Shown here piece after piece: positions 1-64,000 of a DNA stretch of 64,000 bases. The position numbers were made by a program, and so were the translations under genes. The notes below the pieces were generated by a model. That model was not told where the DNA came from. It searched no databases and was given only the letters and a program-made list of their open reading frames with translations. The DNA is taken from the IMG/VR virus record IMGVR_UViG_3300037297_000066, positions 124,001-188,000 of that record. One strand, written 5' to 3'. Positions within the stretch are counted from its first letter, which is position 1. Every line of letters starts with the position of its first letter.

Positions 1-1
1 C

Positions 2-133
2 GGTGTATTGTCAGACAGTACGGAAAGAGATCTCCTCACCTGGGGGGATGACAAGTTCGACTACATCCTCCCCAACAACCGGTTGGAGGATCTTCCTGCC
101 CAGGTAGCCCGGATGCTTGAACAACTAGCGTGA
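2..133 (+). CDS. C-terminal fragment of probable deoxynucleoside monophosphate kinase (5' truncated by window)
   Basis: Frame 2 reads GVLSDSTERDLLTWGDDKFDYILPNNRLEDLPAQVARMLEQLA*, resembling the phage dNMP-kinase C-terminal SE..L...FD..I.N..LEDL..QV pattern. Confidence 0.5.
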   Translation, partial: GVLSDSTERDLLTWGDDKFDYILPNNRLEDLPAQVARMLEQLA

Positions 134-155
134 ATGACAGCTGTCAAACAGGTAG

Positions 156-407
156 ATGATGTCGGAGTACATCGACAAGAGAACGAAAATCACAGACGAT
201 AACGCTGCCGAGTGCGCAATGGCGTTGCGTTCGATGGAAAAGGATCGAGACAGCCTTGTCGAAAAACTGAGACACTACCCGATCGAGATGTGCTTCGGAG
301 GTCTGCGTTATGTGTTCTCTCAGGCAAACGAGTTGGATTCCCTTATTTCCCGACTTGACGTCTTGCTCACGGCCTACTGCGCTAAGAAGAGCAAGTCGAG
401 AGGTTAG
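156..407 (+). CDS. hypothetical protein
   Basis: 83 aa ORF in a co-oriented small-gene run. Confidence 0.6.
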   Translation: MMSEYIDKRTKITDDNAAECAMALRSMEKDRDSLVEKLRHYPIEMCFGGLRYVFSQANELDSLISRLDVLLTAYCAKKSKSRG

Positions 408-422
408 TTGTCAAACAGGGTG

Positions 423-611
423 ATGGTGATGGAATATAAGCTCTACTTGACTGAGGTGACTGTTGCAGGAAGCGAAGAATGGATTCCCTGCGGCGAACAC
501 CCAACGCAGGATCGTCAACTTGCGGAACGCCGGCATGAAGAATGGGCCCGTGGAAATCCGCATCTAGTGTTTCGGATAGCGTCGTTCTCTCGTGACGAGC
601 CGTCTAAGTAA
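423..611 (+). CDS. hypothetical protein
   Basis: Start re-called to ATG 423 (or 429) after a purine-rich tract. Confidence 0.55.
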   Translation: MVMEYKLYLTEVTVAGSEEWIPCGEHPTQDRQLAERRHEEWARGNPHLVFRIASFSRDEPSK

Positions 612-630
612 CCGTCAGAAAGGGAGACTG

Positions 631-762
631 ATGAAGACAGACGGAATACTGGGGCTCATCATCGTCCTGGCCGCGGCTGGACTGATGGTGACTACCTGCA
701 CAGCCGCCAACCGGATTGTGTGGAGCATCGAGGATGCTGCACGAATCTGTGCGCCCAAGTAA
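631..762 (+). CDS. small membrane/secreted protein (43 aa, not in ORF track)
   Basis: MKTDGILGLIIVLAAAGLMVTTC...; GGGAG RBS; fills the gap between neighbours. Confidence 0.55.
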   Translation: MKTDGILGLIIVLAAAGLMVTTCTAANRIVWSIEDAARICAPK

Positions 763-783
763 CTGTCAGACAGACGCAGGACC

Positions 784-1116
784 ATGAACCACTGGAAGTT
801 AGCTACCAACGAGTTCAAGCTGCCGTGGTACGTACAAGAACCCTACAACGGTTGTAATGGTGGACGGATGCAACACTCAGTCGTCGATGACGACGGGTGC
901 CTTGTGTGCGAGTGTGATGGTGAAGACGAAGGTCTACAGGTAGCCGTCGCCATCGTGACTGCAGCCAACCGCTCGGGGCCTCGTATCTGCCATCACTGCG
1001 GGAAGCCGGCAACGTGCTTCGGCTCTTATGAAGACAACCTGCATCCAGCCTTCGCCTGTGATGAGTGCTGTGGTCACGGCAACGAGGATGGTTGGTGTGA
1101 GCCAGTAGAGGAATAG
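784..1116 (+). CDS. hypothetical protein with C-terminal Cys/His (Zn-binding) cluster
   Basis: CHHCGKPATC...CDECCGH...C; AGGA RBS. Confidence 0.6.
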   Translation: MNHWKLATNEFKLPWYVQEPYNGCNGGRMQHSVVDDDGCLVCECDGEDEGLQVAVAIVTAANRSGPRICHHCGKPATCFGSYEDNLHPAFACDECCGHGNEDGWCEPVEE

Positions 1117-1124
1117 GAACTGTC

Positions 1125-1412
1125 GTGACGACTCCCGACCCAGAACGACCGTTTGAACCTGATTGGGCAAGCCCCCCAGGAGCCACCATCACTGATCTTA
1201 TGTTTGTACGTGGCGTGACACGAGCTAAGTTGGCTTCCCAGTTGGGGATCAACCTGCCAGAAGTAGACAAGCTGTTGTCGGGTGAACGCCATATGACGGC
1301 TTGTGACGCTTTGGGGTTGGAGGAAGTGTTTACGGTACCCGTGAGCTTCTGGTGCCGGCTTGAGGTTCAGTATCGCAAGACTCTTAAACGGCTTGAACAC
1401 AAGGCCGAGTGA
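1125..1412 (+). CDS. HigA-like XRE helix-turn-helix protein
   Basis: PDWASPPG..I.D......TRAKLASQLG.....DKLLSGERHMT...A..LE.VF..PVSFWCRLE.QY matches the HigA/addiction-antidote HTH pattern. Confidence 0.8.
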   Translation: MTTPDPERPFEPDWASPPGATITDLMFVRGVTRAKLASQLGINLPEVDKLLSGERHMTACDALGLEEVFTVPVSFWCRLEVQYRKTLKRLEHKAE

Positions 1413-2161
1413 CAATGAGTGAAGCAGTTGACACTTCAGTGACGTCTGAGAATCTGAGTGAACTCTTCGAAGAGCCCTCAATCGAAGACGCTGTTCAAGC
1501 ACGCAGGGGCTGGTACTACTCCCAAAAAGGTTTCGTGGATGAGTGGGATGAGTGGCACTCCAGTGACTACTGGGAGGCCGAACGAGTTCTGTGGGAAACC
1601 CCCTTACGAGGCATTCGTTCAAACCTCCGACAACACTACTACGGACTCCCTTGGTCAGCCCAGCTCAAATACAGGCTTACGATCTACGGTAAACGTGACA
1701 AGAACCGAAGACTTCGTCCTGTGAGGTTCACCCCTGAGCTCCGCTTCGGTCAAACTCGGATCTACCTACCCTCGGTCAACTGTGCCTCTTTGAAGACGGC
1801 GTTTCGAAGAGCCGACGCTCACCCTGAGTTGAAAGCCCGGGTCCGAGAGTTGATGAAAAAGGTCTATAGCAAGAGAGAAGCCGCCTGTGTCTTTCGAAGA
1901 GTGGGTGGGCACAAAGACACCCCCATACGTACAGCTTGGGAACGAGTACTGACAGGACCTCCAGAGTGGTGTCCCTGGGCTACCTTGTTTCACGCCTATG
2001 AAGACTCACTTTCCTGGCCCGAAGGGGAGTACCTAGTGTTTAGGTACAGCCGGGAGGGCCTCGTAAGGTCTTCCTACAAGATCACAGAGCACACCAGCAG
2101 CGGGGGACCTTGTAGGGAACCCGAACCCGATCTAGAGCCTTGGTTCAAATCAGAGGCATGA
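1409..2161 (+). CDS. hypothetical protein (contains RTAWERVL motif)
   Basis: 250 aa ORF, GTGA overlap with the upstream gene. Confidence 0.65.
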   Translation: MTMSEAVDTSVTSENLSELFEEPSIEDAVQARRGWYYSQKGFVDEWDEWHSSDYWEAERVLWETPLRGIRSNLRQHYYGLPWSAQLKYRLTIYGKRDKNRRLRPVRFTPELRFGQTRIYLPSVNCASLKTAFRRADAHPELKARVRELMKKVYSKREAACVFRRVGGHKDTPIRTAWERVLTGPPEWCPWATLFHAYEDSLSWPEGEYLVFRYSREGLVRSSYKITEHTSSGGPCREPEPDLEPWFKSEA

Positions 2162-2202
2162 AAAGGAACCCGTCACCCACTTAACCCATGGGCACAAGAG
2201 TC

Positions 2203-2343
2203 ATGGAAGCTAGCAAAAGCACAGGCACCCTGTTCGGCATCCTGCTCATCATGGCAGGCTACGCCATGGGCTCTTCCCATTGGAAAGTAGCCTTCTTCAT
2301 CCTGGCGGCCTCTTTCCTTATGCGGCAGTGGAAGATGATCTGA
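2203..2343 (+). CDS. small two-helix membrane protein (not in ORF track)
   Basis: MEASKSTGTLFGILLIMAGYAMGSSHWKVAFFILAASFLMRQWKMI*; TGATG overlap with the next gene. Confidence 0.5.
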   Translation: MEASKSTGTLFGILLIMAGYAMGSSHWKVAFFILAASFLMRQWKMI

Positions 2344-2816
2344 TGCCCACACCCGTGCAAGTTGGGCAACCCTTGCTGAAGAGCTACCTTGACGTAGACT
2401 TCTCCAATTTGCTAGACACCCAAGGAGAAAAGCCTTTCAAGCGGATCCCTGAGAGTCGAGGCACATTGTTGTTCATAGACCTGTTGCCTAACGTACCCTG
2501 GCCGCATCCTTGTCTTTGGGTTGTCATGGGCCACGAGGAAGGGTCTAAAGTAGGGTTTCGGCCTTGGAAATGGCCCCCTTGCCTAGAAGTTGAGATCGAA
2601 AAAGAAGACGACACACATCTACAAGAGGGGCTTGATGGTTTGGATATGGATCCGTGGCCTAGGCAACGTCGCCAATCCAAGAAGCGCCCCAAAGAGTTGC
2701 CTTTCGAAGAGTATCCCTTGACAGGCACACACTGTAGTGCTTGCGGAGAACCCCAACGCATGACTGATGGGGGGTTTTCTTGCAAGAACGGACATGGAGG
2801 AGCGCCCCCCAAATGA
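2343..2816 (+). CDS. hypothetical protein, C-terminal Zn ribbon
   Basis: CSACG...CKNGH at the C-terminus; start re-called by TGATG overlap. Confidence 0.6.
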   Translation: MPTPVQVGQPLLKSYLDVDFSNLLDTQGEKPFKRIPESRGTLLFIDLLPNVPWPHPCLWVVMGHEEGSKVGFRPWKWPPCLEVEIEKEDDTHLQEGLDGLDMDPWPRQRRQSKKRPKELPFEEYPLTGTHCSACGEPQRMTDGGFSCKNGHGGAPPK

Positions 2817-3073
2817 GTATCAAACAGACCTACTACTGTGACAACCCTGAGTGCAACCACAGCACTCAAGACCTGGACCCCTCGATACTAAACCACCAAG
2901 TAGTACGAAAGGGTTGGTCAGAAGTCACGGTCGTGAACCACAACGATCATGGCATCCGACGAACCTACCATTTCTGTTCTTCCTCTTGCATGATCAGGGG
3001 ACTACAGAAACACTTCGAAAAGGTCATCCAAGAAGAGGAGCTGGAAGCGCAAGAGCCTGCTCCCGTTCCCTAA
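2813..3073 (+). CDS. hypothetical Zn-finger protein
   Basis: YYCDNPEC...HFCSSSC; ATGA overlap. Confidence 0.6.
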   Translation: MSIKQTYYCDNPECNHSTQDLDPSILNHQVVRKGWSEVTVVNHNDHGIRRTYHFCSSSCMIRGLQKHFEKVIQEEELEAQEPAPVP

Positions 3074-3077
3074 AACC

Positions 3078-3434
3078 ATGGACAACCGCCTAGTCAAGGT
3101 TGTCATCCAAAGGGCTCTAACCCTAATGGAGGAAGAGGATCGTCCCCTCATTGAGGAGATCCAACGCTACCTGACAAGGGGTAATCTCCCCCATAGTTGC
3201 CAAAGCCGCTCCGAGTGGGGAGCGAGACTGAGTTTCAGGCTAGGGGGCCGGTTTGACTTCGATAAAGTCCAGGAAAGTCTGGACAACAGTTTGCTTCTCT
3301 TGGCGGCTATCAACGTCTGCCAAGAAGAGGAGGGGGTTCCGTTCCCCTCTCCTACCTCCCGAGCAGATGCCCACAGAAGGCTTCGAGAATGTTTCCCCAC
3401 CATGTGGGACCATCTCCTTCAAGATCCGGTGTAA
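3078..3434 (+). CDS. hypothetical protein with C-terminal PTMWDHLL motif
   Basis: 118 aa ORF, co-oriented. Confidence 0.65.
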   Translation: MDNRLVKVVIQRALTLMEEEDRPLIEEIQRYLTRGNLPHSCQSRSEWGARLSFRLGGRFDFDKVQESLDNSLLLLAAINVCQEEEGVPFPSPTSRADAHRRLRECFPTMWDHLLQDPV

Positions 3435-3443
3435 AGTACCCGT

Positions 3444-5180
3444 ATGGCGCATCGTGCAATCACTATCGACGACCGACGGACCCGGGATATGGACGATGCC
3501 ATTTGGGTCGAACAAAACCCTGATGGCTGGGAGCTCTTAGTCCACATCGCCAACGTGTCCAGGCTAGTCGAGAAGGACAGCCCCTTCGACACTACAGCTC
3601 AAAAGCGGGTAGCCACCCAGTATTACAGGGACGGCAATCGCCCCATGCTTCCCCGGAGCCTGAGTGAGGGAGAGGCTTCTCTCAAGCCTCAGGAGAGTCG
3701 AAGCGTCCTGACGATCAGGGCTTTTCTGGACACTTCCCTGGAGCTCCAGGAGACCAGTATCAGTACAGGCAGTGTCGTCAGCGTGGCCAAATTGTCCTAC
3801 GACGAGATCCCCGACCTGGTGAAGAAAGGATCCTTCTGCCTGCAAGCTGCTAGGACTCTAGCCTTCGGGCTTTTGGCCAAACGCCGAGACCAAGGAGCCC
3901 TCGTCCACTACGACCTGAACAACGGATGGTTGACCACTGAAGAAGGGCATCTCAAAAGGATCGAACGCAAGGAAGATGTGGTGGGTCACATCATCATCCA
4001 GGAGCTGATGGTGTTAGCCAACAGCCTCGTGGCTCAAGAAGCAGTGAAGAACGACATCCCCATCCTGTTCCGAAACCATCAAGCCAAAGCGGCGGCCCCC
4101 GACCGACGGGATCTCATGGATCAGATCAACGCAGCCATGATCTCCCCCCTCACCGAGCTGGAACGAATTCGGTTGCAGGTGCACATGTTGCTCGAACGAG
4201 CTCAGTACGATGTGGTTCTCCGGGGGCACTATGGACTCAACCTTCCGGCCTACACCCATTTCACGAGTCCCATCCGCCGATTCGCTGATCTGGCCAACCA
4301 TCGCCAAATCAGGGCACACCTCACAGGAGCCTCCCTCCCCTACACTCGGGAAGAGCTGGAGGCCATAGGAGCCCACATCAACCAGGTAGACGAACAACTC
4401 CGAGAGAAGGTCTCCGAGAAGGCCAAGGCAGGAGCCAACGAGAGAGCCCAACGACGTCTCGAAAGAGGCACCTTGCGCACTCTAGGAGCTAAGGGATTCG
4501 AACGAGTGGTCAAGGTGGCCCTTCGAAGTGGAGAGGACCTCCCAGAGGAACTGGACGCAGAGTATCGAGAGAGGATTCGAGAAGGGGATGTCCCCCTCAT
4601 CTGCAAGACCGTCCTGGTCGTGAGTCACCTGAAACACCCCAAATGGCAGGCTCTACGACGCCACATGGTCGAAAGACTGTCTATACAGGATGCAGTCAGC
4701 CTCCTGGCTCAAGCTTCCCAAATCCAACCAGACTGGGGGGAAGTGGAGTATCGGGAAGGCGCATCAGTGTCCGAGGGGGTGTTCTCAGTAGTTGCAGGTC
4801 TAGGAGCTTACGATGGGTGGGGATACCACCAGACCAAAAAGGGGGCTCAACAACGAGCAGCCTACAAGCTCATAGCGTCCCTCTGCGGCTTCCAGGTGGC
4901 TTACGACAATACCGAAGCTCCCCTGGCACCCCCAGAAGCCAAAGACCCTCAGAAGCCGGCTGTGGGGGTCCAGAACCCTGTCTCAGCCCTACAGGAATTC
5001 TACCAACAGGCCGGCCGACCTTTACCCCAATACACGTTCCAACGAAATGGCCCCGATCACGTGCCTACCATCACCTGCCAGTGCACGTTCGGAGGACAAT
5101 CCGTAGAGGTACAGGGCAGATCGAAGAAGGCCGCTAAAGCAGCTGCGGCGGCCAAAGCCATCAAGCTCCTTCATGTCTGA
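3444..5180 (+). CDS. RNB (RNase II/R-family) exoribonuclease fused to two C-terminal dsRNA-binding domains
   Basis: TIDD..TRDMDDA catalytic motif, VHIANVS, YTHFTSPIRRFADL..HRQ; dsRBD motifs TKKGAQQRAA and NPVSALQE..Q...P.Y....GPDH.P....GRSKKAAKAAAA. Confidence 0.92.
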   Translation: MAHRAITIDDRRTRDMDDAIWVEQNPDGWELLVHIANVSRLVEKDSPFDTTAQKRVATQYYRDGNRPMLPRSLSEGEASLKPQESRSVLTIRAFLDTSLELQETSISTGSVVSVAKLSYDEIPDLVKKGSFCLQAARTLAFGLLAKRRDQGALVHYDLNNGWLTTEEGHLKRIERKEDVVGHIIIQELMVLANSLVAQEAVKNDIPILFRNHQAKAAAPDRRDLMDQINAAMISPLTELERIRLQVHMLLERAQYDVVLRGHYGLNLPAYTHFTSPIRRFADLANHRQIRAHLTGASLPYTREELEAIGAHINQVDEQLREKVSEKAKAGANERAQRRLERGTLRTLGAKGFERVVKVALRSGEDLPEELDAEYRERIREGDVPLICKTVLVVSHLKHPKWQALRRHMVERLSIQDAVSLLAQASQIQPDWGEVEYREGASVSEGVFSVVAGLGAYDGWGYHQTKKGAQQRAAYKLIASLCGFQVAYDNTEAPLAPPEAKDPQKPAVGVQNPVSALQEFYQQAGRPLPQYTFQRNGPDHVPTITCQCTFGGQSVEVQGRSKKAAKAAAAAKAIKLLHV

Positions 5181-5592
5181 CTCCGACGATCTGCAGGAGT
5201 ACTGGCAAGACCTCAACCCGGGGCCTTCCAAACCTCCTCCCCGCAAGTGCTGCATTTGTGGCCTAACCGAACCGAGCTACGCAAGGATCCGAGAACGGCA
5301 AGGAGACAAGGGGAGCTACCCTGAAGACGGGTTCATCCTCATCCAAGCCCACACCGGACTAGACACCACGTGGGACCAGCTGGTCTGCATCTGGTGTCAC
5401 TCATATCTGTACGGCTACTTCCGGGACAAGCTGATAACCGAGGTGGAAGAGAAGGTTCGCAACCGGATCTGTGCAGAGATGTCCAACGAGATCTCAGAGC
5501 TGTTCAAGAAGTACAGAACGGACATTACGGCAGATGTCACTACTATCTTCAACGGGGTCAAGGTGCCGAAAGGTAAAACTCCGCCGTTCTGA
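5173..5592 (+). CDS. hypothetical protein with CxxC...CxxC
   Basis: CCICG...CIWC; overlaps the upstream stop. Confidence 0.6.
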   Translation: MSDSDDLQEYWQDLNPGPSKPPPRKCCICGLTEPSYARIRERQGDKGSYPEDGFILIQAHTGLDTTWDQLVCIWCHSYLYGYFRDKLITEVEEKVRNRICAEMSNEISELFKKYRTDITADVTTIFNGVKVPKGKTPPF

Positions 5593-5616
5593 CAGTCGAA
5601 CGGTGTACAGTGGAGT

Positions 5617-5847
5617 GTGGAACCCCTGCCTGAAAGACTGCTGGCTATCTCCATCCGTATCGTGAGAGCCAGAGCGGCCTACCAGAGAAGCCAAGAGAAG
5701 CGCTTTGCAAGGGATTACCAGACAGCCCTCAGAGAGTTCCGCCAGTTGGTACCTTCTGTCAGTGCCCACGATGCGACTCGACTAGCCGCCGTTCTCGTAG
5801 ACTTGGCAGGGACCAAGCTTCGACAAGAACTAGGGTTGATGGGGTAA
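5617..5847 (+). CDS. hypothetical protein, similar to N-terminus of 8263..8997
   Basis: VRA...R.....PS.S..DA..LA shared; GGTGTACAGT 5 nt upstream. Confidence 0.6.
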   Translation: MEPLPERLLAISIRIVRARAAYQRSQEKRFARDYQTALREFRQLVPSVSAHDATRLAAVLVDLAGTKLRQELGLMG

Positions 5848-6528
5848 GCGGTTCTCCCAAAGGATGTCCAGCCGCTTCATGGCCTCTCGAATGAGCTTTC
5901 GTTGTCTCTCGATCTCCTCTTTTCCGATACGCTCTGTGAGGGCTTTGACAGAAGGGGATCTATCGCTACTTCCTCTCCGAATCCCGTATTTTCGACAGTC
6001 AGAATCCTTGAGGATGTAGACGTACTTTCCTTGTCGCTGGCCTCGGGTGAAATGGAGCCTCTCGCTTCCAATCACCATCCTGGTGAGGGAACTTCGAATG
6101 TCAGCGTAAGGGTTCTTGAGAATCCCGTACTTATCCACGATCCGCCACTGAGAGCCACACTCCACCTTTTTGAGGGCTACCGGGCATCGCTCGTAGTTGT
6201 CGTAAACGTAGTAGGGAACAGGCCAAGGGGCCTTGAAGTATTTGTACTCCCCTCGTCCGAACACGGTGCACTTGCGGCCGATCTTGAGAGCCATCCAGTG
6301 CACCACGACGTAGGCATAGTCTCGCTCCAAGCCCATGACCGCCCCGTACCGGATGCCCAAGGCCAAAGGATCCTTGATCAAAAGAGGGCCGCCCTCCAAG
6401 ACCTCGGAGGTGTAGCGGTACTTGGTTCCCACCAGCTTGTCCCAGGTGACTAGGTTTCTCTGCATGAACTCAAGCATCTCGTCCTTGAGTTTTCGGCTTC
6501 TGGCGACTACGTGAATGCTGTACCCCAT
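5830..6528 (-). CDS. hypothetical protein
   Basis: 232 aa ORF, GGAG RBS. Confidence 0.65.
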   Translation of the reverse strand: MGYSIHVVARSRKLKDEMLEFMQRNLVTWDKLVGTKYRYTSEVLEGGPLLIKDPLALGIRYGAVMGLERDYAYVVVHWMALKIGRKCTVFGRGEYKYFKAPWPVPYYVYDNYERCPVALKKVECGSQWRIVDKYGILKNPYADIRSSLTRMVIGSERLHFTRGQRQGKYVYILKDSDCRKYGIRRGSSDRSPSVKALTERIGKEEIERQRKLIREAMKRLDILWENRLPHQP

Positions 6529-6531
6529 GGC

Positions 6532-6780
6532 TCACTCCGTTTTGGGGGTAGTGGAAGGGTGGGGGACTTCGGGATGAGTGGGCATCGCTGGACGATAGGG
6601 CCCCAGGCTCTTCAACTGCTCTACCCGGTCGAGAACTTCTCGAAGCAAAGGCACCGACAGGAGGCCCTTGCTTTTCATTTCCACGAGCTCGGTCCGGGGG
6701 TTCGCTTCCAATAGAACCTCTTCCCCCATCTGGATGACAACAACGGGCCCAAAGTCAGTGTCTCGTTCCAAGACCTTCAT
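6532..6780 (-). CDS. hypothetical protein
   Basis: Start re-called to ATG 7 nt after GGTGTACAGT (MKVLERDTDF...). Confidence 0.55.
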   Translation of the reverse strand: MKVLERDTDFGPVVVIQMGEEVLLEANPRTELVEMKSKGLLSVPLLREVLDRVEQLKSLGPYRPAMPTHPEVPHPSTTPKTE

Positions 6781-6787
6781 ACCCTGG

Positions 6788-6814
6788 ACTGTACACCAAC
6801 TCTCGGTGTATGGT
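6788..6814. promoter_or_regulatory. back-to-back divergent GGTGTAnnGT promoter motifs
   Basis: GGTGTACAGT on minus (6788-6797) and GGTGTATGGT on plus (6805-6814) between divergent genes; representative of about 21 copies. Confidence 0.7.
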
Positions 6815-6834
6815 GCCCCAGATAAGGAGACCCC

Positions 6835-7098
6835 ATGAACCCTGGAAATCGTATCCCGATGACCAAAGCTGAACTGGTTAAGCTCCAACCGGGGGATCAG
6901 GTGGTGGTTTACTGGGCCAAGGACGATAACCCTGAGTATGTACGGTGTGATTTTGAGACTCAGACCGTTCTCCAATACAACCCTGAGCGACAGGAACTGG
7001 TCGTAGAGGAAGGTTACGAGTGGTACCTGAATCGTATGGAGGATGATGACACTAGCGAAAATACGAGTCGGGGCTACGCCTACTTTTTTCGTCCTTAA
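6835..7098 (+). CDS. hypothetical protein
   Basis: AAGGAG RBS; GGTGTATGGT motif upstream. Confidence 0.65.
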   Translation: MNPGNRIPMTKAELVKLQPGDQVVVYWAKDDNPEYVRCDFETQTVLQYNPERQELVVEEGYEWYLNRMEDDDTSENTSRGYAYFFRP

Positions 7099-7131
7099 AT
7101 TTCTTGACCTACCTTCTCAGTCAAGGTAAGG

Positions 7132-8259
7132 GTGAGGAGTGACGGTCATTCGGACCGTCCTGTAGCTGATTTGATTCAGCTGGGTCTTCATCGCCCAGGA
7201 GGTGCTCAAGTGTGTTTTACGAAATCAGTTTACACCGCCGCTGACGACTTCTTGACTGAGGTGCTCCGGCGAGTTCCCAACGCAGCTCTGGTAAAGGTTT
7301 GGGGAGACATCGTTCTGCAGTCTCTTGTGACGGAAACGTTCGGAGAAGGCAGCAACACCAGGATCGGTAGGAAAACCCAAGAGCAGATGCGGCAACTGCT
7401 GCGTCGAATGAGCTACCGACTACCTACGGATAAGCAATGGCCTCTCCTCCTAGGGGGACAGGAGCCGGAGAGTAAGGGCAAACTTAAAAGCTTGTCCTCG
7501 GCCCCCGTACGAATCGTGCGGAAAAGACTCCTGGAAAACGTGATGCCCTTGTGTTCCAAGGCCACGATGGCCGAGATCATCAAGGAAGCGTGCTGTGCCT
7601 CTCAATCCCGACTTCAGGGAGACGATCAAGGGAGAGTTCGTAGGGAGTTTTTCCGTCCTCTGGCCGAAGACTTCATAGCTCGGGGTGGGGAGCCCACGAA
7701 GTCTTTGGTCATAACGGTGGATCTAGAATCCGAGTCTGTTCAGCTGAAACTCCCGATAGAAGATCCTGAAGAGGAAGCTCCTGATGAAGCTACGGCCTCA
7801 AGTCCCGATGGTCTTTCCTTCCACATTCCGACTTTCGACGAGTACGCCGAAGTCTTCTCAAAGTACCCTTACGTTCAGCCAGTCTGGTTCGAAGGACGTA
7901 TGGTATTGGCCATCGGGTCAGCCCAAACTCGGTCTGATAGTAACCGGTTGTACCGACGCACTTGTGAAGTGGATCTCAACGATGGGGGAGGAAGACTGCT
8001 ATTCAAGCGTCTCATCACACCCTACTGCCGCCCTTTGAAGCGGGAGGAGGGCGACCGGCACTTGATCCTAAAGCTAGTACCCTTCCGACCCGGAACTAGA
8101 ATCCGCTTCTGGACCAACGTCAAAGATGAGGGCGATATCGAGCTCTACTATCGGTATCTCCTCATTACGGATGACCCCACACAACCTATCAAGCACTACC
8201 TCTCAGTCTCCCAATTGGACGAGGCTTACGCAGAGCTTACCAACCGACTAAAGGGGTAG
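7132..8259 (+). CDS. hypothetical protein
   Basis: 375 aa ORF; start uncertain. Confidence 0.65.
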   Translation: MRSDGHSDRPVADLIQLGLHRPGGAQVCFTKSVYTAADDFLTEVLRRVPNAALVKVWGDIVLQSLVTETFGEGSNTRIGRKTQEQMRQLLRRMSYRLPTDKQWPLLLGGQEPESKGKLKSLSSAPVRIVRKRLLENVMPLCSKATMAEIIKEACCASQSRLQGDDQGRVRREFFRPLAEDFIARGGEPTKSLVITVDLESESVQLKLPIEDPEEEAPDEATASSPDGLSFHIPTFDEYAEVFSKYPYVQPVWFEGRMVLAIGSAQTRSDSNRLYRRTCEVDLNDGGGRLLFKRLITPYCRPLKREEGDRHLILKLVPFRPGTRIRFWTNVKDEGDIELYYRYLLITDDPTQPIKHYLSVSQLDEAYAELTNRLKG

Positions 8260-8262
8260 GTT

Positions 8263-8997
8263 ATGAACCCGTGGCTCATCTTGTTGGATGACGTTATCTA
8301 CCAGTCTGCCAAGCTGGTGAGGGCTCAAACAGCTAATGCAAGGGAGCCCCGTCTGGAGCACGAAGTACTGATAAAGGACGCTACTAGACGCCTACAGATC
8401 CATCTTCCTAGCCTCAGTCCTAAAGATGCTAGAAAGATGGCCACCCTTTTCTTCGAGCAGAATGCCTGTGTTGTGAGGGCCATACTAGGTCTGGCCCTCC
8501 CCAGACTCATTGCACAAAAGGTGGCCAAAAAAGGCATTCCCAAAGGGGTAAAACGGAGCTCGTCAAAAGTCTCTCAAGAGGGGATACACCTCCCTCTTAA
8601 CATCATTGTTCCTCTCCTTCTGGGAGACGACAAACTCACGACTCACCAGATCCTAAAGAAGCTGAAAGAGAAGGGTTTCTGGTACGCCAATCTAGCCGGC
8701 CGAGAAACCTCTAGCCTCCGAGACGCTCTCAAGAACTGCAACAGTCTGACTTGGGAAAGACAGCTGGTTGGTAAACGGAAGCGTCGCCTGTTCTTCTTCT
8801 GTCTACCCGAGCTGACAAGTATCGAGAAGCGGAAACGATGGGTGGCCTTTCGAGCTAGCCAGCCGGTGACCATCAAGACCTTGGTGACAGAGTACGAAAA
8901 GCTCACTGGGGAGACCTTGCATCGACGAAGCTTCCACCGTGACCTAGTCAGCCTTAGAGCCAAGCCTGTAGAAGACGGTAAATGGCAGGTGCCTTGA
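8263..8997 (+). CDS. basic hypothetical protein, possibly DNA-binding (HTH-like C-terminal part)
   Basis: 244 aa, Lys/Arg rich; N-terminus related to 5617..5847. Confidence 0.55.
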   Translation: MNPWLILLDDVIYQSAKLVRAQTANAREPRLEHEVLIKDATRRLQIHLPSLSPKDARKMATLFFEQNACVVRAILGLALPRLIAQKVAKKGIPKGVKRSSSKVSQEGIHLPLNIIVPLLLGDDKLTTHQILKKLKEKGFWYANLAGRETSSLRDALKNCNSLTWERQLVGKRKRRLFFFCLPELTSIEKRKRWVAFRASQPVTIKTLVTEYEKLTGETLHRRSFHRDLVSLRAKPVEDGKWQVP

Positions 8998-9088
8998 AAT
9001 AACCTCCCTTTGACGCAGCCACTCGGTGTACAGTCCTCTCACGCATTGATCCGAGCAACCCTCGGGTAACGAACGAAAGGGACCCACC

Positions 9089-10042
9089 ATGGGAACGTCG
9101 AGATGGAGTGATGACTTTTACAGTGCGAGAGAAGCCGAACGGGCCAAGACTGGAACGAGCGCCTTCCACTACACTGAGGCGATCAACAAGGGAGAGGAGA
9201 TTCGTCAGGTACACGCAACGATGAACCCCCAGGGAGTGACCCGGGAAAGCCGAGACAGTGACGAGCACCCGGACAGCAACTCGGTGGCCGTCATTTTCGA
9301 CGTGACCGGCTCGATGCACACGGTTCCTGTACTCCTACAGAAGAAGCTTCCCAAACTCATGGGGACTCTGGGGCGCAAGAACTATCTCCCCCATCCCCAG
9401 GTGCTGTTCGGAGCAGTAGGAGACTACTACAACGACAAGGGTCCGGTCCAAATCGGCCAGTACGAATCCGGCATCGAGATGGATGATGACCTGGGACGGT
9501 TCTGGCTCGAAGGGGGAGGGGGCGGCACTGGAGAAGAATCCTACGAACTGGCTCTGTATTTCTTTGCCCGACACACGAGCATCGACTGCTTCGAGAAGCG
9601 GGGAAGAAAAGGCTACTTGTTCATCGTCGGTGACGAGAAGCCCTACCCTCGGGTGGATCGTCAGGCCGTCAAGAGGATCTTCGGAGACGACATCCAGGAA
9701 GACATCCCCATCGAACAGATCATTGCCGAATGCAGGGAGAAGTACCACGTGTTCTTCCTCCTCCCCAAGGGCACTTCGCACTGGAACAGCACGCCGACCC
9801 ACGCCCGATGGATCCAACTCTTGGGCGAGGACTACTTCCGGCTCTTGGAAGATCCCGACACTGTCTGCGAGACCATTTCGGTGATCATCGGCATGACCGA
9901 GGGTACTGTGAACCTCGACCAGGCCAAGGAACATCTCCGAGAAGCGGGAACGTCCGAAGCAGCGTTGAACCACGTCACCAACGCCGTCCAGTCTCTGGCT
10001 CGCCAAGGAAAGGCTCCCTCGGAGGGGAACGTTCGCCTCTGA
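9089..10042 (+). CDS. von Willebrand factor A (vWA) domain protein
   Basis: MIDAS-like FDVTGSM, AVGD, EGGGGG..EESY, YLFIVGDE. Confidence 0.85.
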   Translation: MGTSRWSDDFYSAREAERAKTGTSAFHYTEAINKGEEIRQVHATMNPQGVTRESRDSDEHPDSNSVAVIFDVTGSMHTVPVLLQKKLPKLMGTLGRKNYLPHPQVLFGAVGDYYNDKGPVQIGQYESGIEMDDDLGRFWLEGGGGGTGEESYELALYFFARHTSIDCFEKRGRKGYLFIVGDEKPYPRVDRQAVKRIFGDDIQEDIPIEQIIAECREKYHVFFLLPKGTSHWNSTPTHARWIQLLGEDYFRLLEDPDTVCETISVIIGMTEGTVNLDQAKEHLREAGTSEAALNHVTNAVQSLARQGKAPSEGNVRL

Positions 10043-11391
10043 TGCCAGTCGTAGTCACAGGACTCGGCTTTGGTGACGAAGGCAAGGGTTCCATCGTTGA
10101 CTTTTTGGCCAGGGGATGTGACTCCTTTTCTCTGGTCGTCAGGTATAGCGGTGGAGCCCAAGCTGCCCATACCGTAGTGTGCCCCGACGGGAGAGAGCAC
10201 ACCTTCTCCCAGTTCGGCTCAGGAACATTCGTCCCAGGATCAAAAACGTTCCTGAGCCGACACATGCTGGTCAACCCAGTCGCCCTCTTGAGCGAGGAGC
10301 AACACCTTCAATCTGTGGGTGTGACTGATGCATTTGACCGTCTCTACATCGATGCCGGAGCCCTGGTCACCAATCCGTTCCAGGTCTCAGCCAATCGCCT
10401 TCGGGAGCTAGCCAGAGACAAGAAGCGTCACGGGTCCTGTGGGATGGGCATCGGGGAGACCAAGCAAGACCATTCCGACCATCCCGAAACCACCATCATC
10501 GTTGACACCCTCAAGGATCCTGGTCTGGTCCGAGCTAAGTTAGAGCTGAGCCGACAACTCAAGCTAGACGAATTCGAGAAAGTCGTATGGGACCTGCCTC
10601 GAACTGAAGCCGTGGCCCGAGAGTGGCACCTGTTGCGGGACAAAGGGTCCGTGGATGCTTGCGTAAAGCGATTCCAAGAGGTCTACTCACGAGCTCAAAT
10701 TGTAGGAGACCCCTTTCTCCCGGAGCACCTCCGTCGAAAAGACCACTTCATCATCTTCGAGGGATCTCAAGGGGTTCTCCTGGATCATGCCTACGGACTC
10801 TTTCCTCATGTCACACGGGGAGACACCACCCTGAAGAATGCTCTAGATCTACTGAACGGAACCGAGCCCTTCACGATAGGAGTCCTCCGAGCGTACTCTA
10901 CCCGCCACGGGGCCGGACCTTTTCCGACCGAGGACACCACCTGGAACCTGCCAGAACCCCACAACAGAACCAATGCTTGGCAACAGGGGTTCAGGGCAGG
11001 GCCCCTAGACATCCTCCTGGCTCGCTACGCCATCCAAGCCATTGGAGGGGTAGACGCCATAGCCCTCAACCATCTAGACCATCTAGGGCCGTCTGGGGCC
11101 CCTTACAGGCTATGCCGGGAATACGACTCTCCTGTCCTCCACACCAGATTCAGTCCTACCCATGGGCCAATAACTCAACTGCTCCCAAGGTTCTCCTATG
11201 ACCTGGAAGCCAGAAAACGGTTCACCTCGGCCGTAGAACAAGTGCGACCCCTCTACACCTCTTTCTCAAACGAGGATAGTTTTAAAGCCCAGATCCGGGA
11301 AGACTTGGGGCACTCAGCTATCCTCGAAGGAAGAGGCCCAACAGCCAACGACAAAAAGTTCAAAATCAACCGGCTAAAGAACCATGCCTGA
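10042..11391 (+). CDS. purA: adenylosuccinate synthetase-like (PurA-family) protein, divergent
   Basis: GLGFGDEGKG P-loop, RYSGGAQAAHT, GSCGMGIG, FEGSQG.LLD, TRHGAGPFPTE; start re-called to TGATG overlap at 10042. Confidence 0.85.
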   Translation: MPVVVTGLGFGDEGKGSIVDFLARGCDSFSLVVRYSGGAQAAHTVVCPDGREHTFSQFGSGTFVPGSKTFLSRHMLVNPVALLSEEQHLQSVGVTDAFDRLYIDAGALVTNPFQVSANRLRELARDKKRHGSCGMGIGETKQDHSDHPETTIIVDTLKDPGLVRAKLELSRQLKLDEFEKVVWDLPRTEAVAREWHLLRDKGSVDACVKRFQEVYSRAQIVGDPFLPEHLRRKDHFIIFEGSQGVLLDHAYGLFPHVTRGDTTLKNALDLLNGTEPFTIGVLRAYSTRHGAGPFPTEDTTWNLPEPHNRTNAWQQGFRAGPLDILLARYAIQAIGGVDAIALNHLDHLGPSGAPYRLCREYDSPVLHTRFSPTHGPITQLLPRFSYDLEARKRFTSAVEQVRPLYTSFSNEDSFKAQIREDLGHSAILEGRGPTANDKKFKINRLKNHA

Positions 11392-12265
11392 AAGTACCCT
11401 CCTAGAAGCTATTCGCTCCGAAGCCGAGACCGTCCCTTTGACCAGGGGAGACTTCTGCGACCTGTCTCTCATCACCTATACGCAAGAGGCCGGGAAGGAA
11501 AGCCGACCCACGGTTTGGGATCGTCTTCTGGATGAGGGGGAAGAGGTGACGGCCGTCCTCAAGATGACCAGAAGGGCTGTTGACAACGACCTCCTAGACA
11601 ACGAGCTGCGCATTCTCAACCATTTGTTTCCCCCAGACGCCAAAGAAGAAAAGTTCCTGCGTTACCTACCCCACCTGCTGGCAGCCTTCACTGAAGGCGG
11701 CCACCGAGTCAACGCCTTAACCTATGCCGAGGGGTACGTGTCTCTCGAAGACATCCTCAAGAGCTATCCCAACGGAATCGATTACAGAGACTTCGCTTGG
11801 ATGTTCCGGCGCCTCTTGGAGGGGCTCTTCTACGTCCACCGACACGGAGTAGTGCACGGAGCTCTGGTGCCTTCCCACGTTCTGATTCATCCCACAGAAC
11901 ACGGGGCCAAGATCATCGACTGGTCCTACGCTGTACGGGAAAATGAAGTCGTCAAGGCCATCGTGGCTCAGTACCGGGCCTACTACCCCATGGAGATCCT
12001 TACCAAGGCATCCCCTCGTCCCTGCTCCGATCTCTACATGGCAGCCAAGTGTGGGGTCGCCCTTATGGGAGGGAACCCCAAAACGAACGAGATGCCAGAC
12101 AAGGTACCCCCGGAGATCCAAGCCTTCTTTCAAGGATGTCTTCAGAAGACTCCCTCAATGAGGCCCTCGGATGCCAGTGAGCTCTACGATGAGTACTCTG
12201 AGGTTCTGAGGAAGCTCCTCGGGAAACCCAAGTACCGCCCCTTCAAGATGCCGCCCCTAAACTGA
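11384..12265 (+). CDS. Ser/Thr protein kinase-like protein lacking the catalytic Asp (probable pseudokinase)
   Basis: VLK..., NE..IL, Y.H..GVVHGALVPSHVLI, IIDWSYA, Y.P.E, SDLY; HRD replaced by HGA, DFG by DWS. Confidence 0.8.
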   Translation: MPESTLLEAIRSEAETVPLTRGDFCDLSLITYTQEAGKESRPTVWDRLLDEGEEVTAVLKMTRRAVDNDLLDNELRILNHLFPPDAKEEKFLRYLPHLLAAFTEGGHRVNALTYAEGYVSLEDILKSYPNGIDYRDFAWMFRRLLEGLFYVHRHGVVHGALVPSHVLIHPTEHGAKIIDWSYAVRENEVVKAIVAQYRAYYPMEILTKASPRPCSDLYMAAKCGVALMGGNPKTNEMPDKVPPEIQAFFQGCLQKTPSMRPSDASELYDEYSEVLRKLLGKPKYRPFKMPPLN

Positions 12266-12271
12266 AGGCGT

Positions 12272-12721
12272 CTACTTCTTGCCCTTGGCTTCCTCTTCCT
12301 TTTTATGGGAACGAGACAAAGCCGTATGGAACAAGTTCGCCTTGGTCCAGATCTCGTTTAGCTTTTTGCCGTCCCCCGCATCCTGGGCTTGTTTCTCCTC
12401 GATTTCGAGAAGATGCAGGGATCCTCGAATAGCACTCGTAGGACGCTTGGCAATCTGATCGATGACAGCATTCTTCTCTTTCGGGCTCATCTTGGTGACA
12501 TCTTTGCCCTTGAAGACCTTGTCCTCTGAGGGTCTCTGGATGCCCTTGGGCTTGTCATCCTTACCCTTATCCTTGCCTTTGTCCTTGTCCCCCTTGACGG
12601 TGTGCTTGTTGGGATCGGCCTTGGGGTGTTCCTTCAGATACTTCTCCCGGGCCTCGGGAGTGGCGTGAACCTTTCCCTGCTTTTCGACGTAACGACTGGC
12701 AACTCGTTCATGAAGCTTCAT
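12272..12721 (-). CDS. Lys-rich hypothetical protein (possibly virion-associated)
   Basis: MKLHERVASRY N-terminus, KDKG repeats, GGAGG RBS; virion role is inference. Confidence 0.6.
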   Translation of the reverse strand: MKLHERVASRYVEKQGKVHATPEAREKYLKEHPKADPNKHTVKGDKDKGKDKGKDDKPKGIQRPSEDKVFKGKDVTKMSPKEKNAVIDQIAKRPTSAIRGSLHLLEIEEKQAQDAGDGKKLNEIWTKANLFHTALSRSHKKEEEAKGKK

Positions 12722-12747
12722 GTCTAATGCCTCCCATCAAAGGATCT

Positions 12748-14013
12748 TCACCCGAGATACCCGGGTAGCGGCTGAGCTCTGTACCTTCCATCCCGACACA
12801 GGTGCACCTTGCATTCTATCCCATCGATGGACCTGAACCCCCTAAATACTTCATTTCCCTTAGGTTTGTACTTACTGGGCTTCCAAGACTTGTCGGTGGA
12901 ACTCTTCCACTGGGACGTCCCGGACAGCAAGAAACAGAGTCCTGGAACCATAGCCCCTGAACGAAGTTTCCACTTCTTCTGACGCTTTTCTTGCAGCACC
13001 TGATGACGGTCTTCCAACACGACTTCTGGAAGGGGTACAAAGTCTCTCCAGTTGGATTCGTCGGCTTGAGGGGCTTGATGAATCTCCCAAAAGGAGGGAT
13101 CGATCCCTCCCATAAGACCCTCATCCGGGTACCACCCTGACTCCTCGTAGATGTCCTCTATCAGGTTTCGGATTTTGTAGGTTGGCCAAAGCGTGCCGGT
13201 TCGCTCGAACCGAGCCACCAGTTTTTCTCGAATGGCTTTCCTCCTGGACCAATGCCGGTGAGCGTACTTGCATGCAGTACAAGCCACCAACTTCTCACGC
13301 TTGAGCTGTAGTCGAATAACGGACACCACTCTCTGAATTTCATTGCCGCAGCTGCATCTAAAGAGCCACCGCTGGTTGTAGCCTGGATCCGAAGGAAGTC
13401 GTTCGACAGCTGTCAGTCTTCCAAACTGTTGCCCAGGAACAATCTTCCGGATCCCCCTACAAATCTTGCACGTAGGTACCCTGCCACAACTCACCTGGTA
13501 CCGCATGAGAGAGACTCGACGTACCTCTTCGTTGCCACAATCACAGCGGAAAACCCAGCACTGAGAACCGTCCTCTGCTGGATCCACCTCTCTGACAGCT
13601 ACTAAATTGCCAAACCGATCCCCTTCAAAGATCGGGAGCTTATGCCTGCACGAAATGCAACGAGGAACGTAGCCTTTGAGCAGGCCGGCACGCAGGTTGT
13701 AGGAAACCCTCACCTCCTGACGACCGCAATCACATTGAACCATCCACCTATTCTCAGACAAAGGCTTGATGGCCGTCAGCTTTCCGAACCGATCTCCTGG
13801 AGAGATCTTGAAGCGCTTCTTGAGACAAGACTTGCATTTAGGTGTCTTGTTACGGTTGACCTGGTATTGGACAGTAGAGACGTATCGAACTTCTTCTCTG
13901 CCACAATCACATTTGAAAACCCACCGTTGACGCCCTGCCTTATCACAAGGCATCTGCTTAAGGGCCGTCAGCTTTCCGAAGCGGGCCCCCGGTTCTATGG
14001 GATTCTCAAACAC
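12748..14013 (-). CDS. protein with four tandem 'G.RFG.L...W.F.C.CG' Cys repeats (type found in HNH/AP2 phage endonuclease-associated proteins)
   Basis: Repeats GARFGKLTA..RWVFKCDCG, GDRFGKLTA..RWMVQCDCG, GDRFGNLVA..WVFRCDCG, GQQFGRLTA..RWLFRCSCG, each followed by CxxC. Confidence 0.75.
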   Translation of the reverse strand: MFENPIEPGARFGKLTALKQMPCDKAGRQRWVFKCDCGREEVRYVSTVQYQVNRNKTPKCKSCLKKRFKISPGDRFGKLTAIKPLSENRWMVQCDCGRQEVRVSYNLRAGLLKGYVPRCISCRHKLPIFEGDRFGNLVAVREVDPAEDGSQCWVFRCDCGNEEVRRVSLMRYQVSCGRVPTCKICRGIRKIVPGQQFGRLTAVERLPSDPGYNQRWLFRCSCGNEIQRVVSVIRLQLKREKLVACTACKYAHRHWSRRKAIREKLVARFERTGTLWPTYKIRNLIEDIYEESGWYPDEGLMGGIDPSFWEIHQAPQADESNWRDFVPLPEVVLEDRHQVLQEKRQKKWKLRSGAMVPGLCFLLSGTSQWKSSTDKSWKPSKYKPKGNEVFRGFRSIDGIECKVHLCRDGRYRAQPLPGYLG

Positions 14014-14022
14014 GGCTCTGGT

Positions 14023-14385
14023 CTAGCACCAAAACAGCAAAATCTTGGTGTCGGGAGGGTACTCTTGGAGCTTCTCTGTTACTCGAAACATGGGAAACCC
14101 GTGCATGTCCATAGCAGCCAGGGTTGTCCCCTGAAAGTCTTTGGGAATCAAGTAGGTCAACCGATGCCCGAAATCATCCACGGCTATGAGAGAAGGCTTC
14201 CGGTCTTCCCACGACCAATGCCCCCGCACCTCGACACCCTCGGGGAGGGTATGTGCCTTCGCTCGGAGCTTCTCGAACTCCTCAGGATCCCGGTTGACCT
14301 GGTAAGCGGTCACCGCAACCCAAGGGACCTGGTCCGAGTCAGTGATGAAGAGCTTCAGGTCAGTGCCCACGGGCCCTCCGTACAA
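14023..14385 (-). CDS. hypothetical protein
   Basis: ORF in a minus-strand run; start uncertain. Confidence 0.55.
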   Translation of the reverse strand: MYGGPVGTDLKLFITDSDQVPWVAVTAYQVNRDPEEFEKLRAKAHTLPEGVEVRGHWSWEDRKPSLIAVDDFGHRLTYLIPKDFQGTTLAAMDMHGFPMFRVTEKLQEYPPDTKILLFWC

Positions 14386-14584
14386 CTCCCTCCAAGGTCT
14401 GTCGTCGCTTCCGCATCTCGTCCTCGGTCAGGACCTTCTCCCACATGAGATCGGCCAGGAGCGCCTTGTAGGCCACCATGTGGGCGTGCCTGAGCTGCAG
14501 GTCGGGTTCTACCGCCAGAATCCTGTGGGTGTTTTGGACCCATCGTGCTCGAATCCCCGAACTCATCGCACCACCTTGAGGCAA
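14360..14584 (-). CDS. hypothetical protein
   Basis: Overlap-coupled small ORF. Confidence 0.5.
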   Translation of the reverse strand: MPQGGAMSSGIRARWVQNTHRILAVEPDLQLRHAHMVAYKALLADLMWEKVLTEDEMRKRRQTLEGVVRRARGH

Positions 14585-14961
14585 CCGTTCATTTGGGAGC
14601 TCCCCAACGCAGCGAGCTTCACAGCGTCCATGACGTTCTGGGGGGAGCAGTCGAATCTCCAGATCGTGATCTGAAACTTGCTCCTGACAACCCTCCAGTA
14701 GACCAGTCTCGAACCCTCCTCAACGTCGGGATCCGTGACCCACGAAGCTACGATGTAGATCCCGTTCGGGAGCAGATAACCCACCAGGCCCTCTTCCGGC
14801 CACACCCCGTTGGGATCCTCAGGGTCGATGTAGTCTTGATCAACTACTCTCCAACACCCCACCGGAGCATAGGAATCGGGAGGAGGTTCCCCTCGGAGGA
14901 ACAGGACAGGGGCTCCTAGATTCTCAATCTGAGGGATCATCTGGTTCAGGTAGATCTTCAT
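14563..14961 (-). CDS. hypothetical protein, paralog of 15519..15908
   Basis: MKIYLNQMIPQIE...VGCW...PE..LV.Y.LP.G..IVASW....D.E..RLVY. Confidence 0.75.
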   Translation of the reverse strand: MKIYLNQMIPQIENLGAPVLFLRGEPPPDSYAPVGCWRVVDQDYIDPEDPNGVWPEEGLVGYLLPNGIYIVASWVTDPDVEEGSRLVYWRVVRSKFQITIWRFDCSPQNVMDAVKLAALGSSQMNGCLKVVR

Positions 14962-15428
14962 GCCCCCTTCTCCTTGATCATCTTCCTGATGCATTCTCGG
15001 ACGTGGGCCTTGGCTTGGTCGAGCTCCGAGTACTCCCAGTCTGGCCCCGTATGGGAGTAGGTGTTCACGTGCCGGATTCCGAGCTCTTCATTGACAGGAG
15101 CGGTCCAGTACCAACCCCGAGTCTCCCGGCTGAAACCTCCTGGACCCCAGTGAGACAGGCTTGCTACCCGAACCCCTCCGTACTTCAGGATCCACCCTCG
15201 GGGTTCCTGTCCTACCCGGGCCAACCCAGTGAGGTTCGGCTCTTTGGACCATCTCAGGGAAGGTTTTTTCACGACATCTTCTCCACTATACACCGCCTCA
15301 GCCAAAACTGAGACGGAGACTGTCCAGCAGTTTTCTCCAACACTGCTGACAGAAGGGGCAATTAGGACGCCATTTCCACTGCTTACCGTGAACCGACGAC
15401 ATTGCCGGACGCTTTCTGCAACACTCAC
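14958..15428 (-). CDS. hypothetical protein
   Basis: ATGA overlap with the next gene; start uncertain. Confidence 0.5.
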   Translation of the reverse strand: MSVAESVRQCRRFTVSSGNGVLIAPSVSSVGENCWTVSVSVLAEAVYSGEDVVKKPSLRWSKEPNLTGLARVGQEPRGWILKYGGVRVASLSHWGPGGFSRETRGWYWTAPVNEELGIRHVNTYSHTGPDWEYSELDQAKAHVRECIRKMIKEKGA

Positions 15429-15483
15429 ACAGATGCTTGGCTCGGGACATGACGACCTTTCAGGGGGTTGCTAGGAAAACGAT

Positions 15484-15504
15484 TGAGGGGGCCCGATCTT
15501 AACC
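15484..15504 (-). promoter_or_regulatory. degenerate 31-bp promoter element (-10 half lost)
   Basis: GGTTAAGATCGGGCCCCCTCA followed by non-consensus sequence. Confidence 0.55.
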
Positions 15505-15518
15505 CGGGCCCCAAGAAA

Positions 15519-15908
15519 CTACACTAGGAGCTCAAAGAGCAGCGTGAGCCCAAACCGCCCGGCATGTACGGCTTGCAGAGTAGCCCGGTAGTCCTTACCC
15601 GCTTGGTTGACGGCGTAGACCTTGATTCTCAGATCGGTCTTGTCGATGATGTAGTAGACCAGACGAGCATCCTCGGGATCCTCATCTGGCTCTGTCCACG
15701 AAGCCACAATGAACAGCCCCGGAGGCAGTGAGTAGGCCACGAGATTGGCTTCCGGCAACCGGGCCCCCTTCGTCACGGGCTCCAAGGTGGTTGCCTTCCA
15801 GCACCCCACCTCATGGTCCTTGGACTGGCCGACGAAGAAGACGTGGTTCTCACAGACCCGTTGCTTCAGCTCGATCTGGGGCGCTTCCTGGTTGAGGTAG
15901 ACGTTCAC
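15519..15908 (-). CDS. hypothetical protein, paralog of 14563..14961
   Basis: MNVYLNQEAPQIE...VGCW...PE..LV.Y.LP.G..IVASW. Confidence 0.75.
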   Translation of the reverse strand: MNVYLNQEAPQIELKQRVCENHVFFVGQSKDHEVGCWKATTLEPVTKGARLPEANLVAYSLPPGLFIVASWTEPDEDPEDARLVYYIIDKTDLRIKVYAVNQAGKDYRATLQAVHAGRFGLTLLFELLV

Positions 15909-16408
15909 TGGTCCTCTCCTCTGACTGCTTGAGCCATGGCCTCGGGGCTGTAGCGGACCTCTTCCCCAGTGCTCTCGGGGAACCCGAACTTCTGCTCCTC
16001 TTCCACCTGGTAGAAGCTGCCCTGGGCGAAGGTGGTGATTCGGTTCTGGTACTGTCGCAGAATCCGGGAGATCCCTTCGGTCCAGCCAGAGTCGTGGTCG
16101 GCTACGAGGAACCAGTCGGTGTACCCCTCGTCATAGTCCGTACCCGGCTTGAGGGTAGCGTCGCCGTCGTCGTCGTAGTCCAGATCCTCGACGGGAATGA
16201 CGGTCCATGCTTCCCGCACCCACACCTGCACGTAGTTGCAAGGGGCATAGATCGCCACTTCGAGATAGCGGTACCCATCCTCGACATCCGTATCGACGGT
16301 CAGACGGAAGTTCGTGAGCAGGGCCTTGGGCTGCTCCTGCTTGACCTGGAACTTACCCACCTTCTCCTCGAAGGTCTGTCGCAGCACACTGACTAGTAGG
16401 TTCAACAT
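15905..16408 (-). CDS. acidic hypothetical protein
   Basis: Downstream of a 31-bp promoter element. Confidence 0.7.
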   Translation of the reverse strand: MLNLLVSVLRQTFEEKVGKFQVKQEQPKALLTNFRLTVDTDVEDGYRYLEVAIYAPCNYVQVWVREAWTVIPVEDLDYDDDGDATLKPGTDYDEGYTDWFLVADHDSGWTEGISRILRQYQNRITTFAQGSFYQVEEEQKFGFPESTGEEVRYSPEAMAQAVRGEDQ

Positions 16409-16441
16409 GGGAGGAGGGATTCCTTTCTGTGTCGTTCCCTT

Positions 16442-16472
16442 CTACTACACTTGAGGGGCCCAGATCTTAACC
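16442..16472 (-). promoter_or_regulatory. 31-bp promoter element
   Basis: GG TTAAGA tctgggcccctcaagtg TAGTAG (17-bp spacer). Confidence 0.85.
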
Positions 16473-16479
16473 CGGGGTC

Positions 16480-17088
16480 TCACATTCCTGGGGGATTCGA
16501 ACTGCAATTCCGGCACTCGTCGGTCGAGTTGTCCACCTCGGTCGTACGGCCACAGCCAGAACAGTACTCGTCGTAGCGGATCCCCCGCACTCCCCAAGGG
16601 AGGAGAGGAAGAGAAGGAGGCTCCTCAACCTGTCGTCGAGCTTCCTTTTCCTGGTCCAGAGCCTGCAGCCGACGGGCCGCCAGTCTCATGCGAACCCGGT
16701 CGTGAGACGTGTAGGGAAACCCGCTGAAGTCCCCCCATCGAACTCCGTAGGAGTCCACAGCCACTCGGGTCTCAGGACTCTCCTGATCCGGGAAACACTC
16801 CACCCCCAGACGAGCACACTCAGCCTCGTATGCCTCCCGCGTGAGAGGGGCTCCCCAAGCCGCCTGTTCCCAGTCCCAGTCTTGGATGACAGCCTCTGCC
16901 GACTCAGGAGTCTCGTGGCGGTTGATGGCCCGACCCAGACTCGGGCCGTACCCGAGCTCATTGCTGTAGGTCCAGCAACCACAAGTATCGTCCCGGTGCA
17001 CCCGGTAGGTGGTGCCAGTGGTCTTACCAATCACGGTTCTCTCGGGAGTCATCTTCAAGATCCCTTCGGCTTTCGGTAGTCGTTCCAC
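16480..17088 (-). CDS. hypothetical protein, C-terminal Zn ribbon
   Basis: CSGCG...CRNC. Confidence 0.65.
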   Translation of the reverse strand: MERLPKAEGILKMTPERTVIGKTTGTTYRVHRDDTCGCWTYSNELGYGPSLGRAINRHETPESAEAVIQDWDWEQAAWGAPLTREAYEAECARLGVECFPDQESPETRVAVDSYGVRWGDFSGFPYTSHDRVRMRLAARRLQALDQEKEARRQVEEPPSLPLLPWGVRGIRYDEYCSGCGRTTEVDNSTDECRNCSSNPPGM

Positions 17089-17437
17089 TCACTGTCTTCA
17101 CGTTGGAGGATGAAGAGGCGGTATGCCTCGAACCCAAAGGTTCCGAACCGTCTCAATGCTTCATCCGCAGGGTCGGGAGAACCAGAATTGGCCACCATTC
17201 GGATTTGGACCGAACTCACAATGGTAGGAGGACCCGTCAGAAGCTCTCGGCAAGGTTGGTTGGACATGCCAGGTAAATGATCGAGGGGGCCAAAATTTAA
17301 CTCGACACTACACCATCGTGTCGATTTAGGCGGCCACTCCTGACTTTTGGTATACGAGTCTCCCACATCTACCCCTGAAAACGTTCAACCCCGGAGGTGT
17401 CACCCCCCAGGGTTGAATGTCCCTGCCATCCTGAAGC

Positions 17438-17923
17438 TCAGGAAGCCTTTTTCTCCTCGGCGAAAAACCTCTGTCGATCAGTTTCGACATGGTTTTCCAG
17501 CCGGCGCAACTCCTCAGCCACGGCCGGGGGGTACATGTCCTGCACTGGCTGCAGAATGTCCTCCACAGCACAGGCGGTCTCAGCCGCTGCCTGGTAGGCT
17601 TTGGCCATCCGAATCGAAGCTGCGGGAGACTGGCCTGAGGTAGCACACCAGCTCAGCCGGACCTTGACCTCGTGGCGAGGGTTCTCCTCCGACTTGTAGA
17701 CCACGATCTGGATCAACAGATGGCCGCTCCGACCCCAGTCGATCCCCACCTGCGATTCGAAGCGGTAGGAGACTCGCTGCTCGTTTTCGTGCACGTAGCT
17801 CAGGTGCACGGGCTGAAGCTGGCCTGCTTTCACAGCATCCGTCACGGCGCCTTCCGATTCGATTCCCACACCCACCACACTGGTGGCTTCGGTCAACAAT
17901 GCAATCAATGATGCCTTTGCCAT
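17438..17923 (-). CDS. hypothetical protein
   Basis: Downstream of a 31-bp promoter element. Confidence 0.7.
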   Translation of the reverse strand: MAKASLIALLTEATSVVGVGIESEGAVTDAVKAGQLQPVHLSYVHENEQRVSYRFESQVGIDWGRSGHLLIQIVVYKSEENPRHEVKVRLSWCATSGQSPAASIRMAKAYQAAAETACAVEDILQPVQDMYPPAVAEELRRLENHVETDRQRFFAEEKKAS

Positions 17924-17966
17924 GTCTCTTTTCGCCTTTCTAAGCCTCTGATTGGCCGTCTGCCTA

Positions 17967-17997
17967 CTACTACACGTGAGGGGCTCGGATCTTAACC
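17967..17997 (-). promoter_or_regulatory. 31-bp promoter element
   Basis: GG TTAAGA tccgagcccctcacgtg TAGTAG. Confidence 0.85.
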
Positions 17998-18239
17998 TCG
18001 GGCCCTGCTTTTCGGAGCTCTTTCACGTCGATGACACCCCCGCTCCACGGTAGACCAGATCCAGTGAAGATCTTGTGCTTGATCCCCGCCAAGTCAGACG
18101 GCAGAGAGTAGATGTCTTTGCGGTCCCAGCCGGCCTTTTCCAGCACGGGAACCACAGCATCGAAAACGCAGGAAGCCTCCACGAGCTCGATCTCAGCGTC
18201 CGTATCAACCTCGCACACGTACACAACCACGTATTTCAC
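17970..18239 (-). CDS. hypothetical protein (C-terminus reads through a promoter element)
   Basis: AAGGAG RBS; ends VKIRAPHV*. Confidence 0.6.
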   Translation of the reverse strand: MKYVVVYVCEVDTDAEIELVEASCVFDAVVPVLEKAGWDRKDIYSLPSDLAGIKHKIFTGSGLPWSGGVIDVKELRKAGPEVKIRAPHV

Positions 18240-18292
18240 GTCTCGTCTCCTTGATGGTCCAGGAAGGCGTCTAGGAGCCCTCCTGAAAGGGT

Positions 18293-18631
18293 TTACTCAG
18301 TAGGGGTGCCCTGGGCAGCAACCAGGTCAGGGCGGCCCTCAGATAGCATCTTGGCCGCCTTCTCGGACAACCGGTGGTCTTCCTGGTGACCACTGTTCCA
18401 GGTCACCTCCAACACGGTTCCGTTGAGTCTCAGTCCAAACCGATCTTCCACGGGCCGGGCCTGCTCTGAGGATACCCTGACACCCTTGTGTTGTAGCAAT
18501 TCGGCCACTCGGTTGGAAACCCTGGCCCGTTCCCCGTTCAGGTGGAGCCACCAGGAGAAGCCAACATCGTAGGGGACTTCCAGATGAAGGTACTGAGGCT
18601 CGTGGGGGTCTCTGCTGACCTTGTTTGCCAT
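18293..18631 (-). CDS. hypothetical protein with internal duplication
   Basis: RVSNRVAELL / RLSEKAAKML; ATG 4 nt after the promoter element. Confidence 0.6.
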   Translation of the reverse strand: MANKVSRDPHEPQYLHLEVPYDVGFSWWLHLNGERARVSNRVAELLQHKGVRVSSEQARPVEDRFGLRLNGTVLEVTWNSGHQEDHRLSEKAAKMLSEGRPDLVAAQGTPTE

Positions 18632-18635
18632 GTTC

Positions 18636-18666
18636 ATACTACACGTGAAGGAGCCAGATCTTAACC
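18636..18666 (-). promoter_or_regulatory. 31-bp promoter element
   Basis: GG TTAAGA tctggctccttcacgtg TAGTAT. Confidence 0.85.
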
Positions 18667-18682
18667 CGGACTCCAAGAATTC

Positions 18683-19039
18683 TCACGCACCCACTCTATC
18701 GATGGCGACGGTGGCCCCGGCACGCTCCAGAGCTTGCTTGACTGCGGGGACCTCACCGACCCTCAAGCTAGGAAACACCACCGCATTCGGGGCACTCTCC
18801 ACCAGATCCTTGGTTTCCTTCAGACCCAAGTTCGTGAGCCTCCGGACCGCCTTGATCAGGTTGATCTTACTGACCCCGATCTCCTTGATCCGAACTTGAA
18901 CGCAGATGGGGGAAACGGCCTTCTTGAGTTCCTCCTGCAGGAGGCTCCGGACCAGGAGCAACGACTGTCGGTGTCGCTCTTTCAGCTCGATGGTGTGAGA
19001 GTTGCCTTCGTCGGTTTCGATGTGGAAGAACAGTTTCAT
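18683..19039 (-). CDS. ribosomal protein bL12 (L7/L12) C-terminal-domain protein
   Basis: KINLIKAVRRLTNLGLKETKDLVESAP...VKQALERAGATV; N-terminal part is not bL12-like. Confidence 0.85.
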   Translation of the reverse strand: MKLFFHIETDEGNSHTIELKERHRQSLLLVRSLLQEELKKAVSPICVQVRIKEIGVSKINLIKAVRRLTNLGLKETKDLVESAPNAVVFPSLRVGEVPAVKQALERAGATVAIDRVGA

Positions 19040-19677
19040 TTGCCCAGTCCTTTCAGTGCCTTGGGAAGCCTTTCAAACAGAACGGAAACCTCGGCTTCCG
19101 AAAGATTGTCGATGGAGACGGTGTATGCCTGCTCCTCAGTCACTTCGCCCCCTCGCATGAGACGGGGGTACCTTCGGCCAATTCCGTATCCGGAATCCAC
19201 ATAGGCCGAGACGGTGACCCCGAGCTCTGGAGAGTCCAAGGTCACAGGGTCGAAGCTGTTGGTCAGCCTGTCTGCAGTCTCCTCAGCAACTCGGCGAGCC
19301 TCTTCCTCGCTCTGAATCTTCTTCTGAGACTCTGCAAGCCTGCGATAGGCATCCCACACCTCGTTCACGATCTCTTGGACCGTGAGCTGGTGCTTCTTGG
19401 TGTCCCGAATGTTTTGCCGCCGTCGGCCATCGGCAGAATAGGGAGCCTTGACTGGAGTCAGAAAGCTCACCATCACCATGTTTTTGCCGCCTACGGGCCC
19501 GAAACTCCCGTAATGAGCTCCAACTTCGCCAAATCGGACGCTCACTCGGACGTCGTTGATTACCTGGAGCTCCTCATCGACCTCGTTTCCCGCCGACCTC
19601 AAGGTGTTACAAACACCTTTTTTGAGCTCCAGGGCACGCTTTCGGGTTTCCGTATGCTGGTAAATGTTGGTGGTCAT
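19036..19677 (-). CDS. hypothetical protein
   Basis: 213 aa, downstream of a promoter element. Confidence 0.7.
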   Translation of the reverse strand: MTTNIYQHTETRKRALELKKGVCNTLRSAGNEVDEELQVINDVRVSVRFGEVGAHYGSFGPVGGKNMVMVSFLTPVKAPYSADGRRRQNIRDTKKHQLTVQEIVNEVWDAYRRLAESQKKIQSEEEARRVAEETADRLTNSFDPVTLDSPELGVTVSAYVDSGYGIGRRYPRLMRGGEVTEEQAYTVSIDNLSEAEVSVLFERLPKALKGLGK

Positions 19678-19694
19678 GTCTTTGACTTTCGCCT

Positions 19695-19725
19695 CTACTA
19701 CACTTGGGGGAACCGGATCTTAACC
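19695..19725 (-). promoter_or_regulatory. 31-bp promoter element
   Basis: GG TTAAGA tccggttcccccaagtg TAGTAG. Confidence 0.85.
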
Positions 19726-19988
19726 CTGTCCTCGTCTAATTCGTCGCAAGGCTTCTCCAACGCACTCTTGGGAGCCCATCCCCACCCTAGGGCACAACAG
19801 TTCAGGGCACCTTGAAGCGGGGAGACCTGAGCGCTGTACCACCTATGGGCCCACGACTCCCGGGAAGGCTTCCCGTCGAGGAGCATGGCGGACCCCACAC
19901 AGGAGTCCGCCTCTTCGTAGCTACACCCACGAATGGTGCGAACGTTCTGGATGACCTTGAGGGTCCATTCGGTGTAAGACATCGACAT
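19698..19988 (-). CDS. hypothetical protein (C-terminus reads through a promoter element)
   Basis: Ends VKIRFPQV*. Confidence 0.5.
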   Translation of the reverse strand: MSMSYTEWTLKVIQNVRTIRGCSYEEADSCVGSAMLLDGKPSRESWAHRWYSAQVSPLQGALNCCALGWGWAPKSALEKPCDELDEDRVKIRFPQV

Positions 19989-19990
19989 AC

Positions 19991-20404
19991 CTAGTTGGAC
20001 TGAGCCAGGTTTCTCCACCCGTTGGCTCGGGCCAGCTCGAAGACTTCCTGGGAAATGGGGACTATTCGGGTCACGTGGACGGACCCCAGTTCCCCCTCAG
20101 GCATCACGACCGAAAAGGCCCTGCCAAACACGTAGCCGGCTGATCGGTTGTCCCGATCATACTCGACCTCAGCCTCGTAGTCTTCCCGGGCCTCTTCGCC
20201 CTCGGAGTCGGAAGGGGGGTCGGGTTCCTTCACGTACCCGAAGACCAAGATCCCGTGGGATTCGTAGGCCGCCCAGTTGAAGAAGTACGTCCCGTGAGGG
20301 AAGTCCGTAGGCTGGTAACGGGAATCCTTCAGGGATTCCTGCGCTCGGGCCCGAATATTCTGGACGTATTCTAGCAGGCTTTCTGCTGTATCAAACGAGG
20401 TCAT
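19991..20404 (-). CDS. hypothetical protein
   Basis: ATG 5 nt after the promoter element. Confidence 0.7.
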   Translation of the reverse strand: MTSFDTAESLLEYVQNIRARAQESLKDSRYQPTDFPHGTYFFNWAAYESHGILVFGYVKEPDPPSDSEGEEAREDYEAEVEYDRDNRSAGYVFGRAFSVVMPEGELGSVHVTRIVPISQEVFELARANGWRNLAQSN

Positions 20405-20409
20405 ACCCC

Positions 20410-20440
20410 ACACTACACGTGAGGGGCCCAGATCTTAACC
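20410..20440 (-). promoter_or_regulatory. 31-bp promoter element
   Basis: GG TTAAGA tctgggcccctcacgtg TAGTGT. Confidence 0.85.
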
Positions 20441-20536
20441 TGTTCGAAACAAATTCTGAAACGCTACTGTTCGAGCCCCCACAGCTCTAGGATACTGTTC
20501 ACGGTCTCAGCCAGCTGCGAGAGGGACAGGTCCGTA

Positions 20537-21076
20537 TCAGAGGGGTCGAACAAGCCTCAGGCACTCCTCGAAGGCCGTCAGGTCGCGCCCCAGGTCTTGC
20601 ACCGGAGCCTTGGGCACCACCATTGGCCATCCAGCCGTATCGAGAGCCCCGTCAATCATGAGGTTGTCCCTGAGCCCAAAATCCTCGAAGGTGGTCTGGT
20701 TCTTGAGACCACACATCTTGACGAACTCCCGGGACCGTTCTGCGAAGGGTCGAGGGTCGTTGCTGTAGCCCATGATCCTCATCCCACGGCCCAGGGCCAG
20801 GGCCATCTCGAACACGGTTCCTACGTCGGCTGAGGGGCCCCGGAAGGGCGTGAGGTTGGCGATGACCAGCTTGCAGGAACTGATGAGCCGTATGTTCCCA
20901 TGGTAGATGGCCATCCCAAAGCGACGGGGATCAGGATAGGCATCGGGGTCCAAGTCAGAGTCCAGCGGGAAAACCCCCTCGTAGCCATACTTCTGGCACA
21001 GGGCCTTCTTCCTCTCCCCTTGCTCTTCAGCGTCCGGGAGAAAGACGTCAGGCCCTGCCAGGTAGATCCGGATCAT
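20537..21076 (-). CDS. nucleoside 2-deoxyribosyltransferase family protein
   Basis: IYLAGPDVF...ANLTPFRGPSADVGTVFEM...DFGL.DNLMI. Confidence 0.9.
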   Translation of the reverse strand: MIRIYLAGPDVFLPDAEEQGERKKALCQKYGYEGVFPLDSDLDPDAYPDPRRFGMAIYHGNIRLISSCKLVIANLTPFRGPSADVGTVFEMALALGRGMRIMGYSNDPRPFAERSREFVKMCGLKNQTTFEDFGLRDNLMIDGALDTAGWPMVVPKAPVQDLGRDLTAFEECLRLVRPL

Positions 21077-21585
21077 GGGAGGTTTTTCCAGCCGATGCGA
21101 GCTTTACGAAGGTCGGCCTTGGCTTGCTCGAAGGCAGCTCGATACCTCTCGGCCTCGGCTTCCTTGTCTCGAAGATTCTGTTCGAGCTGGTGCATCTTCT
21201 TCGCCAAGTGCTTCAAAGCCAGGGTCTTGGTGCTGAACACCATCCCAACTTGCAGTTCGAGTTTGTTGCCTTCCTCATCCAGGAAGATTCGGTAGAACCG
21301 ATTCCAGGAGTAGCTCCTGCCGCTACTCACGTACGCCTGAACCAGTTGGTAAGAGCCATGCCAGTGGCTCACTTGCAGAACCCACATGAGCTTGCCGCCC
21401 TTCGTCATGGCTTTATGGGCTTCTTGCTCGGTATCGAAGACGTTCTCGGAAGGAACAATCTCGGCCCTAGTGGACTTTCCCCGAGGGTGGATAAAGGCGT
21501 TCTCCCCATCCACCGTGACCGTGACCTCTTCGACGTGTTGAGGCTTACCCTTATCCGCTTCCCGAACAATGTACATCTTCTTCAT
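21073..21585 (-). CDS. hypothetical protein, C-terminal coiled coil
   Basis: 170 aa ORF, ATGA coupling. Confidence 0.7.
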   Translation of the reverse strand: MKKMYIVREADKGKPQHVEEVTVTVDGENAFIHPRGKSTRAEIVPSENVFDTEQEAHKAMTKGGKLMWVLQVSHWHGSYQLVQAYVSSGRSYSWNRFYRIFLDEEGNKLELQVGMVFSTKTLALKHLAKKMHQLEQNLRDKEAEAERYRAAFEQAKADLRKARIGWKNLP

Positions 21586-21869
21586 GATCTGTCTCCAAAA
21601 ATGGCTTCCCTGACTTGGTCGAGAGCTTCAGCATCGGTTCGGCCTTCACCCTTGACGCATCGTGAACCTCTCGTGAACATCCAGAATGTGTGGAACACCC
21701 CGTTCAATCGGTAGTCGTTGTGGACGGCCACCATCCACCCTTCTTGCCGGATGTCATCGGGAGAAGCGGCCCTAGTAGTGATGCTTCTAGCCGCTCGATC
21801 GAACTCGTCTGACTCAGCCCTAGTGTCAGGCTGGTAGTGGGCCTCTGATCTTAGCCGAGGCATAGTCAC
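21582..21869 (-). CDS. hypothetical protein
   Basis: GWMVAVHNDY..NG..HTFW.F; coupled. Confidence 0.65.
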   Translation of the reverse strand: MTMPRLRSEAHYQPDTRAESDEFDRAARSITTRAASPDDIRQEGWMVAVHNDYRLNGVFHTFWMFTRGSRCVKGEGRTDAEALDQVREAIFGDRS

Positions 21870-22114
21870 TCTTCAATGAGCTCGGCTGCTTTCAACAGCA
21901 AGCCAGACAACGCCTGGGCCTCGGACTTCGTGAGCCTTCCCAACGAACTGGTTTTTTCCACCCCTTTGTTTGTCACCCAGTGCCTGTTGCAAGCTACCTT
22001 GGGAGGCCCGTTGTTGTAGCTACAGATGCGCACTCTCACGGATTTGGCCGGGGGTTTCTCGAAAGCCCCCACCTCGTGAAGCACCTTGTCATCTTCAGGT
22101 TTGAACTCTGGCAT
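21866..22114 (-). CDS. small protein, possibly PC4-like ssDNA-binding fold
   Basis: VRVRICSYNNGPPKV...R......LGRLT..E pattern. Confidence 0.4.
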   Translation of the reverse strand: MPEFKPEDDKVLHEVGAFEKPPAKSVRVRICSYNNGPPKVACNRHWVTNKGVEKTSSLGRLTKSEAQALSGLLLKAAELIEE

Positions 22115-22118
22115 CGGT

Positions 22119-22442
22119 TTACCAAATCACATCCCACTGAACCTCAGCGGAATACGCCTTAACAGCCTCTTCCAAACAAGCCTTCAGAAACGAAGAATCC
22201 AAGGCAGCCTCTAGCTTGTGAAGCACGCCCTCCTCTCGCATCCCTGGCTCAAGGAGGTTTCGGATTATAGAGGATAGTTGAGCTGTGTCTAGACAAGAAA
22301 TGTCGTATGCCTCCATCTCCTGCTCAAACAGCTCAGCAAAGCTCTGATGGATCAGACACTCCGACATACCGCCTTTCTCAAAGAACAGCCCTTCGTACAA
22401 CTTGGGTGCCAAAGCAAACCCCAAATGCAACATGAGACTCAT
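22119..22442 (-). CDS. hypothetical protein
   Basis: Coupled ORF. Confidence 0.55.
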   Translation of the reverse strand: MSLMLHLGFALAPKLYEGLFFEKGGMSECLIHQSFAELFEQEMEAYDISCLDTAQLSSIIRNLLEPGMREEGVLHKLEAALDSSFLKACLEEAVKAYSAEVQWDVIW

Positions 22443-22954
22443 GCGGCCACCGTTCCCAAGTCAGACTGTAGGAGCTCTCTGAATCTAGGCCAGACTCTCT
22501 GGCAGAAGAGCATGAGCTGGGTGGGTACGTCGTAGACAGCCCACTCCCAAGCTTCTTCCAGTCGAGTCTCCTCAAGCCAATTACCGAAGTCTTCGGATCG
22601 CCTGAGGTTGTTGAACTCTCGGGGCAGGTCCCATTCACACCGGGCTTGATCCTTCTCCAGGTAACCCTCTCTCCGCAACCGACAGATCTCTTCCCGAATG
22701 TTACTCAGGGTTCGATCTGCCTGGTACTCTCGGGCTCCCCCAGCGAGTTTGCCTGAAAGGTAGCAGGTGTCGAGCTCTAGCAAGAACTCTCGGAACCCCC
22801 CTTTCCCCCAGCCCTGAGAGGGCCAGTGGTAGACATAGTTGCCAAAGTCGCTTGCAATGGCCAGCATGCCGTTGCTATCGAGCAAGAAGACACCCCATCC
22901 TTCGCCAGGCTTGTCGTTCCTCAAGGCGTATCGCCAGACCTGTACTTCGCTCAC
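22439..22954 (-). CDS. phage-type hypothetical protein
   Basis: SDFGNYVYHW...FL...D..YL..KL. Confidence 0.7.
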   Translation of the reverse strand: MSEVQVWRYALRNDKPGEGWGVFLLDSNGMLAIASDFGNYVYHWPSQGWGKGGFREFLLELDTCYLSGKLAGGAREYQADRTLSNIREEICRLRREGYLEKDQARCEWDLPREFNNLRRSEDFGNWLEETRLEEAWEWAVYDVPTQLMLFCQRVWPRFRELLQSDLGTVAA

Positions 22955-23259
22955 GTCTCCTCCTCGTACCCATATCGTAGTCGGAGATCTCCCAACATCC
23001 CTCGGGCGAAACCGATAGCTTCTTCACAAGAGCTCCTCTTCGCCATATCAACCACTTGAGACAACCTGTCGTGAATAGCCTCGACAGCTACTGCTGGAAG
23101 GTCTGCTTCTCCGATGACACCGGCTTCAATGGCTTTGTCACGAAGGGCTTTTCGAGCATCCTCCATCTCATCCATGAGCCATTCTAGGTCATTCTTGGAA
23201 ATGTCCCCTCCCCTGATGACGGCTCCAAGGTCCAGCAAGAGTCGGTGTGGATTTTTCAC
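22951..23259 (-). CDS. hypothetical protein
   Basis: Start re-called to GTG 23259. Confidence 0.55.
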   Translation of the reverse strand: MKNPHRLLLDLGAVIRGGDISKNDLEWLMDEMEDARKALRDKAIEAGVIGEADLPAVAVEAIHDRLSQVVDMAKRSSCEEAIGFARGMLGDLRLRYGYEEET

Positions 23260-23284
23260 GAATCCCTTTGGGTTGCAACGAGTA

Positions 23285-23383
23285 GGCTTTGCCTCAAAAG
23301 GGGTGATTCTGGCTTGACAAGGCAAGCTTTTTCGGAAGAAATGAGTTCTAACAAAGCCAGCTCTGCGGTTTTAAGGCAGAGAC
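23285..23383. repeat. dispersed 99-bp repeat, copy 1
   Basis: 89/99 identical to 54596-54694, no indels, 42-bp identical core containing TTGACA. Confidence 0.95.
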
Positions 23384-23403
23384 CAACGAGTATCAGCATT
23401 GGA

Positions 23404-23772
23404 TCACACATCCCAGACTGCCCATACGGGCAACGGTAGCTTAGCGAGCTCCTGTTCACTCATCCGATCAATGGCCTGATGCGCCAGAGACCTGAGGTCC
23501 CGGTGTCGCTGAGTGTAGGCAGAAACATACGGCACCGTTTGTACCCAAGGAGGGTTGGCTTCATGGTGTGCAGTGTGAGAGGCTTCGACCAACAACTCTC
23601 CTATGTGCTGCACCACACTCCGATCGGAATGTTGGAACCGAAAGATGTGGGGATCCTGGTTAGGAAGAGGACACCCGGGCCTTACCGTCACACGACCTTT
23701 TAGACGGTCCTGTTCCGATTCGGTGACAAGCACAAAGAAAGTTGGGTTTTCTGGATGGGCTATGTGAAGCAT
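23404..23772 (-). CDS. hypothetical protein
   Basis: GGTGTATAGT motif upstream. Confidence 0.65.
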   Translation of the reverse strand: MLHIAHPENPTFFVLVTESEQDRLKGRVTVRPGCPLPNQDPHIFRFQHSDRSVVQHIGELLVEASHTAHHEANPPWVQTVPYVSAYTQRHRDLRSLAHQAIDRMSEQELAKLPLPVWAVWDV

Positions 23773-23803
23773 TGCCTAGGCCACTATACACCGAAGATCC
23801 TTT

Positions 23804-24076
23804 TTGATGACCAACATCTACATGTGGACCGTCTACCTAGCCCAGAACCCTGACGGGATCTTCTACACCGGCATTACCACAGATCTGGACAAACGAATCC
23901 AGCAGCACAACGGCCTGCTGACCGGAGGGGCGAAGTTCACCCGAGGAAAGGGCCCCTGGAGGATCGTCCACACAGAGCTCTACCCATCCAAGGGCACTGC
24001 TCTTCGAAGAGAAGCTGTCATCAAGAAGCTTTCGGCCTATGAGAAATCTCTCCTGGCCAAGATCATCCCGGTGTAA
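23804..24076 (+). CDS. GIY-YIG nuclease (small YhbQ/UPF0213-like)
   Basis: TVYL...DG.FYTGITTDL.KR..QHN...GGAKFTRG.GPW......ALRRE..IK. Confidence 0.9.
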   Translation: MMTNIYMWTVYLAQNPDGIFYTGITTDLDKRIQQHNGLLTGGAKFTRGKGPWRIVHTELYPSKGTALRREAVIKKLSAYEKSLLAKIIPV

Positions 24077-24085
24077 GGTAGGGGA

Positions 24086-24592
24086 GTGCCGCTCTACAGG
24101 AATGCCTCCAAGCGGGTGGTGGAGCTACAAATTGGACCTTCTGGTCGGTTAGTTCCGATCAAACCCGAAGAGTCCATCAACCTCGACAGCTCCGAAATCA
24201 AACTGGCGGAAGCCCTTATCCAAGAGAAGGCCCTGGTGCCGGCTTCTTCAGAGTTCCTGCACCACAAGGACACCCCGACCAATCAGCGTTTCGTGGAGGC
24301 TGTCATAGCTGTCCTAGACAGGGTCCCTGGAAGAACCTCGTCCACGCAGGTACTTCAGTCGATCCAGGACCGCACCCACTGGTTCAACATGGTATCAAAA
24401 CCAGAGGATGCCTTGGTTCTCATTGAAGACCTCGACAAGATGGTGGTCCACGTGATGAAGAATCCTCAAGGGATGAATCCTCAAAAACTGAGAGAACTCC
24501 AAGACAAATGGGCCCTCAGGAGAGACGAGCTGAGGAAAATGCTCATCCCAACGGCCTGGGAACGGATGCTTTTGGACTTTCCCGACCCCTAA
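24086..24592 (+). CDS. hypothetical protein with C-terminal PTAWERML motif
   Basis: GTG 6 nt after GGTGTAAGGT. Confidence 0.7.
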   Translation: MPLYRNASKRVVELQIGPSGRLVPIKPEESINLDSSEIKLAEALIQEKALVPASSEFLHHKDTPTNQRFVEAVIAVLDRVPGRTSSTQVLQSIQDRTHWFNMVSKPEDALVLIEDLDKMVVHVMKNPQGMNPQKLRELQDKWALRRDELRKMLIPTAWERMLLDFPDP

Positions 24593-24624
24593 AATCGCAC
24601 TTTTTCTTGTGAGGTCCCTCTTTC

Positions 24625-25815
24625 GTGGACTATCGCAAGATCGTAGCCAGACACCTAGGACTACACCCCCAAGACCCCAAAGTAGAAGCTCATCCCTTGA
24701 TGAAGCTGGCTTTGGACCTTCCCGAGGGGAGAGGGCCTGAAATAGGGGCCTGCCATACTACTGTTGATCCAGAAAACTGGCATGGATCAAAGTGGTACGC
24801 CGAAGCTCTCAAAGGCGGGCCCCCGGTCCAGACAACCGAATGGGACGGGAACTTGGTAGTCCCTTCTCAGAGACTTATCGACGTGTGCAAAGAGGTTCTG
24901 AAGCTGAACTTCGTCTACCTCTACCACACCCAGACGGGAACCACGAAAGTGGTGTTGGCCAACGATCAATCAGCCATCAGAATCTCTCTGAGGGAGAAGG
25001 CTAAGAGTGCTTACTGCGTCATGGTCACAATCTCAGAGAATGACCTTGTAAAAGGGCGTCAACTCTTCGACCGAATGCTAATGCCTGACGACCCTCGAAA
25101 GGGGATCGTCTTCGTGTTGGCCACGACCATGCAAGGCTACACCATCCGGAGACTAGGGCTAGCCGGGACTCCCATCGAACGCAGCAACTACTCTCAGCAG
25201 GTATTGGAAGACTACGATCACGTAGTCAAAGACTTCCAAACGGAATCCCCTTGTGGACGGCTTGTCATCCTGTCTGGAGAGCCCGGTACTGGAAAGACCT
25301 ACCTTGTTCGAAGCTTCCTCACGGAGGTTCCCAAGGCTGCCTTCATCCTAATCCCACCGCACATCGTTCAAGACCTGGCGGGCCCCGACATCCTGCCTGC
25401 CCTCACCCAGGCCAAGGACGAAATGAGCGGACCCATCATCCTGGTCATCGAGGACGCAGACTCTTGCCTCGTGCCCCGAGAAGACGGGAGCATCAACACG
25501 ATCTCCTCTCTCCTGAATCTGGGAGACGGTATCATGGGCTCGATCCTGGACATCAGGATCTTGACCACGACGAACGCTCACAAGATCAAGATGGACCCTG
25601 CTACTCGTCGGGAAGGGCGGCTCTGTCGTCACATGCAAGTGGACGCCCTCTCTCCAGAGGAAGCTACGAACGTCTACCAGCGGCTTTTGCCGGGGCAGAA
25701 GTCTACGTTCAAGGAGCCCACCACACTGGCCAAGGTCTACGGGAAGGCTCGTCGAGAAGGCTGGGAACCCCCCAAGGCTACTCCCGCCAAACCCGAGATG
25801 AAGCCGTACCTGTAG
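24625..25815 (+). CDS. AAA+ ATPase
   Basis: Walker A GEPGTGKT, Walker B LVIEDAD, LLN..DG, TTN, DPA..R.GR. Confidence 0.9.
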   Translation: MDYRKIVARHLGLHPQDPKVEAHPLMKLALDLPEGRGPEIGACHTTVDPENWHGSKWYAEALKGGPPVQTTEWDGNLVVPSQRLIDVCKEVLKLNFVYLYHTQTGTTKVVLANDQSAIRISLREKAKSAYCVMVTISENDLVKGRQLFDRMLMPDDPRKGIVFVLATTMQGYTIRRLGLAGTPIERSNYSQQVLEDYDHVVKDFQTESPCGRLVILSGEPGTGKTYLVRSFLTEVPKAAFILIPPHIVQDLAGPDILPALTQAKDEMSGPIILVIEDADSCLVPREDGSINTISSLLNLGDGIMGSILDIRILTTTNAHKIKMDPATRREGRLCRHMQVDALSPEEATNVYQRLLPGQKSTFKEPTTLAKVYGKARREGWEPPKATPAKPEMKPYL

Positions 25816-25818
25816 GGG

Positions 25819-26190
25819 TCAGACCAACAGGTCGTAGGCAGCGTTGGGATCGGTCTTGGCCAGTTCAGCTGCCTGCTTGACGGTGTTCACTGCAGCCTTT
25901 TTCTCTGCCTCATCCTCCATCTTCTTGAGGCGAGTGTAGTAGTCTGGAATCTCAGTCAGGTGGTCAAGGGCGATCTCCCGAGCTTTGGACTTGTCGTCCG
26001 TGTGCTCTAGCTCGACCTCGATCCCCATTTCCAGTTCCTTGGGGTCAAGATCCTTCGGAGGCCCTTTGTCGGCCAATCCCCCAGGAATCTGGTCCTTGGG
26101 CTTGTCCTTCCCTTTGGCCAACAAGTCGTAGGCTTCTTTGGGACTGGTCTTGGCTAGCTGGGCGGCCTGACGAAGCGTCTCGGGGGTCAT
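25819..26190 (-). CDS. DUF5661-like phage protein
   Basis: IPGGLAD...EL.MGIEVELEHT.D...AREIALDHL.E.PDYY.RL; terminal repeat QAA.LAKT.P..AYDLL at both ends. Confidence 0.75.
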   Translation of the reverse strand: MTPETLRQAAQLAKTSPKEAYDLLAKGKDKPKDQIPGGLADKGPPKDLDPKELEMGIEVELEHTDDKSKAREIALDHLTEIPDYYTRLKKMEDEAEKKAAVNTVKQAAELAKTDPNAAYDLLV

Positions 26191-26213
26191 GCCAGAGACA
26201 ACCTACCAAAGGA

Positions 26214-26729
26214 TTAGGATCCCCGGTTCCCCCTAGAAAGCAGTCCTTCAGCAATAGAGCGTCCCAGCATAGCTGCCGGTGAGCCCGGGGCCTCGTGTCG
26301 AACCATTTCTCCAATGGCCTCCCCAACCAAACGTTCGGGGTCCGTCGAGCCGGTTCTTTGCATCCTGTCCACCAGAGCCCCGAAAAACGCTCCTGCTGCC
26401 TCGCTGGAAGGCGGGATGCCCAGGACCGATCCTTCCTCAAAAGTCTCTGAGAAGGGCTCCTCGGGGCTCCTAGAGCTCAATTTGGAGGATACCTTGGCTA
26501 GGAAGTTCAGCCACGCAGGCAACAGAGCCGGAGTTACACAGTCTTGGCCCATGAAAGGTTGGGGTTGTGTGGACGCATAGCCAAACTCGAACAACATCCT
26601 CAAAAGAGGGTCTCTATTGGCACGATAAAGTCGTACCGTAAACATCCACCTAGGGAAGCCCCCGTCCTGAGCCACAATGCGCTCGAACAGGTAGTTTTCT
26701 TCTCTATCTTCGAGGATTACCCAAGCCAT
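26214..26729 (-). CDS. Fam-A paralog (N-domain plus divergent C-terminus)
   Basis: MAWVIL..QDGGFPRW..LLPAWL..TFEEGSV. Confidence 0.7.
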   Translation of the reverse strand: MAWVILEDREENYLFERIVAQDGGFPRWMFTVRLYRANRDPLLRMLFEFGYASTQPQPFMGQDCVTPALLPAWLNFLAKVSSKLSSRSPEEPFSETFEEGSVLGIPPSSEAAGAFFGALVDRMQRTGSTDPERLVGEAIGEMVRHEAPGSPAAMLGRSIAEGLLSRGNRGS

Positions 26730-26733
26730 ATGG

Positions 26734-27144
26734 TTACCTGCTAAGCAACCGTCCTACGTGCCCCATACTCTCTACCACCTCAGCGAACCTAGCAAAGGTT
26801 CCGGGGGCCCCACTCCCATCCCGAACAGCCTTCTTACCCGAAAAAACACCCCCGTGTAGCCGGTAGACTTTCCGTGGGATGTTCCACCGAGCCTGGGCTT
26901 GGATACCGAGCTCAACCAGATGACTCAGTAGTTCGATAGGGAACGTTTCCTCAGGCAGTTTGATGTTCCTCCAGATCTTGGGGTAGATGGGGCCAGCCAC
27001 CTTGATGGACAGACAGATGACCCCTCCCTCGTGCTCGTGTAGCCCTAGGTAGTAGTACCTGTCTCCATCCTCGAAGAGACGGAAGATTCGAGACCGGATC
27101 CCTTTCTTCTCACCCTCCCGGTAGCCGGTCTCCAGAACTTCCAT
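26734..27144 (-). CDS. probable divergent Fam-A paralog (N-domain)
   Basis: FPIELLSHL..GVFSGKKAV; start re-called by TGATG overlap. Confidence 0.5.
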   Translation of the reverse strand: MEVLETGYREGEKKGIRSRIFRLFEDGDRYYYLGLHEHEGGVICLSIKVAGPIYPKIWRNIKLPEETFPIELLSHLVELGIQAQARWNIPRKVYRLHGGVFSGKKAVRDGSGAPGTFARFAEVVESMGHVGRLLSR

Positions 27145-27536
27145 CAGTCCCTTATCTTGCAGGCAGCTGTCTTCGAATACAGAGCATTGGACGTCAGAAA
27201 CTCGTCCGTCCAGTCCCACTTGTCCTCGATCAGGTGCCGTACCTCATCGGCGTTGAGATCGATTGTCTCAGGCTGATGCATCTCCAGCATCTGGATGACC
27301 GTGTCGTACTCGGCCGTATGGTCAGAGGGGACCTTGAGCCTGAAGGACAGGGCTTTGAGCTTGCCCGCCTCCAACTCCTGCAAACGTTCTCGAAGGGCCG
27401 CTTGAGCCTTTTCCAGGTAACCCTTACGAGCCTCTTTCACGATCTGAGCGTGCTCTTCCCGGTTCTTCTTGACCTTCTTCAGCACCTCTTTCGTCTTGCA
27501 GGTCACCACCATCTTGATGCCGTAGATTCCTTGCAC
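27144..27536 (-). CDS. phage-type hypothetical protein
   Basis: AGGAG RBS; NR.EH...A..GY...P.DH..EYD.VI.ML. Confidence 0.7.
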   Translation of the reverse strand: MQGIYGIKMVVTCKTKEVLKKVKKNREEHAQIVKEARKGYLEKAQAALRERLQELEAGKLKALSFRLKVPSDHTAEYDTVIQMLEMHQPETIDLNADEVRHLIEDKWDWTDEFLTSNALYSKTAACKIRD

Positions 27537-27545
27537 GGTACGCTC

Positions 27546-28046
27546 CTATTTTGGTGAGAGAACTTCTTCGTACTCTTTGGCGGTGTTGGTCAGGATGTCG
27601 GCCACCTGGGGATCCAGTCCGAAGCGAGCCGTATTGCCCTTGATGCTCTTGAAGATGTCTCCGTCAGCGTGACGCCTGGTAGCCGCCAGCCAGTCGCAGA
27701 ACATCTCTACCAGATCCACCAAGGTCATGTCACGCACTCCTCGCTCGAAGTGCTCTGGGTGGTGCCGGTTGTTCCGGTAGTGGTGTTTCAAGGCCACTCC
27801 CATCTCCTCCAGCTGCTGCTTGTATTGCTCAGAGCCGTAGGTGGTGGTCTTGAGCTTGGGACCGTACTCGGCAAAGATGTCGAGTTCCTCGGGAGAGAGC
27901 TTGCTACGGTCGTGTTCTTCTCCTCGCATGAGTAGCTCTGAAGCCAGGATTCGGAGCAACCGACGGACCTCCTCGATATGCTCTAACGTACTCACACGAC
28001 ACTGCAGTTGTTCAACGGTTTCCATCTGATCTACATTCTCCCTCAA
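27546..28046 (-). CDS. DUF5662-like HD-type phosphohydrolase
   Basis: H...V....HDRSK...E....HHY..NRHHPEHF..G..DM.LVDLVEM.CDW. Confidence 0.8.
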   Translation of the reverse strand: MRENVDQMETVEQLQCRVSTLEHIEEVRRLLRILASELLMRGEEHDRSKLSPEELDIFAEYGPKLKTTTYGSEQYKQQLEEMGVALKHHYRNNRHHPEHFERGVRDMTLVDLVEMFCDWLAATRRHADGDIFKSIKGNTARFGLDPQVADILTNTAKEYEEVLSPK

Positions 28047-28447
28047 TCAAACCTGCGAGGGTTGACCCACACAGGCTCTGCCTCTGGAGCCAAAGGGTCC
28101 TTCCGAACCGCTCGGACAGAGTCTACTCCAAACGTGTCCGGGAGCGTAGCCCTCTTGGCTCGATGCAGGTTTGGGGGCCCCCATCGGGCATAGGCTTCGC
28201 TCAGGAAGTCGTAAGCCATCCCCATCAAGGCCAGAGGCACATGGTTCATGGGTCTCCACTGGTATTCACCCCCCGGGTAGCTCATCTGGATGAGGAAAAC
28301 ACACGTCTCAGGGGATATGAAAGGCCCTACCTTCGTAGTCTGGGTACGAGTTGCCAGAAAACGGTACTGGGGTATCCCGTTCTCGTCTTCGATGACACGT
28401 TCCAACCGTCCCTCCCCCCACACCGGGGGCCTGAAAGAGTACGCCAT
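28043..28447 (-). CDS. Fam-A paralog (N-domain only)
   Basis: PQYRF..VPLALM..TFGVDSV. Confidence 0.6.
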   Translation of the reverse strand: MAYSFRPPVWGEGRLERVIEDENGIPQYRFLATRTQTTKVGPFISPETCVFLIQMSYPGGEYQWRPMNHVPLALMGMAYDFLSEAYARWGPPNLHRAKRATLPDTFGVDSVRAVRKDPLAPEAEPVWVNPRRFD

Positions 28448-28457
28448 AGCCAGTGAT

Positions 28458-28862
28458 TCAAGGATTGTTGACAGAGGACAAGATCAAGGCCGTAGCTTCT
28501 CGAAGCACATCTCTAGCTGCTTGCTCAGGATCCTGCCCCGAGTAGGTCACAGACCCTTCTTCGAAAGGTCCTGTCAGATCCGCTTGCTCCCACTCTTCCC
28601 AGAGGCACAACATCTGGGCCTGCAGACGCCACAACCTCTTCAAAATCTCCAAAGGCGTCACACACACAGAATGCCAAGCACTACTGCCTTCCACATCAGA
28701 AAAACCGACTGTGACCGTGTAACGGTCAGCTCCCGTACGACGATCCCAGATGGTTTCGTTTCTCGAAACGGTCAGTTTGTAGCGAGGCCACCCCCCATCC
28801 TTGGAGTAGATCTCGACTCCCTTATCAGGCTCGAACTGTGCTTCCAGTAGAACCCACGCCAT
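28458..28862 (-). CDS. Fam-A paralog (N-domain)
   Basis: MAWVLL..KDGGWPRY..PLEIL..GPFEEGSV. Confidence 0.75.
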   Translation of the reverse strand: MAWVLLEAQFEPDKGVEIYSKDGGWPRYKLTVSRNETIWDRRTGADRYTVTVGFSDVEGSSAWHSVCVTPLEILKRLWRLQAQMLCLWEEWEQADLTGPFEEGSVTYSGQDPEQAARDVLREATALILSSVNNP

Positions 28863-29161
28863 CAGTACCAAGTTCCCCTTTCGGACACCTGACAGATGCT
28901 ACCCTCTCCGAAAAACCTGGAGACAGGTTTGATGGTCTTTGAGGATCCCCACTTGGCCTGGGCTATAGACATCAGCTCCCAAAACCGATCAACCATAGCG
29001 TAGCGTATCACTGAGGATTCCCCTATGGCTAAGGTCAGGCTGTAGGAGTCTTCATCTGGCTCAAACTCGATGCTGGATACTAGAGGATCGACCCCTTCCC
29101 ATTGCAGGAGGGCGCAGACCTTGGAGTCGTCAACCCAGGAGCTAATCTCCGCCCAAGGCAT
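28862..29161 (-). CDS. probable Fam-A paralog (N-domain only)
   Basis: MPW...FWELM..AQ..FFGEGSI. Confidence 0.5.
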   Translation of the reverse strand: MPWAEISSWVDDSKVCALLQWEGVDPLVSSIEFEPDEDSYSLTLAIGESSVIRYAMVDRFWELMSIAQAKWGSSKTIKPVSRFFGEGSICQVSERGTWY

Positions 29162-29597
29162 TCTCTTCTTCCTCTCGCAACCTTTCGAGAAAGGCTTCAT
29201 CTCGACGCTGATCTTCTTGCCTGAGCAATTGCCGCATGGTGAGAAAGTCGTCCCGTCGGATGAAGTTGTTGGCCATCTCAGCGACCAGGGGCCCGATGCT
29301 AGAGCCCTTCACGCTCTCTGGGTTGAAGGTGTTGGGCAACAAGGCTGAGGGCAGCCCGTCTGTCAGACCTTCGGCCTGACTCAGCAACTCCCACAGGAAA
29401 TGGCTCAAGGGCCAAGGTAGGAGGCATTCTTGGCGACCCTCTCCTGGCCTATCCGTGAAGAACGTGACGATCAGGTTGTACCCCTCTTCTTGCAGTCTGA
29501 CGTTCAAAACGACTCGACGTTCCGGCATCTCCTCCAGTTGGTAGGTGATACTGATCCCTGTGTCTCTGTGGCTTTTTGAAAGGATGCTCCAGGTCAT
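29142..29597 (-). CDS. Fam-A paralog (N-domain)
   Basis: MTW..LPWPL..FLWELL..TFNPESV. Confidence 0.6.
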   Translation of the reverse strand: MTWSILSKSHRDTGISITYQLEEMPERRVVLNVRLQEEGYNLIVTFFTDRPGEGRQECLLPWPLSHFLWELLSQAEGLTDGLPSALLPNTFNPESVKGSSIGPLVAEMANNFIRRDDFLTMRQLLRQEDQRRDEAFLERLREEEENALGGD

Positions 29598-29636
29598 AGT
29601 GGATCTAACCCTTCCAACCGACCTTGAAGATTCGAG

Positions 29637-29886
<250 letters not shown>

Positions 29887-29903
<17 letters not shown>

Positions 29904-30264
29904 TCCGCTGTTGAAGGTCAGGGGTCTTGGGTTCCAGCGCTTCCTTCACAAGGGGGAACCTTTCACCCACCATCACGTGCTCCAGATTCATGAAATGGGC
30001 CCCCACGAGCTCCTGAACCCAGAGACCGGTTGCCAAGATGGGCCCCAGCAACTCAGAAGGCCATCCTGTACGGTTTACAGCCCTTGCATGCTCGTACAGC
30101 TGGCCAAAAATGGACATCTCCCATTCCTGGGACTCCTGGGAAACACGAGAAAACTGGATGGTCCAGCGGGGCCAGCTCTTCTCTCCTTGGGCGTACACAC
30201 GGTTGGCAGAACACACCTGCTCACCGGGGTCCAACACGTTCTGGTCGAGCATCACCCAGGTCAT
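29887..30264 (-). CDS. Fam-A paralog (N-domain only)
   Basis: MTWV..SWPRW..WPSELLGPIL. Confidence 0.7.
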
Positions 30265-30917
30265 CTGCGCCGCTCCCTCAAGACTTCCAAGATGGTATCA
30301 GTCAAGTTCTCTCCCAACAACTCAGGATCCCATACCTGCAGCCCCGTCCACGGATTACGCTCACGCTCCAAAGCATCTCTAAAATGCCTTTCTGAAGGCG
30401 TCAAGTAAGACATGGTGCCCAACGTTGCAGAGATGTAGAGATTCTCTAACCACCTCGCAGAAAAGGGTGGGATCATGTCCCCTCTCTCGTCATAGTAGCA
30501 GCCAAGGGAAAGGCGCGTCTCTAGAGAATTCACGACCCGTTGCCGCAGCTGCTCTTGGTCATAGACCCTTGTGAGAACAGGAGGTTCTGATATCTCCCCC
30601 CACACCCCTACCGGAACTTGGCGAGAGAGATGCTCTGGCAACTCAAAACCGGCTCGGGCCTCAATCAAGGCCCGTATCAGGTAAGGCAGCAACCCCTCGG
30701 GCACCTGGCAAGGCTGGTAGTTACTCTGAAAGAGAGGCAAAGTGCTGACGTGCAGAGCCTTTTGTACGAACCAAACCAGCTTGTTGTCTGAGAGCTCGAT
30801 CTTGATCCAGTAGACGTTCGTACACACCCCGTACTGATGCTCATGAACCAAGACAGAGTAGGCCCATTGATCCTTGGTGAATCCAGGGCTTTGGACCTCG
30901 TACTGGTAAGTGGTCAC
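30261..30917 (-). CDS. Fam-A paralog (N+C domains)
   Basis: PEGLLPYL..LGCYY..W..Y..LTPSERHFR..LTDTILEVL. Confidence 0.8.
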   Translation of the reverse strand: MTTYQYEVQSPGFTKDQWAYSVLVHEHQYGVCTNVYWIKIELSDNKLVWFVQKALHVSTLPLFQSNYQPCQVPEGLLPYLIRALIEARAGFELPEHLSRQVPVGVWGEISEPPVLTRVYDQEQLRQRVVNSLETRLSLGCYYDERGDMIPPFSARWLENLYISATLGTMSYLTPSERHFRDALERERNPWTGLQVWDPELLGENLTDTILEVLRERRR

Positions 30918-30925
30918 AGGATCCT

Positions 30926-31549
30926 CTAAACCCGTTGCTGGTCAGTCGAGATCGAAAACCCCGCGGCCTGCAAAACCGTGCCAATTGCTATGAACACAGA
31001 CGATACAGGACGGTCAGATACTTCTGGCATGTTCCAGAACTGCTGCTCGGCTTCGGTGAGCCTGTGTTGGGCTATTCGATGCACAAGGACGTAGGTATCC
31101 CAACGCCACTCAGAGTCCCCCGGACTCAAGGGAAAGCTCAAACGCTCGTCATCTCTCCAATAGGTTCCCAAGGAAATCCCAGACTCGTACGCTTCTCGAA
31201 CCACCTCCAACAGGCTCTGCTGCTCGTCCTCGCCGTAGATTTCAACAGAGAAGCCAGGCCCCTTCACGGAACTCTCCTCTGCGAACACTCCCTGAGGACT
31301 GGTTGCTCGAATAGTCTTGGCCTTAGCGAGCAGCTGCAAGATCTCAATTGCCAGAAGAGCGGGCCACTCAGCTAAAGGCTTGCGAGAATTTTCGTCAACG
31401 TGTTCCCAAATCGTCGCCTGTAGCTTCCCGTCAACGGGCCCCATGACGAGGGTATACCGAGGCCACGGCTCCCCATCCCAACACACCGTTCGATACTGGT
31501 GATCGAGGTGACGCACGGACAGTACTGGGGGGCACTCAACCCAACCCAT
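30926..31549 (-). CDS. Fam-A paralog (N+C)
   Basis: MGW..WPRY..WPALL..VFAEESSV..LGTYW..PGDSEW..LTEAE. Confidence 0.8.
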   Translation of the reverse strand: MGWVECPPVLSVRHLDHQYRTVCWDGEPWPRYTLVMGPVDGKLQATIWEHVDENSRKPLAEWPALLAIEILQLLAKAKTIRATSPQGVFAEESSVKGPGFSVEIYGEDEQQSLLEVVREAYESGISLGTYWRDDERLSFPLSPGDSEWRWDTYVLVHRIAQHRLTEAEQQFWNMPEVSDRPVSSVFIAIGTVLQAAGFSISTDQQRV

Positions 31550-31862
31550 TGCGTAGCTCCGTAGGGGTTGCGAACTGAAAGTCTGTGAGAACCCATCGAC
31601 TCTTAGCCACCAGTACTAAGGACCATATTTTCTCTAGCAAAGAAGCCGGCCACTCGTAAGTATCATCCCACCCCATGGGTTCGTTAGCCTTCCACCAAAT
31701 ACGCACCACCAGAACATCCCCCAAGACCGGAACAGGGTTGCTTGAACGAGTCTGGTACAAGACTCCAACCTCCAGAAGAAAGTACGGGTAGCCTCCTTCC
31801 CACCGGTACTCCCGTCTCACGACCAGGTCGTCGTAATGCTCGTTTGACAAGACCCATGTCAT
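31536..31862 (-). CDS. Fam-A paralog (N-domain only)
   Basis: MTWV..GGYPYF..WPASLL. Confidence 0.7.
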   Translation of the reverse strand: MTWVLSNEHYDDLVVRREYRWEGGYPYFLLEVGVLYQTRSSNPVPVLGDVLVVRIWWKANEPMGWDDTYEWPASLLEKIWSLVLVAKSRWVLTDFQFATPTELRNGLG

Positions 31863-32443
31863 GACAGAGCCCGCTGCTTTCTGAGCACTCGCAGAATGGC
31901 CGCCGTGACCAGCTCCGAGGAAGTCCTCCCCGAAGGGTCTGGGAACTCTTGATACCCCATAGCTATCCCACTACGCCAACTTTGCTCATATATCGTCATG
32001 AGGTAAATCGGGTCAGACATCGAGCCCATTCGTCGAGAGGTAAGGTAGTTCTCTTCCGTCCAATCGGGGTCGGTGGGCAATACCAGCCTACTACCTGTCC
32101 CCTCCACGACCTCATAAGCTCCTAAGGGACGCCCCCTGGAGATCGCCCTTTCCACGGCCTTTTCGACCCTGTCTTGCTTAACCGAACCCTCCTTAAAAGC
32201 ACCGTCTAGGTGAGCTTTTTCAGCCTTGATGAGCAATCGGGCTAGGTCTTTCCTCAACTCAACCGGAAAAGAATCCGTCCGGTGGTAGTCCGGATCCGGA
32301 GCCTGCTTTCGGAATACCTGAACCGTCACCCGATCACCTACCTCAAAGATGCAGAAGTTGTACTCTTCGTCATCCTGACGGTAGACAAGGGAGTACCCTC
32401 GGGTTTCTTCCTGAGTCACCGAACGCACGAGCTCCCAAGGCAT
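31859..32443 (-). CDS. Fam-A paralog (N+C)
   Basis: MPW..FPVEL..FKEGSV..LGAY..DPDWTEENY..VTAAILRVL. Confidence 0.85.
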   Translation of the reverse strand: MPWELVRSVTQEETRGYSLVYRQDDEEYNFCIFEVGDRVTVQVFRKQAPDPDYHRTDSFPVELRKDLARLLIKAEKAHLDGAFKEGSVKQDRVEKAVERAISRGRPLGAYEVVEGTGSRLVLPTDPDWTEENYLTSRRMGSMSDPIYLMTIYEQSWRSGIAMGYQEFPDPSGRTSSELVTAAILRVLRKQRALS

Positions 32444-32448
32444 GAGAG

Positions 32449-32829
32449 TCAGTCCCGGTTCAGCAAGTCCGCTAACTGTTGAGCTCTGCCTAGATCATTC
32501 ACCAAGCCTCTCATGTACCTGAAGTGGCCCTGAGCAGCTTTGTTCAAGGCCGCCTTCCAGGTTCGGATGGGCTTCGAATAACGTCCTCTCCCCACTTCGG
32601 CAAGCCATGTCCTAGGACAAGCCTTCAAGCCCTTCACCAAGGAATCGTGAGACAGGACAGAAACCGCCCCAATGCTGAAGCCCCCTGGTAACCTGCCTTT
32701 GGGTCGATACCTAAGGTGCCCGTCAAACTGAGAGAACCAGAGCGTGAACCCTCTCCACTGAACCCACTCGGGATACTTTTCCCCGGTTTGCTTGACAGTG
32801 ATTTGCTTAGGCTGAGCTGGTTTCTTCAT
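32449..32829 (-). CDS. Fam-B ('WRG') paralog
   Basis: QWRGF..WLAEVG..AALNKA..H; GGAGG RBS. Confidence 0.65.
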   Translation of the reverse strand: MKKPAQPKQITVKQTGEKYPEWVQWRGFTLWFSQFDGHLRYRPKGRLPGGFSIGAVSVLSHDSLVKGLKACPRTWLAEVGRGRYSKPIRTWKAALNKAAQGHFRYMRGLVNDLGRAQQLADLLNRD

Positions 32830-32895
32830 GAGGGCCTCCACCGGAATTCGGGCACAAGACACCCTACTATACACCAATCGAGCAGGTTCTAGGGC

Positions 32896-33285
32896 CTACT
32901 CCTTTCGAGGAACCCAGTACTGGCGCACCCCCGCTATCACCAAGGTAGAGAGGATGTCTCCAAAGAACTCCAGCGGCCGTGTCCGAAATGCCTTTTGCCT
33001 AACTTCGTCTTCCTTCGCAGCTCGCCAGACTACCTCTTCTACAGTCAGCAAATGCTCATGTCTAGCATGACTCTTGTACTCAAGAATTCCCCACAACCCC
33101 TCTACAAAACAAGGAGGGACTGTCAACCCTTCCTTCATGTAGGTACCGATTTGGGATCCTCCCTCCCACAACCCAATGAGCTCGAAGAGGATGCTGTCGT
33201 AAAACTCCCCCAACGAAAGGAAACCCTCTTTGACAGAGCCTTCCCCAAACACTCCTGAAGGACAGACTATCTTTGATGCGCCCAT
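32896..33285 (-). CDS. Fam-A paralog, N-terminally truncated
   Basis: Starts at the linker GVFGEGSV..IGTY..W..Y..LLTVEE. Confidence 0.55.
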   Translation of the reverse strand: MGASKIVCPSGVFGEGSVKEGFLSLGEFYDSILFELIGLWEGGSQIGTYMKEGLTVPPCFVEGLWGILEYKSHARHEHLLTVEEVVWRAAKEDEVRQKAFRTRPLEFFGDILSTLVIAGVRQYWVPRKE

Positions 33286-33839
33286 GACGATGCCTCGTAC
33301 CTGCCTTCCTCTACGTAAGCTCGGATAACGTCGGTGATCTCTTGCTGACTGAAGTCCCATCCCCACTGGCTCCGAAACTCCCGTTCGAACTCCGAAGTAC
33401 GAAGCGGGTGGCTCTCCGCCAAATGGGCGTACTCAGAACCAATCCAATGAGGATCCGTACCAACAACCCACCCCTGGCCAGAGAGGTACGCCCCTAGTTC
33501 TTCCCCCTCATCCTGGAAGTGCTCCCTCACAGCCTTGACCAAGGCTTTCAAACGCTCGAACTCAAACACCGAAAGACTGAAGGGGCTTTCAAAGCTAGCC
33601 CTACTCACCGTTCGGCTAAGTCTCAGAATGTGTGCTGCCAACTCAACAGGCCAGGGACATAGCCGACGACTAGCAGGACTCCCCTCCTTCGTGCGAAACA
33701 CAGCGATTTCCTCACCCCCATCATTTTCCACCACTTCGATGGTGTAGGTGATAGAGAGATCATCTCCTTGAAGAGACAGATACCGAGCATTCTCCCGAAT
33801 GGAAACGGTAGGAGGGGTGTTGACTTCGACCCATCTCAC
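33267..33839 (-). CDS. Fam-A paralog (N+C)
   Basis: (M)RWVE..WPVEL..LGAY..DPHW..EY..EFR..QEITDVI; GTGA overlap. Confidence 0.85.
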   Translation of the reverse strand: MRWVEVNTPPTVSIRENARYLSLQGDDLSITYTIEVVENDGGEEIAVFRTKEGSPASRRLCPWPVELAAHILRLSRTVSRASFESPFSLSVFEFERLKALVKAVREHFQDEGEELGAYLSGQGWVVGTDPHWIGSEYAHLAESHPLRTSEFEREFRSQWGWDFSQQEITDVIRAYVEEGRYEASSWAHQR

Positions 33840-34423
33840 CGCCGCACCTCTCGTCGAATCCATTGGATGATGGTCTGCGTGATAGTGTTTTGAGAGTGCC
33901 GGCGGCCCCACATGATTCGAAGACGGATCTCGTCGGGACTTGCCAGCTGAGGGTCATCCTGAAGCATATTCAGGTAGCGATCTTCATCCCATTCATTCTC
34001 CTCTGGTCCAACAAGCTCTCCAGCAGCACGCATGTAGCCTAACTGTCTCCCGTTTTCAAACCAAGAAGCTACCAACTGTTCCAGGTCCTCTTGGGAGTTG
34101 TCCAGAGACCCCCACACCGACAACCTGTCAAAACAACCAGCTGGAACCCTGGTCTTGACGGACCCTGGAGCCACGAAAGGAAGCCCTGCCACCCTACACA
34201 CCTCGGGCAACAAGCTGAGGGGCCAAGACCCGTAGCTAATCTCTCCCGAGTCATGGTAGTTGAAGACAGCGACCTTGGGGCCTTCTTCCTTCTCAGGAGG
34301 CCGGAGAACCTCCACCACGTAGCAAGGACCCTTCCCTTCCCAAGAGAAGGTGTGCACCTCCTGAGGAGGGTTCGCTGGAAAGAAGGGCAGTCCTTCGGGG
34401 TTGGACACCTTGACCCAGGCCAT
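33836..34423 (-). CDS. Fam-A paralog (N+C)
   Basis: MAWV..WPLSLLPEV..LGY..WDEDRY..EIRLR..ITQTII. Confidence 0.85.
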   Translation of the reverse strand: MAWVKVSNPEGLPFFPANPPQEVHTFSWEGKGPCYVVEVLRPPEKEEGPKVAVFNYHDSGEISYGSWPLSLLPEVCRVAGLPFVAPGSVKTRVPAGCFDRLSVWGSLDNSQEDLEQLVASWFENGRQLGYMRAAGELVGPEENEWDEDRYLNMLQDDPQLASPDEIRLRIMWGRRHSQNTITQTIIQWIRREVRR

Positions 34424-35007
34424 TATCGGGATCCCAACCCTCGCAAGTGATTCTCTACCATCTGGGTGATCCAGACCTGTTGCTCCCCAGTTCTCGCCCC
34501 AGAAGCAAAGCGGAAAGTCTGTTCTCCTGGAGACAACTCCTCCGGAGTATGCCTCAAGACCATCAAATAGCCCTGCCAAGACCAGCTAACGCCACCAGGA
34601 ACGAAAAACGTAGGGTCATTTCCTTGGATATTCCTGAAGGAGCCGAAACGAATACCTTCCCCTACCGCTTGCATGAAGTCTACGTACAGTGACTCTCTTT
34701 CTTCTTCTTCAGGATCCTGAACAACCACCTCATCGAAAGGCCCCGGAGGGAGACCCATCTTCCCTTCTTCTCCAACCAGCTGGTGGTAACGTCCTAGAGC
34801 TTCCAAGACCGTGGGTACGATGGAAAGAGGCCAGTGCCTGAACGGTATGCGCCCAGGAAGGGAGACCGCAACCGTGACAGGTTCCTCATCCGAAGCAGGC
34901 TCTTTTACTCCGATACGAACCTCGTACTCGCAGCTCTCAGTGTCGTCTTCGCAAATCTCGAAGAGCCAATCGTCCACTTCCAACTGGTATTCCTTCAAGA
35001 TCCTCAT
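34423..35007 (-). CDS. Fam-A paralog (N+C)
   Basis: YEVRI..WPLSIVP.VLEAL..GPFDE..FGSF..W..Y..LSPGEQTFR..ITQMV. Confidence 0.85.
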   Translation of the reverse strand: MRILKEYQLEVDDWLFEICEDDTESCEYEVRIGVKEPASDEEPVTVAVSLPGRIPFRHWPLSIVPTVLEALGRYHQLVGEEGKMGLPPGPFDEVVVQDPEEEERESLYVDFMQAVGEGIRFGSFRNIQGNDPTFFVPGGVSWSWQGYLMVLRHTPEELSPGEQTFRFASGARTGEQQVWITQMVENHLRGLGSR

Positions 35008-35711
35008 ACCTGCCTCGGGTGAGTTGGGTAAGTCCCCTCCGACTCTCGGTCCCGGACCACCCGCAATACAGCATGGGTGATTTGCCTATCATTGAACCAG
35101 GGCTGACACCTACGTCGGAACTCCACATCCGAAGGAGCCAAGGTGTAGCCAGGAGCCTCGCCTTCACCAGGTGGTTGTCCAAGTGCCCAGTAGATATCCG
35201 GGTCCCAACGCCCATCCCCTGGAAGGAAAGACCGGTTCTCTGAGAAGTACCTTCCTATCCGCAATCCAAGACCCTGATCTAGGTCCTCTCTCACCCGGTT
35301 GCGCAATGCTTCAAGAGTTGGACGAGTGAGCTGCCAAAAAGGAGCCGGGTCAGAAGACTCATTGGTAGAAGCAGTCCCCCTCAAAAACCCAGGAGGACCC
35401 CACCGAACCTCGTGAGGGTCCACCACAGAGTCATCAGGAAAGTTGCTCAACTTTGCAGGTCGAACGAATATAGAAGACTGGAACCGGCTCAAAGCCTCCA
35501 TGATGAAGGGAGCCAGCTCCAAAGGTAGTGCAAACAGGATCTCCTGGGCCCCGTCCACCTTGGTCTCGTAGACCTGCAGGTGGGCCCTACGGTAAGCCTG
35601 CGTATGCCTGATGCAGATCTCGTAATACGGAGGAACCCCCTGCTCCTCTCCTACCCGAACCACAAAACAGTTGGGATCTGTATCCGTGTAATGAAGAAGC
35701 CTCAGAGGCAT
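35004..35711 (-). CDS. Fam-A paralog (N+C)
   Basis: YYEI..PLELAPFIMEAL..IGRY..PGDGRWDPDIY..EFR..ITHAVLRVV. Confidence 0.85.
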   Translation of the reverse strand: MPLRLLHYTDTDPNCFVVRVGEEQGVPPYYEICIRHTQAYRRAHLQVYETKVDGAQEILFALPLELAPFIMEALSRFQSSIFVRPAKLSNFPDDSVVDPHEVRWGPPGFLRGTASTNESSDPAPFWQLTRPTLEALRNRVREDLDQGLGLRIGRYFSENRSFLPGDGRWDPDIYWALGQPPGEGEAPGYTLAPSDVEFRRRCQPWFNDRQITHAVLRVVRDRESEGTYPTHPRQV

Positions 35712-35819
35712 ACCAACACAACTATACACCAGTCACTAGACCCCCCACTTAATCGAGCCGTCCTCAAAGACTCCCACCGGACGAATGACCGAATCCTTTG
35801 CGAGCCTTTCGTAGGCCAT

Positions 35820-36398
35820 CTACCGAAACCCCCTCTGGAACCTTCTCAAACCCTCTGTGATGGCATCGGTAATCTCCCCCCAAACGAACCCGGCTCCCTC
35901 TTGCTCTGTGCGGAAAGCGTACTCGGCGCTACACAAAGATCCTCTGGTGAAGCGCGCTCTTCCCACATAGTTCTCCACTTCCCACTCTGTGTTTTGCGGT
36001 GTGATCAATCGGCGGGCCGGTGGTTCAACAGACAAATCAACGTAGTAGGATCCTAAAGGGACTCCTCGCTCAAGCTCCCGAAACACCCGATCCACCAAGC
36101 CTGCAAAAGGATTTTGCTCCTCCATCCAATCCTTGACGGAACCCTCTCGAAAGGGACTCTCTATCGTTTCTTGCTTGCACAAAGCCAGAGCTTTCAAGAT
36201 GGCAGGTAGAAGCTCTAAGGGCACCCCCGCAGGATCTAGATAAGCCCTTTCGGATTCCTGTTCTTCGTAAACCTTGTAGCGACCGGCCTCTTTCGTGACT
36301 AGCACAAGAAACCGAGGGAACTTCTGATTTTCCTTCTGCAACCTGAACCCGAAGACTCGGTCAGAAGTCTCGTAAGGAATAGTCTGCCACTCAGCCAT
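35820..36398 (-). CDS. Fam-A paralog (N+C)
   Basis: PLELLPAILKAL..PFREGSV..LGSYY..WEVENY..AEYAFR..EITDAI. Confidence 0.85.
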   Translation of the reverse strand: MAEWQTIPYETSDRVFGFRLQKENQKFPRFLVLVTKEAGRYKVYEEQESERAYLDPAGVPLELLPAILKALALCKQETIESPFREGSVKDWMEEQNPFAGLVDRVFRELERGVPLGSYYVDLSVEPPARRLITPQNTEWEVENYVGRARFTRGSLCSAEYAFRTEQEGAGFVWGEITDAITEGLRRFQRGFR

Positions 36399-36996
36399 TA
36401 CGCCATTCCTGAACGGCTCGTTCTGCCGCCTGCCTGTTGACCCAGGCTCGGCCTCGAATGCGAGCCTCTTCAAGGTCTCTCAGGACAGTCTGAATGGCCT
36501 GCGTGATCTCGTACCTTCCAAAATAGTCGGCCTCTGCCGAACGAAAAGAGCGCTCTTCTAAGCTCAATCTGGCAGGAGTCAAGGTGGCCTGAACGTACTC
36601 CTCAGATCGCCACCGGGAGTCCAACACCCCGATCATGGTTCGAAGATCCAAGTCATAGTAGCTACCGAGATCTCCTCCCATTCGAAGACTACCCCGAATA
36701 CGATCCAACAGGTCTTCTTCTGGGTTCCCCTCCATAGGGTCCCAGACACTGTCTTTGTCAAAGACGCTCCTGTATTGCGGACGGTGATCCAGCAGTGCCT
36801 TGCCTTTCATGACAAAGGGCAGTAGGTCCGTAGGTAAGTATTGGAAGGTTTGCCAGAACTGGTCAGCTGACGTCCGATAAGAAGCTCTGACGTCCCCCTC
36901 AATGAAGGCAATCTGGTAACAAGGGAAACGGTCCTTCCCTTCCGCTACCTCCACAATGAACTCGGGAGACCTGTCCAGAACTTCAACGATCTTCAC
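36391..36996 (-). CDS. Fam-A paralog (N+C)
   Basis: PTDLLPFV..VFDKDSV..LGSYY..DSRW..EEY..EERSFR..EITQAI. Confidence 0.85.
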   Translation of the reverse strand: MKIVEVLDRSPEFIVEVAEGKDRFPCYQIAFIEGDVRASYRTSADQFWQTFQYLPTDLLPFVMKGKALLDHRPQYRSVFDKDSVWDPMEGNPEEDLLDRIRGSLRMGGDLGSYYDLDLRTMIGVLDSRWRSEEYVQATLTPARLSLEERSFRSAEADYFGRYEITQAIQTVLRDLEEARIRGRAWVNRQAAERAVQEWRNG

Positions 36997-37496
36997 AGAA
37001 CCTCCTCAGCACGATGATGCCTATCTGCCACAGCCTGAGTCAGCAGCTCTCGCTGGTCTCCGCTCAAGGTGTCTCGAAGGACAGCCTCCTCCAACCTGAT
37101 GAAAGGACGTCCATGAAAGAGCGCCTGTCGATACCCCGCTAGGTTCCAGTTAGCATCTGTGGGCCCTCGCCATCCACTGTCGCTGTCCCGATACTCCCCC
37201 ACCCTTCCCTCTTGCAGCATCTGGTAGATCTCAGAAGCTATGCGTGAAGCATCAGGAGCCGTCACAGAGCCTTCCTCGAAGTTCGTAGGAATGACGCATG
37301 CGTCGGACCGCAAACTCACCCCTTCCAGGATCAAAGGGAGAAGATCCCTGGAAAAAGCAGCTTTCAACGAATCGTTGGGAAACCTACGAATTTCAACACA
37401 ATCATCGAAAACGTAGAGATTGCAGACGGGGCGCCCTCTTTTTTCCACGAGCACCCGCACGCAATCAGCCAGTTTCTCTGTCTTCCGGATCCGCAT
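36993..37496 (-). CDS. Fam-A paralog (N+C)
   Basis: LLPLILE..FEEGSV..VGEY..PTDANW..GY..LTQAV. Confidence 0.85.
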   Translation of the reverse strand: MRIRKTEKLADCVRVLVEKRGRPVCNLYVFDDCVEIRRFPNDSLKAAFSRDLLPLILEGVSLRSDACVIPTNFEEGSVTAPDASRIASEIYQMLQEGRVGEYRDSDSGWRGPTDANWNLAGYRQALFHGRPFIRLEEAVLRDTLSGDQRELLTQAVADRHHRAEEVL

Positions 37497-37500
37497 GGTT

Positions 37501-37728
37501 CTAGTGCAGATTGGGGTTCTTCAAAGAGCCCTGCTTGGGGTGGCATTGACTACCCCCAGGTAGCAACTCCTGATCTGGCCATTCGCTGATCACAGCGACA
37601 GGATCGTTACAGTGGTTGCAGATGACCACTAACTCCTGGTTCTCGTTGATGCCAAGCGAGAAGTTGCTCTTCTCACACGTCTTGCAACTCACGAAAAGGT
37701 GAGGAGCTTTGATTATTTTCACTGACAC
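37501..37728 (-). CDS. small Zn-ribbon protein
   Basis: CKTC...CNHC. Confidence 0.55.
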   Translation of the reverse strand: MSVKIIKAPHLFVSCKTCEKSNFSLGINENQELVVICNHCNDPVAVISEWPDQELLPGGSQCHPKQGSLKNPNLH

Positions 37729-37970
37729 GTAGCACCTTCTTTGGCTAGCTTTCTACCCATGCAGTAGTCTGCCTCTGAGGCACACGGCTGCAAGACCTTG
37801 AATGGGAAGGGCCTCCCTGTGGCTCGTGCGTAGATCTTAACGCAATCGGAACACCAGGAATCGGGATAGAAGACAGGTTCCCCTACCCACCGACCCCCTT
37901 CCCCTAAGCCTTGAACACCACAGAAGGTAGTGCCTTGAGGACTCGTCAACAGATGGTAGATCTGACTCAT
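37719..37970 (-). CDS. small Cys-containing protein
   Basis: H..T.CG...CSDC; TAATG coupling. Confidence 0.55.
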   Translation of the reverse strand: MSQIYHLLTSPQGTTFCGVQGLGEGGRWVGEPVFYPDSWCSDCVKIYARATGRPFPFKVLQPCASEADYCMGRKLAKEGATCQ

Positions 37971-38284
37971 TACACATCTCTACCCTGTATCAACCAGTCT
38001 GTCACCTTTCGAGCCTTGGCTACGCTCTCTTCAAGCTCCTGAAGACGTTCCAAGTGACGTTCCAAAGCGAAGTCCAGAGCTACCAAAGGGCTCTCAAAAG
38101 AAGGGCTACTTCCGTACCCGACCCTAGCCGTCCACTCTAGGGGTCTGGCGAGACCATGGATTGTAGAGATGACGTAGATACGAAACTCGGGATGGTTGTC
38201 CTGCTTATCCCAACAATAGGTCCAGTCCCCTTGATGGAGGAACTTGCACCCTCGCCACTCCAAGGTGTCAGGGACAGACGGCAT
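37970..38284 (-). CDS. Fam-B ('WRG') paralog
   Basis: LEWRG..WTARVG..P..ALDFALERHLER; ATG 6 nt after GGTGTATGGT. Confidence 0.75.
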   Translation of the reverse strand: MPSVPDTLEWRGCKFLHQGDWTYCWDKQDNHPEFRIYVISTIHGLARPLEWTARVGYGSSPSFESPLVALDFALERHLERLQELEESVAKARKVTDWLIQGRDV

Positions 38285-38311
38285 GACCTCACCATACACC
38301 GACCCGAGAGC

Positions 38312-39073
38312 CTAAGGGGATCTCAACCTAGCCCTAGCCAGATGAAAGATCTCCGGCCCCATGTAATTGGGCTCGATACCCCCATCAGCCCAGATGGCTT
38401 GCAAGGTAGCGGCTACGTCGATGATGGCATGGGTGAGAGATCGATCCAGAAGAGGGTTCGTGGCACACTCCAAACGATGCCGCAGCACACGCTCACTCTG
38501 GGACAAGGTGGAGTAGTCTTCTGAAACTCGGGTTTGTTGTTCATACCGGTCGGCATCCCAGTACTGGTTGTTCATGAGCAGGTACTGACCATCCTGGTAG
38601 TAGCTACCTAGCTCGTAACGCCCTCGATTTTCCATGAAGTCTAGAACCACATCCATTATCGACTGGTTCTCCTGAATGGGTTCGGGCTCCCCTTCTCTTA
38701 CGTCCGAAAAGGGCGTGGAAAGGTCCTCCAAGAAAACCTTCTGAATGCCTGACTCTGGACACGTCAGAGGTGTCTCCAGCTTTAGACTAGCCTTCTGCAA
38801 GGTAGCCAGCAGTGGCCCCTGCAAGTTGAAGGGCCAAAAGTCTGACTCTACATACGTCTGCTCTACCCTATCCCAGTGGTGTATCATCACAACACACGGG
38901 TCATCCATTCCTGGTAGGGCCCGTCCATAGAGTTTGACTTCAATCCTGCAACGAGAGCCAGGCCCGAGCCAAAGGTACTCTCGAAAGAAGACACGGACCT
39001 TGACGGGTTCGTCAGCGTCCCAGTCTTCGAACCGGGTTATAAGGCCCTCGGCTATAACCGTCCAATCCATCAC
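38312..39073 (-). CDS. Fam-A paralog (N+C)
   Basis: MMDW..WPFNL..LGSYY..WDADRY..LSQSERVLR..LTHAI. Confidence 0.85.
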   Translation of the reverse strand: MMDWTVIAEGLITRFEDWDADEPVKVRVFFREYLWLGPGSRCRIEVKLYGRALPGMDDPCVVMIHHWDRVEQTYVESDFWPFNLQGPLLATLQKASLKLETPLTCPESGIQKVFLEDLSTPFSDVREGEPEPIQENQSIMDVVLDFMENRGRYELGSYYQDGQYLLMNNQYWDADRYEQQTRVSEDYSTLSQSERVLRHRLECATNPLLDRSLTHAIIDVAATLQAIWADGGIEPNYMGPEIFHLARARLRSP

Positions 39074-39609
39074 GCCTCCCCCGGAGGATTACTGTAACCT
39101 CCATAGGCATGGTACCGGGCCACCATCTCAGTGACATCTTCTACAGACACTCCCAAGGCCGCAAGGAGTGACCGCAAAGGCACTTCAGAGCTCCTGAGAT
39201 ACACCTCTGTTGGTTGAGGGATCAAGCTTGTAGCGACTACACGCCGATAGACCTCGACCTCCCATTCGGCGTTCTGAGCAGGAACAATCCAAAGATCCCC
39301 TACGGGCCTGTAGGCACCCAGGCCGCCCGAGCGGATCAAGTCGGTAACGATGGTTTCCAGGTTGTCGTATTGGAGGTACGTACCAGGCGTGACTGAAACC
39401 TCTTCAAAGACTGACTCGACACAAACTTTCGAGTCCGCCTCAGCCAAGACCTTACGCAACTCAGCAAGCCACCCTTTAGGACCTGGCTGCTTTCCGAAGC
39501 TAGCCTGAAGAAGCTGAGAGATTTGATAGGCCGTCTCAGTATGCCCAGCGACCACATAGTGAAGCATATCGGACAACAAGTCCAAGGTACCCTTCCGATT
39601 GAGAGTCAT
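39070..39609 (-). CDS. Fam-A C-domain with alternative helical N-domain
   Basis: N-terminus LLSDMLHYV..G like 42628..43116; VESVFEEVSV..LGAY..WEVEVY..VTEMV. Confidence 0.8.
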   Translation of the reverse strand: MTLNRKGTLDLLSDMLHYVVAGHTETAYQISQLLQASFGKQPGPKGWLAELRKVLAEADSKVCVESVFEEVSVTPGTYLQYDNLETIVTDLIRSGGLGAYRPVGDLWIVPAQNAEWEVEVYRRVVATSLIPQPTEVYLRSSEVPLRSLLAALGVSVEDVTEMVARYHAYGGYSNPPGEA

Positions 39610-40133
39610 CTAGGGCCCCTCCTGATCGATGCCACGTGAATGATAGCCTGGGTGATCTCTTCCTGGGTGTAGTTCTCTCCCCAACACTCTCGGAAAGTCT
39701 TTTCCTGCTCACTGAGCTCTTGCAGGTCGTTCGCAAAGTAGATCTCAGGATCCCACCCAGCCACGCTCGTGTTGTAGATGACCCCTGCTGCCACATAGTC
39801 CCCAAAAGCAGCCCCGTTATGCATGGCCGCTTGCACAACACGCTCCAAAGGACTCAGTTTGACAGGGCATGCAACGGTGCTTTCACCGAACACGCTGTTG
39901 ACCCGAAGCTTGCCCGTCTTCGGCTGCTGACCCCAGATGACGTAAGCCAGAACGTCATTGGGTACGTTGTAAAGCGTCTCAAACGACCACTCTCCCCCTT
40001 CCTCGTCTTGGACCCAAACCACGACATCTCTAGTGGTGTTCTGCCTCTGAAACCTGTAACGAGGCCATCCCCCATCCTGGGAAACCAGTCGGCCAGGAAG
40101 AGGGTTGTCGTCAGAAAGGTCGATCCAAACCAT
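39606..40133 (-). CDS. Fam-A paralog (N+C)
   Basis: MVW..QDGGWPRY..VFGESTV..FGDY..WDPEIY..EKTFR..EEITQAI; ATG 6 nt after GGTGTACTAT. Confidence 0.85.
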   Translation of the reverse strand: MVWIDLSDDNPLPGRLVSQDGGWPRYRFQRQNTTRDVVVWVQDEEGGEWSFETLYNVPNDVLAYVIWGQQPKTGKLRVNSVFGESTVACPVKLSPLERVVQAAMHNGAAFGDYVAAGVIYNTSVAGWDPEIYFANDLQELSEQEKTFRECWGENYTQEEITQAIIHVASIRRGPR

Positions 40134-40153
40134 CGACGAATAGTACACCATGG

Positions 40154-40645
40154 CTAGCTCAGGGTCAGACTGTAGAGCCCCCGTGGACTCTTCGGATCGT
40201 AGAAAGAGGAGCCTTGAGGGAGCACCTGGGGGTCCCATTGTCGGATCGGATACCCCAGATCGAACAAGGGCCCTTGAATCGACCCAGTAGCCTGAAGCAT
40301 CAAAGCTAACCTCTGAAGGCCCTTCAACCGGCCAGATGACCTGAACCAGGAAACCAGCCGATCATGCTCCCGAGCTAGCATCCTTCGGTAATCGGCCAGC
40401 GAAGAGCCGTCAGGGGGCACTGAAGACCGTTTTGGAGAGGGTCCGCTCCCCAGCCTCGCTGCTTCCAAAGCCGCATCAGGAGCCACCCTCGTGGCAACCT
40501 TGACGGCATAGCTGGGACGGTAGACCCCCGAGACTTTGACTCCCGTGATCTCGACCGAATCGACTATGAAGCCCGTTGCCAGGGCCACCATTGCCAGGCC
40601 CGCCAACTCAGTCGCACAAGTAGCCGCCATCCGATCGCTCATCAC
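40154..40645 (-). CDS. hypothetical protein
   Basis: Coupled ORF, not clearly Fam-A. Confidence 0.55.
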   Translation of the reverse strand: MMSDRMAATCATELAGLAMVALATGFIVDSVEITGVKVSGVYRPSYAVKVATRVAPDAALEAARLGSGPSPKRSSVPPDGSSLADYRRMLAREHDRLVSWFRSSGRLKGLQRLALMLQATGSIQGPLFDLGYPIRQWDPQVLPQGSSFYDPKSPRGLYSLTLS

Positions 40646-41214
40646 ATCCTTACCCTAATCCTTACCCTAAACTCTAGCACCAGCCCGCTAACAATATCCT
40701 GATCGATCCCCATCTGGTTGGCTAGAAGACGTAGACGCCACTCAGCCTCTTCGAGTCCGCCAGCGTCGGTTTCGGTCATCCTTTGTACAGCGGCCAGGTA
40801 GTCCTCTTCACGCCACAGGCCCTGGTTAACTCGAATGAAAGATCCTCTCACTTGATAGGACCCTATACAAGTCTCAAAGGCCAACAGATGACCTGCCAAC
40901 ATGAGAAAAGCTTCTAAGGGATCCTGCCCTCCGCTCACAGCCTCTTCTTTGAAAGGAGACGAGTGGTCGAGGGTGTGTGCACCGATCAACAAGGAAAAGC
41001 GAGCCAGGGCCTCCCACAACTGCCGGGGAACGAAAGGTGCCTCAAACCAAGTAGCTCCCTCCCTCTCTTGACTCTGAAACTGAAACCTCACGAAATCAGG
41101 GTCTTGTGCGACAGGAGACACCCAAGCTTGGTAGCGAGGCCAGCCCCCGTCCTCGGCCAAAGTCACCACCGTTTCTCGTTCGGTGTGTTTGGTGTTGATG
41201 ACCACGTAGCTCAC
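40642..41214 (-). CDS. Fam-A paralog (N+C)
   Basis: EDGGWPRY..PFKEEAV..IGSY..WREEDY..AEWRLR; GTGA overlap. Confidence 0.85.
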   Translation of the reverse strand: MSYVVINTKHTERETVVTLAEDGGWPRYQAWVSPVAQDPDFVRFQFQSQEREGATWFEAPFVPRQLWEALARFSLLIGAHTLDHSSPFKEEAVSGGQDPLEAFLMLAGHLLAFETCIGSYQVRGSFIRVNQGLWREEDYLAAVQRMTETDAGGLEEAEWRLRLLANQMGIDQDIVSGLVLEFRVRIRVRM

Positions 41215-41774
41215 ACATCCCCCAAAATTTCTGCCACACGACGAGTAAGACTCTCGTTGGTCTCCCCGAAGTAGCGTCTCAGAACCCGTCGCAGATGAAT
41301 CTCTGACTGACGCAAGAAGAGATTCTCCCGCACGGCCCACTCGTACTCTGACAGAACCCATTCCTCAGTACGTGGATAAATCAAGTACTCCCCTTGACGC
41401 CTCTGGTAGGTTCCCATCTCCCTGTCGTTGATAGCCTGCTCCACTATTTCATGAACCCCAGGAAGGGCTGACTCTTGAACAGAACCCTCGCCAAAGGTCC
41501 CAGAGAAGTCTCGACTTCCGGACACCATCCGGGCTAGATCCAAGATTTCTGGAAGCAGGCTCAAAGGCCATGAGGTGGGTTCCAACCATTCAGCGTCTTC
41601 TCTCCACGCTCTAACCTGGAGCGTTATCATAGCCCATGCAAGAGGAGGCACGATGGCTTCGACAACTAAAGGAGTAGTAACCTCTGCACCATTCTCTATC
41701 AGCACCACCCGACGCCAGTAAACGGTGCATCGTCCCCGAGGACGTTCGCCGGTCTCTTGGACTACCCAGGGCAT
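41211..41774 (-). CDS. Fam-A paralog (N+C)
   Basis: MPWV..WPLSLLPEIL..TFGEGSV..MGTY..EY..SEIHLR..LT. Confidence 0.85.
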   Translation of the reverse strand: MPWVVQETGERPRGRCTVYWRRVVLIENGAEVTTPLVVEAIVPPLAWAMITLQVRAWREDAEWLEPTSWPLSLLPEILDLARMVSGSRDFSGTFGEGSVQESALPGVHEIVEQAINDREMGTYQRRQGEYLIYPRTEEWVLSEYEWAVRENLFLRQSEIHLRRVLRRYFGETNESLTRRVAEILGDV

Positions 41775-42067
41775 GCGTCTCTCACACCCAAGAGCTGGGA
41801 AAAGGTAGTCAGCCGCCTGGACAAGTCCGTGTGTTCCCGCACCCTCTTCACGTGGTTCTGAAGCGCCGCTTCCAAAGCCACCTGAGGGTCCTCATGCATA
41901 GCGGCCCCGAGTCCCACTATCCCCTTGAACATCTCGCAGTAGGACAGATCCATGACTCGAACTCGCAAGTCCCCTTCGACCAACCCTTCGTAGACCCCGT
42001 ACTCGATGGGGTGTCTTTTCAAGACGAAGCCTCGCCACTTGATGGATCCTTTGGATTTCTCTTCCAT
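41762..42067 (-). CDS. Fam-B ('WRG') paralog
   Basis: IKWRGFVL..IVG..EDPQVALEAALQNHVKR; ATG 5 nt after GGTGTATGGT. Confidence 0.75.
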   Translation of the reverse strand: MEEKSKGSIKWRGFVLKRHPIEYGVYEGLVEGDLRVRVMDLSYCEMFKGIVGLGAAMHEDPQVALEAALQNHVKRVREHTDLSRRLTTFSQLLGVRDACPG

Positions 42068-42094
42068 GACCTACCATACACCGTCAGGAGTCTC

Positions 42095-42631
42095 TCACTC
42101 GTCAGCTTCCAGGCCATAACGCCTTCGAACGTAGGAGATGACCTCTTCTGTCAGTGTCTCCTCTGAAACCTCGATGAGCTGGCACACTTGTCGAAAGCCT
42201 TGCTCTACAGACGACACCCTGCCTGCTGAAACAGCTAGACGATACCCTTCCTCCGTCCACCCTCTCAGGTCCGGAACAGCTTGATAATCAAGATCAGGGT
42301 CAAAGTACTGCCCTAGAATATGGGCTTCCACGAGCCCCCCGACAGACTCCTGAAAGGTCGTTTCAGAAGTCTGTTCGACAGCACCAAAGGAACTCTCTGG
42401 AACCTTTTTGCAGAAACTTCGGAGCCCCAGGATCACTGGAATCAGCTTCTCGGGCCACCGGTACTCAAGGTGTTTCAGGGCCGTTGGGAAGGCTTGCTTG
42501 GCCACCGTAAACGCCTGGTCGCCCCACCAACGCACCTCGTACTGAGGCCACTTGTCAGGGGCCTCACCCACCCACCAGGTCAGAGTGCTGGTAGGGGGGT
42601 CATGGATGGGGCCCCGGAGAACTCTCATCAC
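42095..42631 (-). CDS. Fam-A paralog (N+C)
   Basis: WPQYEV..WPEKLIPVIL..LGQY..WTEEGY..EQGFR..LTEEVI. Confidence 0.85.
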   Translation of the reverse strand: MMRVLRGPIHDPPTSTLTWWVGEAPDKWPQYEVRWWGDQAFTVAKQAFPTALKHLEYRWPEKLIPVILGLRSFCKKVPESSFGAVEQTSETTFQESVGGLVEAHILGQYFDPDLDYQAVPDLRGWTEEGYRLAVSAGRVSSVEQGFRQVCQLIEVSEETLTEEVISYVRRRYGLEADE

Positions 42632-43116
42632 TCTCCTTGAGGGACGGTTGCAGCCACCCTGTCTATCACAAGCTGGGTGAGAAGCGTCTGAACTCGATCA
42701 GAAAACAAGGCTCTCAACTCAGCTTCCCCACTCGTGATACTAGGTACTCCCCTTGCTACAGCGGTTCGGTAATCAATCTCGTTCCAGGAGGTGTGTCCAG
42801 GGGAGATCCACAACGCAAAAGCAGAGTTCCAGTAGTGCCCCATCCACGACCATTGAGCTGCTGAGCCCATCAAGGCCCCTGCCGAAAAACCCTCTTCCCA
42901 GACCGACGCCTCAGTGAAGACTGACTGGACCTGGACTGTTGGATGGTCCTCGAACATGGCCCGTTCTATGTGATCTACCCACTTTCTGTACGAAAACGCT
43001 CCACACACCAAGAGATCCAGGGCGTTAGAGTATCTTTGGGCAAACTCAATGTTTCCCTGCGACACATGACGCAAGAGCCCCTCTAAACAGTCCCGTACAA
43101 GCTCCCGACGCATCAC
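42628..43116 (-). CDS. Fam-A C-domain with alternative helical N-domain
   Basis: CLEGLLRHVSQG..; VQSVFTEASV..MGHY..WNEIDY..EAELR..LTQLVI. Confidence 0.8.
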   Translation of the reverse strand: MMRRELVRDCLEGLLRHVSQGNIEFAQRYSNALDLLVCGAFSYRKWVDHIERAMFEDHPTVQVQSVFTEASVWEEGFSAGALMGSAAQWSWMGHYWNSAFALWISPGHTSWNEIDYRTAVARGVPSITSGEAELRALFSDRVQTLLTQLVIDRVAATVPQGE

Positions 43117-43682
43117 GGTCCTACTTGGGTGTCAACGTACTGAGCGTAATGAGCAATCTCGTTCGTGATGTCCTCTGCTGTGAGTCCGAACTGCACGAAG
43201 GTGTTCCGTAGAGACCTCTCAAGCCGACTTATCCGGCTCCCTGGATCAAGGTCCAAGATCCTCCGATACTCTTCCACGTTCCATTCCTCGGAGCCTACGT
43301 AGACCCAGTGATCGAGTATGTAGTAGTGGCCAATGACCCCTTGTCTGGCAGCCTCCCGAATCAAGAACAGTAACGGATGGGCAGCAGAGGCTATATCCAC
43401 TGACTCTCGGTTCCCGAAAACCTCTGAAAAATCCGTACCTGGGCTGGCCTCCTGCAACATGGACAGGATCTCAGGAAGCAACCCCATTGACCACTTCTCA
43501 GCCGTCACCCATTCTCTAGAGCTCCCTTGATACTCCTTGACTCGAAGCTTGGGAGGCATAGCGGGTTCTCTTACCACTTCTAGAAGGTAAGATCCCTCCC
43601 GATTCGAAGAGGCCATCTCTCGCCAGTGCACCTGAGCACTGCCTTCGGCATAGGACCCCTGCTTGGCCACTTGCCAGGTCAT
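43113..43682 (-). CDS. Fam-A paralog (N+C)
   Basis: MTW..LLPEIL..VFGNRESV..IGHY..WNVEEY..ERSLR..DITNEI. Confidence 0.85.
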   Translation of the reverse strand: MTWQVAKQGSYAEGSAQVHWREMASSNREGSYLLEVVREPAMPPKLRVKEYQGSSREWVTAEKWSMGLLPEILSMLQEASPGTDFSEVFGNRESVDIASAAHPLLFLIREAARQGVIGHYYILDHWVYVGSEEWNVEEYRRILDLDPGSRISRLERSLRNTFVQFGLTAEDITNEIAHYAQYVDTQVGP

Positions 43683-43686
43683 ACGA

Positions 43687-44040
43687 TCAATGCCTGTCCG
43701 CACACAAGCAGCACTTGCTAGGGTGCTCTTGCTCGTCTTCTAGAGTCAGCGATCCACATTCGGGGCACTCGGAAATGCCCAAAATCTGCTGAGCAAACTG
43801 CTCAAACTCCCGAGCTTTGGTCAGGTGGCTTCGCACCCTTTCCAAGTGTGCCTTCAGAGCCTGTTCCAAGGCTTCTAAAGGATTTTCTTGGTATCCGTAA
43901 GCAACCCCCACATGAGCCCACCACTTAGGATCGTTCTCGTACTGGCGAAGACCCGCTTCCAGGGAAGAGGTAATCTGGGCTCTATACCCGTCCTCGGTCT
44001 TCTCCAAGACTACACCACGCCATACGAACTGACTTTCCAT
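43687..44040 (-). CDS. Fam-B ('WRG') paralog with C-terminal Zn ribbon
   Basis: FVWRGVVL..WWAHVG..ENPLEALEQALKAHLER..CPEC; ATG 6 nt after GGTGTACGGT. Confidence 0.75.
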   Translation of the reverse strand: MESQFVWRGVVLEKTEDGYRAQITSSLEAGLRQYENDPKWWAHVGVAYGYQENPLEALEQALKAHLERVRSHLTKAREFEQFAQQILGISECPECGSLTLEDEQEHPSKCCLCADRH

Positions 44041-44100
44041 ACACTCACCGTACACCAAGGGTGGGCTCCCATAGCACACCTGTTTACAGGAAAAAGCCAA

Positions 44101-44406
44101 CTCAGAACTGATAATTACAAGCCACCTAAACTAGCTCAAAACAAGGTGATCCACGCCAGCTTGTAGACACTTAAACCGTCACACTACAGGCACTGGTCAA
44201 ACATGAGGACAAAAACACCTTAAGTGCTCGAAACCATTGAGGCCAGATTCAAGGGGCTTTATACAACCTTCTAAGGCGCACCACCTAGCCTTGATAAGGC
44301 AACGCTAAGGCAAACTGCCTTTACAAGAGCCCGTCCGAGTTGTGAGCTTCAGTAGCGTAATCCAGGATGAGTTCCGTAACCCATTCCTCTCCCACTACAC
44401 ACCGAG
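44101..44406. other. lower-GC non-coding island with TTGTAGAC motif
   Basis: No ORF of 60 aa or more across most of it; GCTTGTAGACAC at 44159. Confidence 0.6.
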
Positions 44407-44634
44407 CTACAGAGACTTCAGAAGGATCATGACTCGCTCGACCAGGTCTTGAGGCTCCGCTTCCAGATCATGCGAGTCCAAAGTTACCGGGATAGACCCT
44501 TCCTTCCTGGCCAGGTGAAGGACAAGCCCCGGGCCTTTGGGGGCTAGAACCAAGCAATGGCTCCTGCCGAAGGGAGGGGGAACCTTCTTGGTGAGCTGCA
44601 GCAGTATCTCCTGGACTTGCTGAAGAGGGGCCAT
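44407..44634 (-). CDS. hypothetical protein
   Basis: Start re-called to MAPLQQ..., 5 nt after TAGACT. Confidence 0.6.
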   Translation of the reverse strand: MAPLQQVQEILLQLTKKVPPPFGRSHCLVLAPKGPGLVLHLARKEGSIPVTLDSHDLEAEPQDLVERVMILLKSL

Positions 44635-44964
44635 GGTCCAGTCTATCACAAGCCGGTAGAAGAGGAGTGTGCCTGCTGCCGCCACTCTTGTCGAAAAAGA
44701 AGACTGGCATAAAACAAGGGGTCTGAGGCCAGCTTGTAGACACATTTAGCCAGGTCGGAGACACTTTACACGGTGACACCTGAGCAGTAGACCTTTTGCT
44801 CCAACCCCTCGTAATTGTACAACCCAAGAACCTCTTCGTAGTGTCACCACTACTTAGGGGGTACAGCAGGGTCTACAACCTAGCCGAAGTTCACTATCCT
44901 TTTCACTGTCTCTTCAGTCTCTGCGGTCTTAAGGCAGAGACATGCCGCCAACGGTTCAAGACCT

Positions 44965-45546
44965 TCACCAAGACACCTCTTCCCGAAGAAGGCTCACAAC
45001 CTTCAAGATCTCAGCTGTGAGCTGCTCCGGATAAGGGGGCTCCTCCCAACTTCTTCTGACAATATCCTCTGTATCCAGAAGGAACAAAGAAGCTGAGTCC
45101 CCACGAAGGGCGCTCAAGTAGTGAGCAGGGTTCCAGTCTGGGTCTGTGACCTCAACTAGTCTGCCTCCAACCATGTAGCGGCCCACAGTCCTTGCTCGTA
45201 CAGCCTCTTCAACTCGCTTCCTAAAGTCTGACTCCGAGAGTTCAGAAAAAGGCACCACAGAGTCAGAAGCAGAGGACCCTTCGAACAACCCTTCAGGTAC
45301 TGCCAAGGCATCCTTCCTCATCACAGAAAGAGCTTGGAGCAAAAAGGCTATCACACTCCCAGGAAAGTACTCCGAGGTTACTGGCTGAACCCCATCTTCC
45401 CGGATCGTGATTCTCCACCTAAGCCCATGGTCCTCCTGCTCAGGATCGGAAGAGACGCTGATCCAGTAGACAGGCGAATCGTCCTCATCCTCGTGCACCA
45501 AGAGAGCGTAGCTATCCTCGGATCTTACGGGACCCAGGACTTTCAC
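44965..45546 (-). CDS. Fam-A paralog (N+C)
   Basis: SPVY.I..FP..FLLQAL..LFEG..VGRY..DPDWNP.HY..LTAEILKV. Confidence 0.85.
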   Translation of the reverse strand: MKVLGPVRSEDSYALLVHEDEDDSPVYWISVSSDPEQEDHGLRWRITIREDGVQPVTSEYFPGSVIAFLLQALSVMRKDALAVPEGLFEGSSASDSVVPFSELSESDFRKRVEEAVRARTVGRYMVGGRLVEVTDPDWNPAHYLSALRGDSASLFLLDTEDIVRRSWEEPPYPEQLTAEILKVVSLLREEVSW

Positions 45547-46154
45547 CGACTTCTCCGTTGAGCTAAGACCCCCAAGACTTCAAGGGTAACCAGTTGGTTG
45601 AGCTCCTCTTCCGAAAGCCTCCAGGGAACAAGTTCTCCAGCCCAGAATCTCCTAGCACTCCGCTCTTCTATGAGAAGGGTAAGGTGCCGATTGCCCCTGG
45701 CTGCCACGATGTAGTTAGCTGCTCGCCACTCTAGATCACTGATGTGGACCGTAGCCCCATCTTCATCACTGTAGCCCCCCAAAGAACCGTTTTGGATAGA
45801 GTCCCGGATCCGATCCCTCAAAGACTTCCCCTCCACCATCAGGTTGTCTGCGTCAGGCTGCTTCACCCTTTTAGGCCGTCCAAACACTCTGGGAGGAGGG
45901 TTCACTGAACCCCCTTCCCCTTGAGCTTCCACCATCGCTTGAAGCAGAAAAGGGAGCACCCTAATTGGTACGATATGAATCGGGACGAACCCCCTATCAG
46001 TACGAGGGAATCTTTGAACAGATACACTCCAGGCTACAATCCGAGAAGCAGCCCCCAAACGAACATGAATCTCGTATTGAGGAGAGGTGGCTAGGCCATC
46101 CCCCACCCTCAACATGAGAGCCAGCTCAGCTCGATCTCGGCTAAGGACTTTCAC
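45543..46154 (-). CDS. Fam-A paralog (N+C)
   Basis: SPQYEI..PIRVLPFLLQA..LGGY..D.EW..NY..VTLEVL.VL. Confidence 0.85.
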   Translation of the reverse strand: MKVLSRDRAELALMLRVGDGLATSPQYEIHVRLGAASRIVAWSVSVQRFPRTDRGFVPIHIVPIRVLPFLLQAMVEAQGEGGSVNPPPRVFGRPKRVKQPDADNLMVEGKSLRDRIRDSIQNGSLGGYSDEDGATVHISDLEWRAANYIVAARGNRHLTLLIEERSARRFWAGELVPWRLSEEELNQLVTLEVLGVLAQRRSR

Positions 46155-46762
46155 CGGAGGATCTCCTCCCGATACTCAACTACCACCCTCACGACCTCAT
46201 CAGTGATCATCTGAGAGAGATCCTCCTCGCTCAATGGATGGGGGACAAACTCTGTAGCCCAAGCCCGGCGAAGATTTGTCTCAAGTCCAGTGAGTACATA
46301 CTGAGGATTGCTTCGTGCGACAGCTCCTCGATAAAGCGCCTCACTCCACAAGCTGTCAGTGATACGAACCTCTCCAGCACAATCCTGATAAGCGCCTAGT
46401 TGAGAATTGCGTGTGTTGTTGAAAATCCGCTGCCTCAGCGGCATGTTCCTGTACACAAGGTTGTCTAGCGTGGGAAAAAGTTCATGGACTTGGGCAAATC
46501 TGTCGGGCGTAGGAGGACACCCCTGGACTTGGAACACACTCGACAAGGGGTCCCACGGGGCTTTGGCCGCTGCTTCTAGAATGAACGGAAGCAAAAACAG
46601 GGGAGCGTGTTCGAGCGCTCGCCAGGGGTCACGGGACGACGGGCCGTCTTTCCTGTAGACCGTGAACTCACCAGAATAGATCCCAACCTGGTAAAGAGGG
46701 AATCGTCCTTCGTCTCCCGCTATCAGCCAGAGACCTTCAGAATCTCGATCCAGAACACGCAT
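46151..46762 (-). CDS. Fam-A paralog (N+C)
   Basis: FPLYQV..PLFLLPFILEA..LGAY..DSLWSEALY..ITDEVVRVV. Confidence 0.85.
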   Translation of the reverse strand: MRVLDRDSEGLWLIAGDEGRFPLYQVGIYSGEFTVYRKDGPSSRDPWRALEHAPLFLLPFILEAAAKAPWDPLSSVFQVQGCPPTPDRFAQVHELFPTLDNLVYRNMPLRQRIFNNTRNSQLGAYQDCAGEVRITDSLWSEALYRGAVARSNPQYVLTGLETNLRRAWATEFVPHPLSEEDLSQMITDEVVRVVVEYREEILR

Positions 46763-46780
46763 CTGCCCTACAATACACCA

Positions 46781-47395
46781 TCACTGGGCCGGACGGATGT
46801 ATTGAACGACTTGCAGGATAGTGTCCGTGATGACGCTAGGCTGGTGAACAGAGTGCCAGTTCTCTCGGATCCCGATTTCCGAGTCCGTCAAACTGTACCC
46901 TTGACTATTCATCACGGCGCATCGGTAGTTGTGTTCCGTCCATCCGGTATCCCCAGGATAGACGGTTAAGCTACGGTCGAAAGTCTGGGGATCTCCGTTC
47001 ACGTTCACCCCTACCACTTCCGCTACCGTAGCCTGGTAGGCACCAAGACGCCCCCCTTGGACAAACTCCTCGACTGTCTCTCGAAAGCTACCACCCGAGC
47101 CCGGAACCCCCAAAAGAGCTTCTTCCCTGAACAAAGAGGGGAGCTTTGCCGAGTTGCTCCCCTGAGCCTCTGACACCGCCTGCAAGATGAAAGGTAGCAG
47201 CGCCCCCGGGATGTTCTCCAGGAGAAGCCGGGGACGGTTCCAAACAGGCGGAGGCCGATACCGGAGGGTTACCTCTGTCCGAGACACATCGGTAAAAACC
47301 AAGATCTCATAGAGAACACGTTCTTCAGGCCCACGCTCATCGGACACAATGACCTTGTAGCCATCGTTTTCTCTGTACTTAGACTGGATTTTCAC
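46781..47395 (-). CDS. Fam-A paralog (N+C)
   Basis: YEI..PGALLPFILQA..LFREEA..LGAY..PGDTGWTEHNY..ITDTILQVV. Confidence 0.85.
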   Translation of the reverse strand: MKIQSKYRENDGYKVIVSDERGPEERVLYEILVFTDVSRTEVTLRYRPPPVWNRPRLLLENIPGALLPFILQAVSEAQGSNSAKLPSLFREEALLGVPGSGGSFRETVEEFVQGGRLGAYQATVAEVVGVNVNGDPQTFDRSLTVYPGDTGWTEHNYRCAVMNSQGYSLTDSEIGIRENWHSVHQPSVITDTILQVVQYIRPAQ

Positions 47396-47425
47396 ACCCT
47401 ACTCTACACCGTCCGGCTGAGAGCT

Positions 47426-48019
47426 TCAGACAGATTGCTGCCAATACTCCGGTAAAGTGTTCCTGATCCTCGATGCCGCCCCCATGATCATGGATGTCAG
47501 CTCTTCTGGAGAGATCGTGTTTCGGTATTGGTGTCGAAAGTCCCTTTCCCTTACTGTCAGAGTAAAGTTATGAATCTCCGAGGTAGCCGCCAGGTAGTAT
47601 TCTCCAAAGTTCCAATGATGGTCCCGGGGCCTCATGACCACTCCAAGATCACGTATGTTGTAAGCCCCCAACCAGCCTGCTGCCACCTGGATGCCCACAC
47701 AGGACTGAAATGACTCTTGGTCCACATAGTCCTTCAAAGGCTGCCCAAAGGTTCCTAGAGGGACTGTCGCCTTGGACCCCTTCCCCTGGACCATCCAGAG
47801 CTCCTGCAGAACCATCGGCATGAGCCAAAGGGGAACGTAGCAAGGCCGAACCTGCGGAGAAGCTTCGTACTCCGCTTCCAAACACCAGTCTTTGACCTCC
47901 CCCTCCCCTATTCGGGTGATCTTGAGGTGGTAGATTGGGTACGAGTGTTCAGACTCCCTCAGCACCACCGTACACAAGTACGGATTCCAATGCCGAGCCA
48001 CTATGATGGGCCGGGCCAC
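47426..48019 (-). CDS. Fam-A paralog (N+C)
   Basis: YPIY..PLWLMP.VL..LGAY..P.D..W..EY..ERDFR..EELTSMI. Confidence 0.85.
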   Translation of the reverse strand: MARPIIVARHWNPYLCTVVLRESEHSYPIYHLKITRIGEGEVKDWCLEAEYEASPQVRPCYVPLWLMPMVLQELWMVQGKGSKATVPLGTFGQPLKDYVDQESFQSCVGIQVAAGWLGAYNIRDLGVVMRPRDHHWNFGEYYLAATSEIHNFTLTVRERDFRHQYRNTISPEELTSMIMGAASRIRNTLPEYWQQSV

Positions 48020-48037
48020 AGCCTACCCTACACCGGT

Positions 48038-48295
48038 TCAGTTCCAGTCGAACCCACAAATGTAGTCATCGTAGAAGATCGAGGCTGAGGGCACTTCCAT
48101 GGGCTGGATTGAGACCAGATCACAGTGGATCAGCTCCTGGATGACCTCCACTCCAATGGCTCCCGATAGCTTGTGTCGTACCCGCCTACGAACCCGACCC
48201 TGCTCGTCAATGATGGGCTCGATCTCCTCAAACTCATCCGAGGAGACCCGTAGCGGCCCTAGAAAGGGGCGAGGAAGGTCGTTTGCTCTGCTCAT
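48038..48295 (-). CDS. small protein containing a T4-gp23 capsid-like peptide motif
   Basis: ELIHCDLVSIQPMEVPSASIFYDDY resembles the LIA.D(I/L)..VQPM..P.G.(I/V)F motif of gp23-type capsid proteins. Confidence 0.5.
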   Translation of the reverse strand: MSRANDLPRPFLGPLRVSSDEFEEIEPIIDEQGRVRRRVRHKLSGAIGVEVIQELIHCDLVSIQPMEVPSASIFYDDYICGFDWN

Positions 48296-48583
48296 TCAAC
48301 CAAGAAACCGGTGTTGCTGGAGGCAAGAACGACGCTCGTTGATCTCTTCCCGAGTCACGACACGAGGCCCCCTCATCCGGTAGTCTACCCACCTGCGAAT
48401 GAGCGCCTTGTGACGGGGCTCCGGGTCACCTGGCACCCGAGGACTCAACGTCCTCCACATACTCCGAAGCTTTTTCAACAGTGGTCCCATTGCCTCGAAA
48501 GTAGGCTGCGACACTTTTCTCATCTCAACCACCCGTCTTGATGCCCATGACCCAACTCCATCTTCAACAACCGGCCCCTTCAC
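48296..48583 (-). CDS. hypothetical basic protein
   Basis: ORF abutting the downstream gene. Confidence 0.5.
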   Translation of the reverse strand: MKGPVVEDGVGSWASRRVVEMRKVSQPTFEAMGPLLKKLRSMWRTLSPRVPGDPEPRHKALIRRWVDYRMRGPRVVTREEINERRSCLQQHRFLG

Positions 48584-49136
48584 AAGTCAGGGCCGGTGGG
48601 GTTCAACAGAGCCATCCTACCACACCCCCTCACACCCCTCCAAGCGCCTTCCTCTTAAGGCCAGAGGCTTAAAGACCAATCAAAGCAAGAGACCCGGATT
48701 TTTTGCCCTATAATTCTACCCTAAAAAGCCGGAATTCTTAACAAAATGGCCTCAGGTTGTAGACCCTGAATACCAGGTTGGAGACAGAGTTATATCTGAT
48801 TGAGACACTTCAGGTCTAAGTGCCCGAATTCACACAACCCCCAAATCACTCCAGTGTCTCCCCCAAAGGCCACGATCCAGCTGAAAATGCCTGGAAAAAT
48901 AAAAAATGCTTATTAATCTAAACATCTCTATTTCTTGGTACCGTGTAGACACTCTGTGGCAACTACTCGATACCCTTGAGCTACCAGAGGCCCAGTTACC
49001 ACCCTCTGTATACAGGCCCGTTGGCCAAGACTAGGACGATACAGCAGGAAAAATGCTGTATTTTGAATAACTCTAGCCCTGGGATTTTATAATTGGTCAA
49101 ACTAGCTTGTAGACCTTTAGACCTAGGTAGCCAGAT
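48584..49136. other. ~550-bp lower-GC non-coding region with TTGTAGAC motifs (candidate regulatory/origin region)
   Basis: Longest intergenic gap; A/T tracts; TTGTAGAC at 48757 and 49107. Confidence 0.6.
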
Positions 49137-49673
49137 CTACTGGGTCAGCTGGGTGTATCGAGAGAGCCGTTTACAATCAACCCGGCGGCCATCCTCAAGC
49201 AATAGCTTACCGGCCTCTAGACCGACTATCCTCACAGGATCCTGCTTCCGACGCTTGTCCCGGGGCACCAGCAGCACCCCAATGAGACTCGTGTAGTCAG
49301 CCTCGGGTTCAGGGGGCCGGAGCGTATCAGCCTCTGAAGCCTCTACAACGGGCTCTGGAGAGGGTTCCGGCTCAGCCTGGGCCTCAGGGACCTCTTCCTC
49401 CACGGGCTCTCCTAAGGGCTCCTGAGGGCCCTCCCCGAACCAGTCGATCGTGGGTTTAGCCTCCTGGACCACGCTCGGAGGGTCCACCGGGCTCACGATG
49501 GGAAAGGGCCGGACTCTGTGTACCTTGAACGCCTCCCCTCGGATCCTCACCAAGGTACCTACTCCCAATGCTTGGCATATTCGGAGAACCGCCTCCCGAG
49601 GGGTTTCATCTTCCCCGATCTCAATGCGGACCGTCTGAGTCAACGTGGGGGTCTCAATCTGAACTGATTCCAT
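49137..49673 (-). CDS. hypothetical protein with Pro/Glu-rich linker
   Basis: 178 aa ORF. Confidence 0.65.
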   Translation of the reverse strand: MESVQIETPTLTQTVRIEIGEDETPREAVLRICQALGVGTLVRIRGEAFKVHRVRPFPIVSPVDPPSVVQEAKPTIDWFGEGPQEPLGEPVEEEVPEAQAEPEPSPEPVVEASEADTLRPPEPEADYTSLIGVLLVPRDKRRKQDPVRIVGLEAGKLLLEDGRRVDCKRLSRYTQLTQ

Positions 49674-49779
49674 ATTTCAAGTTCCTGGTTCTAACCTAAC
49701 GTAATCCTGAGAATACGGCTAGAGCCTTTCTTCACTTAAGCCGACTTCCTTCGGTGTATAGGTAAGTAGAGGACTAGCA

Positions 49780-50202
49780 ATGTTGTTCGACCCCCGATTC
49801 CAAGTAGACCTGAAGATAGTCGGAGTGTTGTCGTGGCTCAATAGCCTCTCTACTGCCCAGTTCACAAAACATCCCGAGCAGTGGAGGTTCAGGGCCTACG
49901 CTTGGTACGAATGGCAGGACTCAGGGATTGCTTTCGTGGCGGAATACCATCCGAAAACCGTGTGCACCAAATGCCTCACAGTCGTAGCCATGTCCAACCC
50001 CAACAGCAAGAAGATCACCCTCCTGAGCTGGGACCGGGACCGCCCCTACTTCAACGCCCCTCAAGACACAGATATCCCAGAAGACCCCAACGATCTCAAC
50101 GTAGAGAGAATCGAAGACGATTCTGAAACCACCTCCGCCGTACGCATCAAGACAATGCTCCTGGAGTACGTAACCCAAGCCGAAGAGCCCCCAACGGTGT
50201 AG
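49780..50202 (+). CDS. hypothetical protein
   Basis: GAGG RBS; GGTGTATAGG upstream. Confidence 0.7.
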   Translation: MLFDPRFQVDLKIVGVLSWLNSLSTAQFTKHPEQWRFRAYAWYEWQDSGIAFVAEYHPKTVCTKCLTVVAMSNPNSKKITLLSWDRDRPYFNAPQDTDIPEDPNDLNVERIEDDSETTSAVRIKTMLLEYVTQAEEPPTV

Positions 50203-50226
50203 GCCCGAATCAGCAAAAACGCTCAG

Positions 50227-50257
50227 GGTTAAGATCCGAGCCCCTCACGTGTAGTAG
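50227..50257 (+). promoter_or_regulatory. 31-bp promoter element
   Basis: GG TTAAGA tccgagcccctcacgtg TAGTAG. Confidence 0.85.
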
Positions 50258-50264
50258 GGAAGTC

Positions 50265-50456
50265 ATGTCTGATTCGAGAGACCACAACTGTGAAGACCAC
50301 CTGGTCTGCAACTGCGACGGGACGCACCATTTTCGGTTCTGCTCCGTCTGCGATCGAGACCTGGGGACGGAAGACTGCCCCCTGCAAGGCAGCTGGCCCT
50401 CGGAAGAGGAACCCTACGGAGAAGATCCCTTCGAGGAGCTTTCAGAAGAGGAGTAG
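50265..50456 (+). CDS. small Cys/His-rich protein
   Basis: 7 nt after a promoter element. Confidence 0.65.
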   Translation: MSDSRDHNCEDHLVCNCDGTHHFRFCSVCDRDLGTEDCPLQGSWPSEEEPYGEDPFEELSEEE

Positions 50457-50461
50457 CCCCC

Positions 50462-50683
50462 ATGCACGGACCCACTCTCAACCCCATCTACAACGACCTG
50501 CTCATCCGGTGGGCCGAATCTGGCTACCCCTCTCCCCCTGAGTGTGAGGACTGCGAGAGAGACCTGACCGGCCAGGAGGTATTCGAGGTGAACCACGGCT
50601 GGGTCTGTGAAGACTGCAGCCACAACCACAACCCACCCTCCCCCTGCATCCTCGAACGAGAAGACTTTCACGCCGACGGTTAA
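50462..50683 (+). CDS. small Zn-ribbon protein
   Basis: CEDC...CEDC; stop codon is the TAA of the promoter element. Confidence 0.65.
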   Translation: MHGPTLNPIYNDLLIRWAESGYPSPPECEDCERDLTGQEVFEVNHGWVCEDCSHNHNPPSPCILEREDFHADG

Positions 50684-50708
50684 GATCCGAGCCCCTCACG
50701 TGTAGTAG
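50678..50708 (+). promoter_or_regulatory. 31-bp promoter element
   Basis: Identical to the 50227 and 17967 copies. Confidence 0.85.
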
Positions 50709-50712
50709 AGAC

Positions 50713-50922
50713 ATGTCCTGGTGTAGAAGAAGTGGAAGCAAGCGATTCCAGAGGAGAGGAGCCCGAGGCCGGCTCGTGAGAAACACCACAGCCAACTGCT
50801 TCGGGTTCCACACTCTCGTCTGTGCCGAATGCCAAAGCTTCGTCACCTACAACGTCGGCTCTCAACGCCCCGAAACCTGCTCCCACTGCGGAAAGCCCCT
50901 GAGAGATGTCAGTGAACGGTGA
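50713..50922 (+). CDS. small Zn-ribbon protein
   Basis: CAEC...CSHC; 4 nt after a promoter element. Confidence 0.55.
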   Translation: MSWCRRSGSKRFQRRGARGRLVRNTTANCFGFHTLVCAECQSFVTYNVGSQRPETCSHCGKPLRDVSER

Positions 50923-51217
50923 ATGGGTCAAGGTACTCGACCCCCAAGCTCAACAAAAAGCCCTGCACCTCACCCGAGGCCGCTATCAACGAGAGGTGAT
51001 CCTGGGCACCCACAACATATCTGGATCGACTCTCAGCGGAAAGGCCCGAGACTACGCCGCTCGATACAAGAGGTCCCGAGAGGCCCTCCTGGAACGGCTC
51101 ACGCAAGCCCAGATCCCCTGGTCTATTGAAGTGCAAGCCCACGGCCGAAAGATCCTGGTCTTCGGAGAGAAGCCCGACTCCCGACCCACCATGTGGGACA
51201 TCATCATAGAGGACTGA
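50906..51217 (+). CDS. hypothetical protein with C-terminal PTMWDII motif
   Basis: Co-oriented ORF. Confidence 0.65.
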   Translation: MSVNGEWVKVLDPQAQQKALHLTRGRYQREVILGTHNISGSTLSGKARDYAARYKRSREALLERLTQAQIPWSIEVQAHGRKILVFGEKPDSRPTMWDIIIED

Positions 51218-51221
51218 ACCC

Positions 51222-51497
51222 ATGCGACATCTACCTGGACCCCCCCGAACCGTCATCACCATCGACCCCGAGTTGCTGGGACCCTTTCACGTGCCTCCCA
51301 AGTGCCAGGGTCAGATCATCGAATTCGCCTTCGCTGCCTACGACGGCGACGGGGTGGTTCGCCGAACCATTGACCTAGGACAGCCAGACTCCGAGCCCGA
51401 ATACTACTGGGGCCACCTGGTGGGGGACTTCGAGCCCTGGAACGACATCCCCGAAGTTGAAGAGTGGCAGTGCGCCAAGATGGGAAACCCACAGTGA
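51222..51497 (+). CDS. hypothetical protein, paralog of 51494..51751
   Basis: ITIDP...G.F..PP...G...VVRR......Y.W..L.G.FEPWN..P.V..W. Confidence 0.75.
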   Translation: MRHLPGPPRTVITIDPELLGPFHVPPKCQGQIIEFAFAAYDGDGVVRRTIDLGQPDSEPEYYWGHLVGDFEPWNDIPEVEEWQCAKMGNPQ

Positions 51498-51751
51498 CCC
51501 CTATCACCATCGATCCCACCCAAATCGGCAAGTTCAATTGCCCGCCCGGCCACGAGGGGCCTCTCTACCGAATCTCCTACGCCCCCTACAAAGGCGAGCG
51601 AGTAGTCCGTCGAGACTTCCACCTGAAGAGTGGTCGAGTCTCCTACTTCTGGAGCGTCCTGCGGGGCCCCTTCGAGCCCTGGAACAAGGCTCCCAAGGTG
51701 GCCGGGTGGAAGCCGGCCATCCTCAGTCAGCCAAAGGAATCCCAGCCATGA
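51494..51751 (+). CDS. hypothetical protein, paralog of 51222..51497
   Basis: Same motif set; GTGA overlap. Confidence 0.75.
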   Translation: MTPITIDPTQIGKFNCPPGHEGPLYRISYAPYKGERVVRRDFHLKSGRVSYFWSVLRGPFEPWNKAPKVAGWKPAILSQPKESQP

Positions 51752-52017
51752 TCACCTCCGTCAAGGAAGTTCACAGCTCGAAAGTAGGGCACGGGCCTAA
51801 CGGGTTGACCTACTACAACTACTTCATCTGTAGGTGTGTAGGAGGAATTCGTCCACGCTACCACCTCTTCCGGGTCAACAACGTGCTGGAGGGGTTCGAG
51901 GTGCTCGGAAACGAGCTCCCCCTCCAAGACTGTCGCCGGATCGTGTCCGAACACGAGCCTCACGGCACCACGATCACCCAACAAAACGTGGACCGGTTCG
52001 CCAAGAGGAATCCATGA
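51748..52017 (+). CDS. hypothetical protein
   Basis: ATGA overlap; MITSVKEVH... Confidence 0.6.
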   Translation: MITSVKEVHSSKVGHGPNGLTYYNYFICRCVGGIRPRYHLFRVNNVLEGFEVLGNELPLQDCRRIVSEHEPHGTTITQQNVDRFAKRNP

Positions 52018-52199
52018 CGAAATCGGAAGCTCTCCAAGAGGCCCGAAGGCTCACAGTCGAGACCGGTAGGAAGTTCGTGGTCCGAGTAGACGGATCCACC
52101 CACTTCGTCTGCCCCCTGCACCGAACGGGACCCAAGAGGTACCTTCACGACCCCGGCATGGCCGCCCTGGGCCTGCTGGTTTCCGAGAGCCTGGGTTAA
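52014..52199 (+). CDS. hypothetical protein
   Basis: MTKSEALQEARRL...; stop is the TAA of the promoter element. Confidence 0.6.
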   Translation: MTKSEALQEARRLTVETGRKFVVRVDGSTHFVCPLHRTGPKRYLHDPGMAALGLLVSESLG

Positions 52200-52224
52200 G
52201 ATCTGGCCCCCTCACGTGTAGTAG
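52194..52224 (+). promoter_or_regulatory. 31-bp promoter element
   Basis: GG TTAAGA tctggccccctcacgtg TAGTAG. Confidence 0.85.
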
Positions 52225-52229
52225 GGGAT

Positions 52230-52565
52230 ATGGCAACCTTAGAAGTCATCGGCCTCCTAGTCCTATTGCTACTGTGGAGTCTGGGAGGGTGGTTCTTCAT
52301 CAACCCTAAGGAACCCAACATGAACATCGAAGCCACCGAATACACCCGAGAAGACGGCGTTGCAGCCTGCAAGATCCGCGGAGGATGGGTCGTCCGCTGC
52401 TTCTACGGCCCCAGCTGGTTCTGGGACCGGAACCTCCAGGACTGGGTCATCTGCAGCCAAGCAGGCTTCAAGCTCTCAAACCTGGCCATGTCCAAGGAAC
52501 AGGCTCTCAGCCTGCTGGAGACCGTCACCTCCAAGCGACCCAGCAAAAAGTCGGCCTCCTTGTAG
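52230..52565 (+). CDS. hypothetical protein with N-terminal hydrophobic helix
   Basis: 5 nt after a promoter element. Confidence 0.6.
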   Translation: MATLEVIGLLVLLLLWSLGGWFFINPKEPNMNIEATEYTREDGVAACKIRGGWVVRCFYGPSWFWDRNLQDWVICSQAGFKLSNLAMSKEQALSLLETVTSKRPSKKSASL

Positions 52566-52717
52566 ACATTTTCCCTAGCTTGTAGACATTGTTTCTAACT
52601 GACACAACTGACATAACCCCAGATTGCCAGAAACTCAGCCAAAAACAGCCCTAAATTTACCCAAAGGCATGTCTACAACCTGAGTTTTGTCAGTTCCGAC
52701 CACCCGAGGGGGAGTCC

Positions 52718-52885
52718 GTGAACAACATCGCAACGCTCGTGCCACTTACCGCCCAAGTGATCTCAACCGGGGTCCCCAGAGAGAACGTGGTGGACGCCTT
52801 GATCCAGAGGGGCCTCACCCCACAAGGGGCCATCCTGATCTACGAAGCCGCCAGCATTTTCCTGACGGGAACCAATCAGGGTTAA
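52718..52885 (+). CDS. 55-aa protein, paralog of 52922..53083 (not in ORF track)
   Basis: MNNIATLVPLTAQVISTGVPRENVVDALIQRGLTPQGAILIYEAASIFLTGTNQG*; GGAG RBS. Confidence 0.75.
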   Translation: MNNIATLVPLTAQVISTGVPRENVVDALIQRGLTPQGAILIYEAASIFLTGTNQG

Positions 52886-52910
52886 GATCCGAGGCCCTCA
52901 CGTGTAGTAG
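52880..52910 (+). promoter_or_regulatory. 31-bp promoter element
   Basis: GG TTAAGA tccgaggccctcacgtg TAGTAG. Confidence 0.85.
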
Positions 52911-52921
52911 AGGTATAGGTC

Positions 52922-53083
52922 ATGGACAACTTCGAAACCCTAACCATTTCGGCAGCCCAAGCCATTTCAATGGGAGTGGATAGGCAAGAAGTCATCCGGT
53001 CTCTCATCGAGCGAGAGCTTACCCCCGAGGAAGCCTACCTCATCTACCAGGCGGCCAAGATCCTGGCCAAGGAGCCCAAGTGA
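52922..53083 (+). CDS. 53-aa protein, paralog of 52718..52885 (not in ORF track)
   Basis: MDNFETLTISAAQAISMGVDRQEVIRSLIERELTPEEAYLIYQAAKILAKEPK*; GTGA overlap with the next gene. Confidence 0.8.
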   Translation: MDNFETLTISAAQAISMGVDRQEVIRSLIERELTPEEAYLIYQAAKILAKEPK

Positions 53084-53592
53084 AAAAGACCACCCGCACC
53101 GTCCGAATCCCAGCGATCATCGCTGCTCACGTTTGCGACCGGCTGCAACAACGTAGCCAACCAGACGACAGCATACGCTCAGAACTCATCCGCCGGATCA
53201 CTGAGCTATCAAGCCAACGGACCGACAAGCTGGAGCTCAACCGACAAGAGGCCCACACCCTCCGAGAAGACCTCCTCCCTTCCCCGGGTAGGAGCAAGCT
53301 AAGCCAGTCCGCTCTTCGCTCCTGGGTGACCCTATGGAGAAGGTGCGGCCAGGTCGTCTACGCTCTCACCGACTGGGTGGTCCGGTTCCTGGAATCCTTC
53401 GAGAAGCACCGGGCCGTCACCAACCAAGACGAGGCAGCCTTGTGGGCCCTGACCGACATCACGGGCGACCGCCCCGTTGTCCAAAATGTCTTGGGAGGTG
53501 TCCGGGTCACCCTCGCCAACCATTCGGCCGTCGGAGAGACCGTCCTCTCCGCCTCCAACAACCTAGTCGCCAGCCTCAAGTACCCGAAGTAA
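53080..53592 (+). CDS. hypothetical protein
   Basis: Coupled 170 aa ORF. Confidence 0.65.
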   Translation: MKKTTRTVRIPAIIAAHVCDRLQQRSQPDDSIRSELIRRITELSSQRTDKLELNRQEAHTLREDLLPSPGRSKLSQSALRSWVTLWRRCGQVVYALTDWVVRFLESFEKHRAVTNQDEAALWALTDITGDRPVVQNVLGGVRVTLANHSAVGETVLSASNNLVASLKYPK

Positions 53593-53635
53593 CCGTGCCC
53601 ACCAAGAAGTGAGCCCCCATGCCCACCAAGTGGGT

Positions 53636-53923
53636 CTAGGGCCAGACGGCTCCGGAAAGCTCTAGGGCTTCTCGAACCCTGCCCATCTCCTCGGAGGACA
53701 CCTGAATCTCAACGATCTTCCCCCCAGGAATGTGGAGATTCAGGTGGTTCTCGACCTTCCCTGGAATCAAGTCTAGGATCGCCCCAGACTCCTCCCTCTT
53801 AGGGTGAACTGTTCGGCTTTCCCGAATGTAGATCATGGCGGGTACTAACAAGTCCACAAAACACCTCACACAATCGGTAGTCACGTTAGCAGGGCTCAGC
53901 CCAACTTGGAGTGAGGGTAGCAC
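53636..53923 (-). CDS. hypothetical protein
   Basis: ORF at the end of a minus-strand run. Confidence 0.5.
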   Translation of the reverse strand: MLPSLQVGLSPANVTTDCVRCFVDLLVPAMIYIRESRTVHPKREESGAILDLIPGKVENHLNLHIPGGKIVEIQVSSEEMGRVREALELSGAVWP

Positions 53924-54099
53924 TGGCGGTAGGCTTGCCGGGTGTGCTCCCGCTCTCGCTCGGACATCATCTCCCAGTCCTTCTCAGCTTGCTCGAATGG
54001 GTAGTGCTCTCCCACCACAGCACGCAGGCCCACAATCATCATAGCCCCCATCATGGTCTCTCTCAACTGTGTGGGGTCAACGGGACGGGACATGGCCAC
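53896..54099 (-). CDS. hypothetical protein
   Basis: GGAGG RBS. Confidence 0.55.
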   Translation of the reverse strand: MAMSRPVDPTQLRETMMGAMMIVGLRAVVGEHYPFEQAEKDWEMMSEREREHTRQAYRQCYPHSKLG

Positions 54100-54553
54100 C
54101 TACCTCCGACCAAAGGGTTCTGAGTAGCTCTACCTCATCTGGTCTCAAGCCTGGTTCGTACCGAGCAGTATCGTAGCGAGCACTTTCCTCGCTTTCAAGG
54201 TGCCTCCCTTCCAAGAAGGCTCGCCCCAACACCGCCTCAGGGGCTAGCTCTTGACAACCCTGATCGTTGAACGGGGACCCGTGAGACCCTCTCTCCTCTG
54301 AGGTGGCCTCCTGCACTGCCCGCAGCACGAACGGAAGCAGCCACAAGGGCCATCTAGACATCGGCTCATAGTATTGATCCCCCGGTATTTTGTACTTCAC
54401 AGATACCTTAGGAGGTTGCCCGGGACAGCTATACACACTGGCTTCGTAACTCACCTCCTCCTCTGAACAAACCAACTCCCTCCTGAAAAGGACCTCACCC
54501 CCTCGCCTATCCACCGGGTGCTGTACTTCCTGCCAAGGCATATCCGAGCTCAT
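54077..54553 (-). CDS. Fam-A paralog (C-domain shortened)
   Basis: MPW..YEASV..WPLWLLPFVLRAVQEA..SPF..DEVELLR. Confidence 0.75.
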   Translation of the reverse strand: MSSDMPWQEVQHPVDRRGGEVLFRRELVCSEEEVSYEASVYSCPGQPPKVSVKYKIPGDQYYEPMSRWPLWLLPFVLRAVQEATSEERGSHGSPFNDQGCQELAPEAVLGRAFLEGRHLESEESARYDTARYEPGLRPDEVELLRTLWSEVGGHVPSR

Positions 54554-54595
54554 ATGTTCATGTCTGAGAAGCCTTCCTCAGGGTCGTAATCCTCG

Positions 54596-54694
54596 GGCTT
54601 TGCATCAAAAGGGGTGATTCTGGCTTGACAAGGCAAGCTTTTTCGGGAGGAATGAGTGGAAACAACACCAGCTCTGCGGTTTTGAAGCAGAGAC
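54596..54694. repeat. dispersed 99-bp repeat, copy 2
   Basis: 89/99 identical to 23285-23383. Confidence 0.95.
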
Positions 54695-55056
54695 TAATCC
54701 TCGGAAGGATCTTCCTCCCCGAAGACTCGCCTACGGACTTCCCGGGCCGACTCGACCGGGCCCCTACCCGTGACACTGTCGGGGGCTTCAAAGCACGATC
54801 TATGAGAAGCCTGGATGGGTGTGGCCTCCTGAACCGTCTTCAAGATCCAAGGGAGTAGGTCAAGAGGCCAATGAGCCGGAGCCCCACTGTTGCCGTAGTT
54901 CCACCAACCAACCTGTATCTTGGGGCTTTTCCCACGACAGACTGTGACAGTGATTATGAACCCCTCATCCGAATCTTCCCCCTCCAAGTACATTCGGCGT
55001 ACCAGCTCCACCTTGTCTTGCTGGATATTCTTCCGGAGGCTCTGTTCCAAGAACAC
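54694..55056 (-). CDS. Fam-A paralog (N-domain only; stop at edge of 99-bp repeat)
   Basis: WPLDLLPWILKTVQEA..FEAPDSV; GTG 6 nt after GGTGTATCGT. Confidence 0.75.
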   Translation of the reverse strand: MFLEQSLRKNIQQDKVELVRRMYLEGEDSDEGFIITVTVCRGKSPKIQVGWWNYGNSGAPAHWPLDLLPWILKTVQEATPIQASHRSCFEAPDSVTGRGPVESAREVRRRVFGEEDPSED

Positions 55057-55077
55057 TCCCTCACGATACACCAAAGC

Positions 55078-55485
55078 TCACCCACAAGCCTTAAGAATCC
55101 TCTCCCAGGCCGTGGGGGGCAACTTCTGGTCCAGATGGGTCAGGCAGTCGTAGACCTGTCGAACCACATCCAGACGCCAGCTAGCAGGGCCATGAGACCT
55201 GGTAGGTCTGAGGGATAGCAGGAAATCCCCTACCTCTCCCACCTGCTGCTTGGTTAACGATACCAGAGCATTGAAGTAGAGGCGCCGTTCTTGATCCAAA
55301 CTGTCCTGGATACTCCCATTGAAATGCACATGCTCGTAGTGGTGCTCAGGGAGAAGCCCACAACAAATACACCGAGCTTTCTTAGCATCTTCCAAAGCTC
55401 GTAGCTCCTCCCCAGTGGCCCTCTCGTTTGCTTCCCGACGCTCGGGGGACATCCTAGCCCGCAAGGCTGAAAACCGCTCTGGCAT
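55078..55485 (-). CDS. hypothetical protein with C-terminal PTAWERIL motif
   Basis: N-terminus FSALRARMSPERR; CICC. Confidence 0.65.
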   Translation of the reverse strand: MPERFSALRARMSPERREANERATGEELRALEDAKKARCICCGLLPEHHYEHVHFNGSIQDSLDQERRLYFNALVSLTKQQVGEVGDFLLSLRPTRSHGPASWRLDVVRQVYDCLTHLDQKLPPTAWERILKACG

Positions 55486-55490
55486 ACCTT

Positions 55491-56051
55491 CTAGGGCTCC
55501 CTAGCACGAAATTCCGAGACCCGGTCCAGAATGGCCTCCGTGATCTCCTCTGGAGAGTATCGATCGGCCAAACGCTCCCGAAAAAGCACTTCCTCCCTCG
55601 TCAACCGATAAGGGTACCGGTCAACCGTACGCCGGTACTCCGCCTCGTCCCACCGTTCCATAAGGCACGGACGAGTCAACACACGGGGAACTCCCTCATA
55701 GTAGCTCCCCAAGGCTACGTTGTCGTCCCATGCCTGCCTCACCAAAGCCCTGCAGTCGTCACACATCGACCCTTCTCCGAAAGATCCCCTATAGGAAAAC
55801 TTGGGGCTGACCATCGTCAAGATCTCCAGCACGAACGGGATCACCTCTTCAGGAAAGGCGAGCACTCGATTCCAACGGTCGTTCAAAGACTCCCTCCTGA
55901 ACAGTACAACCGTATGTCTCCCCCCTGATCGAATCGTGCTATTCTGAGTCTGGATCTGATACTGAGTCGAGCTTTCTTCCTCGGCCAGTATCAGGTAGAC
56001 GGCAGGGGCGCTCTCCTGCTTGAACCTCTCGGCCACTTTCCAGGCCATCAC
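55491..56051 (-). CDS. Fam-A paralog (N+C)
   Basis: MMAW..FP..IPFVLE..SFGEGS..LGSYY..WDEAEY..EEVLFR..EEITEAIL. Confidence 0.85.
   Translation of the reverse strand: MMAWKVAERFKQESAPAVYLILAEEESSTQYQIQTQNSTIRSGGRHTVVLFRRESLNDRWNRVLAFPEEVIPFVLEILTMVSPKFSYRGSFGEGSMCDDCRALVRQAWDDNVALGSYYEGVPRVLTRPCLMERWDEAEYRRTVDRYPYRLTREEVLFRERLADRYSPEEITEAILDRVSEFRAREP
55534..55606. repeat. 73-bp patch shared with 56091-56163 (68/73)
   Basis: Direct comparison of adjacent Fam-A 3' ends. Confidence 0.95.
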
Positions 56052-56707
56052 GCCTCCTCAGCCGATCGGCGGTTTCTCAGGACCAGCATAGCCTCCGTGA
56101 TCTCCTCTGGAGAGTATTGATCGGCCAAGCGTTCTCGAAAAATCACTTCCTCCCTCGTCAACCACGTATGCTCCTGGCTAGTCAGGTCCCCCGGATCACC
56201 AGCAGCTCGTCGGTACCCCTCTTCGGTCCACTCAGGGTCACTAACCCTGATCAGTTTCCGAGTGGTTGTGCTGTCAGACATCCAATAAGAGGCCGTCAAC
56301 TCTCCGAACAAGGACCGAAAACCCCCAACCACCTCGAAAGCAGCCTCCACACGCTCCTGAAGATCCTCCAAAGTGGGTTCGAAAGGAGATGACTCCGCCC
56401 CGAACACCACCTGTTGAACCGCCTCTTTTTCGAAGGCCGAATCAAGCGGCACCACCGACTGTTCAGCTTTTTGCACCAACCGGATCAGGTAAGGCATTAA
56501 ACTAGTAGGCCACTGTATGGGTTGATGCCACGTCCCTTGTTCTCGATCCATCATCAAGACCTCAACCATCGCCTGCTTGGTAGGCAAGTGAAACCGGACA
56601 AGAATCCGGAACCGAACCTTCTCGTCTTCATCCCAAATCAGACACTTCCCGTACGAGATGAAGGTCGGAAACCTCATAGAGGGCTCTACAGTCTCGATCC
56701 AGGCCAT
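56048..56707 (-). CDS. Fam-A paralog (N+C)
   Basis: MAWI..WPTSLMPYL..AFEKEAV..DPEWTEEGY..EEVIFR..EEITEAML. Confidence 0.85.
   Translation of the reverse strand: MAWIETVEPSMRFPTFISYGKCLIWDEDEKVRFRILVRFHLPTKQAMVEVLMMDREQGTWHQPIQWPTSLMPYLIRLVQKAEQSVVPLDSAFEKEAVQQVVFGAESSPFEPTLEDLQERVEAAFEVVGGFRSLFGELTASYWMSDSTTTRKLIRVSDPEWTEEGYRRAAGDPGDLTSQEHTWLTREEVIFRERLADQYSPEEITEAMLVLRNRRSAEEA
56211..56240. repeat. 30-bp patch identical to 57056-57085
   Basis: CGGTACCCCTCTTCGGTCCACTCAGGGTCA in both (DPEWTEEGYR). Confidence 0.95.
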
Positions 56708-57525
56708 CAGTTATCCTCGGGCTCCAACACCTCTTCCAGATCCGTCAAAGCTTGCTCGCAATCACTCACCACCTCGGACAAATACGGCCACCCTTCCTCC
56801 CGAGCTCTCTGAATCCGAGCTAGTACCTCCCCCATACTCCCAAGAAGCTGGATATCCTCTCGTTGTCCTTCAGAGGCAGGCAGCTGAGCCCACAACCTTA
56901 GAACCCGCTCATGCCCCGGCCGGTTGCTTCGATAGTCATTCAAGACCCTCAAGATCATGTCTTGAATGTCCTCAAACATAAATCCTTCTCGAAGAGCAGC
57001 CAACCAAAAGTCTTGTTCATCTCTCTGCAGCCACTCTGTATGTTGGGTGGCCGTACGGTACCCCTCTTCGGTCCACTCAGGGTCATTGAAAGCAATCCAA
57101 CGCTCACCGTCCGAGTAAGTCCCGATCCCTTGCTCAAACCCAACATTCACCCAAACCAAAGCCTCTAGTTGGTCAAAGCTCACTCCCCTCTCGACTTCAG
57201 AACGATCGTCGTCCTCGTTGGGCTCACCCTGAACACTCTTCTCCGTAAAGACCGAGAACAGATCAACACACGCCCCCTCAAGCTCCTGAAAGATCCGGAA
57301 CAGGCTCGGAATCAGGCTCGGAGGCCAGTAGCGAGCAATTTCCCACAGGGACATGCTGGGGACCCAACGCTCTACCTCCACCCCTGTCCTGCCTGAAACC
57401 GTCTGGAAGTCTACTCGATAACGGACATTCTCATCCTCACTCCAAACCAATACCCACTGATGAAGCTGCGTGTCCACGTCCGGATGTATCTCAAAAGGGA
57501 CTTCTTGCGTGATCCAGGCCATCAC
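56707..57525 (-). CDS. Fam-A paralog (N+C plus C-terminal helical extension)
   Basis: MMAWI..WPPSLIP..VFTEKSV..IGTY..DPEWTEEGY.. Confidence 0.85.
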   Translation of the reverse strand: MMAWITQEVPFEIHPDVDTQLHQWVLVWSEDENVRYRVDFQTVSGRTGVEVERWVPSMSLWEIARYWPPSLIPSLFRIFQELEGACVDLFSVFTEKSVQGEPNEDDDRSEVERGVSFDQLEALVWVNVGFEQGIGTYSDGERWIAFNDPEWTEEGYRTATQHTEWLQRDEQDFWLAALREGFMFEDIQDMILRVLNDYRSNRPGHERVLRLWAQLPASEGQREDIQLLGSMGEVLARIQRAREEGWPYLSEVVSDCEQALTDLEEVLEPEDN

Positions 57526-58148
57526 CCACCTGCAGTCTCCGGGTTGATCACCAAAAGGCTTCGTCTAGCCCTCAGAACCTCCAGGACAGCCTCCAGAATA
57601 ACTACGCTGGTAACCGTCCCTTCACGCCACAACCTACGACAGAACTCTAGTTCACTACCACTAATCCGGGTCTGGTACCCGTAAGCTATCCGATAGCCCT
57701 CCTCATTCCATCCGGAATCCGTGAGCGTTATCCACCGACGCCCAGAGTGATCCCAGAAGGCCCCCGTCACTACCCCCTCATCGTAAGCCCGCTCGATGCG
57801 CTCCCAGAGCCCCTCATCAACAGTCCCCTCACCCCGGGGACCCGCTGCTTCCGAAACTGAGCCCTCCCCAAAGATAGGGCTCTCAAAAGCCACGCTCTCT
57901 GGCTCAGCCTCTTGAGCCAGCCGGATCAATAACGGAAGCAGGTTCTTGGGCCAATCATTGGTCGGACGCCAGTAACTCTCTTCGTAATCCCACCGCTCAA
58001 CCTCAACCCTAGAATACCCCTTCGGGAAAGTTCGAATCGACAGCTTGTACTGGACGTCGTGGTCCTCATCCCAAGTCAGCACCTTCTCATAGAGACGGAA
58101 GTTGTCCCCTATCTCGGGAGGAAAAGACCTTTCAAGCCACGCCATCAC
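57522..58148 (-). CDS. Fam-A paralog (N+C)
   Basis: MMAW..WPKNLLPLL..IFGEGSV..DSGWNEEGY..SELEF..EAVLEVL. Confidence 0.85.
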   Translation of the reverse strand: MMAWLERSFPPEIGDNFRLYEKVLTWDEDHDVQYKLSIRTFPKGYSRVEVERWDYEESYWRPTNDWPKNLLPLLIRLAQEAEPESVAFESPIFGEGSVSEAAGPRGEGTVDEGLWERIERAYDEGVVTGAFWDHSGRRWITLTDSGWNEEGYRIAYGYQTRISGSELEFCRRLWREGTVTSVVILEAVLEVLRARRSLLVINPETAGG

Positions 58149-58152
58149 GGGC

Positions 58153-58383
58153 CTAGTTTAGAAGGCTGCCAGAACCGGCCTTCTCCAAGACGGTGAAAAA
58201 CACCTCCCGGACCAAAGTCCTCTCCTGGGAGGAGAGTCGGGGTCTTTCATCTTCCAGGTACTGCAGAAAGTCCTCCTGGAGCGCCTCAGCGGAATCCCCC
58301 TCAGCAAACGCCTCCTGTAGCAGGCGAATCACCTCCTGAAGAACCAGCCAATGACGCTCTTCTGACCGCTCAACGATAGACAT
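58153..58383 (-). CDS. small helical protein, paralog of 58429..58662
   Basis: E..RLL.E....GDSAEALQEDFL.....VF; ATG 5 nt after GGTGTACGGT. Confidence 0.75.
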   Translation of the reverse strand: MSIVERSEERHWLVLQEVIRLLQEAFAEGDSAEALQEDFLQYLEDERPRLSSQERTLVREVFFTVLEKAGSGSLLN

Positions 58384-58428
58384 GCCTTACCGTACACCAC
58401 ACGACCCCCTCAAAGGCTACAGGATCTC

Positions 58429-58662
58429 TCAGTTGAGAGATCGAAAACGGTTGGGCCTGTGCTTGGCTAGCTCAATGGCCTTGAAGACCATCTTTCTAGA
58501 CTGCTCTGCCACAGCAGGAGGGATCTTGGCTCTTCTCACAAAGTCCAAGAAATCCTTCTGCAGAGCCTCCGGACTCTCCCCCCGATCGATCTCTTCTCGC
58601 AAGATCCTGGAGAGCTCCCGGACAAAAACCGTGCCTACTGTAGCCTCATCCAGTTCTGCCAT
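58429..58662 (-). CDS. small helical protein, paralog of 58153..58383
   Basis: EL.RIL.E....GESPEALQKDFL.....VF. Confidence 0.75.
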   Translation of the reverse strand: MAELDEATVGTVFVRELSRILREEIDRGESPEALQKDFLDFVRRAKIPPAVAEQSRKMVFKAIELAKHRPNRFRSLN

Positions 58663-58857
58663 ACATGAGTCTACCCCAGGTCTTACGATCATGCCCCAAA
58701 TATGCCGAAGCCCCCCAGGATTGGGAGGCTTCGAACACCGACCGGCTGTCGTGTGCACCCATTGGGCATGCCGGCCGAACCAACCACCAAGAGGGTATGA
58801 CGTACAACCCTCCTGAGGATCGCTCCATCAGGGCCGACGTGCAACCCAAAAACGACC

Positions 58858-59430
58858 TCACCTAGCCCGACACTGGCGAATCACCTCTTCTGTGACCATA
58901 TCGGCCCCGTACGTGTCGTCCAACACCGTTCTCCAATCCCCTGCAGCGTGAAGTAACTCGGCTCTGTAACTACGGTATGTCTCAGCATCCCAACTACCCA
59001 TAGAAGGGTTAATCCACCGAGCTTCCTCCGGGCTCCAGTACGAGCCTATTTCTGGAAGCCGTTGAGAAACCACCTCCTCAAGCCTACGAGAAGGAGAGAC
59101 AACACGAACAGCGTCTTCTTCAAACCGCTCGGTAATAGCCAGAGCCGGGCCTCTTCGACGAGCACTCAACTCCAGTATTTTCAACAAGACCGGAATGAAA
59201 GAGACAGGAAGGTAGGCCACCGAAAAAGGTGTGTTGATATCCGGAAAATCAGGGTCCTCAGGTTGCTGCAGAAAGTGAACCACAGGCTCCTCCCGGGAGC
59301 TGTCCCCTGAAAGGGCCCTTCCTACTACCACGATGTGTGAGAACCCAGAGTCAGGGACCTTCCACCGAAGGGAACCGTCTTCTTCCTGCCCCACGAAAAC
59401 CGGATCAGCATACACGACCTCATCAACCAC
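58858..59430 (-). CDS. Fam-A paralog (N+C)
   Basis: PVSFIPVLL..FEEDAV..IGSYW..WDAETY..VTEEVI; GTG 6 nt after GGTGTATAGT. Confidence 0.8.
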   Translation of the reverse strand: MVDEVVYADPVFVGQEEDGSLRWKVPDSGFSHIVVVGRALSGDSSREEPVVHFLQQPEDPDFPDINTPFSVAYLPVSFIPVLLKILELSARRRGPALAITERFEEDAVRVVSPSRRLEEVVSQRLPEIGSYWSPEEARWINPSMGSWDAETYRSYRAELLHAAGDWRTVLDDTYGADMVTEEVIRQCRAR

Positions 59431-59552
59431 CTCCCCACTATACACCAGCAAGGGCCAATGCGGCCACGAGAACGGCCCCTAAGAGCCCTCAGAAGGTACG
59501 CCCTTCCCCTGGACCCTGGAGATCCTAAAGCCCAAGGAAGGGAGGCTCTACG

Positions 59553-59765
59553 TCACGGAAGCACGAAAACGTCGTAGCGGTTCCCCTCAGGGTCCGTAGC
59601 GTAGTGCCAGTAGTCACCTTCCGGGAGCCCCGCCTTCTCAGCTAGCTTACGGTTCTGCGTCCTATCCAGAACCGCCGCAGTACCTATGGCAAAGACGTGA
59701 ATCTCTGACGTCGAATTCGTGTACCGGGCATGTAGAGTGATCTTGATCTTGTTCATACCCCCCAA
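59553..59765 (-). CDS. hypothetical protein
   Basis: Directly downstream of a promoter element (likely start MNKIK...). Confidence 0.55.
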   Translation of the reverse strand: MGGMNKIKITLHARYTNSTSEIHVFAIGTAAVLDRTQNRKLAEKAGLPEGDYWHYATDPEGNRYDVFVLP

Positions 59766-59792
59766 TACACCTGAGAGAGCCAGATCTTAACC
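59762..59792 (-). promoter_or_regulatory. 31-bp promoter element
   Basis: GG TTAAGA tctggctctctcaggtg TATTGG. Confidence 0.8.
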
Positions 59793-60168
59793 CGGACCCC
59801 AAATGCACCGAAGCCCCCCACGAGGGGAGGCTTCAACTACCGGCCAGGTGTCCTGTCTACCAAACGTTCACTCGGCCGTTACCAACCACCGGGAAAGGCG
59901 GCTGACCCCCCCAATGGTTGCTCCATTTCGTCGGCCAGGCAAGCTCTATCGACACTCACGGAAGGTCAGGCCATGTCCCGGGGGGACCTCACGCCCAAAT
60001 CGAAGCACAGATCGAGCACTTCCTACCCAACGACCTTTCTGGGCAGGAGTGAACCCACACCGACGAAGCTGGGTCCAGTATTGAGCGGTATCGCCCTCCG
60101 CAAAGTACAGGATGGAGGGCGTTGGAGGAATCGAACTGTTGCGACTCATGGGTATTCCCTTTCTCCCT

Positions 60169-60199
60169 ACTCTACACCTGAGAAGCCCAGATCTTAACC
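60169..60199 (-). promoter_or_regulatory. 31-bp promoter element
   Basis: GG TTAAGA tctgggcttctcaggtg TAGAGT. Confidence 0.8.
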
Positions 60200-60296
60200 C
60201 GGATCTGCTCGGCGACGCTCCCAAGCCTCCAGGATCACCTGGGTGATTTCCTCCTGACTAAAATACCTGCCCGCCTCCTCTCGAAACGAGATCTCA
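60195..60296 (-). pseudogene. orphan Fam-A C-terminal fragment
   Basis: Start-less frame reads (H)EISFREEAGRYFSQEEITQVILEAWERRRADPG*, duplicating the C-terminus of 60294..60875. Confidence 0.7.
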
Positions 60297-60875
60297 TGCC
60301 TGCCCCACCGAAGGAGCTTGTGCCGTGAGTCGTCGCTCCCACTCCAGTAGAATGGCGTGAGTTATCTCCTCTTGTTCGAACATCCTCCCAAGAGTGAGTC
60401 GAAACCGAACCTCTGGAGCAGTGAATTGGTAGGTGCTCGCCCGATCCTCATAGATCTCCGGCTGCCACCCAGGATCTGTAGGCAACATCTCGAAAGCGAT
60501 GTGATAGGCTCCCAGCATCACCCCTTGGTCGATGGCCTCCCCCACGACCTCCATCAGGTAGTCCTCGTTCAACTCCCTAGCCGCCCTCAAAAACGGTCTT
60601 TCACTCTCCCGGCAAGCCTGAGGATCCCCAAAAAGCCCTTCACAACGAACGGGTAACCCCACCGCTTCCAAGATGAAGGGGAGCAACCCAACGGGAACAT
60701 CGGCATGGGAACATGGCCCATCAGGAAGCATTATGTGCCACGCATAGTAGTGTGTAGCCTTTCGTCTGTCAGGCGTCCGAAAAACTCGGATCTCATATCC
60801 CGACAGGGACTCCTCACTCTCGGCCACCGTGTAGATGTCGAGAAGATCCTCCTGTTTGAAGCCAATGACCTTCAT
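60294..60875 (-). CDS. Fam-A paralog (N+C)
   Basis: MKVI.F..AESE..YEIRV..PVGLLPFILEA..LGAY..DPGW.PEIY..EVRFR..EEITHAIL. Confidence 0.85.
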   Translation of the reverse strand: MKVIGFKQEDLLDIYTVAESEESLSGYEIRVFRTPDRRKATHYYAWHIMLPDGPCSHADVPVGLLPFILEAVGLPVRCEGLFGDPQACRESERPFLRAARELNEDYLMEVVGEAIDQGVMLGAYHIAFEMLPTDPGWQPEIYEDRASTYQFTAPEVRFRLTLGRMFEQEEITHAILLEWERRLTAQAPSVGQA

Positions 60876-61435
60876 CCGCTGGCCCTCTCAGCCATGACTT
60901 CCAGGATCACCCGGGTGACCAGATTCTGATCAAACCGAGCCCCCAACTCCAATCGAAACCTGATCTCGCTCTGACTCAGCTGCGAGATCGCTCGACGACG
61001 ACACACCTCCTCGTAACCCTCTCGGGTCCAGGTGGGGTCCTCTCGGGTCCAAGTCACGAAAGTGTTGGAAGGCAGCGTAGTCCTAGCCTCGGAAGAGTAG
61101 GAACCGAACTCTACCCCCTGCCCAAAAGCTTCTCGCACCTCAGCCTTCAAGGCAGCTACGTCCAACCAAGGTCCTGCCTCGAAAGGCCCCTCGTACGGAG
61201 TCTCTTTCTCACTCATCGCTTCTAAGATGAAGGGGAACAGAGAAGTCGAAATGTCTGCGGGAGAGGCATGGGCTATCCCATCAGAAGAGGTCCGGAGCCA
61301 GACCTGGCAGACCCTACCCTTCTGCTTACCAGTCGGCTGAAGCACCCGGATCTCGTAGCTACAAGGAGCGTCTTCGCTCTCAGCCACCACATGGATGTCT
61401 AAACCACCCTCCTTCCGGAAGTCAATGACCCTCAC
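60872..61435 (-). CDS. Fam-A paralog (N+C)
   Basis: (M)RVIDF..AESE..YEIRV..LFPFILEA..FGSY..DPTWTREGY..SEIRFR..VTRVIL. Confidence 0.85.
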   Translation of the reverse strand: MRVIDFRKEGGLDIHVVAESEDAPCSYEIRVLQPTGKQKGRVCQVWLRTSSDGIAHASPADISTSLFPFILEAMSEKETPYEGPFEAGPWLDVAALKAEVREAFGQGVEFGSYSSEARTTLPSNTFVTWTREDPTWTREGYEEVCRRRAISQLSQSEIRFRLELGARFDQNLVTRVILEVMAERASG

Positions 61436-61985
61436 TCGGCCCCCTTCGTCGCTCCCACACCTCGACAATGGTGCTCGTGATCTCGCCCTGATTGTAGAAA
61501 CGCTCCCACTCAAATCGAAACCGAAGCTCACGAGAAGTCAAGCGGCGAGGGTTAGTCGTAACCACTTCCTGGTAAGAATGCCAAGACCACCTAGTATTGG
61601 ACGGGGAAATCCAGTCCGCTGAGGAATGCTCGTAACTCCCAAGTGTCGGGCTCTCTCCAAACTCCAACTGATGCTCAATCAGCTGCACCAAGTACTCATG
61701 GCCTACGAGCGGGCCGATCAAGTCAGGCTCGGTTTGGAACACACCCCTAAGTAGCTCAGAACCCTGAGAGACAGCCTGCAATATGATGGGGAGCAGGGTC
61801 ACTGGAACACTTGTGTGGTCAGACGGTCCATCAGGCAGGCTACGTAGAAACACCTCATAGTTGACAGCCTTACTTCCATCAGCCGCCCGAAGCACTCGAA
61901 TCACATACGCCGCTGGAGATTCTTCGCTTCCACTCACCACGTACGTGGAGAAAAAGCCCTCCCTGTAAAAATCGATGACCTTCAC
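61422..61985 (-). CDS. Fam-A paralog (N+C)
   Basis: (M)KVIDF..Y.IRV..PVTLLPIILQA..LGSY..W..Y..ELRFR..EITSTI. Confidence 0.85.
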   Translation of the reverse strand: MKVIDFYREGFFSTYVVSGSEESPAAYVIRVLRAADGSKAVNYEVFLRSLPDGPSDHTSVPVTLLPIILQAVSQGSELLRGVFQTEPDLIGPLVGHEYLVQLIEHQLEFGESPTLGSYEHSSADWISPSNTRWSWHSYQEVVTTNPRRLTSRELRFRFEWERFYNQGEITSTIVEVWERRRGPSEGH

Positions 61986-62518
61986 AGGCCCTCCCCAAAC
62001 TCGTACCCCAGAAAGTTCAGAATAGCTCGGGTGATGTCGTCTTGAAGGAAGCTCCGGCCTTGAGCGACTCGAAACTGGAGCTCCTCCGGTGAAAGCAAGT
62101 GGCTCCCGGCCAACGCTAGCCTCTGGTACACCGCAACGTCCCACTCACCATCATCAGGACGGTACCACGTAGCCGCAGCGCCCAAGAAGTACTCCCCTAA
62201 CCTAGAGCCCCCGTGGAATGCCTCCTCAACCGCCTCCACCAAATGCACGTACCGGGCCCCCGGCTCGCCTCGGAAGGGCCCCTCATAGGAAGGCCCCGAC
62301 TCCTTCCTCGACAGCGCTTCCATGATGAAAGGCGTTAGAGGGATCGGGATCTGACTTAGATCCTGAGGGATCTCCCTTCCGCTGGAAGTGACCGCCCACA
62401 CAGTGAAGACCCCTCCCTTTGGAACCACTTGGATCTCGTACCAGGAAGTCGAATCCTCGCTCTCGGCTACCCTGTACATATCCGTTCCCACCAGCTTGCT
62501 GGAAGCGACGATCTTCAT
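61982..62518 (-). CDS. Fam-A paralog (N+C)
   Basis: AESE..YEI..PIPLTPFIMEAL..GPF..LGEY..D.EWD..VY..EELQFR..DITRAIL. Confidence 0.85.
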   Translation of the reverse strand: MKIVASSKLVGTDMYRVAESEDSTSWYEIQVVPKGGVFTVWAVTSSGREIPQDLSQIPIPLTPFIMEALSRKESGPSYEGPFRGEPGARYVHLVEAVEEAFHGGSRLGEYFLGAAATWYRPDDGEWDVAVYQRLALAGSHLLSPEELQFRVAQGRSFLQDDITRAILNFLGYEFGEGL

Positions 62519-63039
62519 GCCTGCCCCCGAGCCCTACTCACCACCTCCACAATGGCTCGGGTGATAGCCTCTGGAGAGTAGGCGTTTTCATGAGACCGAC
62601 GTAATTGCCGTTCTTGCTCCGTCAAGTCTAGATGGTAATGGCTGACAACGTATTGGTACACCTCAGGATCCCAATCAGAATCACTGGGGTAGTGCCACCT
62701 TTCCGCAGCCAAGTAACCCCCCAAGTTGTGCCAGAGCTCCACCTCCCTCTCAACCACACTCACCAACAGGTCGTAGCCATACTCAGGACCCTGAGGGTCT
62801 CCTTGGAAGACCCCCTGGTAAGGCCCAAGCTCCCCTTTCGACAAGCTCAGAGCTTCCAGAATGGAGGGCAGCAGGAACAACGGTATAGCCCCAATCCGGA
62901 CAGGAGAGCCCCCCTCAAGGACCTCGTAGAGATACACCACCATCCCCACCCGGATCTGGTAGCTAACCCGAGAGGCTCTGCTCTCAGCCACCGTGTAGGT
63001 GTCTAAGCCCTCCACGGTCTCAACGCCAATGAGCTTCAC
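62515..63039 (-). CDS. Fam-A paralog (N+C)
   Basis: AES..YQIRV..PLFLLPSILEAL..LGGY..DSDWDPEVY..ERQLR..AITRAIVEV. Confidence 0.85.
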   Translation of the reverse strand: MKLIGVETVEGLDTYTVAESRASRVSYQIRVGMVVYLYEVLEGGSPVRIGAIPLFLLPSILEALSLSKGELGPYQGVFQGDPQGPEYGYDLLVSVVEREVELWHNLGGYLAAERWHYPSDSDWDPEVYQYVVSHYHLDLTEQERQLRRSHENAYSPEAITRAIVEVVSRARGQA

Positions 63040-63599
63040 GGTTCAGGCTCCCGTAGCCGTGTCACCACCTCCACCACAGCCCGGGTGATGCTTTCCTGAC
63101 CGTACGTCTTACCCCTTATCAACCGAAACCGACACTCCCCGTTGGTAAGTCGGTACATATCGTTGTTCACCACATAGAGGTATTGACTTCGAGTCCAGTC
63201 CGACCTCCGAGGGTTGACCCAGTTGTTGACAGTGCGAGAATGCCGGTAGGTACCAAGGCCGCTCGATCTCGACTGAGCAAAAGCCGCCTCCACTTGCCCG
63301 ACTAACCTTTTGTAACTCGCAGAACGATCCCCAGGCTCCTCCCCAAAGGACCCCACACAAGGGACCTGCTCGCCCCGGGTGGCCTCCAGGATGAACGGAG
63401 TCAGAAAGATCGGAATCGAGTTCAACCGGATTGGGTGCCCTTCCAAAGACGCCCAGTGCCACACCTGGTAGGACCCTCGCCCTCTTTCAGGGCCATCGGT
63501 CCGATAGACACGGATCTCGTAGCCCTCAGACTCAGACTCATCAACGGCTACCCGATAAGTGTCGAGACCGTCTTGCCTGTGCTTCCCAATGAAATGCAT
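63036..63599 (-). CDS. Fam-A paralog (N+C)
   Basis: YEIRV..PIFLTPFILEA..SFGEE..LGTY..W..QY..ECRFR..ITRAVVEV. Confidence 0.85.
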   Translation of the reverse strand: MHFIGKHRQDGLDTYRVAVDESESEGYEIRVYRTDGPERGRGSYQVWHWASLEGHPIRLNSIPIFLTPFILEATRGEQVPCVGSFGEEPGDRSASYKRLVGQVEAAFAQSRSSGLGTYRHSRTVNNWVNPRRSDWTRSQYLYVVNNDMYRLTNGECRFRLIRGKTYGQESITRAVVEVVTRLREPEP

Positions 63600-63604
63600 C
63601 CATC

Positions 63605-64000
63605 CTACCGTACACCAAGAGACGCCCCAAACCGCCGACTAAGTACCTCCAGGACCGCTTGGGTGATCTCCGCTTGAGTGAACCGCATCCCCAGTCGAAG
63701 CCGAAACTGAACCTCTTCAGCTGTGAAAAAGTACCCCTCACTCATCGCTACCCCCCGGTAAGCCTCCTCACTCCACCCAACCTGGCCCGGCTCATACCAA
63801 TCCCCCTCAAACGTTCGGTAACTCCCCAACGCAACACCACTAGACTCACTCTCTTCCTCGATCATTTGAACCAGGGCAGCGTAGTCGGAGCTCCCCCCAC
63901 CCTCCCTAAAAGGGCCCTCCCCACACGGGGCAGGCTCAGCAGCCAACAACTGCAAAATGAACGTAACTAGTCCCTCGGGTAGCCAGTCTGCCGCCCCGAA
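63605..64000 (-). CDS. Fam-A paralog, 5' end outside the window
   Basis: ..GPFREG..LGSY..WSEEAY..EEVQFR..AEITQAVLEVL. Confidence 0.85.
   Translation of the reverse strand, partial: FGAADWLPEGLVTFILQLLAAEPAPCGEGPFREGGGSSDYAALVQMIEEESESSGVALGSYRTFEGDWYEPGQVGWSEEAYRGVAMSEGYFFTAEEVQFRLRLGMRFTQAEITQAVLEVLSRRFGASLGVR

Follow-up and report, generated by a model that had tools for sequence, protein, structure and literature searches.

A giant-phage cassette of a predicted vWA protein, a divergent PurA-like protein and a predicted pseudokinase, shared with hundreds of bacterial species

A 437-kb phage genome carries a three-gene cassette that also occurs in hundreds of bacterial species and in several other large phages, and that is built around a divergent relative of the AMP-synthesis enzyme PurA encoded next to a predicted vWA protein. 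Across its family, this PurA-like protein (PurA-L) keeps the catalytic residues and is inferred to keep the GTP site, whereas all residues aligned with the aspartate contacts of PurA and three of the four IMP 5'-phosphate contacts are replaced or deleted. It is therefore very unlikely to be an adenylosuccinate synthetase or a PurZ, and the most likely, though tentative, reading is a GTP-dependent ligase for a non-aspartate amine, probably forming some other modified purine nucleotide. The cassette appears to be undescribed: literature searches combining PurA-like proteins with kinases, vWA proteins, pseudokinases, J domains, NrtR or defence found nothing on it, and an eLife 2020 paper on conflict systems mentions neither adenylosuccinate nor this architecture.

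The three genes lie on the plus strand of the analysed window, a 64,000-nucleotide stretch of IMG/VR record IMGVR_UViG_3300037297_000066, and are translationally coupled. The vWA gene occupies 9089-10042, and its stop overlaps the start of the PurA-like gene as TGATG at 10040-10044. The PurA-like gene occupies 10042-11391, starting at the ATG at 10042 (MPVVVTGLGFGDEGKG) and encoding 449 aa, so that the mechanically called ORF 9730-11391 is over-extended. Its stop overlaps the kinase start as ATGCCTGA at 11384-11391, the kinase gene extends over 11384-12265, and a convergent gene starts 7 nt after the kinase stop, so the operon holds exactly three genes. A GGTGTACAGT motif is located at 9025-9034 (+), 55 nt upstream of the vWA start codon. 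With up to 1 mismatch, it occurs 15 times in the window against 2.9 expected, a number reached by none of 100 shuffles, and GGTGTAN[AG]GT occurs 85 times in the 437-kb genome, oriented with the genes and often about 7 nt before a start codon. It is therefore a recurrent promoter-like element of this phage, although its function as a promoter is inferred. The observation in the initial annotation, of three overlapping genes behind this motif with altered PurA and kinase signatures, is confirmed, and every motif it named is present in the translations: GDEGKG, AAHT, GSCGMGIG, EPHNRTNAWQQGFR and HLD in the PurA-like protein, and HGA and DWS in the kinase.

The first gene encodes a 317-aa protein without a Pfam hit that matches phrog_2971 at 3e-69 and has more than 7300 homologues. 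Its AF2 model (pLDDT 87.2, pTM 0.88) adopts a Rossmann-like vWA fold, with Foldseek matches to integrin beta I domains and the NorD vWA domain (E 5e-7) and a VIA-align Z of 15.4 to integrin beta I domains (rmsd 2.8 over 172 residues). The protein has a family-specific N-terminal extension (residues 1-59, with invariant Met1-Gly2...Trp6), a G142-G146 loop and a C-terminal ...NVRL, and all 83 proteins compared start with Met-Gly. Of the MIDAS pattern DxSxS...T...D, D71-V-T73-G-S75 and G181-D182-E183 are invariant, the middle Thr not being assignable without model coordinates. Some cluster C phages carry an intein-like insert 4 residues before the GDE motif. An association between a C-terminal -RL and the presence of the kinase appeared strong by Fisher's test (p = 9e-7) but is not significant once phylogeny is taken into account (6 independent pairs, p about 0.25). 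An ESM Atlas feature search with the vWA protein returned only unnamed clusters. A 1498-aa ORF containing the vWA region in a Gemmataceae locus has no Pfam domain and was taken to be an over-extended ORF rather than a fusion.

The PurA-like protein matches Pfam PF00709 at 1e-56 (192.9 bits against a cut-off of 27) over profile positions 1-342 of 416, but scores far below every NCBIfam purA equivalog cut-off (NF002223, 152.3 bits against 402; TIGR00184, 142.4 against 395.6) and below the cut-off of the PurZ model NF038379 (34.5 against 300). PurA-L forms a clade separate from cellular PurA (SH-aLRT 100), although the placement of the Rhizobium and Vibrio phage enzymes next to the window sequence may be a long-branch artefact. 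In addition, 5 of 5 host genomes hold a canonical PurA (566-616 bits) as well as PurA-L (188-221 bits). Alignment to E. coli PurA structures places GFGDEGKGS and GGAQAAHT on residues 12-17 and 36-42, and these segments are conserved in 67-68 of 68 family members. In E. coli numbering, D13, K16, H41, Q224, T239, D333 and S414/G416/P417 are kept across the family, whereas N38Q, T128S, T129C, R131M/L, R143 to mostly D/E, V273H, T300W, T301Q, deletion of R303, R305F and K331H/C are changed. In E. coli PurA, L-aspartate is bound by Thr300, Thr301, Arg303 and Arg305 (the GATTGRRRR loop) and Val273; the window residues at these positions are W, Q, a deletion, F and H, with family counts of W 67/68, Q 67/68, gap 69/70, F 63 and H 67. 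The IMP 5'-phosphate is held by Asn38, Thr129, Thr239 and Arg143 of the partner subunit, of which only Thr239 is kept, the window having N38Q, T129C and R143E (D/E in 46 of 68 members). Of the guanine-recognition residues Lys331-x-Asp333 and Ser414-x-Gly-Pro, Asp333 is kept in 68 of 68 and G416/P417 are kept, while Lys331 becomes His or Cys and position 414 is Gly in the window and Ser in most members.

The third gene encodes a 293-aa protein matching Pkinase at 3e-10 and phrog_3043 at 7e-39, and its AF2 model (pLDDT 92) matches the protein kinase fold at a Foldseek TM of about 0.7 (FGFR2, PIM1 and PAK). The beta3 Lys (K60), the alphaC Glu (E74), H158-G-A160, H165 and H173 are conserved in 36 of 36 sequences, and the DFG-position Asp (D179) in 31 of 36. 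The catalytic loop reads H158-G-A...H165 in place of HRDxxxxN, without the Asp base and the Mg-binding Asn, and by this criterion the protein is a pseudokinase or an enzyme with different chemistry. An HPD motif (YRxLAxxxHPD), with weak, sub-threshold Pfam DnaJ hits, is present in 64 of 70 homologues, indicating a J-domain-like N-terminus that is absent from the window protein.

The cassette is not phage-specific but mainly a bacterial chromosomal one, with the vWA gene occurring in at least 595 bacterial species across five or more phyla. In 80 genome loci found through the vWA gene, PurA-L lies immediately downstream in about 70 and the kinase immediately upstream in about 65, and an NrtR-like Nudix/winged-helix regulator gene lies directly upstream on the same strand in 56 of 83 loci and also in one megaphage-like contig. 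Clustering of all ORFs of at least 110 aa in the 80 loci gave no further family conserved across taxa apart from the trio, the NrtR-like gene having been found by a separate search. A NudC-like Nudix is fused or adjacent to PurA-L in Kitasatospora and Streptomyces. In 121 Micromonosporaceae genomes, vWA is present in 45 and PurA-L in 44; all 44 fall within the 45 and are adjacent, the one exception sits at a contig end, and 76 genomes have neither. The pair is also present in about 200 cluster C mycobacteriophages, in Rhizobium and Vibrio phages and in other megaphages. Among GenBank phages, the PurA-L and vWA hits fall in the same groups with the same counts (Mycobacterium 201; Rhizobium 10; Vibrio 6), whereas the kinase is found only in the mycobacteriophage group, and the genes flanking the vWA/PurA-L pair in the Rhizobium and Vibrio phages are not detectable kinase homologues. 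Related megaphage contigs keep the gene order of the window, and compared with the bacterial cassette this phage carries a reordered copy without the J domain. A DNA search of the locus against GenBank phages gave no match, and a single-sequence pattern scan of IMG/VR found only one relative. In the phage genome itself, no NrtR homologue, NadV or Hsp70 was found, while one distant Nudix ORF and two J-domain ORFs far from the cassette were detected.

Taken together, these data show the composition of the cassette: an obligatory core of a vWA-fold protein with a predicted MIDAS and a divergent, apparently neofunctionalised PurA family member, a frequent third member with a protein kinase fold that is dispensable in several lineages, and a frequent fourth member of the NrtR family. 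The chemistry, by contrast, is inferred only from residue conservation mapped onto E. coli PurA by alignment, and the roles of the partners are inferred on weaker grounds still, without any observed substrate, product or interaction; the model as a whole is accordingly held with less than even confidence. In this view, PurA-L would bind GTP and use the PurA catalytic pair (Asp13 as base and His41 as acid), with Lys16 and Gln224, to phosphorylate the oxo group of a purine-like acceptor, but would neither bind L-aspartate nor hold a free 5'-monophosphate as PurA does. It would therefore join the activated acceptor to some other amine, yielding an N6-substituted adenine-type nucleotide or conjugate rather than adenylosuccinate. 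The vWA protein would be its obligate partner, either as a scaffold or activator latching on through its putative MIDAS metal or as the acceptor itself. The pseudokinase, which keeps its nucleotide-pocket residues, would act as a nucleotide-binding adaptor that in bacteria recruits Hsp70 (DnaK) through the J domain, and the NrtR-type regulator and occasional NudC-like neighbours would tie expression or turnover to a ribose-nucleotide ligand such as ADP-ribose, although the NrtR family also includes sugar-sensing regulators, so this link is only a lead. The phage would express its own promoter-driven copy to run the same chemistry in the infected cell, but because the window copy lacks the J domain and the phage lacks an NrtR homologue, parts of the bacterial model may not apply to it. 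The interpretation in the initial annotation, a nucleotide-modifying or signalling module in which a PurA-fold ligase uses a non-canonical substrate, possibly in phage-host conflict, is partly supported. The enzyme is very unlikely to be a plain adenylosuccinate synthetase, the substitutions seen in one sequence are invariant signatures of a whole family, and the three-gene linkage, whose absence had been named in advance as a ground for refutation, proved strongly conserved; that the product is a signal or modified nucleotide, or that the module acts in phage-host conflict, is not shown.

Among alternative explanations, an ordinary auxiliary metabolic gene, with PurA-L as a working adenylosuccinate synthetase boosting AMP supply during infection beside unrelated neighbours, would fit the PF00709 match, the retained GDEGKG, His41, Gln224 and Asp333, and GenBank records naming the mycobacteriophage homologues 'PurA-like adenylosuccinate synthetase', yet it is very unlikely given the family-wide loss of the aspartate and most 5'-phosphate contacts, the sub-cut-off equivalog scores, the separate canonical PurA of the hosts and the strict co-occurrence and adjacency with the vWA gene. 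A PurZ-type enzyme making 2-aminoadenine (Z) nucleotides for a modified phage genome appears even less likely: although it belongs to the same superfamily, and PHROG 1211 and RefSeq label the relatives '2-aminooxy adenylosuccinate synthetase', Asp13 is kept, whereas all 147 phage PurZ sequences studied in PMC12884076 have Ser at that position, no PurZ structure appeared among the PDB sequence hits at E<=0.001, PurZ also uses aspartate, the site for which is replaced here, and the family is mostly found in bacterial chromosomes. The loss of the aspartate contacts would also fit ammonia as the nucleophile, converting IMP or ITP directly to AMP or ATP, for example to repair a deaminated adenine-nucleotide pool, or a pure GTP-dependent kinase that stops at the phosphorylated intermediate, with the vWA protein as activator, as for enzymes served by MoxR ATPases. 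This possibility, unlikely but not negligible, is consistent with intact phosphotransfer machinery beside an amino-acid pocket filled with Trp, Phe, His and Gln, with the common role of vWA proteins as adaptors for maturation or reactivation of a neighbouring enzyme (the NorQD work, PMC13036017) and with the Foldseek match to NorD; however, it lacks direct evidence, no MoxR-type AAA+ gene occurs in the conserved neighbourhood, and neither the invariant vWA N-terminus nor the altered 5'-phosphate site is explained.

With regard to biological role, a phage-host conflict module, acting as an immune or abortive system in bacteria and carried by phages for counter-defence or superinfection exclusion, is possible but unlikely. 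Such a role might be suggested by the patchy distribution (45 of 121 Micromonosporaceae species), the presence in at least four unrelated groups of large phages, nearby Nudix, NADAR and NrtR-type genes, and the resemblance of the kinase domain to the kinase portions of MkoA, mad6, PD-T4-6 and PglW in PADLOC-DB v2, where the vWA and PurA-L proteins have no hit. Nevertheless, vWA proteins are 50-58% identical across phyla, the PurA-L tree largely follows taxonomy, the locus is syntenic in 14 Micromonospora genomes and each genome has a single copy, which are features of a conserved physiological function rather than a fast-evolving defence island. A more speculative reading, which seems remote, is that PurA-L does to a protein what PurA does to aspartate, activating a purine nucleotide with GTP and joining its C6 to the free alpha-amine of the invariant N-terminal glycine of the vWA partner, whose tip is disordered in the model. 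The resulting N6-linked adenine nucleotide could then be read by the nucleotide pocket of the dead kinase and removed by Nudix enzymes, which would be a new kind of post-translational nucleotide tagging shared by bacteria and large phages. A structure prediction of PurA-L in complex with the vWA protein scored 0.11 against a mark of 0.32, which is not evidence either way.

PurA-family enzymes were long thought to do one job, until PurZ showed that a small change in the family underlies a whole alternative DNA chemistry. PurA-L represents a second, much larger offshoot, inferred to have lost aspartate binding while keeping the GTP-driven chemistry, and its carriers include about 200 sequenced mycobacteriophages that can be handled in the laboratory. 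Identification of its product would define a new nucleotide-modifying reaction, and possibly a new signal or protein tag, and would give a function to genes now annotated 'hypothetical protein', 'PurA-like' and 'serine/threonine kinase', a question that the cluster C mycobacteriophage/M. smegmatis system and culturable actinomycetes make directly testable.

In comparison with known systems, the cassette shares with NrtR-regulated NAD/ADP-ribose operons the upstream regulator found in most bacterial loci, but contains none of the usual NAD biosynthesis or salvage genes. As in the vWA adaptor systems NorD-NorQ, CbbO-CbbQ, CoxE-CoxD and BchD-BchI and the TerY vWA-kinase-phosphatase triad, a cytoplasmic, predicted MIDAS-type vWA protein is encoded next to an enzyme and, often, a protein-kinase-fold gene; however, neither a MoxR AAA+ ATPase nor a PP2C phosphatase is found among the conserved neighbours, the vWA protein has a distinctive N-terminal extension, and the predicted dead kinase usually carries a J domain, which suggests Hsp70 rather than an AAA+ motor. 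PurZ/PurZ0 of Z-genome phages is likewise a phage-borne, neofunctionalised PurA family member, but one that replaces Asp13 by Ser and still uses aspartate, whereas PurA-L keeps Asp13 and has lost the aspartate site. With adenylosuccinate synthetase PurA itself (EC 6.3.4.4; E. coli structures 1ADE and 1CG0), PurA-L shares the superfamily and fold, the P-loop, His41, Gln224 and Asp333, so that GTP-driven activation of an oxo-purine is probably shared, while its aspartate site and most of its IMP 5'-phosphate site carry other family-wide residues, and it is a second paralogue, linked to a vWA gene, beside the housekeeping PurA.

The 64-kb window corresponds to bases 124001-188000 of a 437,331-bp IMG/VR virus record with direct terminal repeats, that is, a megaphage, and its G+C content is about 55% throughout. 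Three plus-strand ORFs are present at 9089-10042, 9730-11391 and 11384-12265, although the middle ORF is over-extended, as the PurA-like sequence begins at ATG 10042 (MPVVVTGLGFGDEGKG), sharing one base with the upstream stop (cgcctcTGATGcca). The third gene starts 8 nt before the PurA-like stop (ATGCCTGA), and a convergent ORF begins 7 nt after the third gene, so that the unit consists of exactly three tightly coupled genes. The sequence GGTGTACAGT lies at 9025-9034 and, with one mismatch allowed, occurs 15 times in the window against 2.9 expected, a count that was not reached in any of 100 shuffles. The related pattern GGTGTAN[AG]GT occurs 85 times in the whole genome (for example, at window positions 5602-5611, 6788-6797 and 9025-9034), oriented with the genes and often about 7 nt before an ATG or GTG start codon, with several copies forming divergent pairs. 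It is interpreted as the common promoter-like element of this phage, suggesting a phage-wide promoter with many leaderless or near-leaderless transcripts. Upstream of the cassette, it leaves a leader of about 50 nt with a GAAAGGGA ribosome-binding site. Another copy (3428-3437) lies directly in front of a gene at 3444-5180 (+) encoding a 578-aa protein with an RNB exoribonuclease domain (E 2e-67) and a C-terminal double-stranded-RNA-binding motif (E 1e-16). All protein motifs listed in the initial annotation are found in the translations, and its observation of three overlapping genes behind the 9025-9034 motif is confirmed. In addition, 28 paralogous ORFs of about 160-270 aa lie head to tail on the minus strand at 30261-63599, often with overlapping stops and starts. 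They form a single blastp family (E<1e-5, single linkage), and the four that were examined have no Pfam domain, representing a very large tandem gene-family expansion in a megaphage.

The first gene has no Pfam, NCBIfam or PADLOC match but matches phrog_2971, a family of unknown function, at E 3e-69. An AlphaFold2 model built from 41 homologues is confident (pLDDT 87, pTM 0.88) and corresponds to a vWA domain, with Foldseek matches to integrin I domains and the NorD vWA domain and a VIA-align Z of 15.4 over residues 60-307. Residues 1-59 form a family-specific extension, and the invariant columns include Met1-Gly2, Trp6, an RESRD motif, D71-x-T-G-S75 (MIDAS-like), G142-G146 and G181-D-E183. 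All 83 proteins compared begin with Met-Gly, and the first five residues are disordered in the model. The C-terminus ends in -Arg-Leu in 64 of 70 loci with a kinase and in 2 of 11 without (Fisher p = 9e-7). However, only six phylogenetically independent contrasts exist and the test on these is not significant, so that this association remains only a lead. In some cluster C mycobacteriophages, the vWA gene carries an in-frame, intein-like insert of about 254 aa, as in Mycobacterium phage CharlieB gp252 (locus L105, positions 1501-3282; annotated 'HNH endonuclease'). The insert begins with Cys, ends ...SSN followed by Cys, and sits four residues before the invariant GDE motif of the vWA domain.

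The linkage between these genes is conserved, and mostly outside phages. Among the 8,000 candidates scored, the vWA protein has more than 7,300 homologues at E<=0.001, of which the best 120 are all at least 52% identical and derive from Myxococcota, Planctomycetota and many metagenomes. A pattern scan of one genome per GTDB species identified at least 595 species, including Planctomycetota, Chloroflexota, many Actinomycetota, Myxococcota and Terriglobales. In 80 of these loci, tblastn places a PurA-like gene immediately downstream in about 70 and a kinase-like gene immediately upstream in about 65, giving the usual order kinase, vWA, PurA-like, which is also seen in precomputed gene calls for Labilithrix luteola and a planctomycete. 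In 121 sampled Micromonosporaceae genomes, the vWA gene is present in 45 and the PurA-like gene in 44, each in a single copy. All 44 fall within the 45 and the two genes are adjacent, the one exception having its vWA gene at a contig end, while the other 76 genomes have neither gene. Several lineages lack the kinase, including some Chloroflexota and Planctomycetota, a 336-455 kb megaphage, and the Rhizobium and Vibrio phages, and the invariant core is therefore vWA plus PurA-like.

Among phages, about 200 cluster C mycobacteriophages carry kinase, vWA, an 88-aa gene and PurA-like in that order, and the three proteins are 36-38% identical to those of the window. Ten Rhizobium and six Vibrio phage records carry vWA followed by PurA-like. 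These distant pairs without a kinase, such as those of Rhizobium phage RHph_TM39 (locus L103, positions 3501-5775) and Vibrio phage SRILMA (locus L104, positions 3501-5583), occur in phages of about 190-207 kb that infect Proteobacteria, and the Rhizobium phage has an NMN adenylyltransferase/Nudix gene 2.7 kb upstream. The PurA-like and vWA tblastn hit lists fall in the same three phage groups with the same counts. Two metagenomic contigs, one of 80.8 kb and one from a set reaching 432 kb, share the window's own order of vWA, PurA-like and a short kinase.

The second gene product matches the Pfam family Adenylsucc_synt at 1e-56, but only over profile positions 1-342 of 416, and lies far below every NCBIfam purA equivalog cut-off (152 bits against 402) as well as the PurZ cut-off (34.5 against 300). 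It is an extra, diverged paralogue, as five of five bacterial genomes with the cassette also have a canonical PurA scoring 566-616 bits on PF00709, while their PurA-like proteins score 188-221 bits. In a maximum-likelihood tree, cellular PurAs and PurA-like proteins are separated by a long branch with SH-aLRT 100, and within the PurA-like clade the bacterial sequences largely follow taxonomy, although the position of the long-branched phage sequences is unreliable. When 70 family members were mapped onto enterobacterial PurA numbering, Gly12-Asp13-x-Gly-Lys16-Gly, His41, Gln224, Thr239, Asp333 and Ser414/Gly416/Pro417 were found to be kept, comprising the GTP site, the guanine-specifying Asp, and the base/acid pair that makes 6-phosphoryl-IMP in E. 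coli PurA, although position 414 is Ser in most members but Gly in the window protein. In contrast, other nearly invariant residues replace Asn38 (Gln), Thr128 (Ser), Thr129 (Cys), Arg131 (Met/Leu), Arg143 (mostly Asp/Glu), Val273 (His), Thr300 (Trp), Thr301 (Gln), Arg305 (Phe) and Lys331 (His/Cys), and Arg303 is deleted. Every side chain that holds aspartate in the E. coli PurA structures is therefore gone, and three of the four that hold the IMP 5'-phosphate are changed. The distant Rhizobium and Vibrio phage versions share His273, Gln301, the deletion and a hydrophobic residue at 305, whereas the window protein and its two closest relatives differ from the bulk at positions 238 and 240 (Val and Arg/His instead of Thr and Trp). 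The simplest reading, based on residue conservation, is an enzyme that still activates an oxo-purine-type acceptor with GTP but couples it to a different nucleophile, on an acceptor whose 5' end is bound differently.

The third gene product matches Pkinase at 3e-10, and its model folds confidently (pLDDT 92) into a full eukaryotic-type protein kinase fold, with TM about 0.7 to FGFR2, PIM1 and PAK. Across 36 homologues, the beta3 Lys (K60) and alphaC Glu (E74) are invariant and the DFG Asp (D179) is present in 31, but the catalytic loop reads H158-G-A160...H165 in all 36, where active kinases have HRD...N, and a further His173 is also invariant. It is a pseudokinase by the usual criterion, although a different chemistry built on the invariant histidines is not excluded. 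In 64 of 70 homologues the N-terminus carries YRxLAxxxHPD, with weak but recurrent Pfam DnaJ hits, whereas the window protein and its close relatives lack this segment. Two J-domain (HPD) ORFs lie elsewhere in the phage genome outside the window (genome positions 21763-22962 and 267893-268321), and no Hsp70 gene was found in this phage.

In 56 of 83 bacterial loci (for example, L036:4271-5020, L010:1280-1966 and L107:6008-6736, given as locus and position), a gene with NUDIX and NrtR winged-helix domains lies directly upstream of the cassette on the same strand, and two of five that were checked keep a full Nudix box. One megaphage-like contig has the same arrangement, with NADAR and Nudix genes nearby. 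In Kitasatospora and some Streptomyces, a zinc-ribbon Nudix domain of NudC type is fused to or lies immediately after the PurA-like gene, as in Kitasatospora sp. KL5 (L021:8478-8990) and in loci L026, L056, L029, L042 and L074. The phage of the window, however, has no NrtR homologue and no NadV, and one Nudix ORF is found elsewhere in its genome. No other gene family is conserved across taxa around the cassette, and in particular neither a MoxR AAA+ ATPase nor a PP2C phosphatase was found.

The anatomy of the cassette, the conserved pairing, the paralogy with PurA, the family-wide active-site changes, the dead catalytic loop of the kinase and the recurrent Nudix regulator are directly supported by these data, whereas the mechanism is inferred from them. 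It is tentatively proposed that PurA-like is a GTP-dependent ligase for a non-aspartate amine, or possibly ammonia, or a kinase that stops at the phosphorylated intermediate. In this view, the vWA protein would be its obligate partner, serving as a MIDAS-based scaffold or activator or as the acceptor itself, the pseudokinase would be a nucleotide-binding adaptor that brings in Hsp70 in bacteria, and the Nudix proteins would sense or remove a ribose-nucleotide ligand. Structure prediction of a PurA-like/vWA complex gave no verdict and does not contribute to this proposal. The interpretation given in the initial annotation is partly supported: its central inference, that the module does not carry out plain AMP synthesis, is well supported by comparative evidence, whereas its suggested role in phage-host conflict is possible but unproven. 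The strong sequence conservation, synteny and single-copy state argue instead for a conserved physiological reaction that phages borrow.

With respect to known systems, the enzyme belongs to the PurA superfamily but fails the defining substrate-site and equivalog tests for PurA, as well as the Ser13 and profile tests for PurZ, and it differs from both in its new, apparently obligate partners, with a wide distribution in bacteria and large phages. A 2026 survey of 481 viral PF00709 proteins treated the non-PurZ members simply as PurA homologues used to root the tree (PMC12884076), and literature searches found no description of the cassette, which also matches no PADLOC system. The cassette resembles vWA adaptor systems and the vWA-kinase-phosphatase triad in having a cytoplasmic MIDAS protein, here predicted, next to an enzyme and a kinase-fold protein, but it lacks their ATPase or phosphatase.

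What the first reader, a model, noticed from the sequence alone, without database searches (positions are those of the whole stretch)
32449..44056. Four 'WRG' genes (Fam-B) each sit first behind a promoter and punctuate the Fam-A array
Seen: 32449..32829, 37970..38284, 41762..42067 and 43687..44040 share WRG...(W)xAxVG...PxxALxxALxxHxxR. Each lies directly behind a GGTGTAnnGT motif (32866, 38291, 42073, 44047) and upstream of a run of Fam-A genes; the 37970 gene has two small Cys proteins in between. Inference: the duplicated unit may be promoter + Fam-B + Fam-A block, with Fam-B as partner, chaperone or regulator of Fam-A.
Basis: partly seen in the sequence, partly recalled or inferred. Interest (0 to 1): 0.6.

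Follow-up and report, generated by a model that had tools for sequence, protein, structure and literature searches.

The report
Small lead genes in megaphage paralog array
In a 437-kb wetland megaphage, a small orphan protein family ("WRG", Fam-B) usually sits as the first gene behind a short promoter-like motif, at the head of runs of a ~50-copy orphan family (Fam-A); the layout is real and conserved in a distant relative, but the function is still unknown.

Summary
The four ORFs are one family: each is recognised by an HMM built without it (E 1e-8 to 1e-15). A fifth copy lies outside the window and away from Fam-A. All four window copies sit directly behind GGTGTAnnGT, which occurs 105 times in the genome against about 8 expected.

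The window is part of a 437,331-bp virus record with terminal repeats. Fam-A has about 50 very divergent two-domain paralogs filling about 43 kb.

The motif looks like a TG-extended -10 element without a -35. It lies 5-7 nt before the start codon, the geometry of leaderless mRNAs. It is not specific to Fam-B: 11 of 50 Fam-A genes also have it. Still, 8 of 11 Fam-B genes against 14 of 75 Fam-A genes lie directly behind it (p = 6e-4).

A 27-kb contig of a distant relative carries the same arrangement: a Fam-A array, six Fam-B genes and the same motif. The B4 and B1 subtypes have orthologs there, so the blocks are old, not recent duplicates.

Neither family matches any Pfam, PHROG, NCBIfam or PDB entry, or any known fold. 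A partner or regulator role for Fam-B is plausible but unproven. The complex prediction gave no verdict, and no RNA data exist.

The parts
43687..44040 (-). Fam-B copy B4 (117 aa). WRG domain plus a C-terminal CxxC-x14-CxxC zinc-ribbon-like tail. Its stop overlaps or abuts the next Fam-A gene.
   Evidence: Ortholog with the same Cys4 tail in the relative: L017:4688-5074, 37% identity, E 4e-21.
44047..44056 (-). Class-1 promoter-like motif GGTGTACGGT, 6 nt before the B4 ATG.
41762..42067 (-). Fam-B copy B3 (101 aa). It overlaps the downstream Fam-A gene (41211-41774) by 13 nt.
   Evidence: AF2 model pLDDT 85.
42073..42082 (-). Class-1 motif GGTGTATGGT, 5 nt before the B3 ATG.
37970..38284 (-). 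Fam-B copy B2 (104 aa), followed by two small Cys proteins and then Fam-A genes.
   Evidence: dN/dS 0.27 against strain L004.
38291..38300 (-). Class-1 motif GGTGTATGGT, 6 nt before the B2 ATG. Identical in strain L004.
32449..32829 (-). Fam-B copy B1 (126 aa, pI 10.7), the most divergent copy. Probably led by a Shine-Dalgarno site (GGAGG 5 nt before the ATG) on a 36-nt leader. An alternative GTG start lies at 32862.
   Evidence: Ortholog group in the relative: L017:14376-14735, E 2.5e-13. dN/dS 0.35.
32866..32875 (-). Class-1 motif GGTGTATAGT upstream of B1. Identical in strain L004.
37501..37970 (-). Two small Cys proteins (83 aa and 75 aa) between B2 and the Fam-A run. The 75-aa protein has CxxC-x18-CxxC.
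   Evidence: weak zinc-finger hits; conserved; dN/dS 0 to 0.26
28458..64000 (-). Fam-A tandem array: about 50 paralogs of about 200 aa with an N-terminal beta+helix domain, a FxEGSV linker and a C-terminal helical domain. It runs on to genome 194829, beyond the window. It includes stand-alone ORFs with only the N or only the C domain.
35721..35730 (-). Class-1 motif directly before a Fam-A gene (35004-35711) with no Fam-B. It shows the motif is not specific to Fam-B.
42628..43116 (-). Fam-A gene that is absent in a related strain from marine sediment (a contig joins 42577 to 43135).
   Evidence: The relative's gene table shows two, not three, Fam-A genes between B4 and B3.

Best explanation
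The window lies in a complete 437-kb megaphage with direct terminal repeats, found in wetland and sediment metagenomes. About 10% of the genome is a tandem array of about 50 very divergent, acidic, two-domain orphan proteins (Fam-A).

The four WRG genes belong to a second orphan family (Fam-B). Its predicted fold is six beta strands plus one long helix.

Fam-B genes are typically the lead cistron of transcription units. These units begin at a short promoter, YGGTGTAYRGTRGGG: a TG-extended -10-like TAnnnT hexamer with a G-rich discriminator and no conserved -35. The hexamer sits so close to the start codon, 11-13 nt from its first T, that the mRNA should start at or next to the AUG/GUG. That makes the mRNA leaderless. 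B1 is the exception, with a 36-nt leader and a GGAGG.

The Fam-A genes behind each Fam-B are read from the same transcript, with overlapping or abutting stop and start codons. The head position, and the pairing with Fam-A, have been kept since before two phage lineages split.

I therefore take Fam-B to be a co-expressed accessory component of the Fam-A module. Most likely it is a small protein-binding adaptor or assembly factor made first and in step with the Fam-A proteins that follow. The whole array is probably a diversifying accessory arsenal for host takeover or counter-defence.

Shown: the families, the gene order, the motif enrichment and geometry, conservation in relatives, purifying selection, and copy-number change between strains.

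Inferred: promoter activity, leaderless transcripts, use of a sigma-70-type host polymerase, any physical Fam-B/Fam-A contact, and the arsenal role.
For: - Genome identity.
- Fam-B: five copies in the genome; each confirmed by leave-one-out HMM.
- Fam-A: 50 copies; median pI 5.0 against 6.8 genome-wide.
- Structure models: Fam-B pLDDT 85; Fam-A pLDDT 90.
- Motif: 105 observed against about 8 expected. 64 of 105 sites have an ORF start 3-8 nt downstream. Starts are ATG or GTG in 82 of the 85 sites that have an ORF start within 40 nt.
- Motif logo: Y at -1, RGGG after the motif, no -35 conservation.
- All sites lie between 37 and 315 kb of the genome. Many are back-to-back divergent pairs.
- TANNNT about 12 bp before the start codon is the published signature of leaderless genes (PMC3160421).
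- A second class of 36 sites has TTAAGA, a 17-nt spacer and TG-TAGTAR at the same distance from the ATG. This points to a sigma-70-type polymerase.
- No phage RNA polymerase was found.
- Head position: 8 of 11 Fam-B against 14 of 75 Fam-A directly behind the motif.
- Conserved association: the relative's contig carries about 25 Fam-A, 6 Fam-B and 12 motifs. Orthology of B4 with r4688 and of B1 with r14376.
- Coupling: gene overlaps of 13-17 nt.
- Real genes: all intact in strain L004, dN/dS 0.15-0.6, motifs identical.
- Plasticity: loss of 42628-43116 in another strain.
Against: - No transcript data exist; all 12 runs that hold the sequence are DNA. Promoter and leaderless status are therefore inferred.
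- The G-rich stretch after the motif could instead act as a short-spaced ribosome-binding site.
- The fifth Fam-B copy is not next to any Fam-A.
- About three quarters of the Fam-A genes are in units without Fam-B, a ratio of about 5 to 50.
- B2 is followed first by two Cys proteins rather than by Fam-A.
- The complex prediction for B3 with its downstream Fam-A scored 0.00. This is no verdict, not evidence against binding.
- No fold or family match supports any specific biochemical role.
Confidence: 0.45

Rival explanations
1. Fam-B is functionally independent of Fam-A. Both are merely residents of the same hyperplastic accessory region. Small genes with their own promoter (moron-like cassettes) get inserted between Fam-A runs, so Fam-B looks first simply because it arrived with a promoter.
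For: - The fifth Fam-B copy, and a probable sixth distant one (genome 210062-210394, E 0.007), lie outside the array among unrelated small genes.
- The motif precedes many unrelated small ORFs genome-wide.
- Most Fam-A units lack Fam-B.
- The complex prediction gave no support.
Against: - Interleaving of the two families is conserved in a relative at about 30-37% protein identity. The subtype order is also kept: the B4 type comes before the B1 type, which comes before DUF5662.
- Stop and start codons overlap with the following Fam-A gene.
Confidence: 0.28
2. Fam-B is a small nucleic-acid-binding autoregulator that controls its own transcription unit. It would be made first from a leaderless message, as many phage repressors and antitoxins are.
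For: - First-cistron position.
- The zinc-ribbon-like Cys4 tail of the B4 subtype is conserved across lineages.
- Cys4 mini-proteins follow B2 and B5.
- B1 has pI 10.7.
- Weak structural resemblance to RNA- and ribosome-binding alpha/beta folds: HPF/YfiA TM 0.54-0.63; Rv1738 Z 5.7 with rmsd 1.2 over 57 residues; dsRBD Z about 4.
Against: - No helix-turn-helix, ribbon-helix-helix or other DNA-binding fold was found.
- Four of the five copies are acidic or neutral (pI 4.9-7.8).
- All fold matches are below the noise level the tool states (Z under 8).
- No operator-like repeats were noticed around the motifs, though this was not searched systematically.
Confidence: 0.17
3. The motif is a translation signal (an unusual ribosome-binding site or enhancer) rather than a promoter. 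On this reading Fam-B is not at the head of a transcription unit at all.
For: - Fixed spacing of 5-7 nt to start codons, and a G-rich run (RGGG) between the motif and the start.
- Some sites lie inside the 3' end of an upstream ORF.
Against: - Only about 1 gene in 6 has the motif, and none do in the 0-37 kb and 315-437 kb regions of long genes.
- Palindromic back-to-back pairs serve divergent genes.
- The core matches TG + TAnnnT at the distance published for leaderless promoters.
- A sister class carries a proper -35-like box at 17 nt.
- Internal array genes use overlaps or ordinary GGAG-type sites instead.
Confidence: 0.1

Closest known systems
Leaderless-gene promoters of Actinobacteria and Deinococcus-Thermus (TANNNT about 12 bp before the start codon; PMC3160421, PMC4007540)
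   Same: The TAnnnT hexamer lies 11-13 nt before ATG or GTG. No Shine-Dalgarno site is needed. The signal is strongly over-represented upstream of starts.
   Different: Here the hexamer sits inside a much longer invariant phage-specific word (GGTGTA..GT plus RGGG). It is confined to one part of a phage genome and often forms palindromic divergent pairs. No transcription start data exist.
Hyperplastic accessory regions of large phages, such as the T4 early-gene clusters and the variable internal-protein (IP) loci (from my own knowledge)
   Same: Dense runs of small, fast-evolving genes of unknown function with their own promoters. Gene content varies between strains.
   Different: T4 has nothing like a 50-copy single family. 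No sequence or fold relationship was found.
Paralogous virion and inner-body protein families of phiKZ-like jumbo phages (from my own knowledge)
   Same: Multi-copy divergent paralog families in a jumbo phage. The conserved FxE-GSV linker in Fam-A recalls the x-x-Glu sites cut by prohead proteases.
   Different: No homology. The copy number is far higher. No virion proteomics exist. The promoter class here is absent from the presumed structural-gene regions.
Tandem immunity-protein arrays of polymorphic toxin systems, such as the SUKH families (from my own knowledge)
   Same: Tandem arrays of about 150-250-aa divergent paralogs with alpha+beta folds.
   Different: No Pfam SUKH or Imm hit in any of 32 members at E up to 1. 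No such structure appears among the top fold matches. There is no toxin gene, and the context is a phage.
CesT-type secretion chaperones and HPF/YfiA ribosome hibernation factors (nearest shapes to Fam-B)
   Same: A small alpha/beta protein with a beta sheet packed on a helix. Atlas TM by query is 0.59 for CesT and 0.54-0.63 for HPF. HPF-like chains score Z 4.3-4.7.
   Different: No sequence match. The topology is six strands then one helix, not that of either family. All scores are in the range the tools call common chance resemblance.

Membership tests
Any curated protein family (Pfam-A, PHROGs, NCBIfam, PDB sequences) | Profile HMM match above the curated or significance threshold, for Fam-B and Fam-A | tested here: not met
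   Pfam: no hit with E below 0.01. PHROGs: best E 0.12. NCBIfam: nothing relevant. PDB profile search: best E 0.06-0.08.
Sigma-70-type leaderless promoter | TAnnnT hexamer about 10-13 nt before the start codon, over-represented against shuffles | tested here: met
   105 sites against about 8 expected. The modal gap is 5-7 nt from the hexamer end to ATG or GTG. This matches the criterion in PMC3160421.
Sigma-70-type leaderless promoter | Transcript 5' end at or next to the start codon | not testable with these tools
   Only DNA runs hold the sequence; there is no RNA run.
Canonical sigma-70 promoter (-35 TTGACA, 16-18 nt spacer, -10 TATAAT) | Both hexamers present upstream of the Fam-B genes | tested here: not met
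   The consensus scan found 0 sites in 29500-48500, against 7.9 expected. There is no information content at -35 in the class-1 logo. A separate class of 36 sites does carry TTAAGA at 17 nt, but not at the Fam-B genes.
CesT / class I secretion chaperone | PF05932 match and the CesT fold | tested here: not met
   No Pfam hit. Only TM 0.59 to a predicted CesT cluster. No CesT chain has convincing scores in the PDB searches.
HPF/YfiA (Ribosomal_S30AE) | PF02482 match and the beta-alpha-beta-beta-beta-alpha fold | tested here: not met
   No Pfam hit. Fam-B is predicted as six strands then one helix. Z is 4.3-4.7, below the tool's chance level.
Polo-box domain (for the Fam-A N-terminal domain) | Six-stranded sheet plus helix superposing with significant Z | tested here: inconclusive
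   Best Z is 6.1, rmsd 3.0, 71 residues (ZYG-1 cryptic polo box). The tool states that Z under 8 is common by chance.
SUKH / polymorphic-toxin immunity arrays | SUKH or Imm family HMM match, plus an adjacent toxin gene | tested here: not met
   No such Pfam family in 32 members at E up to 1. No toxin-like gene was seen in the array.

The most novel reading that the evidence does not exclude
Fam-A and Fam-B together form a previously undescribed two-component system of megaphages. It would be a combinatorial library of about 50 diversified two-domain proteins (effectors, decoys or packaged proteins) served by a handful of conserved lead-cistron subunits. These subunits, Fam-B subtypes B1 to B5, would load, target or regulate the Fam-A proteins. 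The whole system would be expressed from leaderless transcription units.
Probability: 0.15. Interest if true: 0.8.

Novelty: new variant of a known kind. Interest (0 to 1): 0.5.

Why it matters
One tenth of a 437-kb phage genome is spent on a single orphan family. A second orphan family is held at the head of its transcription units in two lineages. That degree of investment and conservation implies an important function, probably in phage-host conflict, that no current database describes.

The promoter words found here also give a ready map of transcription units for this phage group. There are 105 class-1 sites and 36 class-2 sites, both with leaderless geometry. They suggest that a megaphage relies heavily on leaderless translation. 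This is testable and says something about its unknown host.

Tried and rejected
- Complex prediction of B3 with its downstream Fam-A (41211-41774): score 0.00, reported by the tool as no verdict. I do not use it as evidence either way.
- Profile comparison of Fam-B with Fam-A (hhalign): no relationship, probability 0.2%. I therefore dropped the idea that Fam-B is a free-standing Fam-A N-domain, although both are a beta meander followed by a helix.
- Fold searches gave nothing above the tools' chance levels. These were Foldseek against PDB and BFVD, VIA-align wide, and the ESM Atlas by features and by shape.
- A single-protein scan of IMG/VR with B3 found nothing.
- tblastn of B4 against 50,697 GenBank phages found nothing.
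- A relative found through DNA polymerase (43% identity; 110-kb contig, 23% complete) has neither family. This is uninformative.
- The word-index search with the Fam-A profile was swamped by candidates. It was replaced by the exhaustive search.
- The Fam-A tree, meant to test block-wise duplication, is star-like with only one well-supported branch. It cannot decide. The Fam-A genes after B3 and B4 are each other's best match at only 25% identity.
- A general link between Fam-B and zinc ribbons holds only for the B4 subtype across lineages. The relative's other Fam-B genes have no Cys4 neighbour.
- Intrinsic terminators are not enriched in the array: 14 against 18.6 expected.
- The adenylosuccinate-synthase-like gene is not PurZ: 34 bits against a cut-off of 300.

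Full report
**What the window is.** The window is bases 124001-188000 of a 437,331-bp virus record with direct terminal repeats, estimated complete. It is a megaphage.

- Other genes in the window include an RNB + dsRBD RNase, a divergent adenylosuccinate synthase homolog, a protein kinase and an AAA ATPase.
- The genome also encodes family A DNA polymerase, class II ribonucleotide reductase and NAD-dependent ligase.
- Public runs that hold the sequence are wetland and marine-sediment metagenomes. All are DNA.

**The observation.** The four ORFs are real. They lie on the minus strand at the stated coordinates.

- They align over W-R-G, V/I-G and P..AL..A...H.
- An iterative HMM over all 2,683 ORFs of 50 aa or more in the genome recovers exactly five members. 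These are the four in the window and one at genome 213407-213787 on the plus strand.
- Leave-one-out profiles find each copy at E 7.6e-9 to 4.5e-15. B1 is the most divergent.
- With an improved profile, a probable sixth, distant member appears at genome 210062-210394 (E 0.007).
- In a strain 94% identical at the DNA level (L004), every gene of the region is intact, with dN/dS 0.15-0.6. B1 has 0.35 and B2 has 0.27. These are therefore real protein-coding genes under purifying selection.

**Fam-A.** The Fam-A genes are a huge family.

- There are 50 HMM-significant paralogs, all on the minus strand. They fill genome 152.4-194.8 kb, about 43 kb or 10% of the genome. Weaker fragments extend the array further.
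- Paralogs share only about 20% identity. The maximum-likelihood tree is a star with median terminal branches of 1.37 substitutions per site.
- The AlphaFold model (pLDDT 90) has two domains. The N-terminal domain has four strands plus a helix. A low-confidence linker follows, carrying the conserved F-x-E-G-S-V word. The C-terminal domain is helical.
- Stand-alone ORFs with only the N or only the C domain occur in this phage and in relatives.
- The proteins are acidic, with median pI 5.0 against 6.8 genome-wide.
- One copy (42628-43116) is missing in a sediment strain. Copy number is therefore still changing.

**The motif.** GGTGTAnnGT occurs 105 times on both strands, against 4-11 in Markov-2 simulations.

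- The logo is Y-GGTGTA-Y-R-GT-R-G-G-G, with no information at -35.
- In 64 of 105 sites an ORF of 40 codons or more starts 3-8 nt after the motif, with a mode at 5-7. Of the 85 sites with such an ORF start within 40 nt, 82 start with ATG or GTG.
- All sites lie between 37 and 315 kb. The flanking regions with long genes have none. Many sites form palindromic back-to-back pairs in front of divergent genes.
- Read as TG + TAYRGT, the hexamer's first T is 11-13 nt from the start codon. This is the published signature of leaderless genes, whose -10 box doubles as the only upstream signal (PMC3160421; see also PMC4007540, listed).
- A second word, GGGTTAAGATC, occurs 36 times and 0 times in the reversed control. 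It aligns as TTAAGA, a 17-nt spacer and TG-TAGTAR, again just before an ATG. That is a full sigma-70-like promoter class with the same leaderless geometry.
- No phage RNA polymerase was detected. There is only a sub-threshold sigma region 2 hit.
- I therefore read the motif as a promoter, probably for a sigma-70-type host enzyme. There are no RNA data, so this is inference.
- A ribosome-binding reading is less likely. The reasons are the restricted distribution, the divergent pairs, and the ordinary GGAG-type sites or stop/start overlaps seen at internal genes.

**Fam-B and the motif.** All four window copies are directly behind the motif.

- The fifth copy is the second gene of a unit that starts at a motif.
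- The motif is not specific to Fam-B: 11 of 50 Fam-A genes have one too.
- B1 differs from the others. Its ATG is 36 nt from the motif and has a GGAGG 5 nt upstream, so it is probably leadered.

**Relatives.** The word-index search finds only strain variants of the five genes.

- The exhaustive profile search with Fam-A finds 81 cluster representatives among 1.84 billion. About 50 are this phage or its strains. About 30 are under 45% identical to any copy here.
- Short contigs carrying the distant copies again show tandem Fam-A genes and the same motif.
- One 27-kb contig (Ga0255983_100471; L017 and L019) is decisive. It holds about 25 Fam-A genes, six Fam-B genes and twelve motif sites. Four of the six Fam-B genes lie directly behind a motif. 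The array ends at a DUF5662 gene, as here.
- B4 and the relative's gene at 4688-5074 are reciprocal best hits (37%, E 4e-21). They share the CxxC-x14-CxxC tail.
- B1 groups with the relative's pair at 14021 and 14376.
- Over both lineages, 8 of 11 Fam-B against 14 of 75 Fam-A genes are directly behind the motif (Fisher p = 6e-4).
- The association and the head position are therefore conserved. The Fam-B subtypes are older than the split of the lineages. This argues against recent duplication of promoter + Fam-B + Fam-A blocks.

**What the proteins are.** Nothing known matches either family.

- There is no Pfam, PHROG, NCBIfam or PDB-sequence match.
- Fam-B (pLDDT 85) is predicted as six strands and a long helix. 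Its nearest shapes are levivirus coat N-terminal sheets, Rv1738, HPF/YfiA, dsRBDs and CesT-type chaperones. All are at Z 5.7 or less, or TM about 0.6, which the tools call chance-level.
- The Fam-A N-domain is nearest to polo boxes (Z 6.1). Its C-domain is nearest to small winged-helix-like domains (Z 5.7 or less). Again this is not significant.
- Fam-B and Fam-A are unrelated by profile comparison.

**Mechanism.** The best-supported picture is as follows.

- Fam-B is the lead cistron of leaderless transcription units (SD-led for B1). The Fam-A genes in those units follow with overlapping or abutting stops and starts.
- The pairing is conserved, so I favour a co-expressed accessory role for Fam-B towards Fam-A, as an adaptor or assembly factor. 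The array would serve as a diversifying accessory arsenal.
- This is weakly held. One or two Fam-B genes live without Fam-A, most Fam-A units lack Fam-B, and the single complex prediction returned no verdict.
- The rivals remain open: independent residents of one plastic region, a leader-encoded autoregulator, or the motif as a translation signal.

**Verdict.** The families are new, but the kind of feature, a lineage-specific multigene array in a giant phage with its own promoter word, is a variant of something known. Interest is moderate.

Noticed in passing
window 15495, 16463, 18657, 19716 (-); 50226, 52193, 52879 (+); 59783, 60190 (-); 36 sites genome-wide: A second over-represented word, GGGTTAAGATC, occurs 36 times and 0 times in the reversed control. 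It aligns as a -35-like TTAAGA, a 17-nt spacer, a TG-extended TAGTAR and an ATG a few nt later. It looks like a second, full sigma-70-like promoter class with leaderless geometry.
   Followed up: partly
genome 240615/240620, 242779/242784, 246316/246321, 253796/253802; window 6797/6805: Palindromic back-to-back pairs of the class-1 motif (ACCATACACC-N4-5-GGTGTATGGT) lie in front of divergent genes whose start codons are only about 40 nt apart.
   Followed up: partly
window 9730-11391 (+) and 11384-12265 (+): A 553-aa adenylosuccinate synthase homolog scores below every NCBIfam cut-off (PurA 152 bits; PurZ only 34 bits, so it is not PurZ). It overlaps a protein-kinase-domain gene.
   Followed up: partly
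window 3444-5180 (+): A phage-encoded RNase II/R-type RNB domain is fused to a C-terminal double-stranded-RNA-binding motif.
   Followed up: no
window 42577-43135: A related strain in a marine-sediment metagenome lacks this 557-bp stretch, which is one Fam-A gene. The same strain has an 11-nt insertion at 44294.
   Followed up: partly
window 31536-31862, 54694-55074, 32896-33366; L017:1227-1553, 5505-5897: Fam-A domains also occur as stand-alone ORFs. N-domain-only genes end just after the FxEGSV word. C-domain-only genes begin after it. The linker is therefore a natural module boundary.
   Followed up: partly
L002:5759-6364 (-) and L002:13436-14143 (-) (genome 210759-211364 and 218436-219143): Another pair of paralogs of about 200-235 aa (a 'Fam-C', starting MGASLEVV/AVVFRSP...) lies next to the distant Fam-B-like gene at genome 210062-210394.
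   Followed up: no
L002:8860-9036 (+) (genome 213860-214036): A 58-aa Cys-rich ORF (CC...CxxC) lies just after the fifth Fam-B copy. It is driven by a hybrid promoter carrying both the class-2 and the class-1 word.
   Followed up: no
genome 271850-271966 (+), outside the window: A 392-aa ORF has a weak, sub-threshold Sigma70 region 2 match (E 0.0017). It may be a phage sigma factor.
   Followed up: no
window 27546-28046 (-): A DUF5662-family gene marks the downstream end of the Fam-A array, both here (by synteny with L004) and in the distant relative (L019:16125-16595).
   Followed up: partly

What the first reader, a model, noticed from the sequence alone, without database searches (positions are those of the whole stretch)
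55534..57085. Patchy near-identity between neighbouring paralogs suggests ongoing gene conversion or shuffling
Seen: gene 56048..56707 shares a 73-bp patch (68/73) with the neighbour on one side (55534-55606 vs 56091-56163) and a perfect 30-bp patch with the neighbour on the other (56211-56240 vs 57056-57085). The rest of these genes align only at the protein-motif level. Inference: recent segmental exchange creates mosaic C-domains, a diversification route that needs no reverse transcriptase.
Basis: partly seen in the sequence, partly recalled or inferred. Interest (0 to 1): 0.65.

Follow-up and report, generated by a model that had tools for sequence, protein, structure and literature searches.

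The report
Recombining paralog array in huge phage
A 437-kb phage carries about 51 tandem copies of an unknown two-domain gene, and comparison with a sister strain shows that these very diverged copies still swap short patches and whole domains by recombination at short conserved motifs, without any reverse transcriptase.

Summary
The genes are otherwise 33-37% identical in protein.

The patches exceed chance. With proteins held fixed and synonymous codons resampled, exact matches of 20 nt or more between paralogs number 8, against 0.2-0.4 expected. Synonymous divergence is 0.16-0.20 inside the patches and 0.71-0.74 outside. Independent contigs from a second sample reproduce the sequence, so this is not misassembly.

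The genes belong to an array of about 51 tandem paralogs, about 44 kb, in a complete 437-kb phage genome with direct terminal repeats. The family has no Pfam, PHROG or PDB match.

A sister strain, 96-99% identical in the background, shows three kinds of change:
- clustered substitutions whose alleles exactly match other paralogs (16 clusters, against about 1.3 in a control);
- an exact chimera of one gene's N-domain with its neighbour's C-domain, lacking one 541-nt unit;
- whole-domain replacements, including the C-domain of gene 57522-58148, with no donor found.

The genome has no reverse transcriptase but does encode RecA-like and Rad50-like proteins.

Caveats: the two cited patches predate the strain split. 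N-domains are swapped as often as C-domains. The protein's function is unknown.

The parts
55491..56051 (-). Gene A, family member (186 aa)
   Evidence: ORF; family HMM E=2.8e-61.
56048..56707 (-). Gene B, family member (219 aa). It shares one patch with A and another with C. Its stop overlaps A's start by 4 nt.
   Evidence: AlphaFold model with pLDDT 84.6: N-domain 1-81, disordered linker 82-112, C-domain 113-219.
56707..57525 (-). Gene C, family member (272 aa)
57522..58148 (-). Gene D, family member (208 aa)
55523..55606 (-). A/B patch, copy in gene A. It encodes the C-terminal helices (LTREEV...EEITEA).
   Evidence: 76/84 identical to 56080-56163. pS 0.20 versus 0.71 outside. The two strains differ here at 6/84 sites.
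56080..56163 (-). A/B patch, copy in gene B
   Evidence: 0/84 differences between the strains.
56211..56240 (-). B/C patch, copy in gene B. It encodes the DPEWTEEGYR motif.
   Evidence: 30/30 identical to 57056-57085.
57056..57085 (-). B/C patch, copy in gene C
   Evidence: The sister-strain copy differs at 1 site.
57525..57854 (-). C-domain of gene D, replaced between strains by a homologous domain. The two versions are about 55-59% identical in nucleotides and 34% in protein. The block runs from the FGEGSV linker motif to the stop codon.
   Evidence: In one search the X3 contig skips 328 nt and has 337 other letters in their place.
58912..59146 (-). C-domain core of gene 58858-59451, replaced between strains. 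The N-domain and the last 12 residues stay identical.
   Evidence: P0003 versus P0004/P0017; joint.
61239..61780 (-). One repeat unit (541 nt) that is present here and absent in the sister strain. There, the N-domain of E1 (about 61780-61985) is fused to the C-domain of E2 (60872-61239) at the LLPFILEA motif.
   Evidence: The chimera is identical to each parent on its own side. About 20 nt at the junction match a third paralog (60660-60685).
62539..62565 (-). 27-nt exact patch shared with a paralog just beyond the window (67387-67413 in window numbering). The sister strain carries a different allele that matches 63068-63090 instead.
63068..63090 (-). 23-nt exact patch shared with a paralog at 68803-68825 (window numbering, beyond the window's end)
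26214..64000 (-). The part of the tandem array that lies in the window. The array has about 51 members at genome 150.2-194.3 kb and continues about 6 kb past the window's end. All members are on the minus strand, and many are joined by 4-nt start/stop overlaps. A 6-kb gap lies at 48019-54077.
   Evidence: HMM searches; gene layout.

Best explanation
The patches are footprints of non-allelic homologous recombination inside a tandem array of about 51 paralogs. The array lies in a complete 437-kb phage genome with direct terminal repeats.

The paralogs encode a lineage-restricted, soluble, acidic two-domain protein of unknown function. It has an N-terminal beta-sheet plus helix, a disordered linker and an alpha/beta C-domain. 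The copies have diverged to about 45-50% nucleotide identity. Only short motif-coding islands remain similar enough to pair: the inter-domain LLPFILEA helix, the FGEGSV linker, the DPxWxxExY motif and the C-terminal ExITxAIL helix.

Exchange anchored on these islands gives three products.
1. Very short conversion tracts, about 15-85 nt.
2. Unequal crossovers that remove or add a whole unit and fuse the N-domain of one gene to the C-domain of the next.
3. Replacement of whole domains between strains, with breakpoints at the same motifs.

What is shown: the patches, their low synonymous divergence, post-split conversion-like clusters, the chimera, the domain replacements, and the absence of a reverse transcriptase.

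What is inferred:
- The phage's own RecA/UvsX-like recombinase and Rad50-like protein drive the exchange, or template switching during recombination-dependent replication does.
- The array serves host interaction, for example anti-defence or takeover proteins in an arms race.
- The shuffling is adaptive rather than a neutral by-product.

The confidence given (0.85) is for the recombination explanation of the patches and mosaics. The guess about the family's function deserves no more than about 0.3.
For: - Patches confirmed.
- Excess over two codon-aware nulls.
- pS of 0.16-0.20 inside the patches against 0.71-0.74 outside.
- Identical sequence in a second sample's contigs.
- Sister-strain loci L001-L004 are 96% identical outside divergent blocks and 43% inside them.
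- Strain-specific substitution clusters match other paralogs: 16 of 249 clusters, against a mean of about 1.3 and a maximum of 3 for mock alleles. At 62539-62565 each strain's allele matches a different paralog.
- Exact chimera of E1's N-domain and E2's C-domain, with loss of one unit.
- Domain replacements in gene D and gene 58858-59451, seen in three assemblies.
- No RVT_1 in the genome.
- RecA family hit of 151 bits at genome 322168-322980, and an AAA_23/Rad50-like hit beside it.
- The genes are real and under constraint: pooled pN/pS between strains is 0.37.
- A distant relative (L006, 62% GC) also carries the family as a tandem array, 11 of 19 genes.
Against: - The two cited patches predate the strain split, so they do not themselves show current activity.
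- The mock-allele control ignores coding constraint. Parallel synonymous changes in a shared motif could explain some of the 16 clusters, though not those with 4-5 changes.
- No donor was found for the large replaced domains, either in this genome or among 5.8 billion proteins. Those blocks could be old alleles kept by selection, or imports from unsampled phages, rather than products of exchange within the array.
- The sister-strain contigs all come from what may be a single data set assembled three ways.
- The distant relative L006 shows no nucleotide patches.
- Function is untested, and fold searches gave nothing above Z 5.8.
Confidence: 0.85

Rival explanations
1. Conserved protein motifs plus codon bias give these nucleotide matches by chance, with no exchange.
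For: All patches lie on the most conserved motifs of the family alignment. Codon usage is biased for some residues, for example GAG for Glu.
Against: Two nulls that keep the proteins and the codon usage give 0.2-0.4 matches of 20 nt or more, against 8 observed, and none of 30 nt or more. At identical residues, use of the same codon is 83-89% inside the patches and 33-39% outside.
Confidence: 0.03
2. The patches are relics. A, B and C are young duplicates that diverged fast everywhere else under positive selection, or the patch DNA is held constant by a nucleotide-level function such as an RNA structure, a promoter or a binding site.
For: The patches lie about 30-120 nt upstream of the next gene's start. 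pN/pS between strains is near 1 for gene A.
Against: Synonymous sites outside the patches are saturated (pS 0.71-0.74), and positive selection on protein does not cause that. No promoter-like or terminator-like site lies in the patches. Their RNA folds are no more stable than shuffles (z -1.2, -0.2, -1.6 and 0.0). Different gene pairs share different patches, and alleles flip between paralog states across strains.
Confidence: 0.05
3. Assembly artefact: a metagenome assembler stitched paralogs or strains together at short repeats.
For: The genome comes from a metagenome, the array is repetitive at motif level, and at least two haplotypes coexist in the sister sample (L002 versus L004 overlap).
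Against: The shared islands are 15-30 nt exact, mostly at or below typical assembly word sizes (the Logan index uses 31-letter words). A Logan contig of the source run spans 54617-59600 with 0 differences, and contigs from a second sample match exactly across both B patches and the C patch. The sister chimera and replaced blocks recur in JGI, ENA and Logan assemblies.
Confidence: 0.03
4. The large replaced domains come from allelic recombination with other, unsampled phage genomes, or are old balanced alleles. They do not come from exchange among the array's own copies. Only the short patches are intra-array events.
For: No paralog in this genome or in the sister loci resembles the alternative C-domains at nucleotide level; the best protein identity is 34-40%. 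Only two alleles of gene D exist among 5.8 billion proteins. pS varies from 0 to 0.135 among neighbouring genes, as expected if strains recombine.
Against: The full array of the sister strain is not available, so an internal donor there cannot be excluded. The chimera proves that intra-array crossovers do create new domain combinations.
Confidence: 0.5

Closest known systems
Interlocus (ectopic) gene conversion and unequal crossing-over in tandem multigene families, i.e. concerted or birth-and-death evolution. Reviewed in the gene-conversion literature listed, e.g. PMC10503786 and PMC3924832.
   Same: There are patches of high identity with low synonymous divergence inside diverged paralogs. 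There are also hybrid genes, copy-number change of exactly one unit, and alleles in one strain that match another paralog.
   Different: The copies here are only about 45-50% identical in nucleotides. Tracts are therefore confined to motif islands of 15-85 nt, much shorter than usual. The setting is a phage genome, not a cellular chromosome.
Motif-anchored swapping in T-even phage tail-fibre adhesin genes (Tetart et al., 'recombination between conserved motifs swaps adhesin specificity'). I recalled this from my own knowledge. The title phrase occurs in the reference lists of papers found, but I did not read the paper itself.
   Same: A phage uses short conserved motifs that flank variable segments as recombination points to exchange functional modules.
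   Different: That case involves one locus exchanged between phages. This one involves about 51 tandem copies within one genome. There is no sequence or fold relation to tail fibres.
Multigene families and 'genomic accordions' of large eukaryotic DNA viruses (poxvirus K3L amplification, ASFV MGF families). From my own knowledge; not checked in the paper library.
   Same: Tandem paralog arrays make up a sizeable share of a large viral genome. Copy number varies between strains, and a role in host interaction is presumed.
   Different: Accordion copies are recent and nearly identical, whereas these are ancient and diverged. The host is prokaryotic and the family is unrelated.
Diversity-generating retroelements of phages (the Bordetella phage BPP-1 type). 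From my own knowledge.
   Same: A phage-encoded route to variation in a protein's C-terminal region.
   Different: DGRs need a reverse transcriptase and a template repeat, and they change adenine positions only. This genome has no RVT_1. Only 4 of the 8 A/B patch differences (positions listed, read against the four sequences printed there) have adenine in B, and the replaced blocks contain indels.
Cassette-based antigenic variation (Neisseria pilE/pilS, Borrelia vlsE). From my own knowledge.
   Same: Segmental, short-tract, non-reciprocal-looking transfer among many diverged tandem copies builds mosaics.
   Different: Those systems have one expressed locus plus silent, truncated cassettes. Here every copy is a complete ORF with its own start, many are translationally coupled, and the copies are under purifying selection.

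Membership tests
Interlocus gene conversion among tandem paralogs | Tracts of high identity bounded on both sides by diverged sequence | tested here: met
   The 84-nt and 30-nt patches have flanks at about 45-50% identity. Five further patches of 23-44 nt lie elsewhere in the array.
Interlocus gene conversion among tandem paralogs | Synonymous divergence lower inside tracts than outside | tested here: met
   pS 0.20 versus 0.71 (p=0.0013) and 0.16 versus 0.74 (p=0.0026).
Interlocus gene conversion among tandem paralogs | More shared tracts than protein conservation and codon usage predict | tested here: met
   8 matches of 20 nt or more, against 0.23 and 0.36 expected; 5 matches of 27 nt or more, against 0.005 and 0.
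Interlocus gene conversion among tandem paralogs | Population evidence: a strain-specific allele equals the sequence of another paralog | tested here: met
   16 clusters against 0-3 in mock controls. At 62539-62565 both alleles match different paralogs.
Interlocus gene conversion among tandem paralogs | Non-reciprocal transfer, with the donor unchanged | tested here: inconclusive
   B's patch is identical in both strains, while A's differs at 6/84 sites. That fits B as donor, but without an outgroup the direction cannot be set.
Unequal crossing-over (non-allelic homologous recombination) | A hybrid gene identical to one parent upstream of the junction and to the other downstream, with a unit-length copy-number change | tested here: met
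   L004 7988-8545 combines the N-domain of E1 with the C-domain of E2. The 541-nt unit at window 61239-61780 is absent.
Diversity-generating retroelement | A reverse transcriptase gene in the element or genome | tested here: not met
   No RVT_1 match in the complete 437-kb genome; the control genomes do give matches.
Diversity-generating retroelement | Differences between template and variable repeat confined to adenines of the template | tested here: not met
   Only 4 of the 8 A/B differences (positions listed, read against the four sequences printed there) have adenine in B. The replaced blocks carry indels and are about 45% divergent.
Silent-cassette antigenic variation system | One expression site plus promoterless or truncated donor cassettes | tested here: not met
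   All members are complete ORFs with start codons, many with 4-nt start/stop overlaps. Pooled pN/pS is 0.37.
Recent gene amplification ('genomic accordion') | Near-identical recent copies | tested here: not met
   Paralogs are 17-37% identical in protein, and synonymous sites are saturated.
Any described protein family for the array's product | Significant sequence or fold match | tested here: not met
   No hits in Pfam, PHROGs or NCBIfam. An HMM search of 1.84 billion representatives found 73 proteins, about 56 of them from this phage or near strains. The best PDB matches were Z 5.8 for the whole model and 5.1 for the C-domain, and Atlas TM-scores were below 0.5.

The most novel reading that the evidence does not exclude
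The array is a phage-encoded combinatorial library. N- and C-domains would be independently exchangeable binding modules. The motif-coding islands would be kept similar at nucleotide level because they act as recombination joints. The phage's own recombinase would then keep producing new N-C combinations and mosaic domains that track variable host targets such as defence systems. This would be a diversity generator that needs no reverse transcriptase, and it occupies 10% of the genome.
Probability: 0.15. Interest if true: 0.85.

Novelty: new variant of a known kind. Interest (0 to 1): 0.6.

Why it matters
Huge phages carry much unexplained coding capacity. Here a tenth of a 437-kb genome is one uncharacterised family that turns over by domain swapping between closely related strains.

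The case shows that homologous exchange still operates between copies that share only 15-30-nt islands of identity. It also gives a concrete, RT-free route to protein diversification in phages.

If the family proves to be a host-interaction or anti-defence repertoire, the array would be a natural system for studying modular arms-race evolution. It would also be a source of new inhibitor folds. The mechanism itself, ectopic conversion and unequal crossover, is textbook, so the interest lies in the setting, the scale and the direct strain-level evidence.

Tried and rejected
- **Close relatives in phage collections.** None was found. The INPHARED blastn search and the IMG/VR scan with a single protein both came back empty, and the IMG/VR scan with the alignment returned an error: no stretch was conserved enough to search with. 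The one metagenome scan returned only the sister contig I already held.
- **Word-index protein searches.** Searches with B and with the sister D allele found only themselves and each other. No donor emerged for the replaced C-domain.
- **P0066, a 2092-aa hit.** This is a HEAT-repeat protein that matches only the LLPxLL helix. I judge it spurious.
- **Fold searches.** None gave a usable match. Foldseek against PDB had best E 0.07. VIA wide gave Z 5.8 (TipC2) for the whole model and Z 5.1 (an HMG/winged-helix-like domain) for the C-domain. Atlas TM-scores were 0.41 or lower. The protein-atlas feature search gave no usable hit.
- **Nucleotide-level function of the patches.** I found no support. 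There are no promoter or terminator matches, no unusual RNA stability and no Rfam family in the window.
- **C-domains as the preferred target.** This was rejected. N- and C-domain identity between strains do not differ.
- **DGR.** Rejected, because the genome has no reverse transcriptase.
- **RecT and ERF annealing proteins.** Not found.
- **Terminase_6N.** Not found. The virus call therefore rests on the IMG/VR record with direct terminal repeats, the PHROG hits and the tRNA/tmRNA load.
- **Patches in the distant relative L006.** None was seen.
Full report
**1. The observation**

All the genes concerned are on the minus strand: A 55491-56051 (186 aa), B 56048-56707 (219 aa), C 56707-57525 (272 aa) and D 57522-58148 (208 aa).

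The repeat finder reports 55523-55606 versus 56080-56163 as 84 nt at 90% identity, and 56211-56240 as identical to 57056-57085. In protein-guided codon alignments the pairs are 25-37% identical in protein and 41-49% in nucleotides.

The A/B patch encodes the last two helices of the C-domain. The B/C patch encodes the motif DPEWTEEGYR.

**2. Is it more than chance?**

The patches lie on conserved motifs, so the right null keeps the proteins and varies only the synonymous codons. I used two such nulls, each with 200 replicates over all 51 paralogs. One draws codons from family usage. The other shuffles synonymous codons within each gene.

| Exact match length | Observed | Expected | Expected |
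|---|---|---|---|
| 20 nt or more | 8 | 0.23 | 0.36 |
| 27 nt or more | 5 | 0.005 | 0 |
| 30 nt or more | 2 | 0 | 0 |

- For B-A, pS is 0.20 in the patch and 0.71 outside. The same codon is used at 19/23 versus 12/31 identical residues (Fisher p=0.0013).
- For B-C, pS is 0.16 versus 0.74 (8/9 versus 18/54, p=0.0026).

Misassembly is also excluded. A Logan contig of the source run spans 54617-59600 without a difference. Contigs from a second wetland sample cover gene B and the C patch without a difference.

**3. What the genes are**

The window is bases 124001-188000 of a single 437,331-bp contig. It is an IMG/VR virus record with direct terminal repeats, rated complete. It carries 53 tRNAs and a tmRNA and has PHROG hits to phage nucleases.

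An HMM built from ten neighbours finds 47 members in the genome, and 51 after one iteration. All lie on the minus strand between genome 150.2 and 194.3 kb, which is window 26214 to about 70271. Many are joined by 4-nt start/stop overlaps. The array takes up about 10% of the genome.

The family has no Pfam, PHROG or NCBIfam match. An exhaustive HMM search of 1.84 billion representatives finds 73 proteins. About 56 of them are this phage's own or come from near strains. A distant relative from another metagenome (L006, 62% GC) also carries the family in tandem, as 11 of 19 genes.

The AlphaFold model of B has pLDDT 84.6. It shows a five-strand sheet plus helix (residues 1-81), a disordered linker (82-112) and an alpha/beta C-domain (113-219). 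No fold search gave a convincing match: best Z was 5.8 for the whole model and 5.1 for the C-domain, and Atlas TM-scores were 0.41 or lower.

The proteins are acidic (median pI 5.05) and have no membrane-like segment. Between strains the pooled pN/pS is 0.37, so they are real genes under constraint. Function remains unknown.

**4. The sister strain**

Cluster look-ups and contig look-ups recovered four loci of a closely related phage. In window numbering they cover:
- L001: 24827-38473
- L002: 54137-58912
- L003: 55225-57165
- L004: 58690-70098

Outside divergent blocks the two genomes are 96% identical. Inside the blocks identity is 43%. The same variant is seen as a 9274-nt Logan contig in a marine-sediment run (X3). 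Three kinds of difference bear directly on the finding.

(a) Short clustered substitutions whose alleles match other paralogs.
- At 62539-62565 this genome's allele equals a paralog at 67387-67413. The sister's allele, four changes away, equals the paralogs at 63068-63090 and 68803-68825.
- At the 5' edge of the A/B patch (about 55592-55606) this genome's A equals B, while the sister's A differs at three sites.
- In all, 16 of 249 clusters (two or more differences within 15 nt) have an allele with an exact 15-mer in another paralog. Mock third-base alleles give a mean of about 1.3 and a maximum of 3. That control ignores coding constraint, so a few of the 16 may be parallel changes. The clusters with 4-5 changes cannot be.

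(b) An unequal crossover. The sister gene at L004 7988-8545 is identical to E1 (window about 61780-61985) up to the LLPFILEA motif and identical to E2 (60872-61239) after it. The 541 nt at 61239-61780 are missing. About 20 nt at the junction match a third paralog, at 60660-60685. This is a direct case of N-C domain shuffling with a copy-number change.

(c) Whole-domain replacement.
- Gene D's C-domain (57525-57854) is replaced by 337 unrelated-looking but homologous nucleotides, 34% identical in protein.
- The core of the C-domain of gene 58858-59451 (58912-59146) is likewise replaced. Its N-domain and last 12 residues stay identical.
- The breakpoints fall at the FGEGSV linker motif, at the gene end and at the C-terminal helix.
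- No donor exists in this genome, in the loci, or among 5.8 billion proteins.
- N-domains are replaced as well, for example in the genes at 28043, 30926, 63605 and 65350. Overall, N- and C-domain identities between strains do not differ (Wilcoxon p=0.97).

**5. Age of the two cited patches**

In the 84-nt A/B patch, seven of the A-versus-B differences are the same in both strains. B's copy is identical in both strains, and A's differs at six sites. Patch pS of about 0.2 compares with a between-strain pS of 0.064. That exchange is therefore several times older than the strain split.

The B/C patch is 30/30 here and 29/30 in the sister, so it too predates the split. The evidence that the process is ongoing comes from the events in section 4(a), not from these two patches.

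**6. Mechanism**

The genome has no reverse transcriptase. It has no RecT or ERF annealing protein. It does encode a RecA-family recombinase (151 bits, genome 322168-322980) and an adjacent Rad50-like AAA_23 protein.

I infer that the phage's own recombination machinery, or template switching during recombination-dependent replication, pairs non-allelic copies at the few motif islands that remain similar. This would yield very short conversion tracts, unit-length crossovers and domain swaps. The enzymes involved were not tested.

The alternatives do not hold:
- A nucleotide-level function for the patches is not supported: no promoter or terminator matches, no special RNA stability and no Rfam hit.
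- Relics of recent duplication are excluded by the saturated synonymous sites outside the patches.

**7. Comparison with known systems and novelty**

This is interlocus gene conversion plus unequal crossing-over in a tandem multigene family, which is a known kind of process. It works like the motif-anchored module swapping described for T-even tail-fibre genes. In scale it resembles the multigene families of large eukaryotic DNA viruses.

It is not a DGR, not a silent-cassette antigenic-variation system and not a recent amplification. A defining feature of each was tested and not met; see the membership table.

What is unusual:
- the setting, a 437-kb phage;
- the scale, about 51 copies and 10% of the genome;
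- the extreme divergence of the partners, which limits tracts to 15-85 nt;
- the direct strain-level evidence for all three recombination products.

I rate it a new variant of a known kind, with interest 0.6.

**8. Limits**

- The sister-strain contigs may derive from one data set assembled three ways.
- Only contigs, not raw reads, could be laid on the window.
- Without an outgroup the direction of transfer is unknown.
- The origin of the large replaced domains is open. I give about even odds that they were imported from unsampled phages or are old balanced alleles, rather than products of exchange within the array.
- The function of the family is a guess: host interaction, perhaps anti-defence.

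Noticed in passing
window 54596-54696 and 23285-23386; further copies at genome 57082-57183, 205116-205214, 226107-226206, 229506-229613, 420316-420415: A dispersed intergenic repeat of about 100 nt, with 7 copies at 74-91% identity. It shows as a depth spike in every run laid. It contains two short hairpins and has no Rfam match. Its role is unknown; it may be regulatory.
   Followed up: partly
window 55078-55485 (-): A non-family gene of 135 aa sits inside the array, directly downstream of gene A. It has a weak Endonuclease VII/HNH-like match (PF02945, E=0.039, below the cut-off) and a Cys/His-rich segment. A nuclease here could seed local recombination, but the match is too weak to rely on.
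   Followed up: no
window 55698 and 56070 (sister-strain insertions): The sister strain has in-frame tandem duplications of 18 nt in gene A and 21 nt in gene B, next to the A/B patch. These suggest replication slippage in the same region.
   Followed up: partly
window 56119-56153: A short contig from the source run matches only these 35 nt of the B patch and then runs on, unlike the window, on both sides (loose ends). The patch sequence may therefore occur in a third context in the same sample.
   Followed up: no
window 58690-58912 (overlap of L002 and L004): Two contigs from the same JGI sample differ here: one is 100% and the other 95.5% identical to the window. At least two haplotypes of the sister phage coexist in that sample.
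   Followed up: no
window 9730-11391 (+): A 553-aa adenylosuccinate-synthase-like protein. It hits PHROG 1211 at E=5e-71. The NCBIfam purA models score 88-152 bits, far below their cut-offs, and PurZ scores 34 bits. It is a divergent PurA/PurZ-type enzyme, and whether it points to modified DNA bases is open.
   Followed up: partly
window 11384-12265 (+): A protein-kinase-like ORF with weak matches to defence-associated Ser/Thr kinases (MADS6 at E=9e-11, PglW).
   Followed up: no
genome 257557-257714 and 278193-303261 (outside the window): Two adjacent tRNAs with anticodon CUA (amber-suppressor type) lie here, along with a cluster of about 50 tRNAs and a tmRNA. TAG still ends 83 of 272 ORFs of 200 aa or more and 11 of the 51 family genes. 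I assumed no recoding and did not test for stage-specific read-through.
   Followed up: no
window 48019-54077: A 6-kb interruption of the array with higher GC (0.58-0.59) and only short or unannotatable ORFs on either strand.
   Followed up: no
window 12748-14013 (-) and 3444-5180 (+): An HNH endonuclease (PHROG 374, E=1.9e-33) and a nuclease (PHROG 13933, E=2.2e-58) lie upstream of the array.
   Followed up: no
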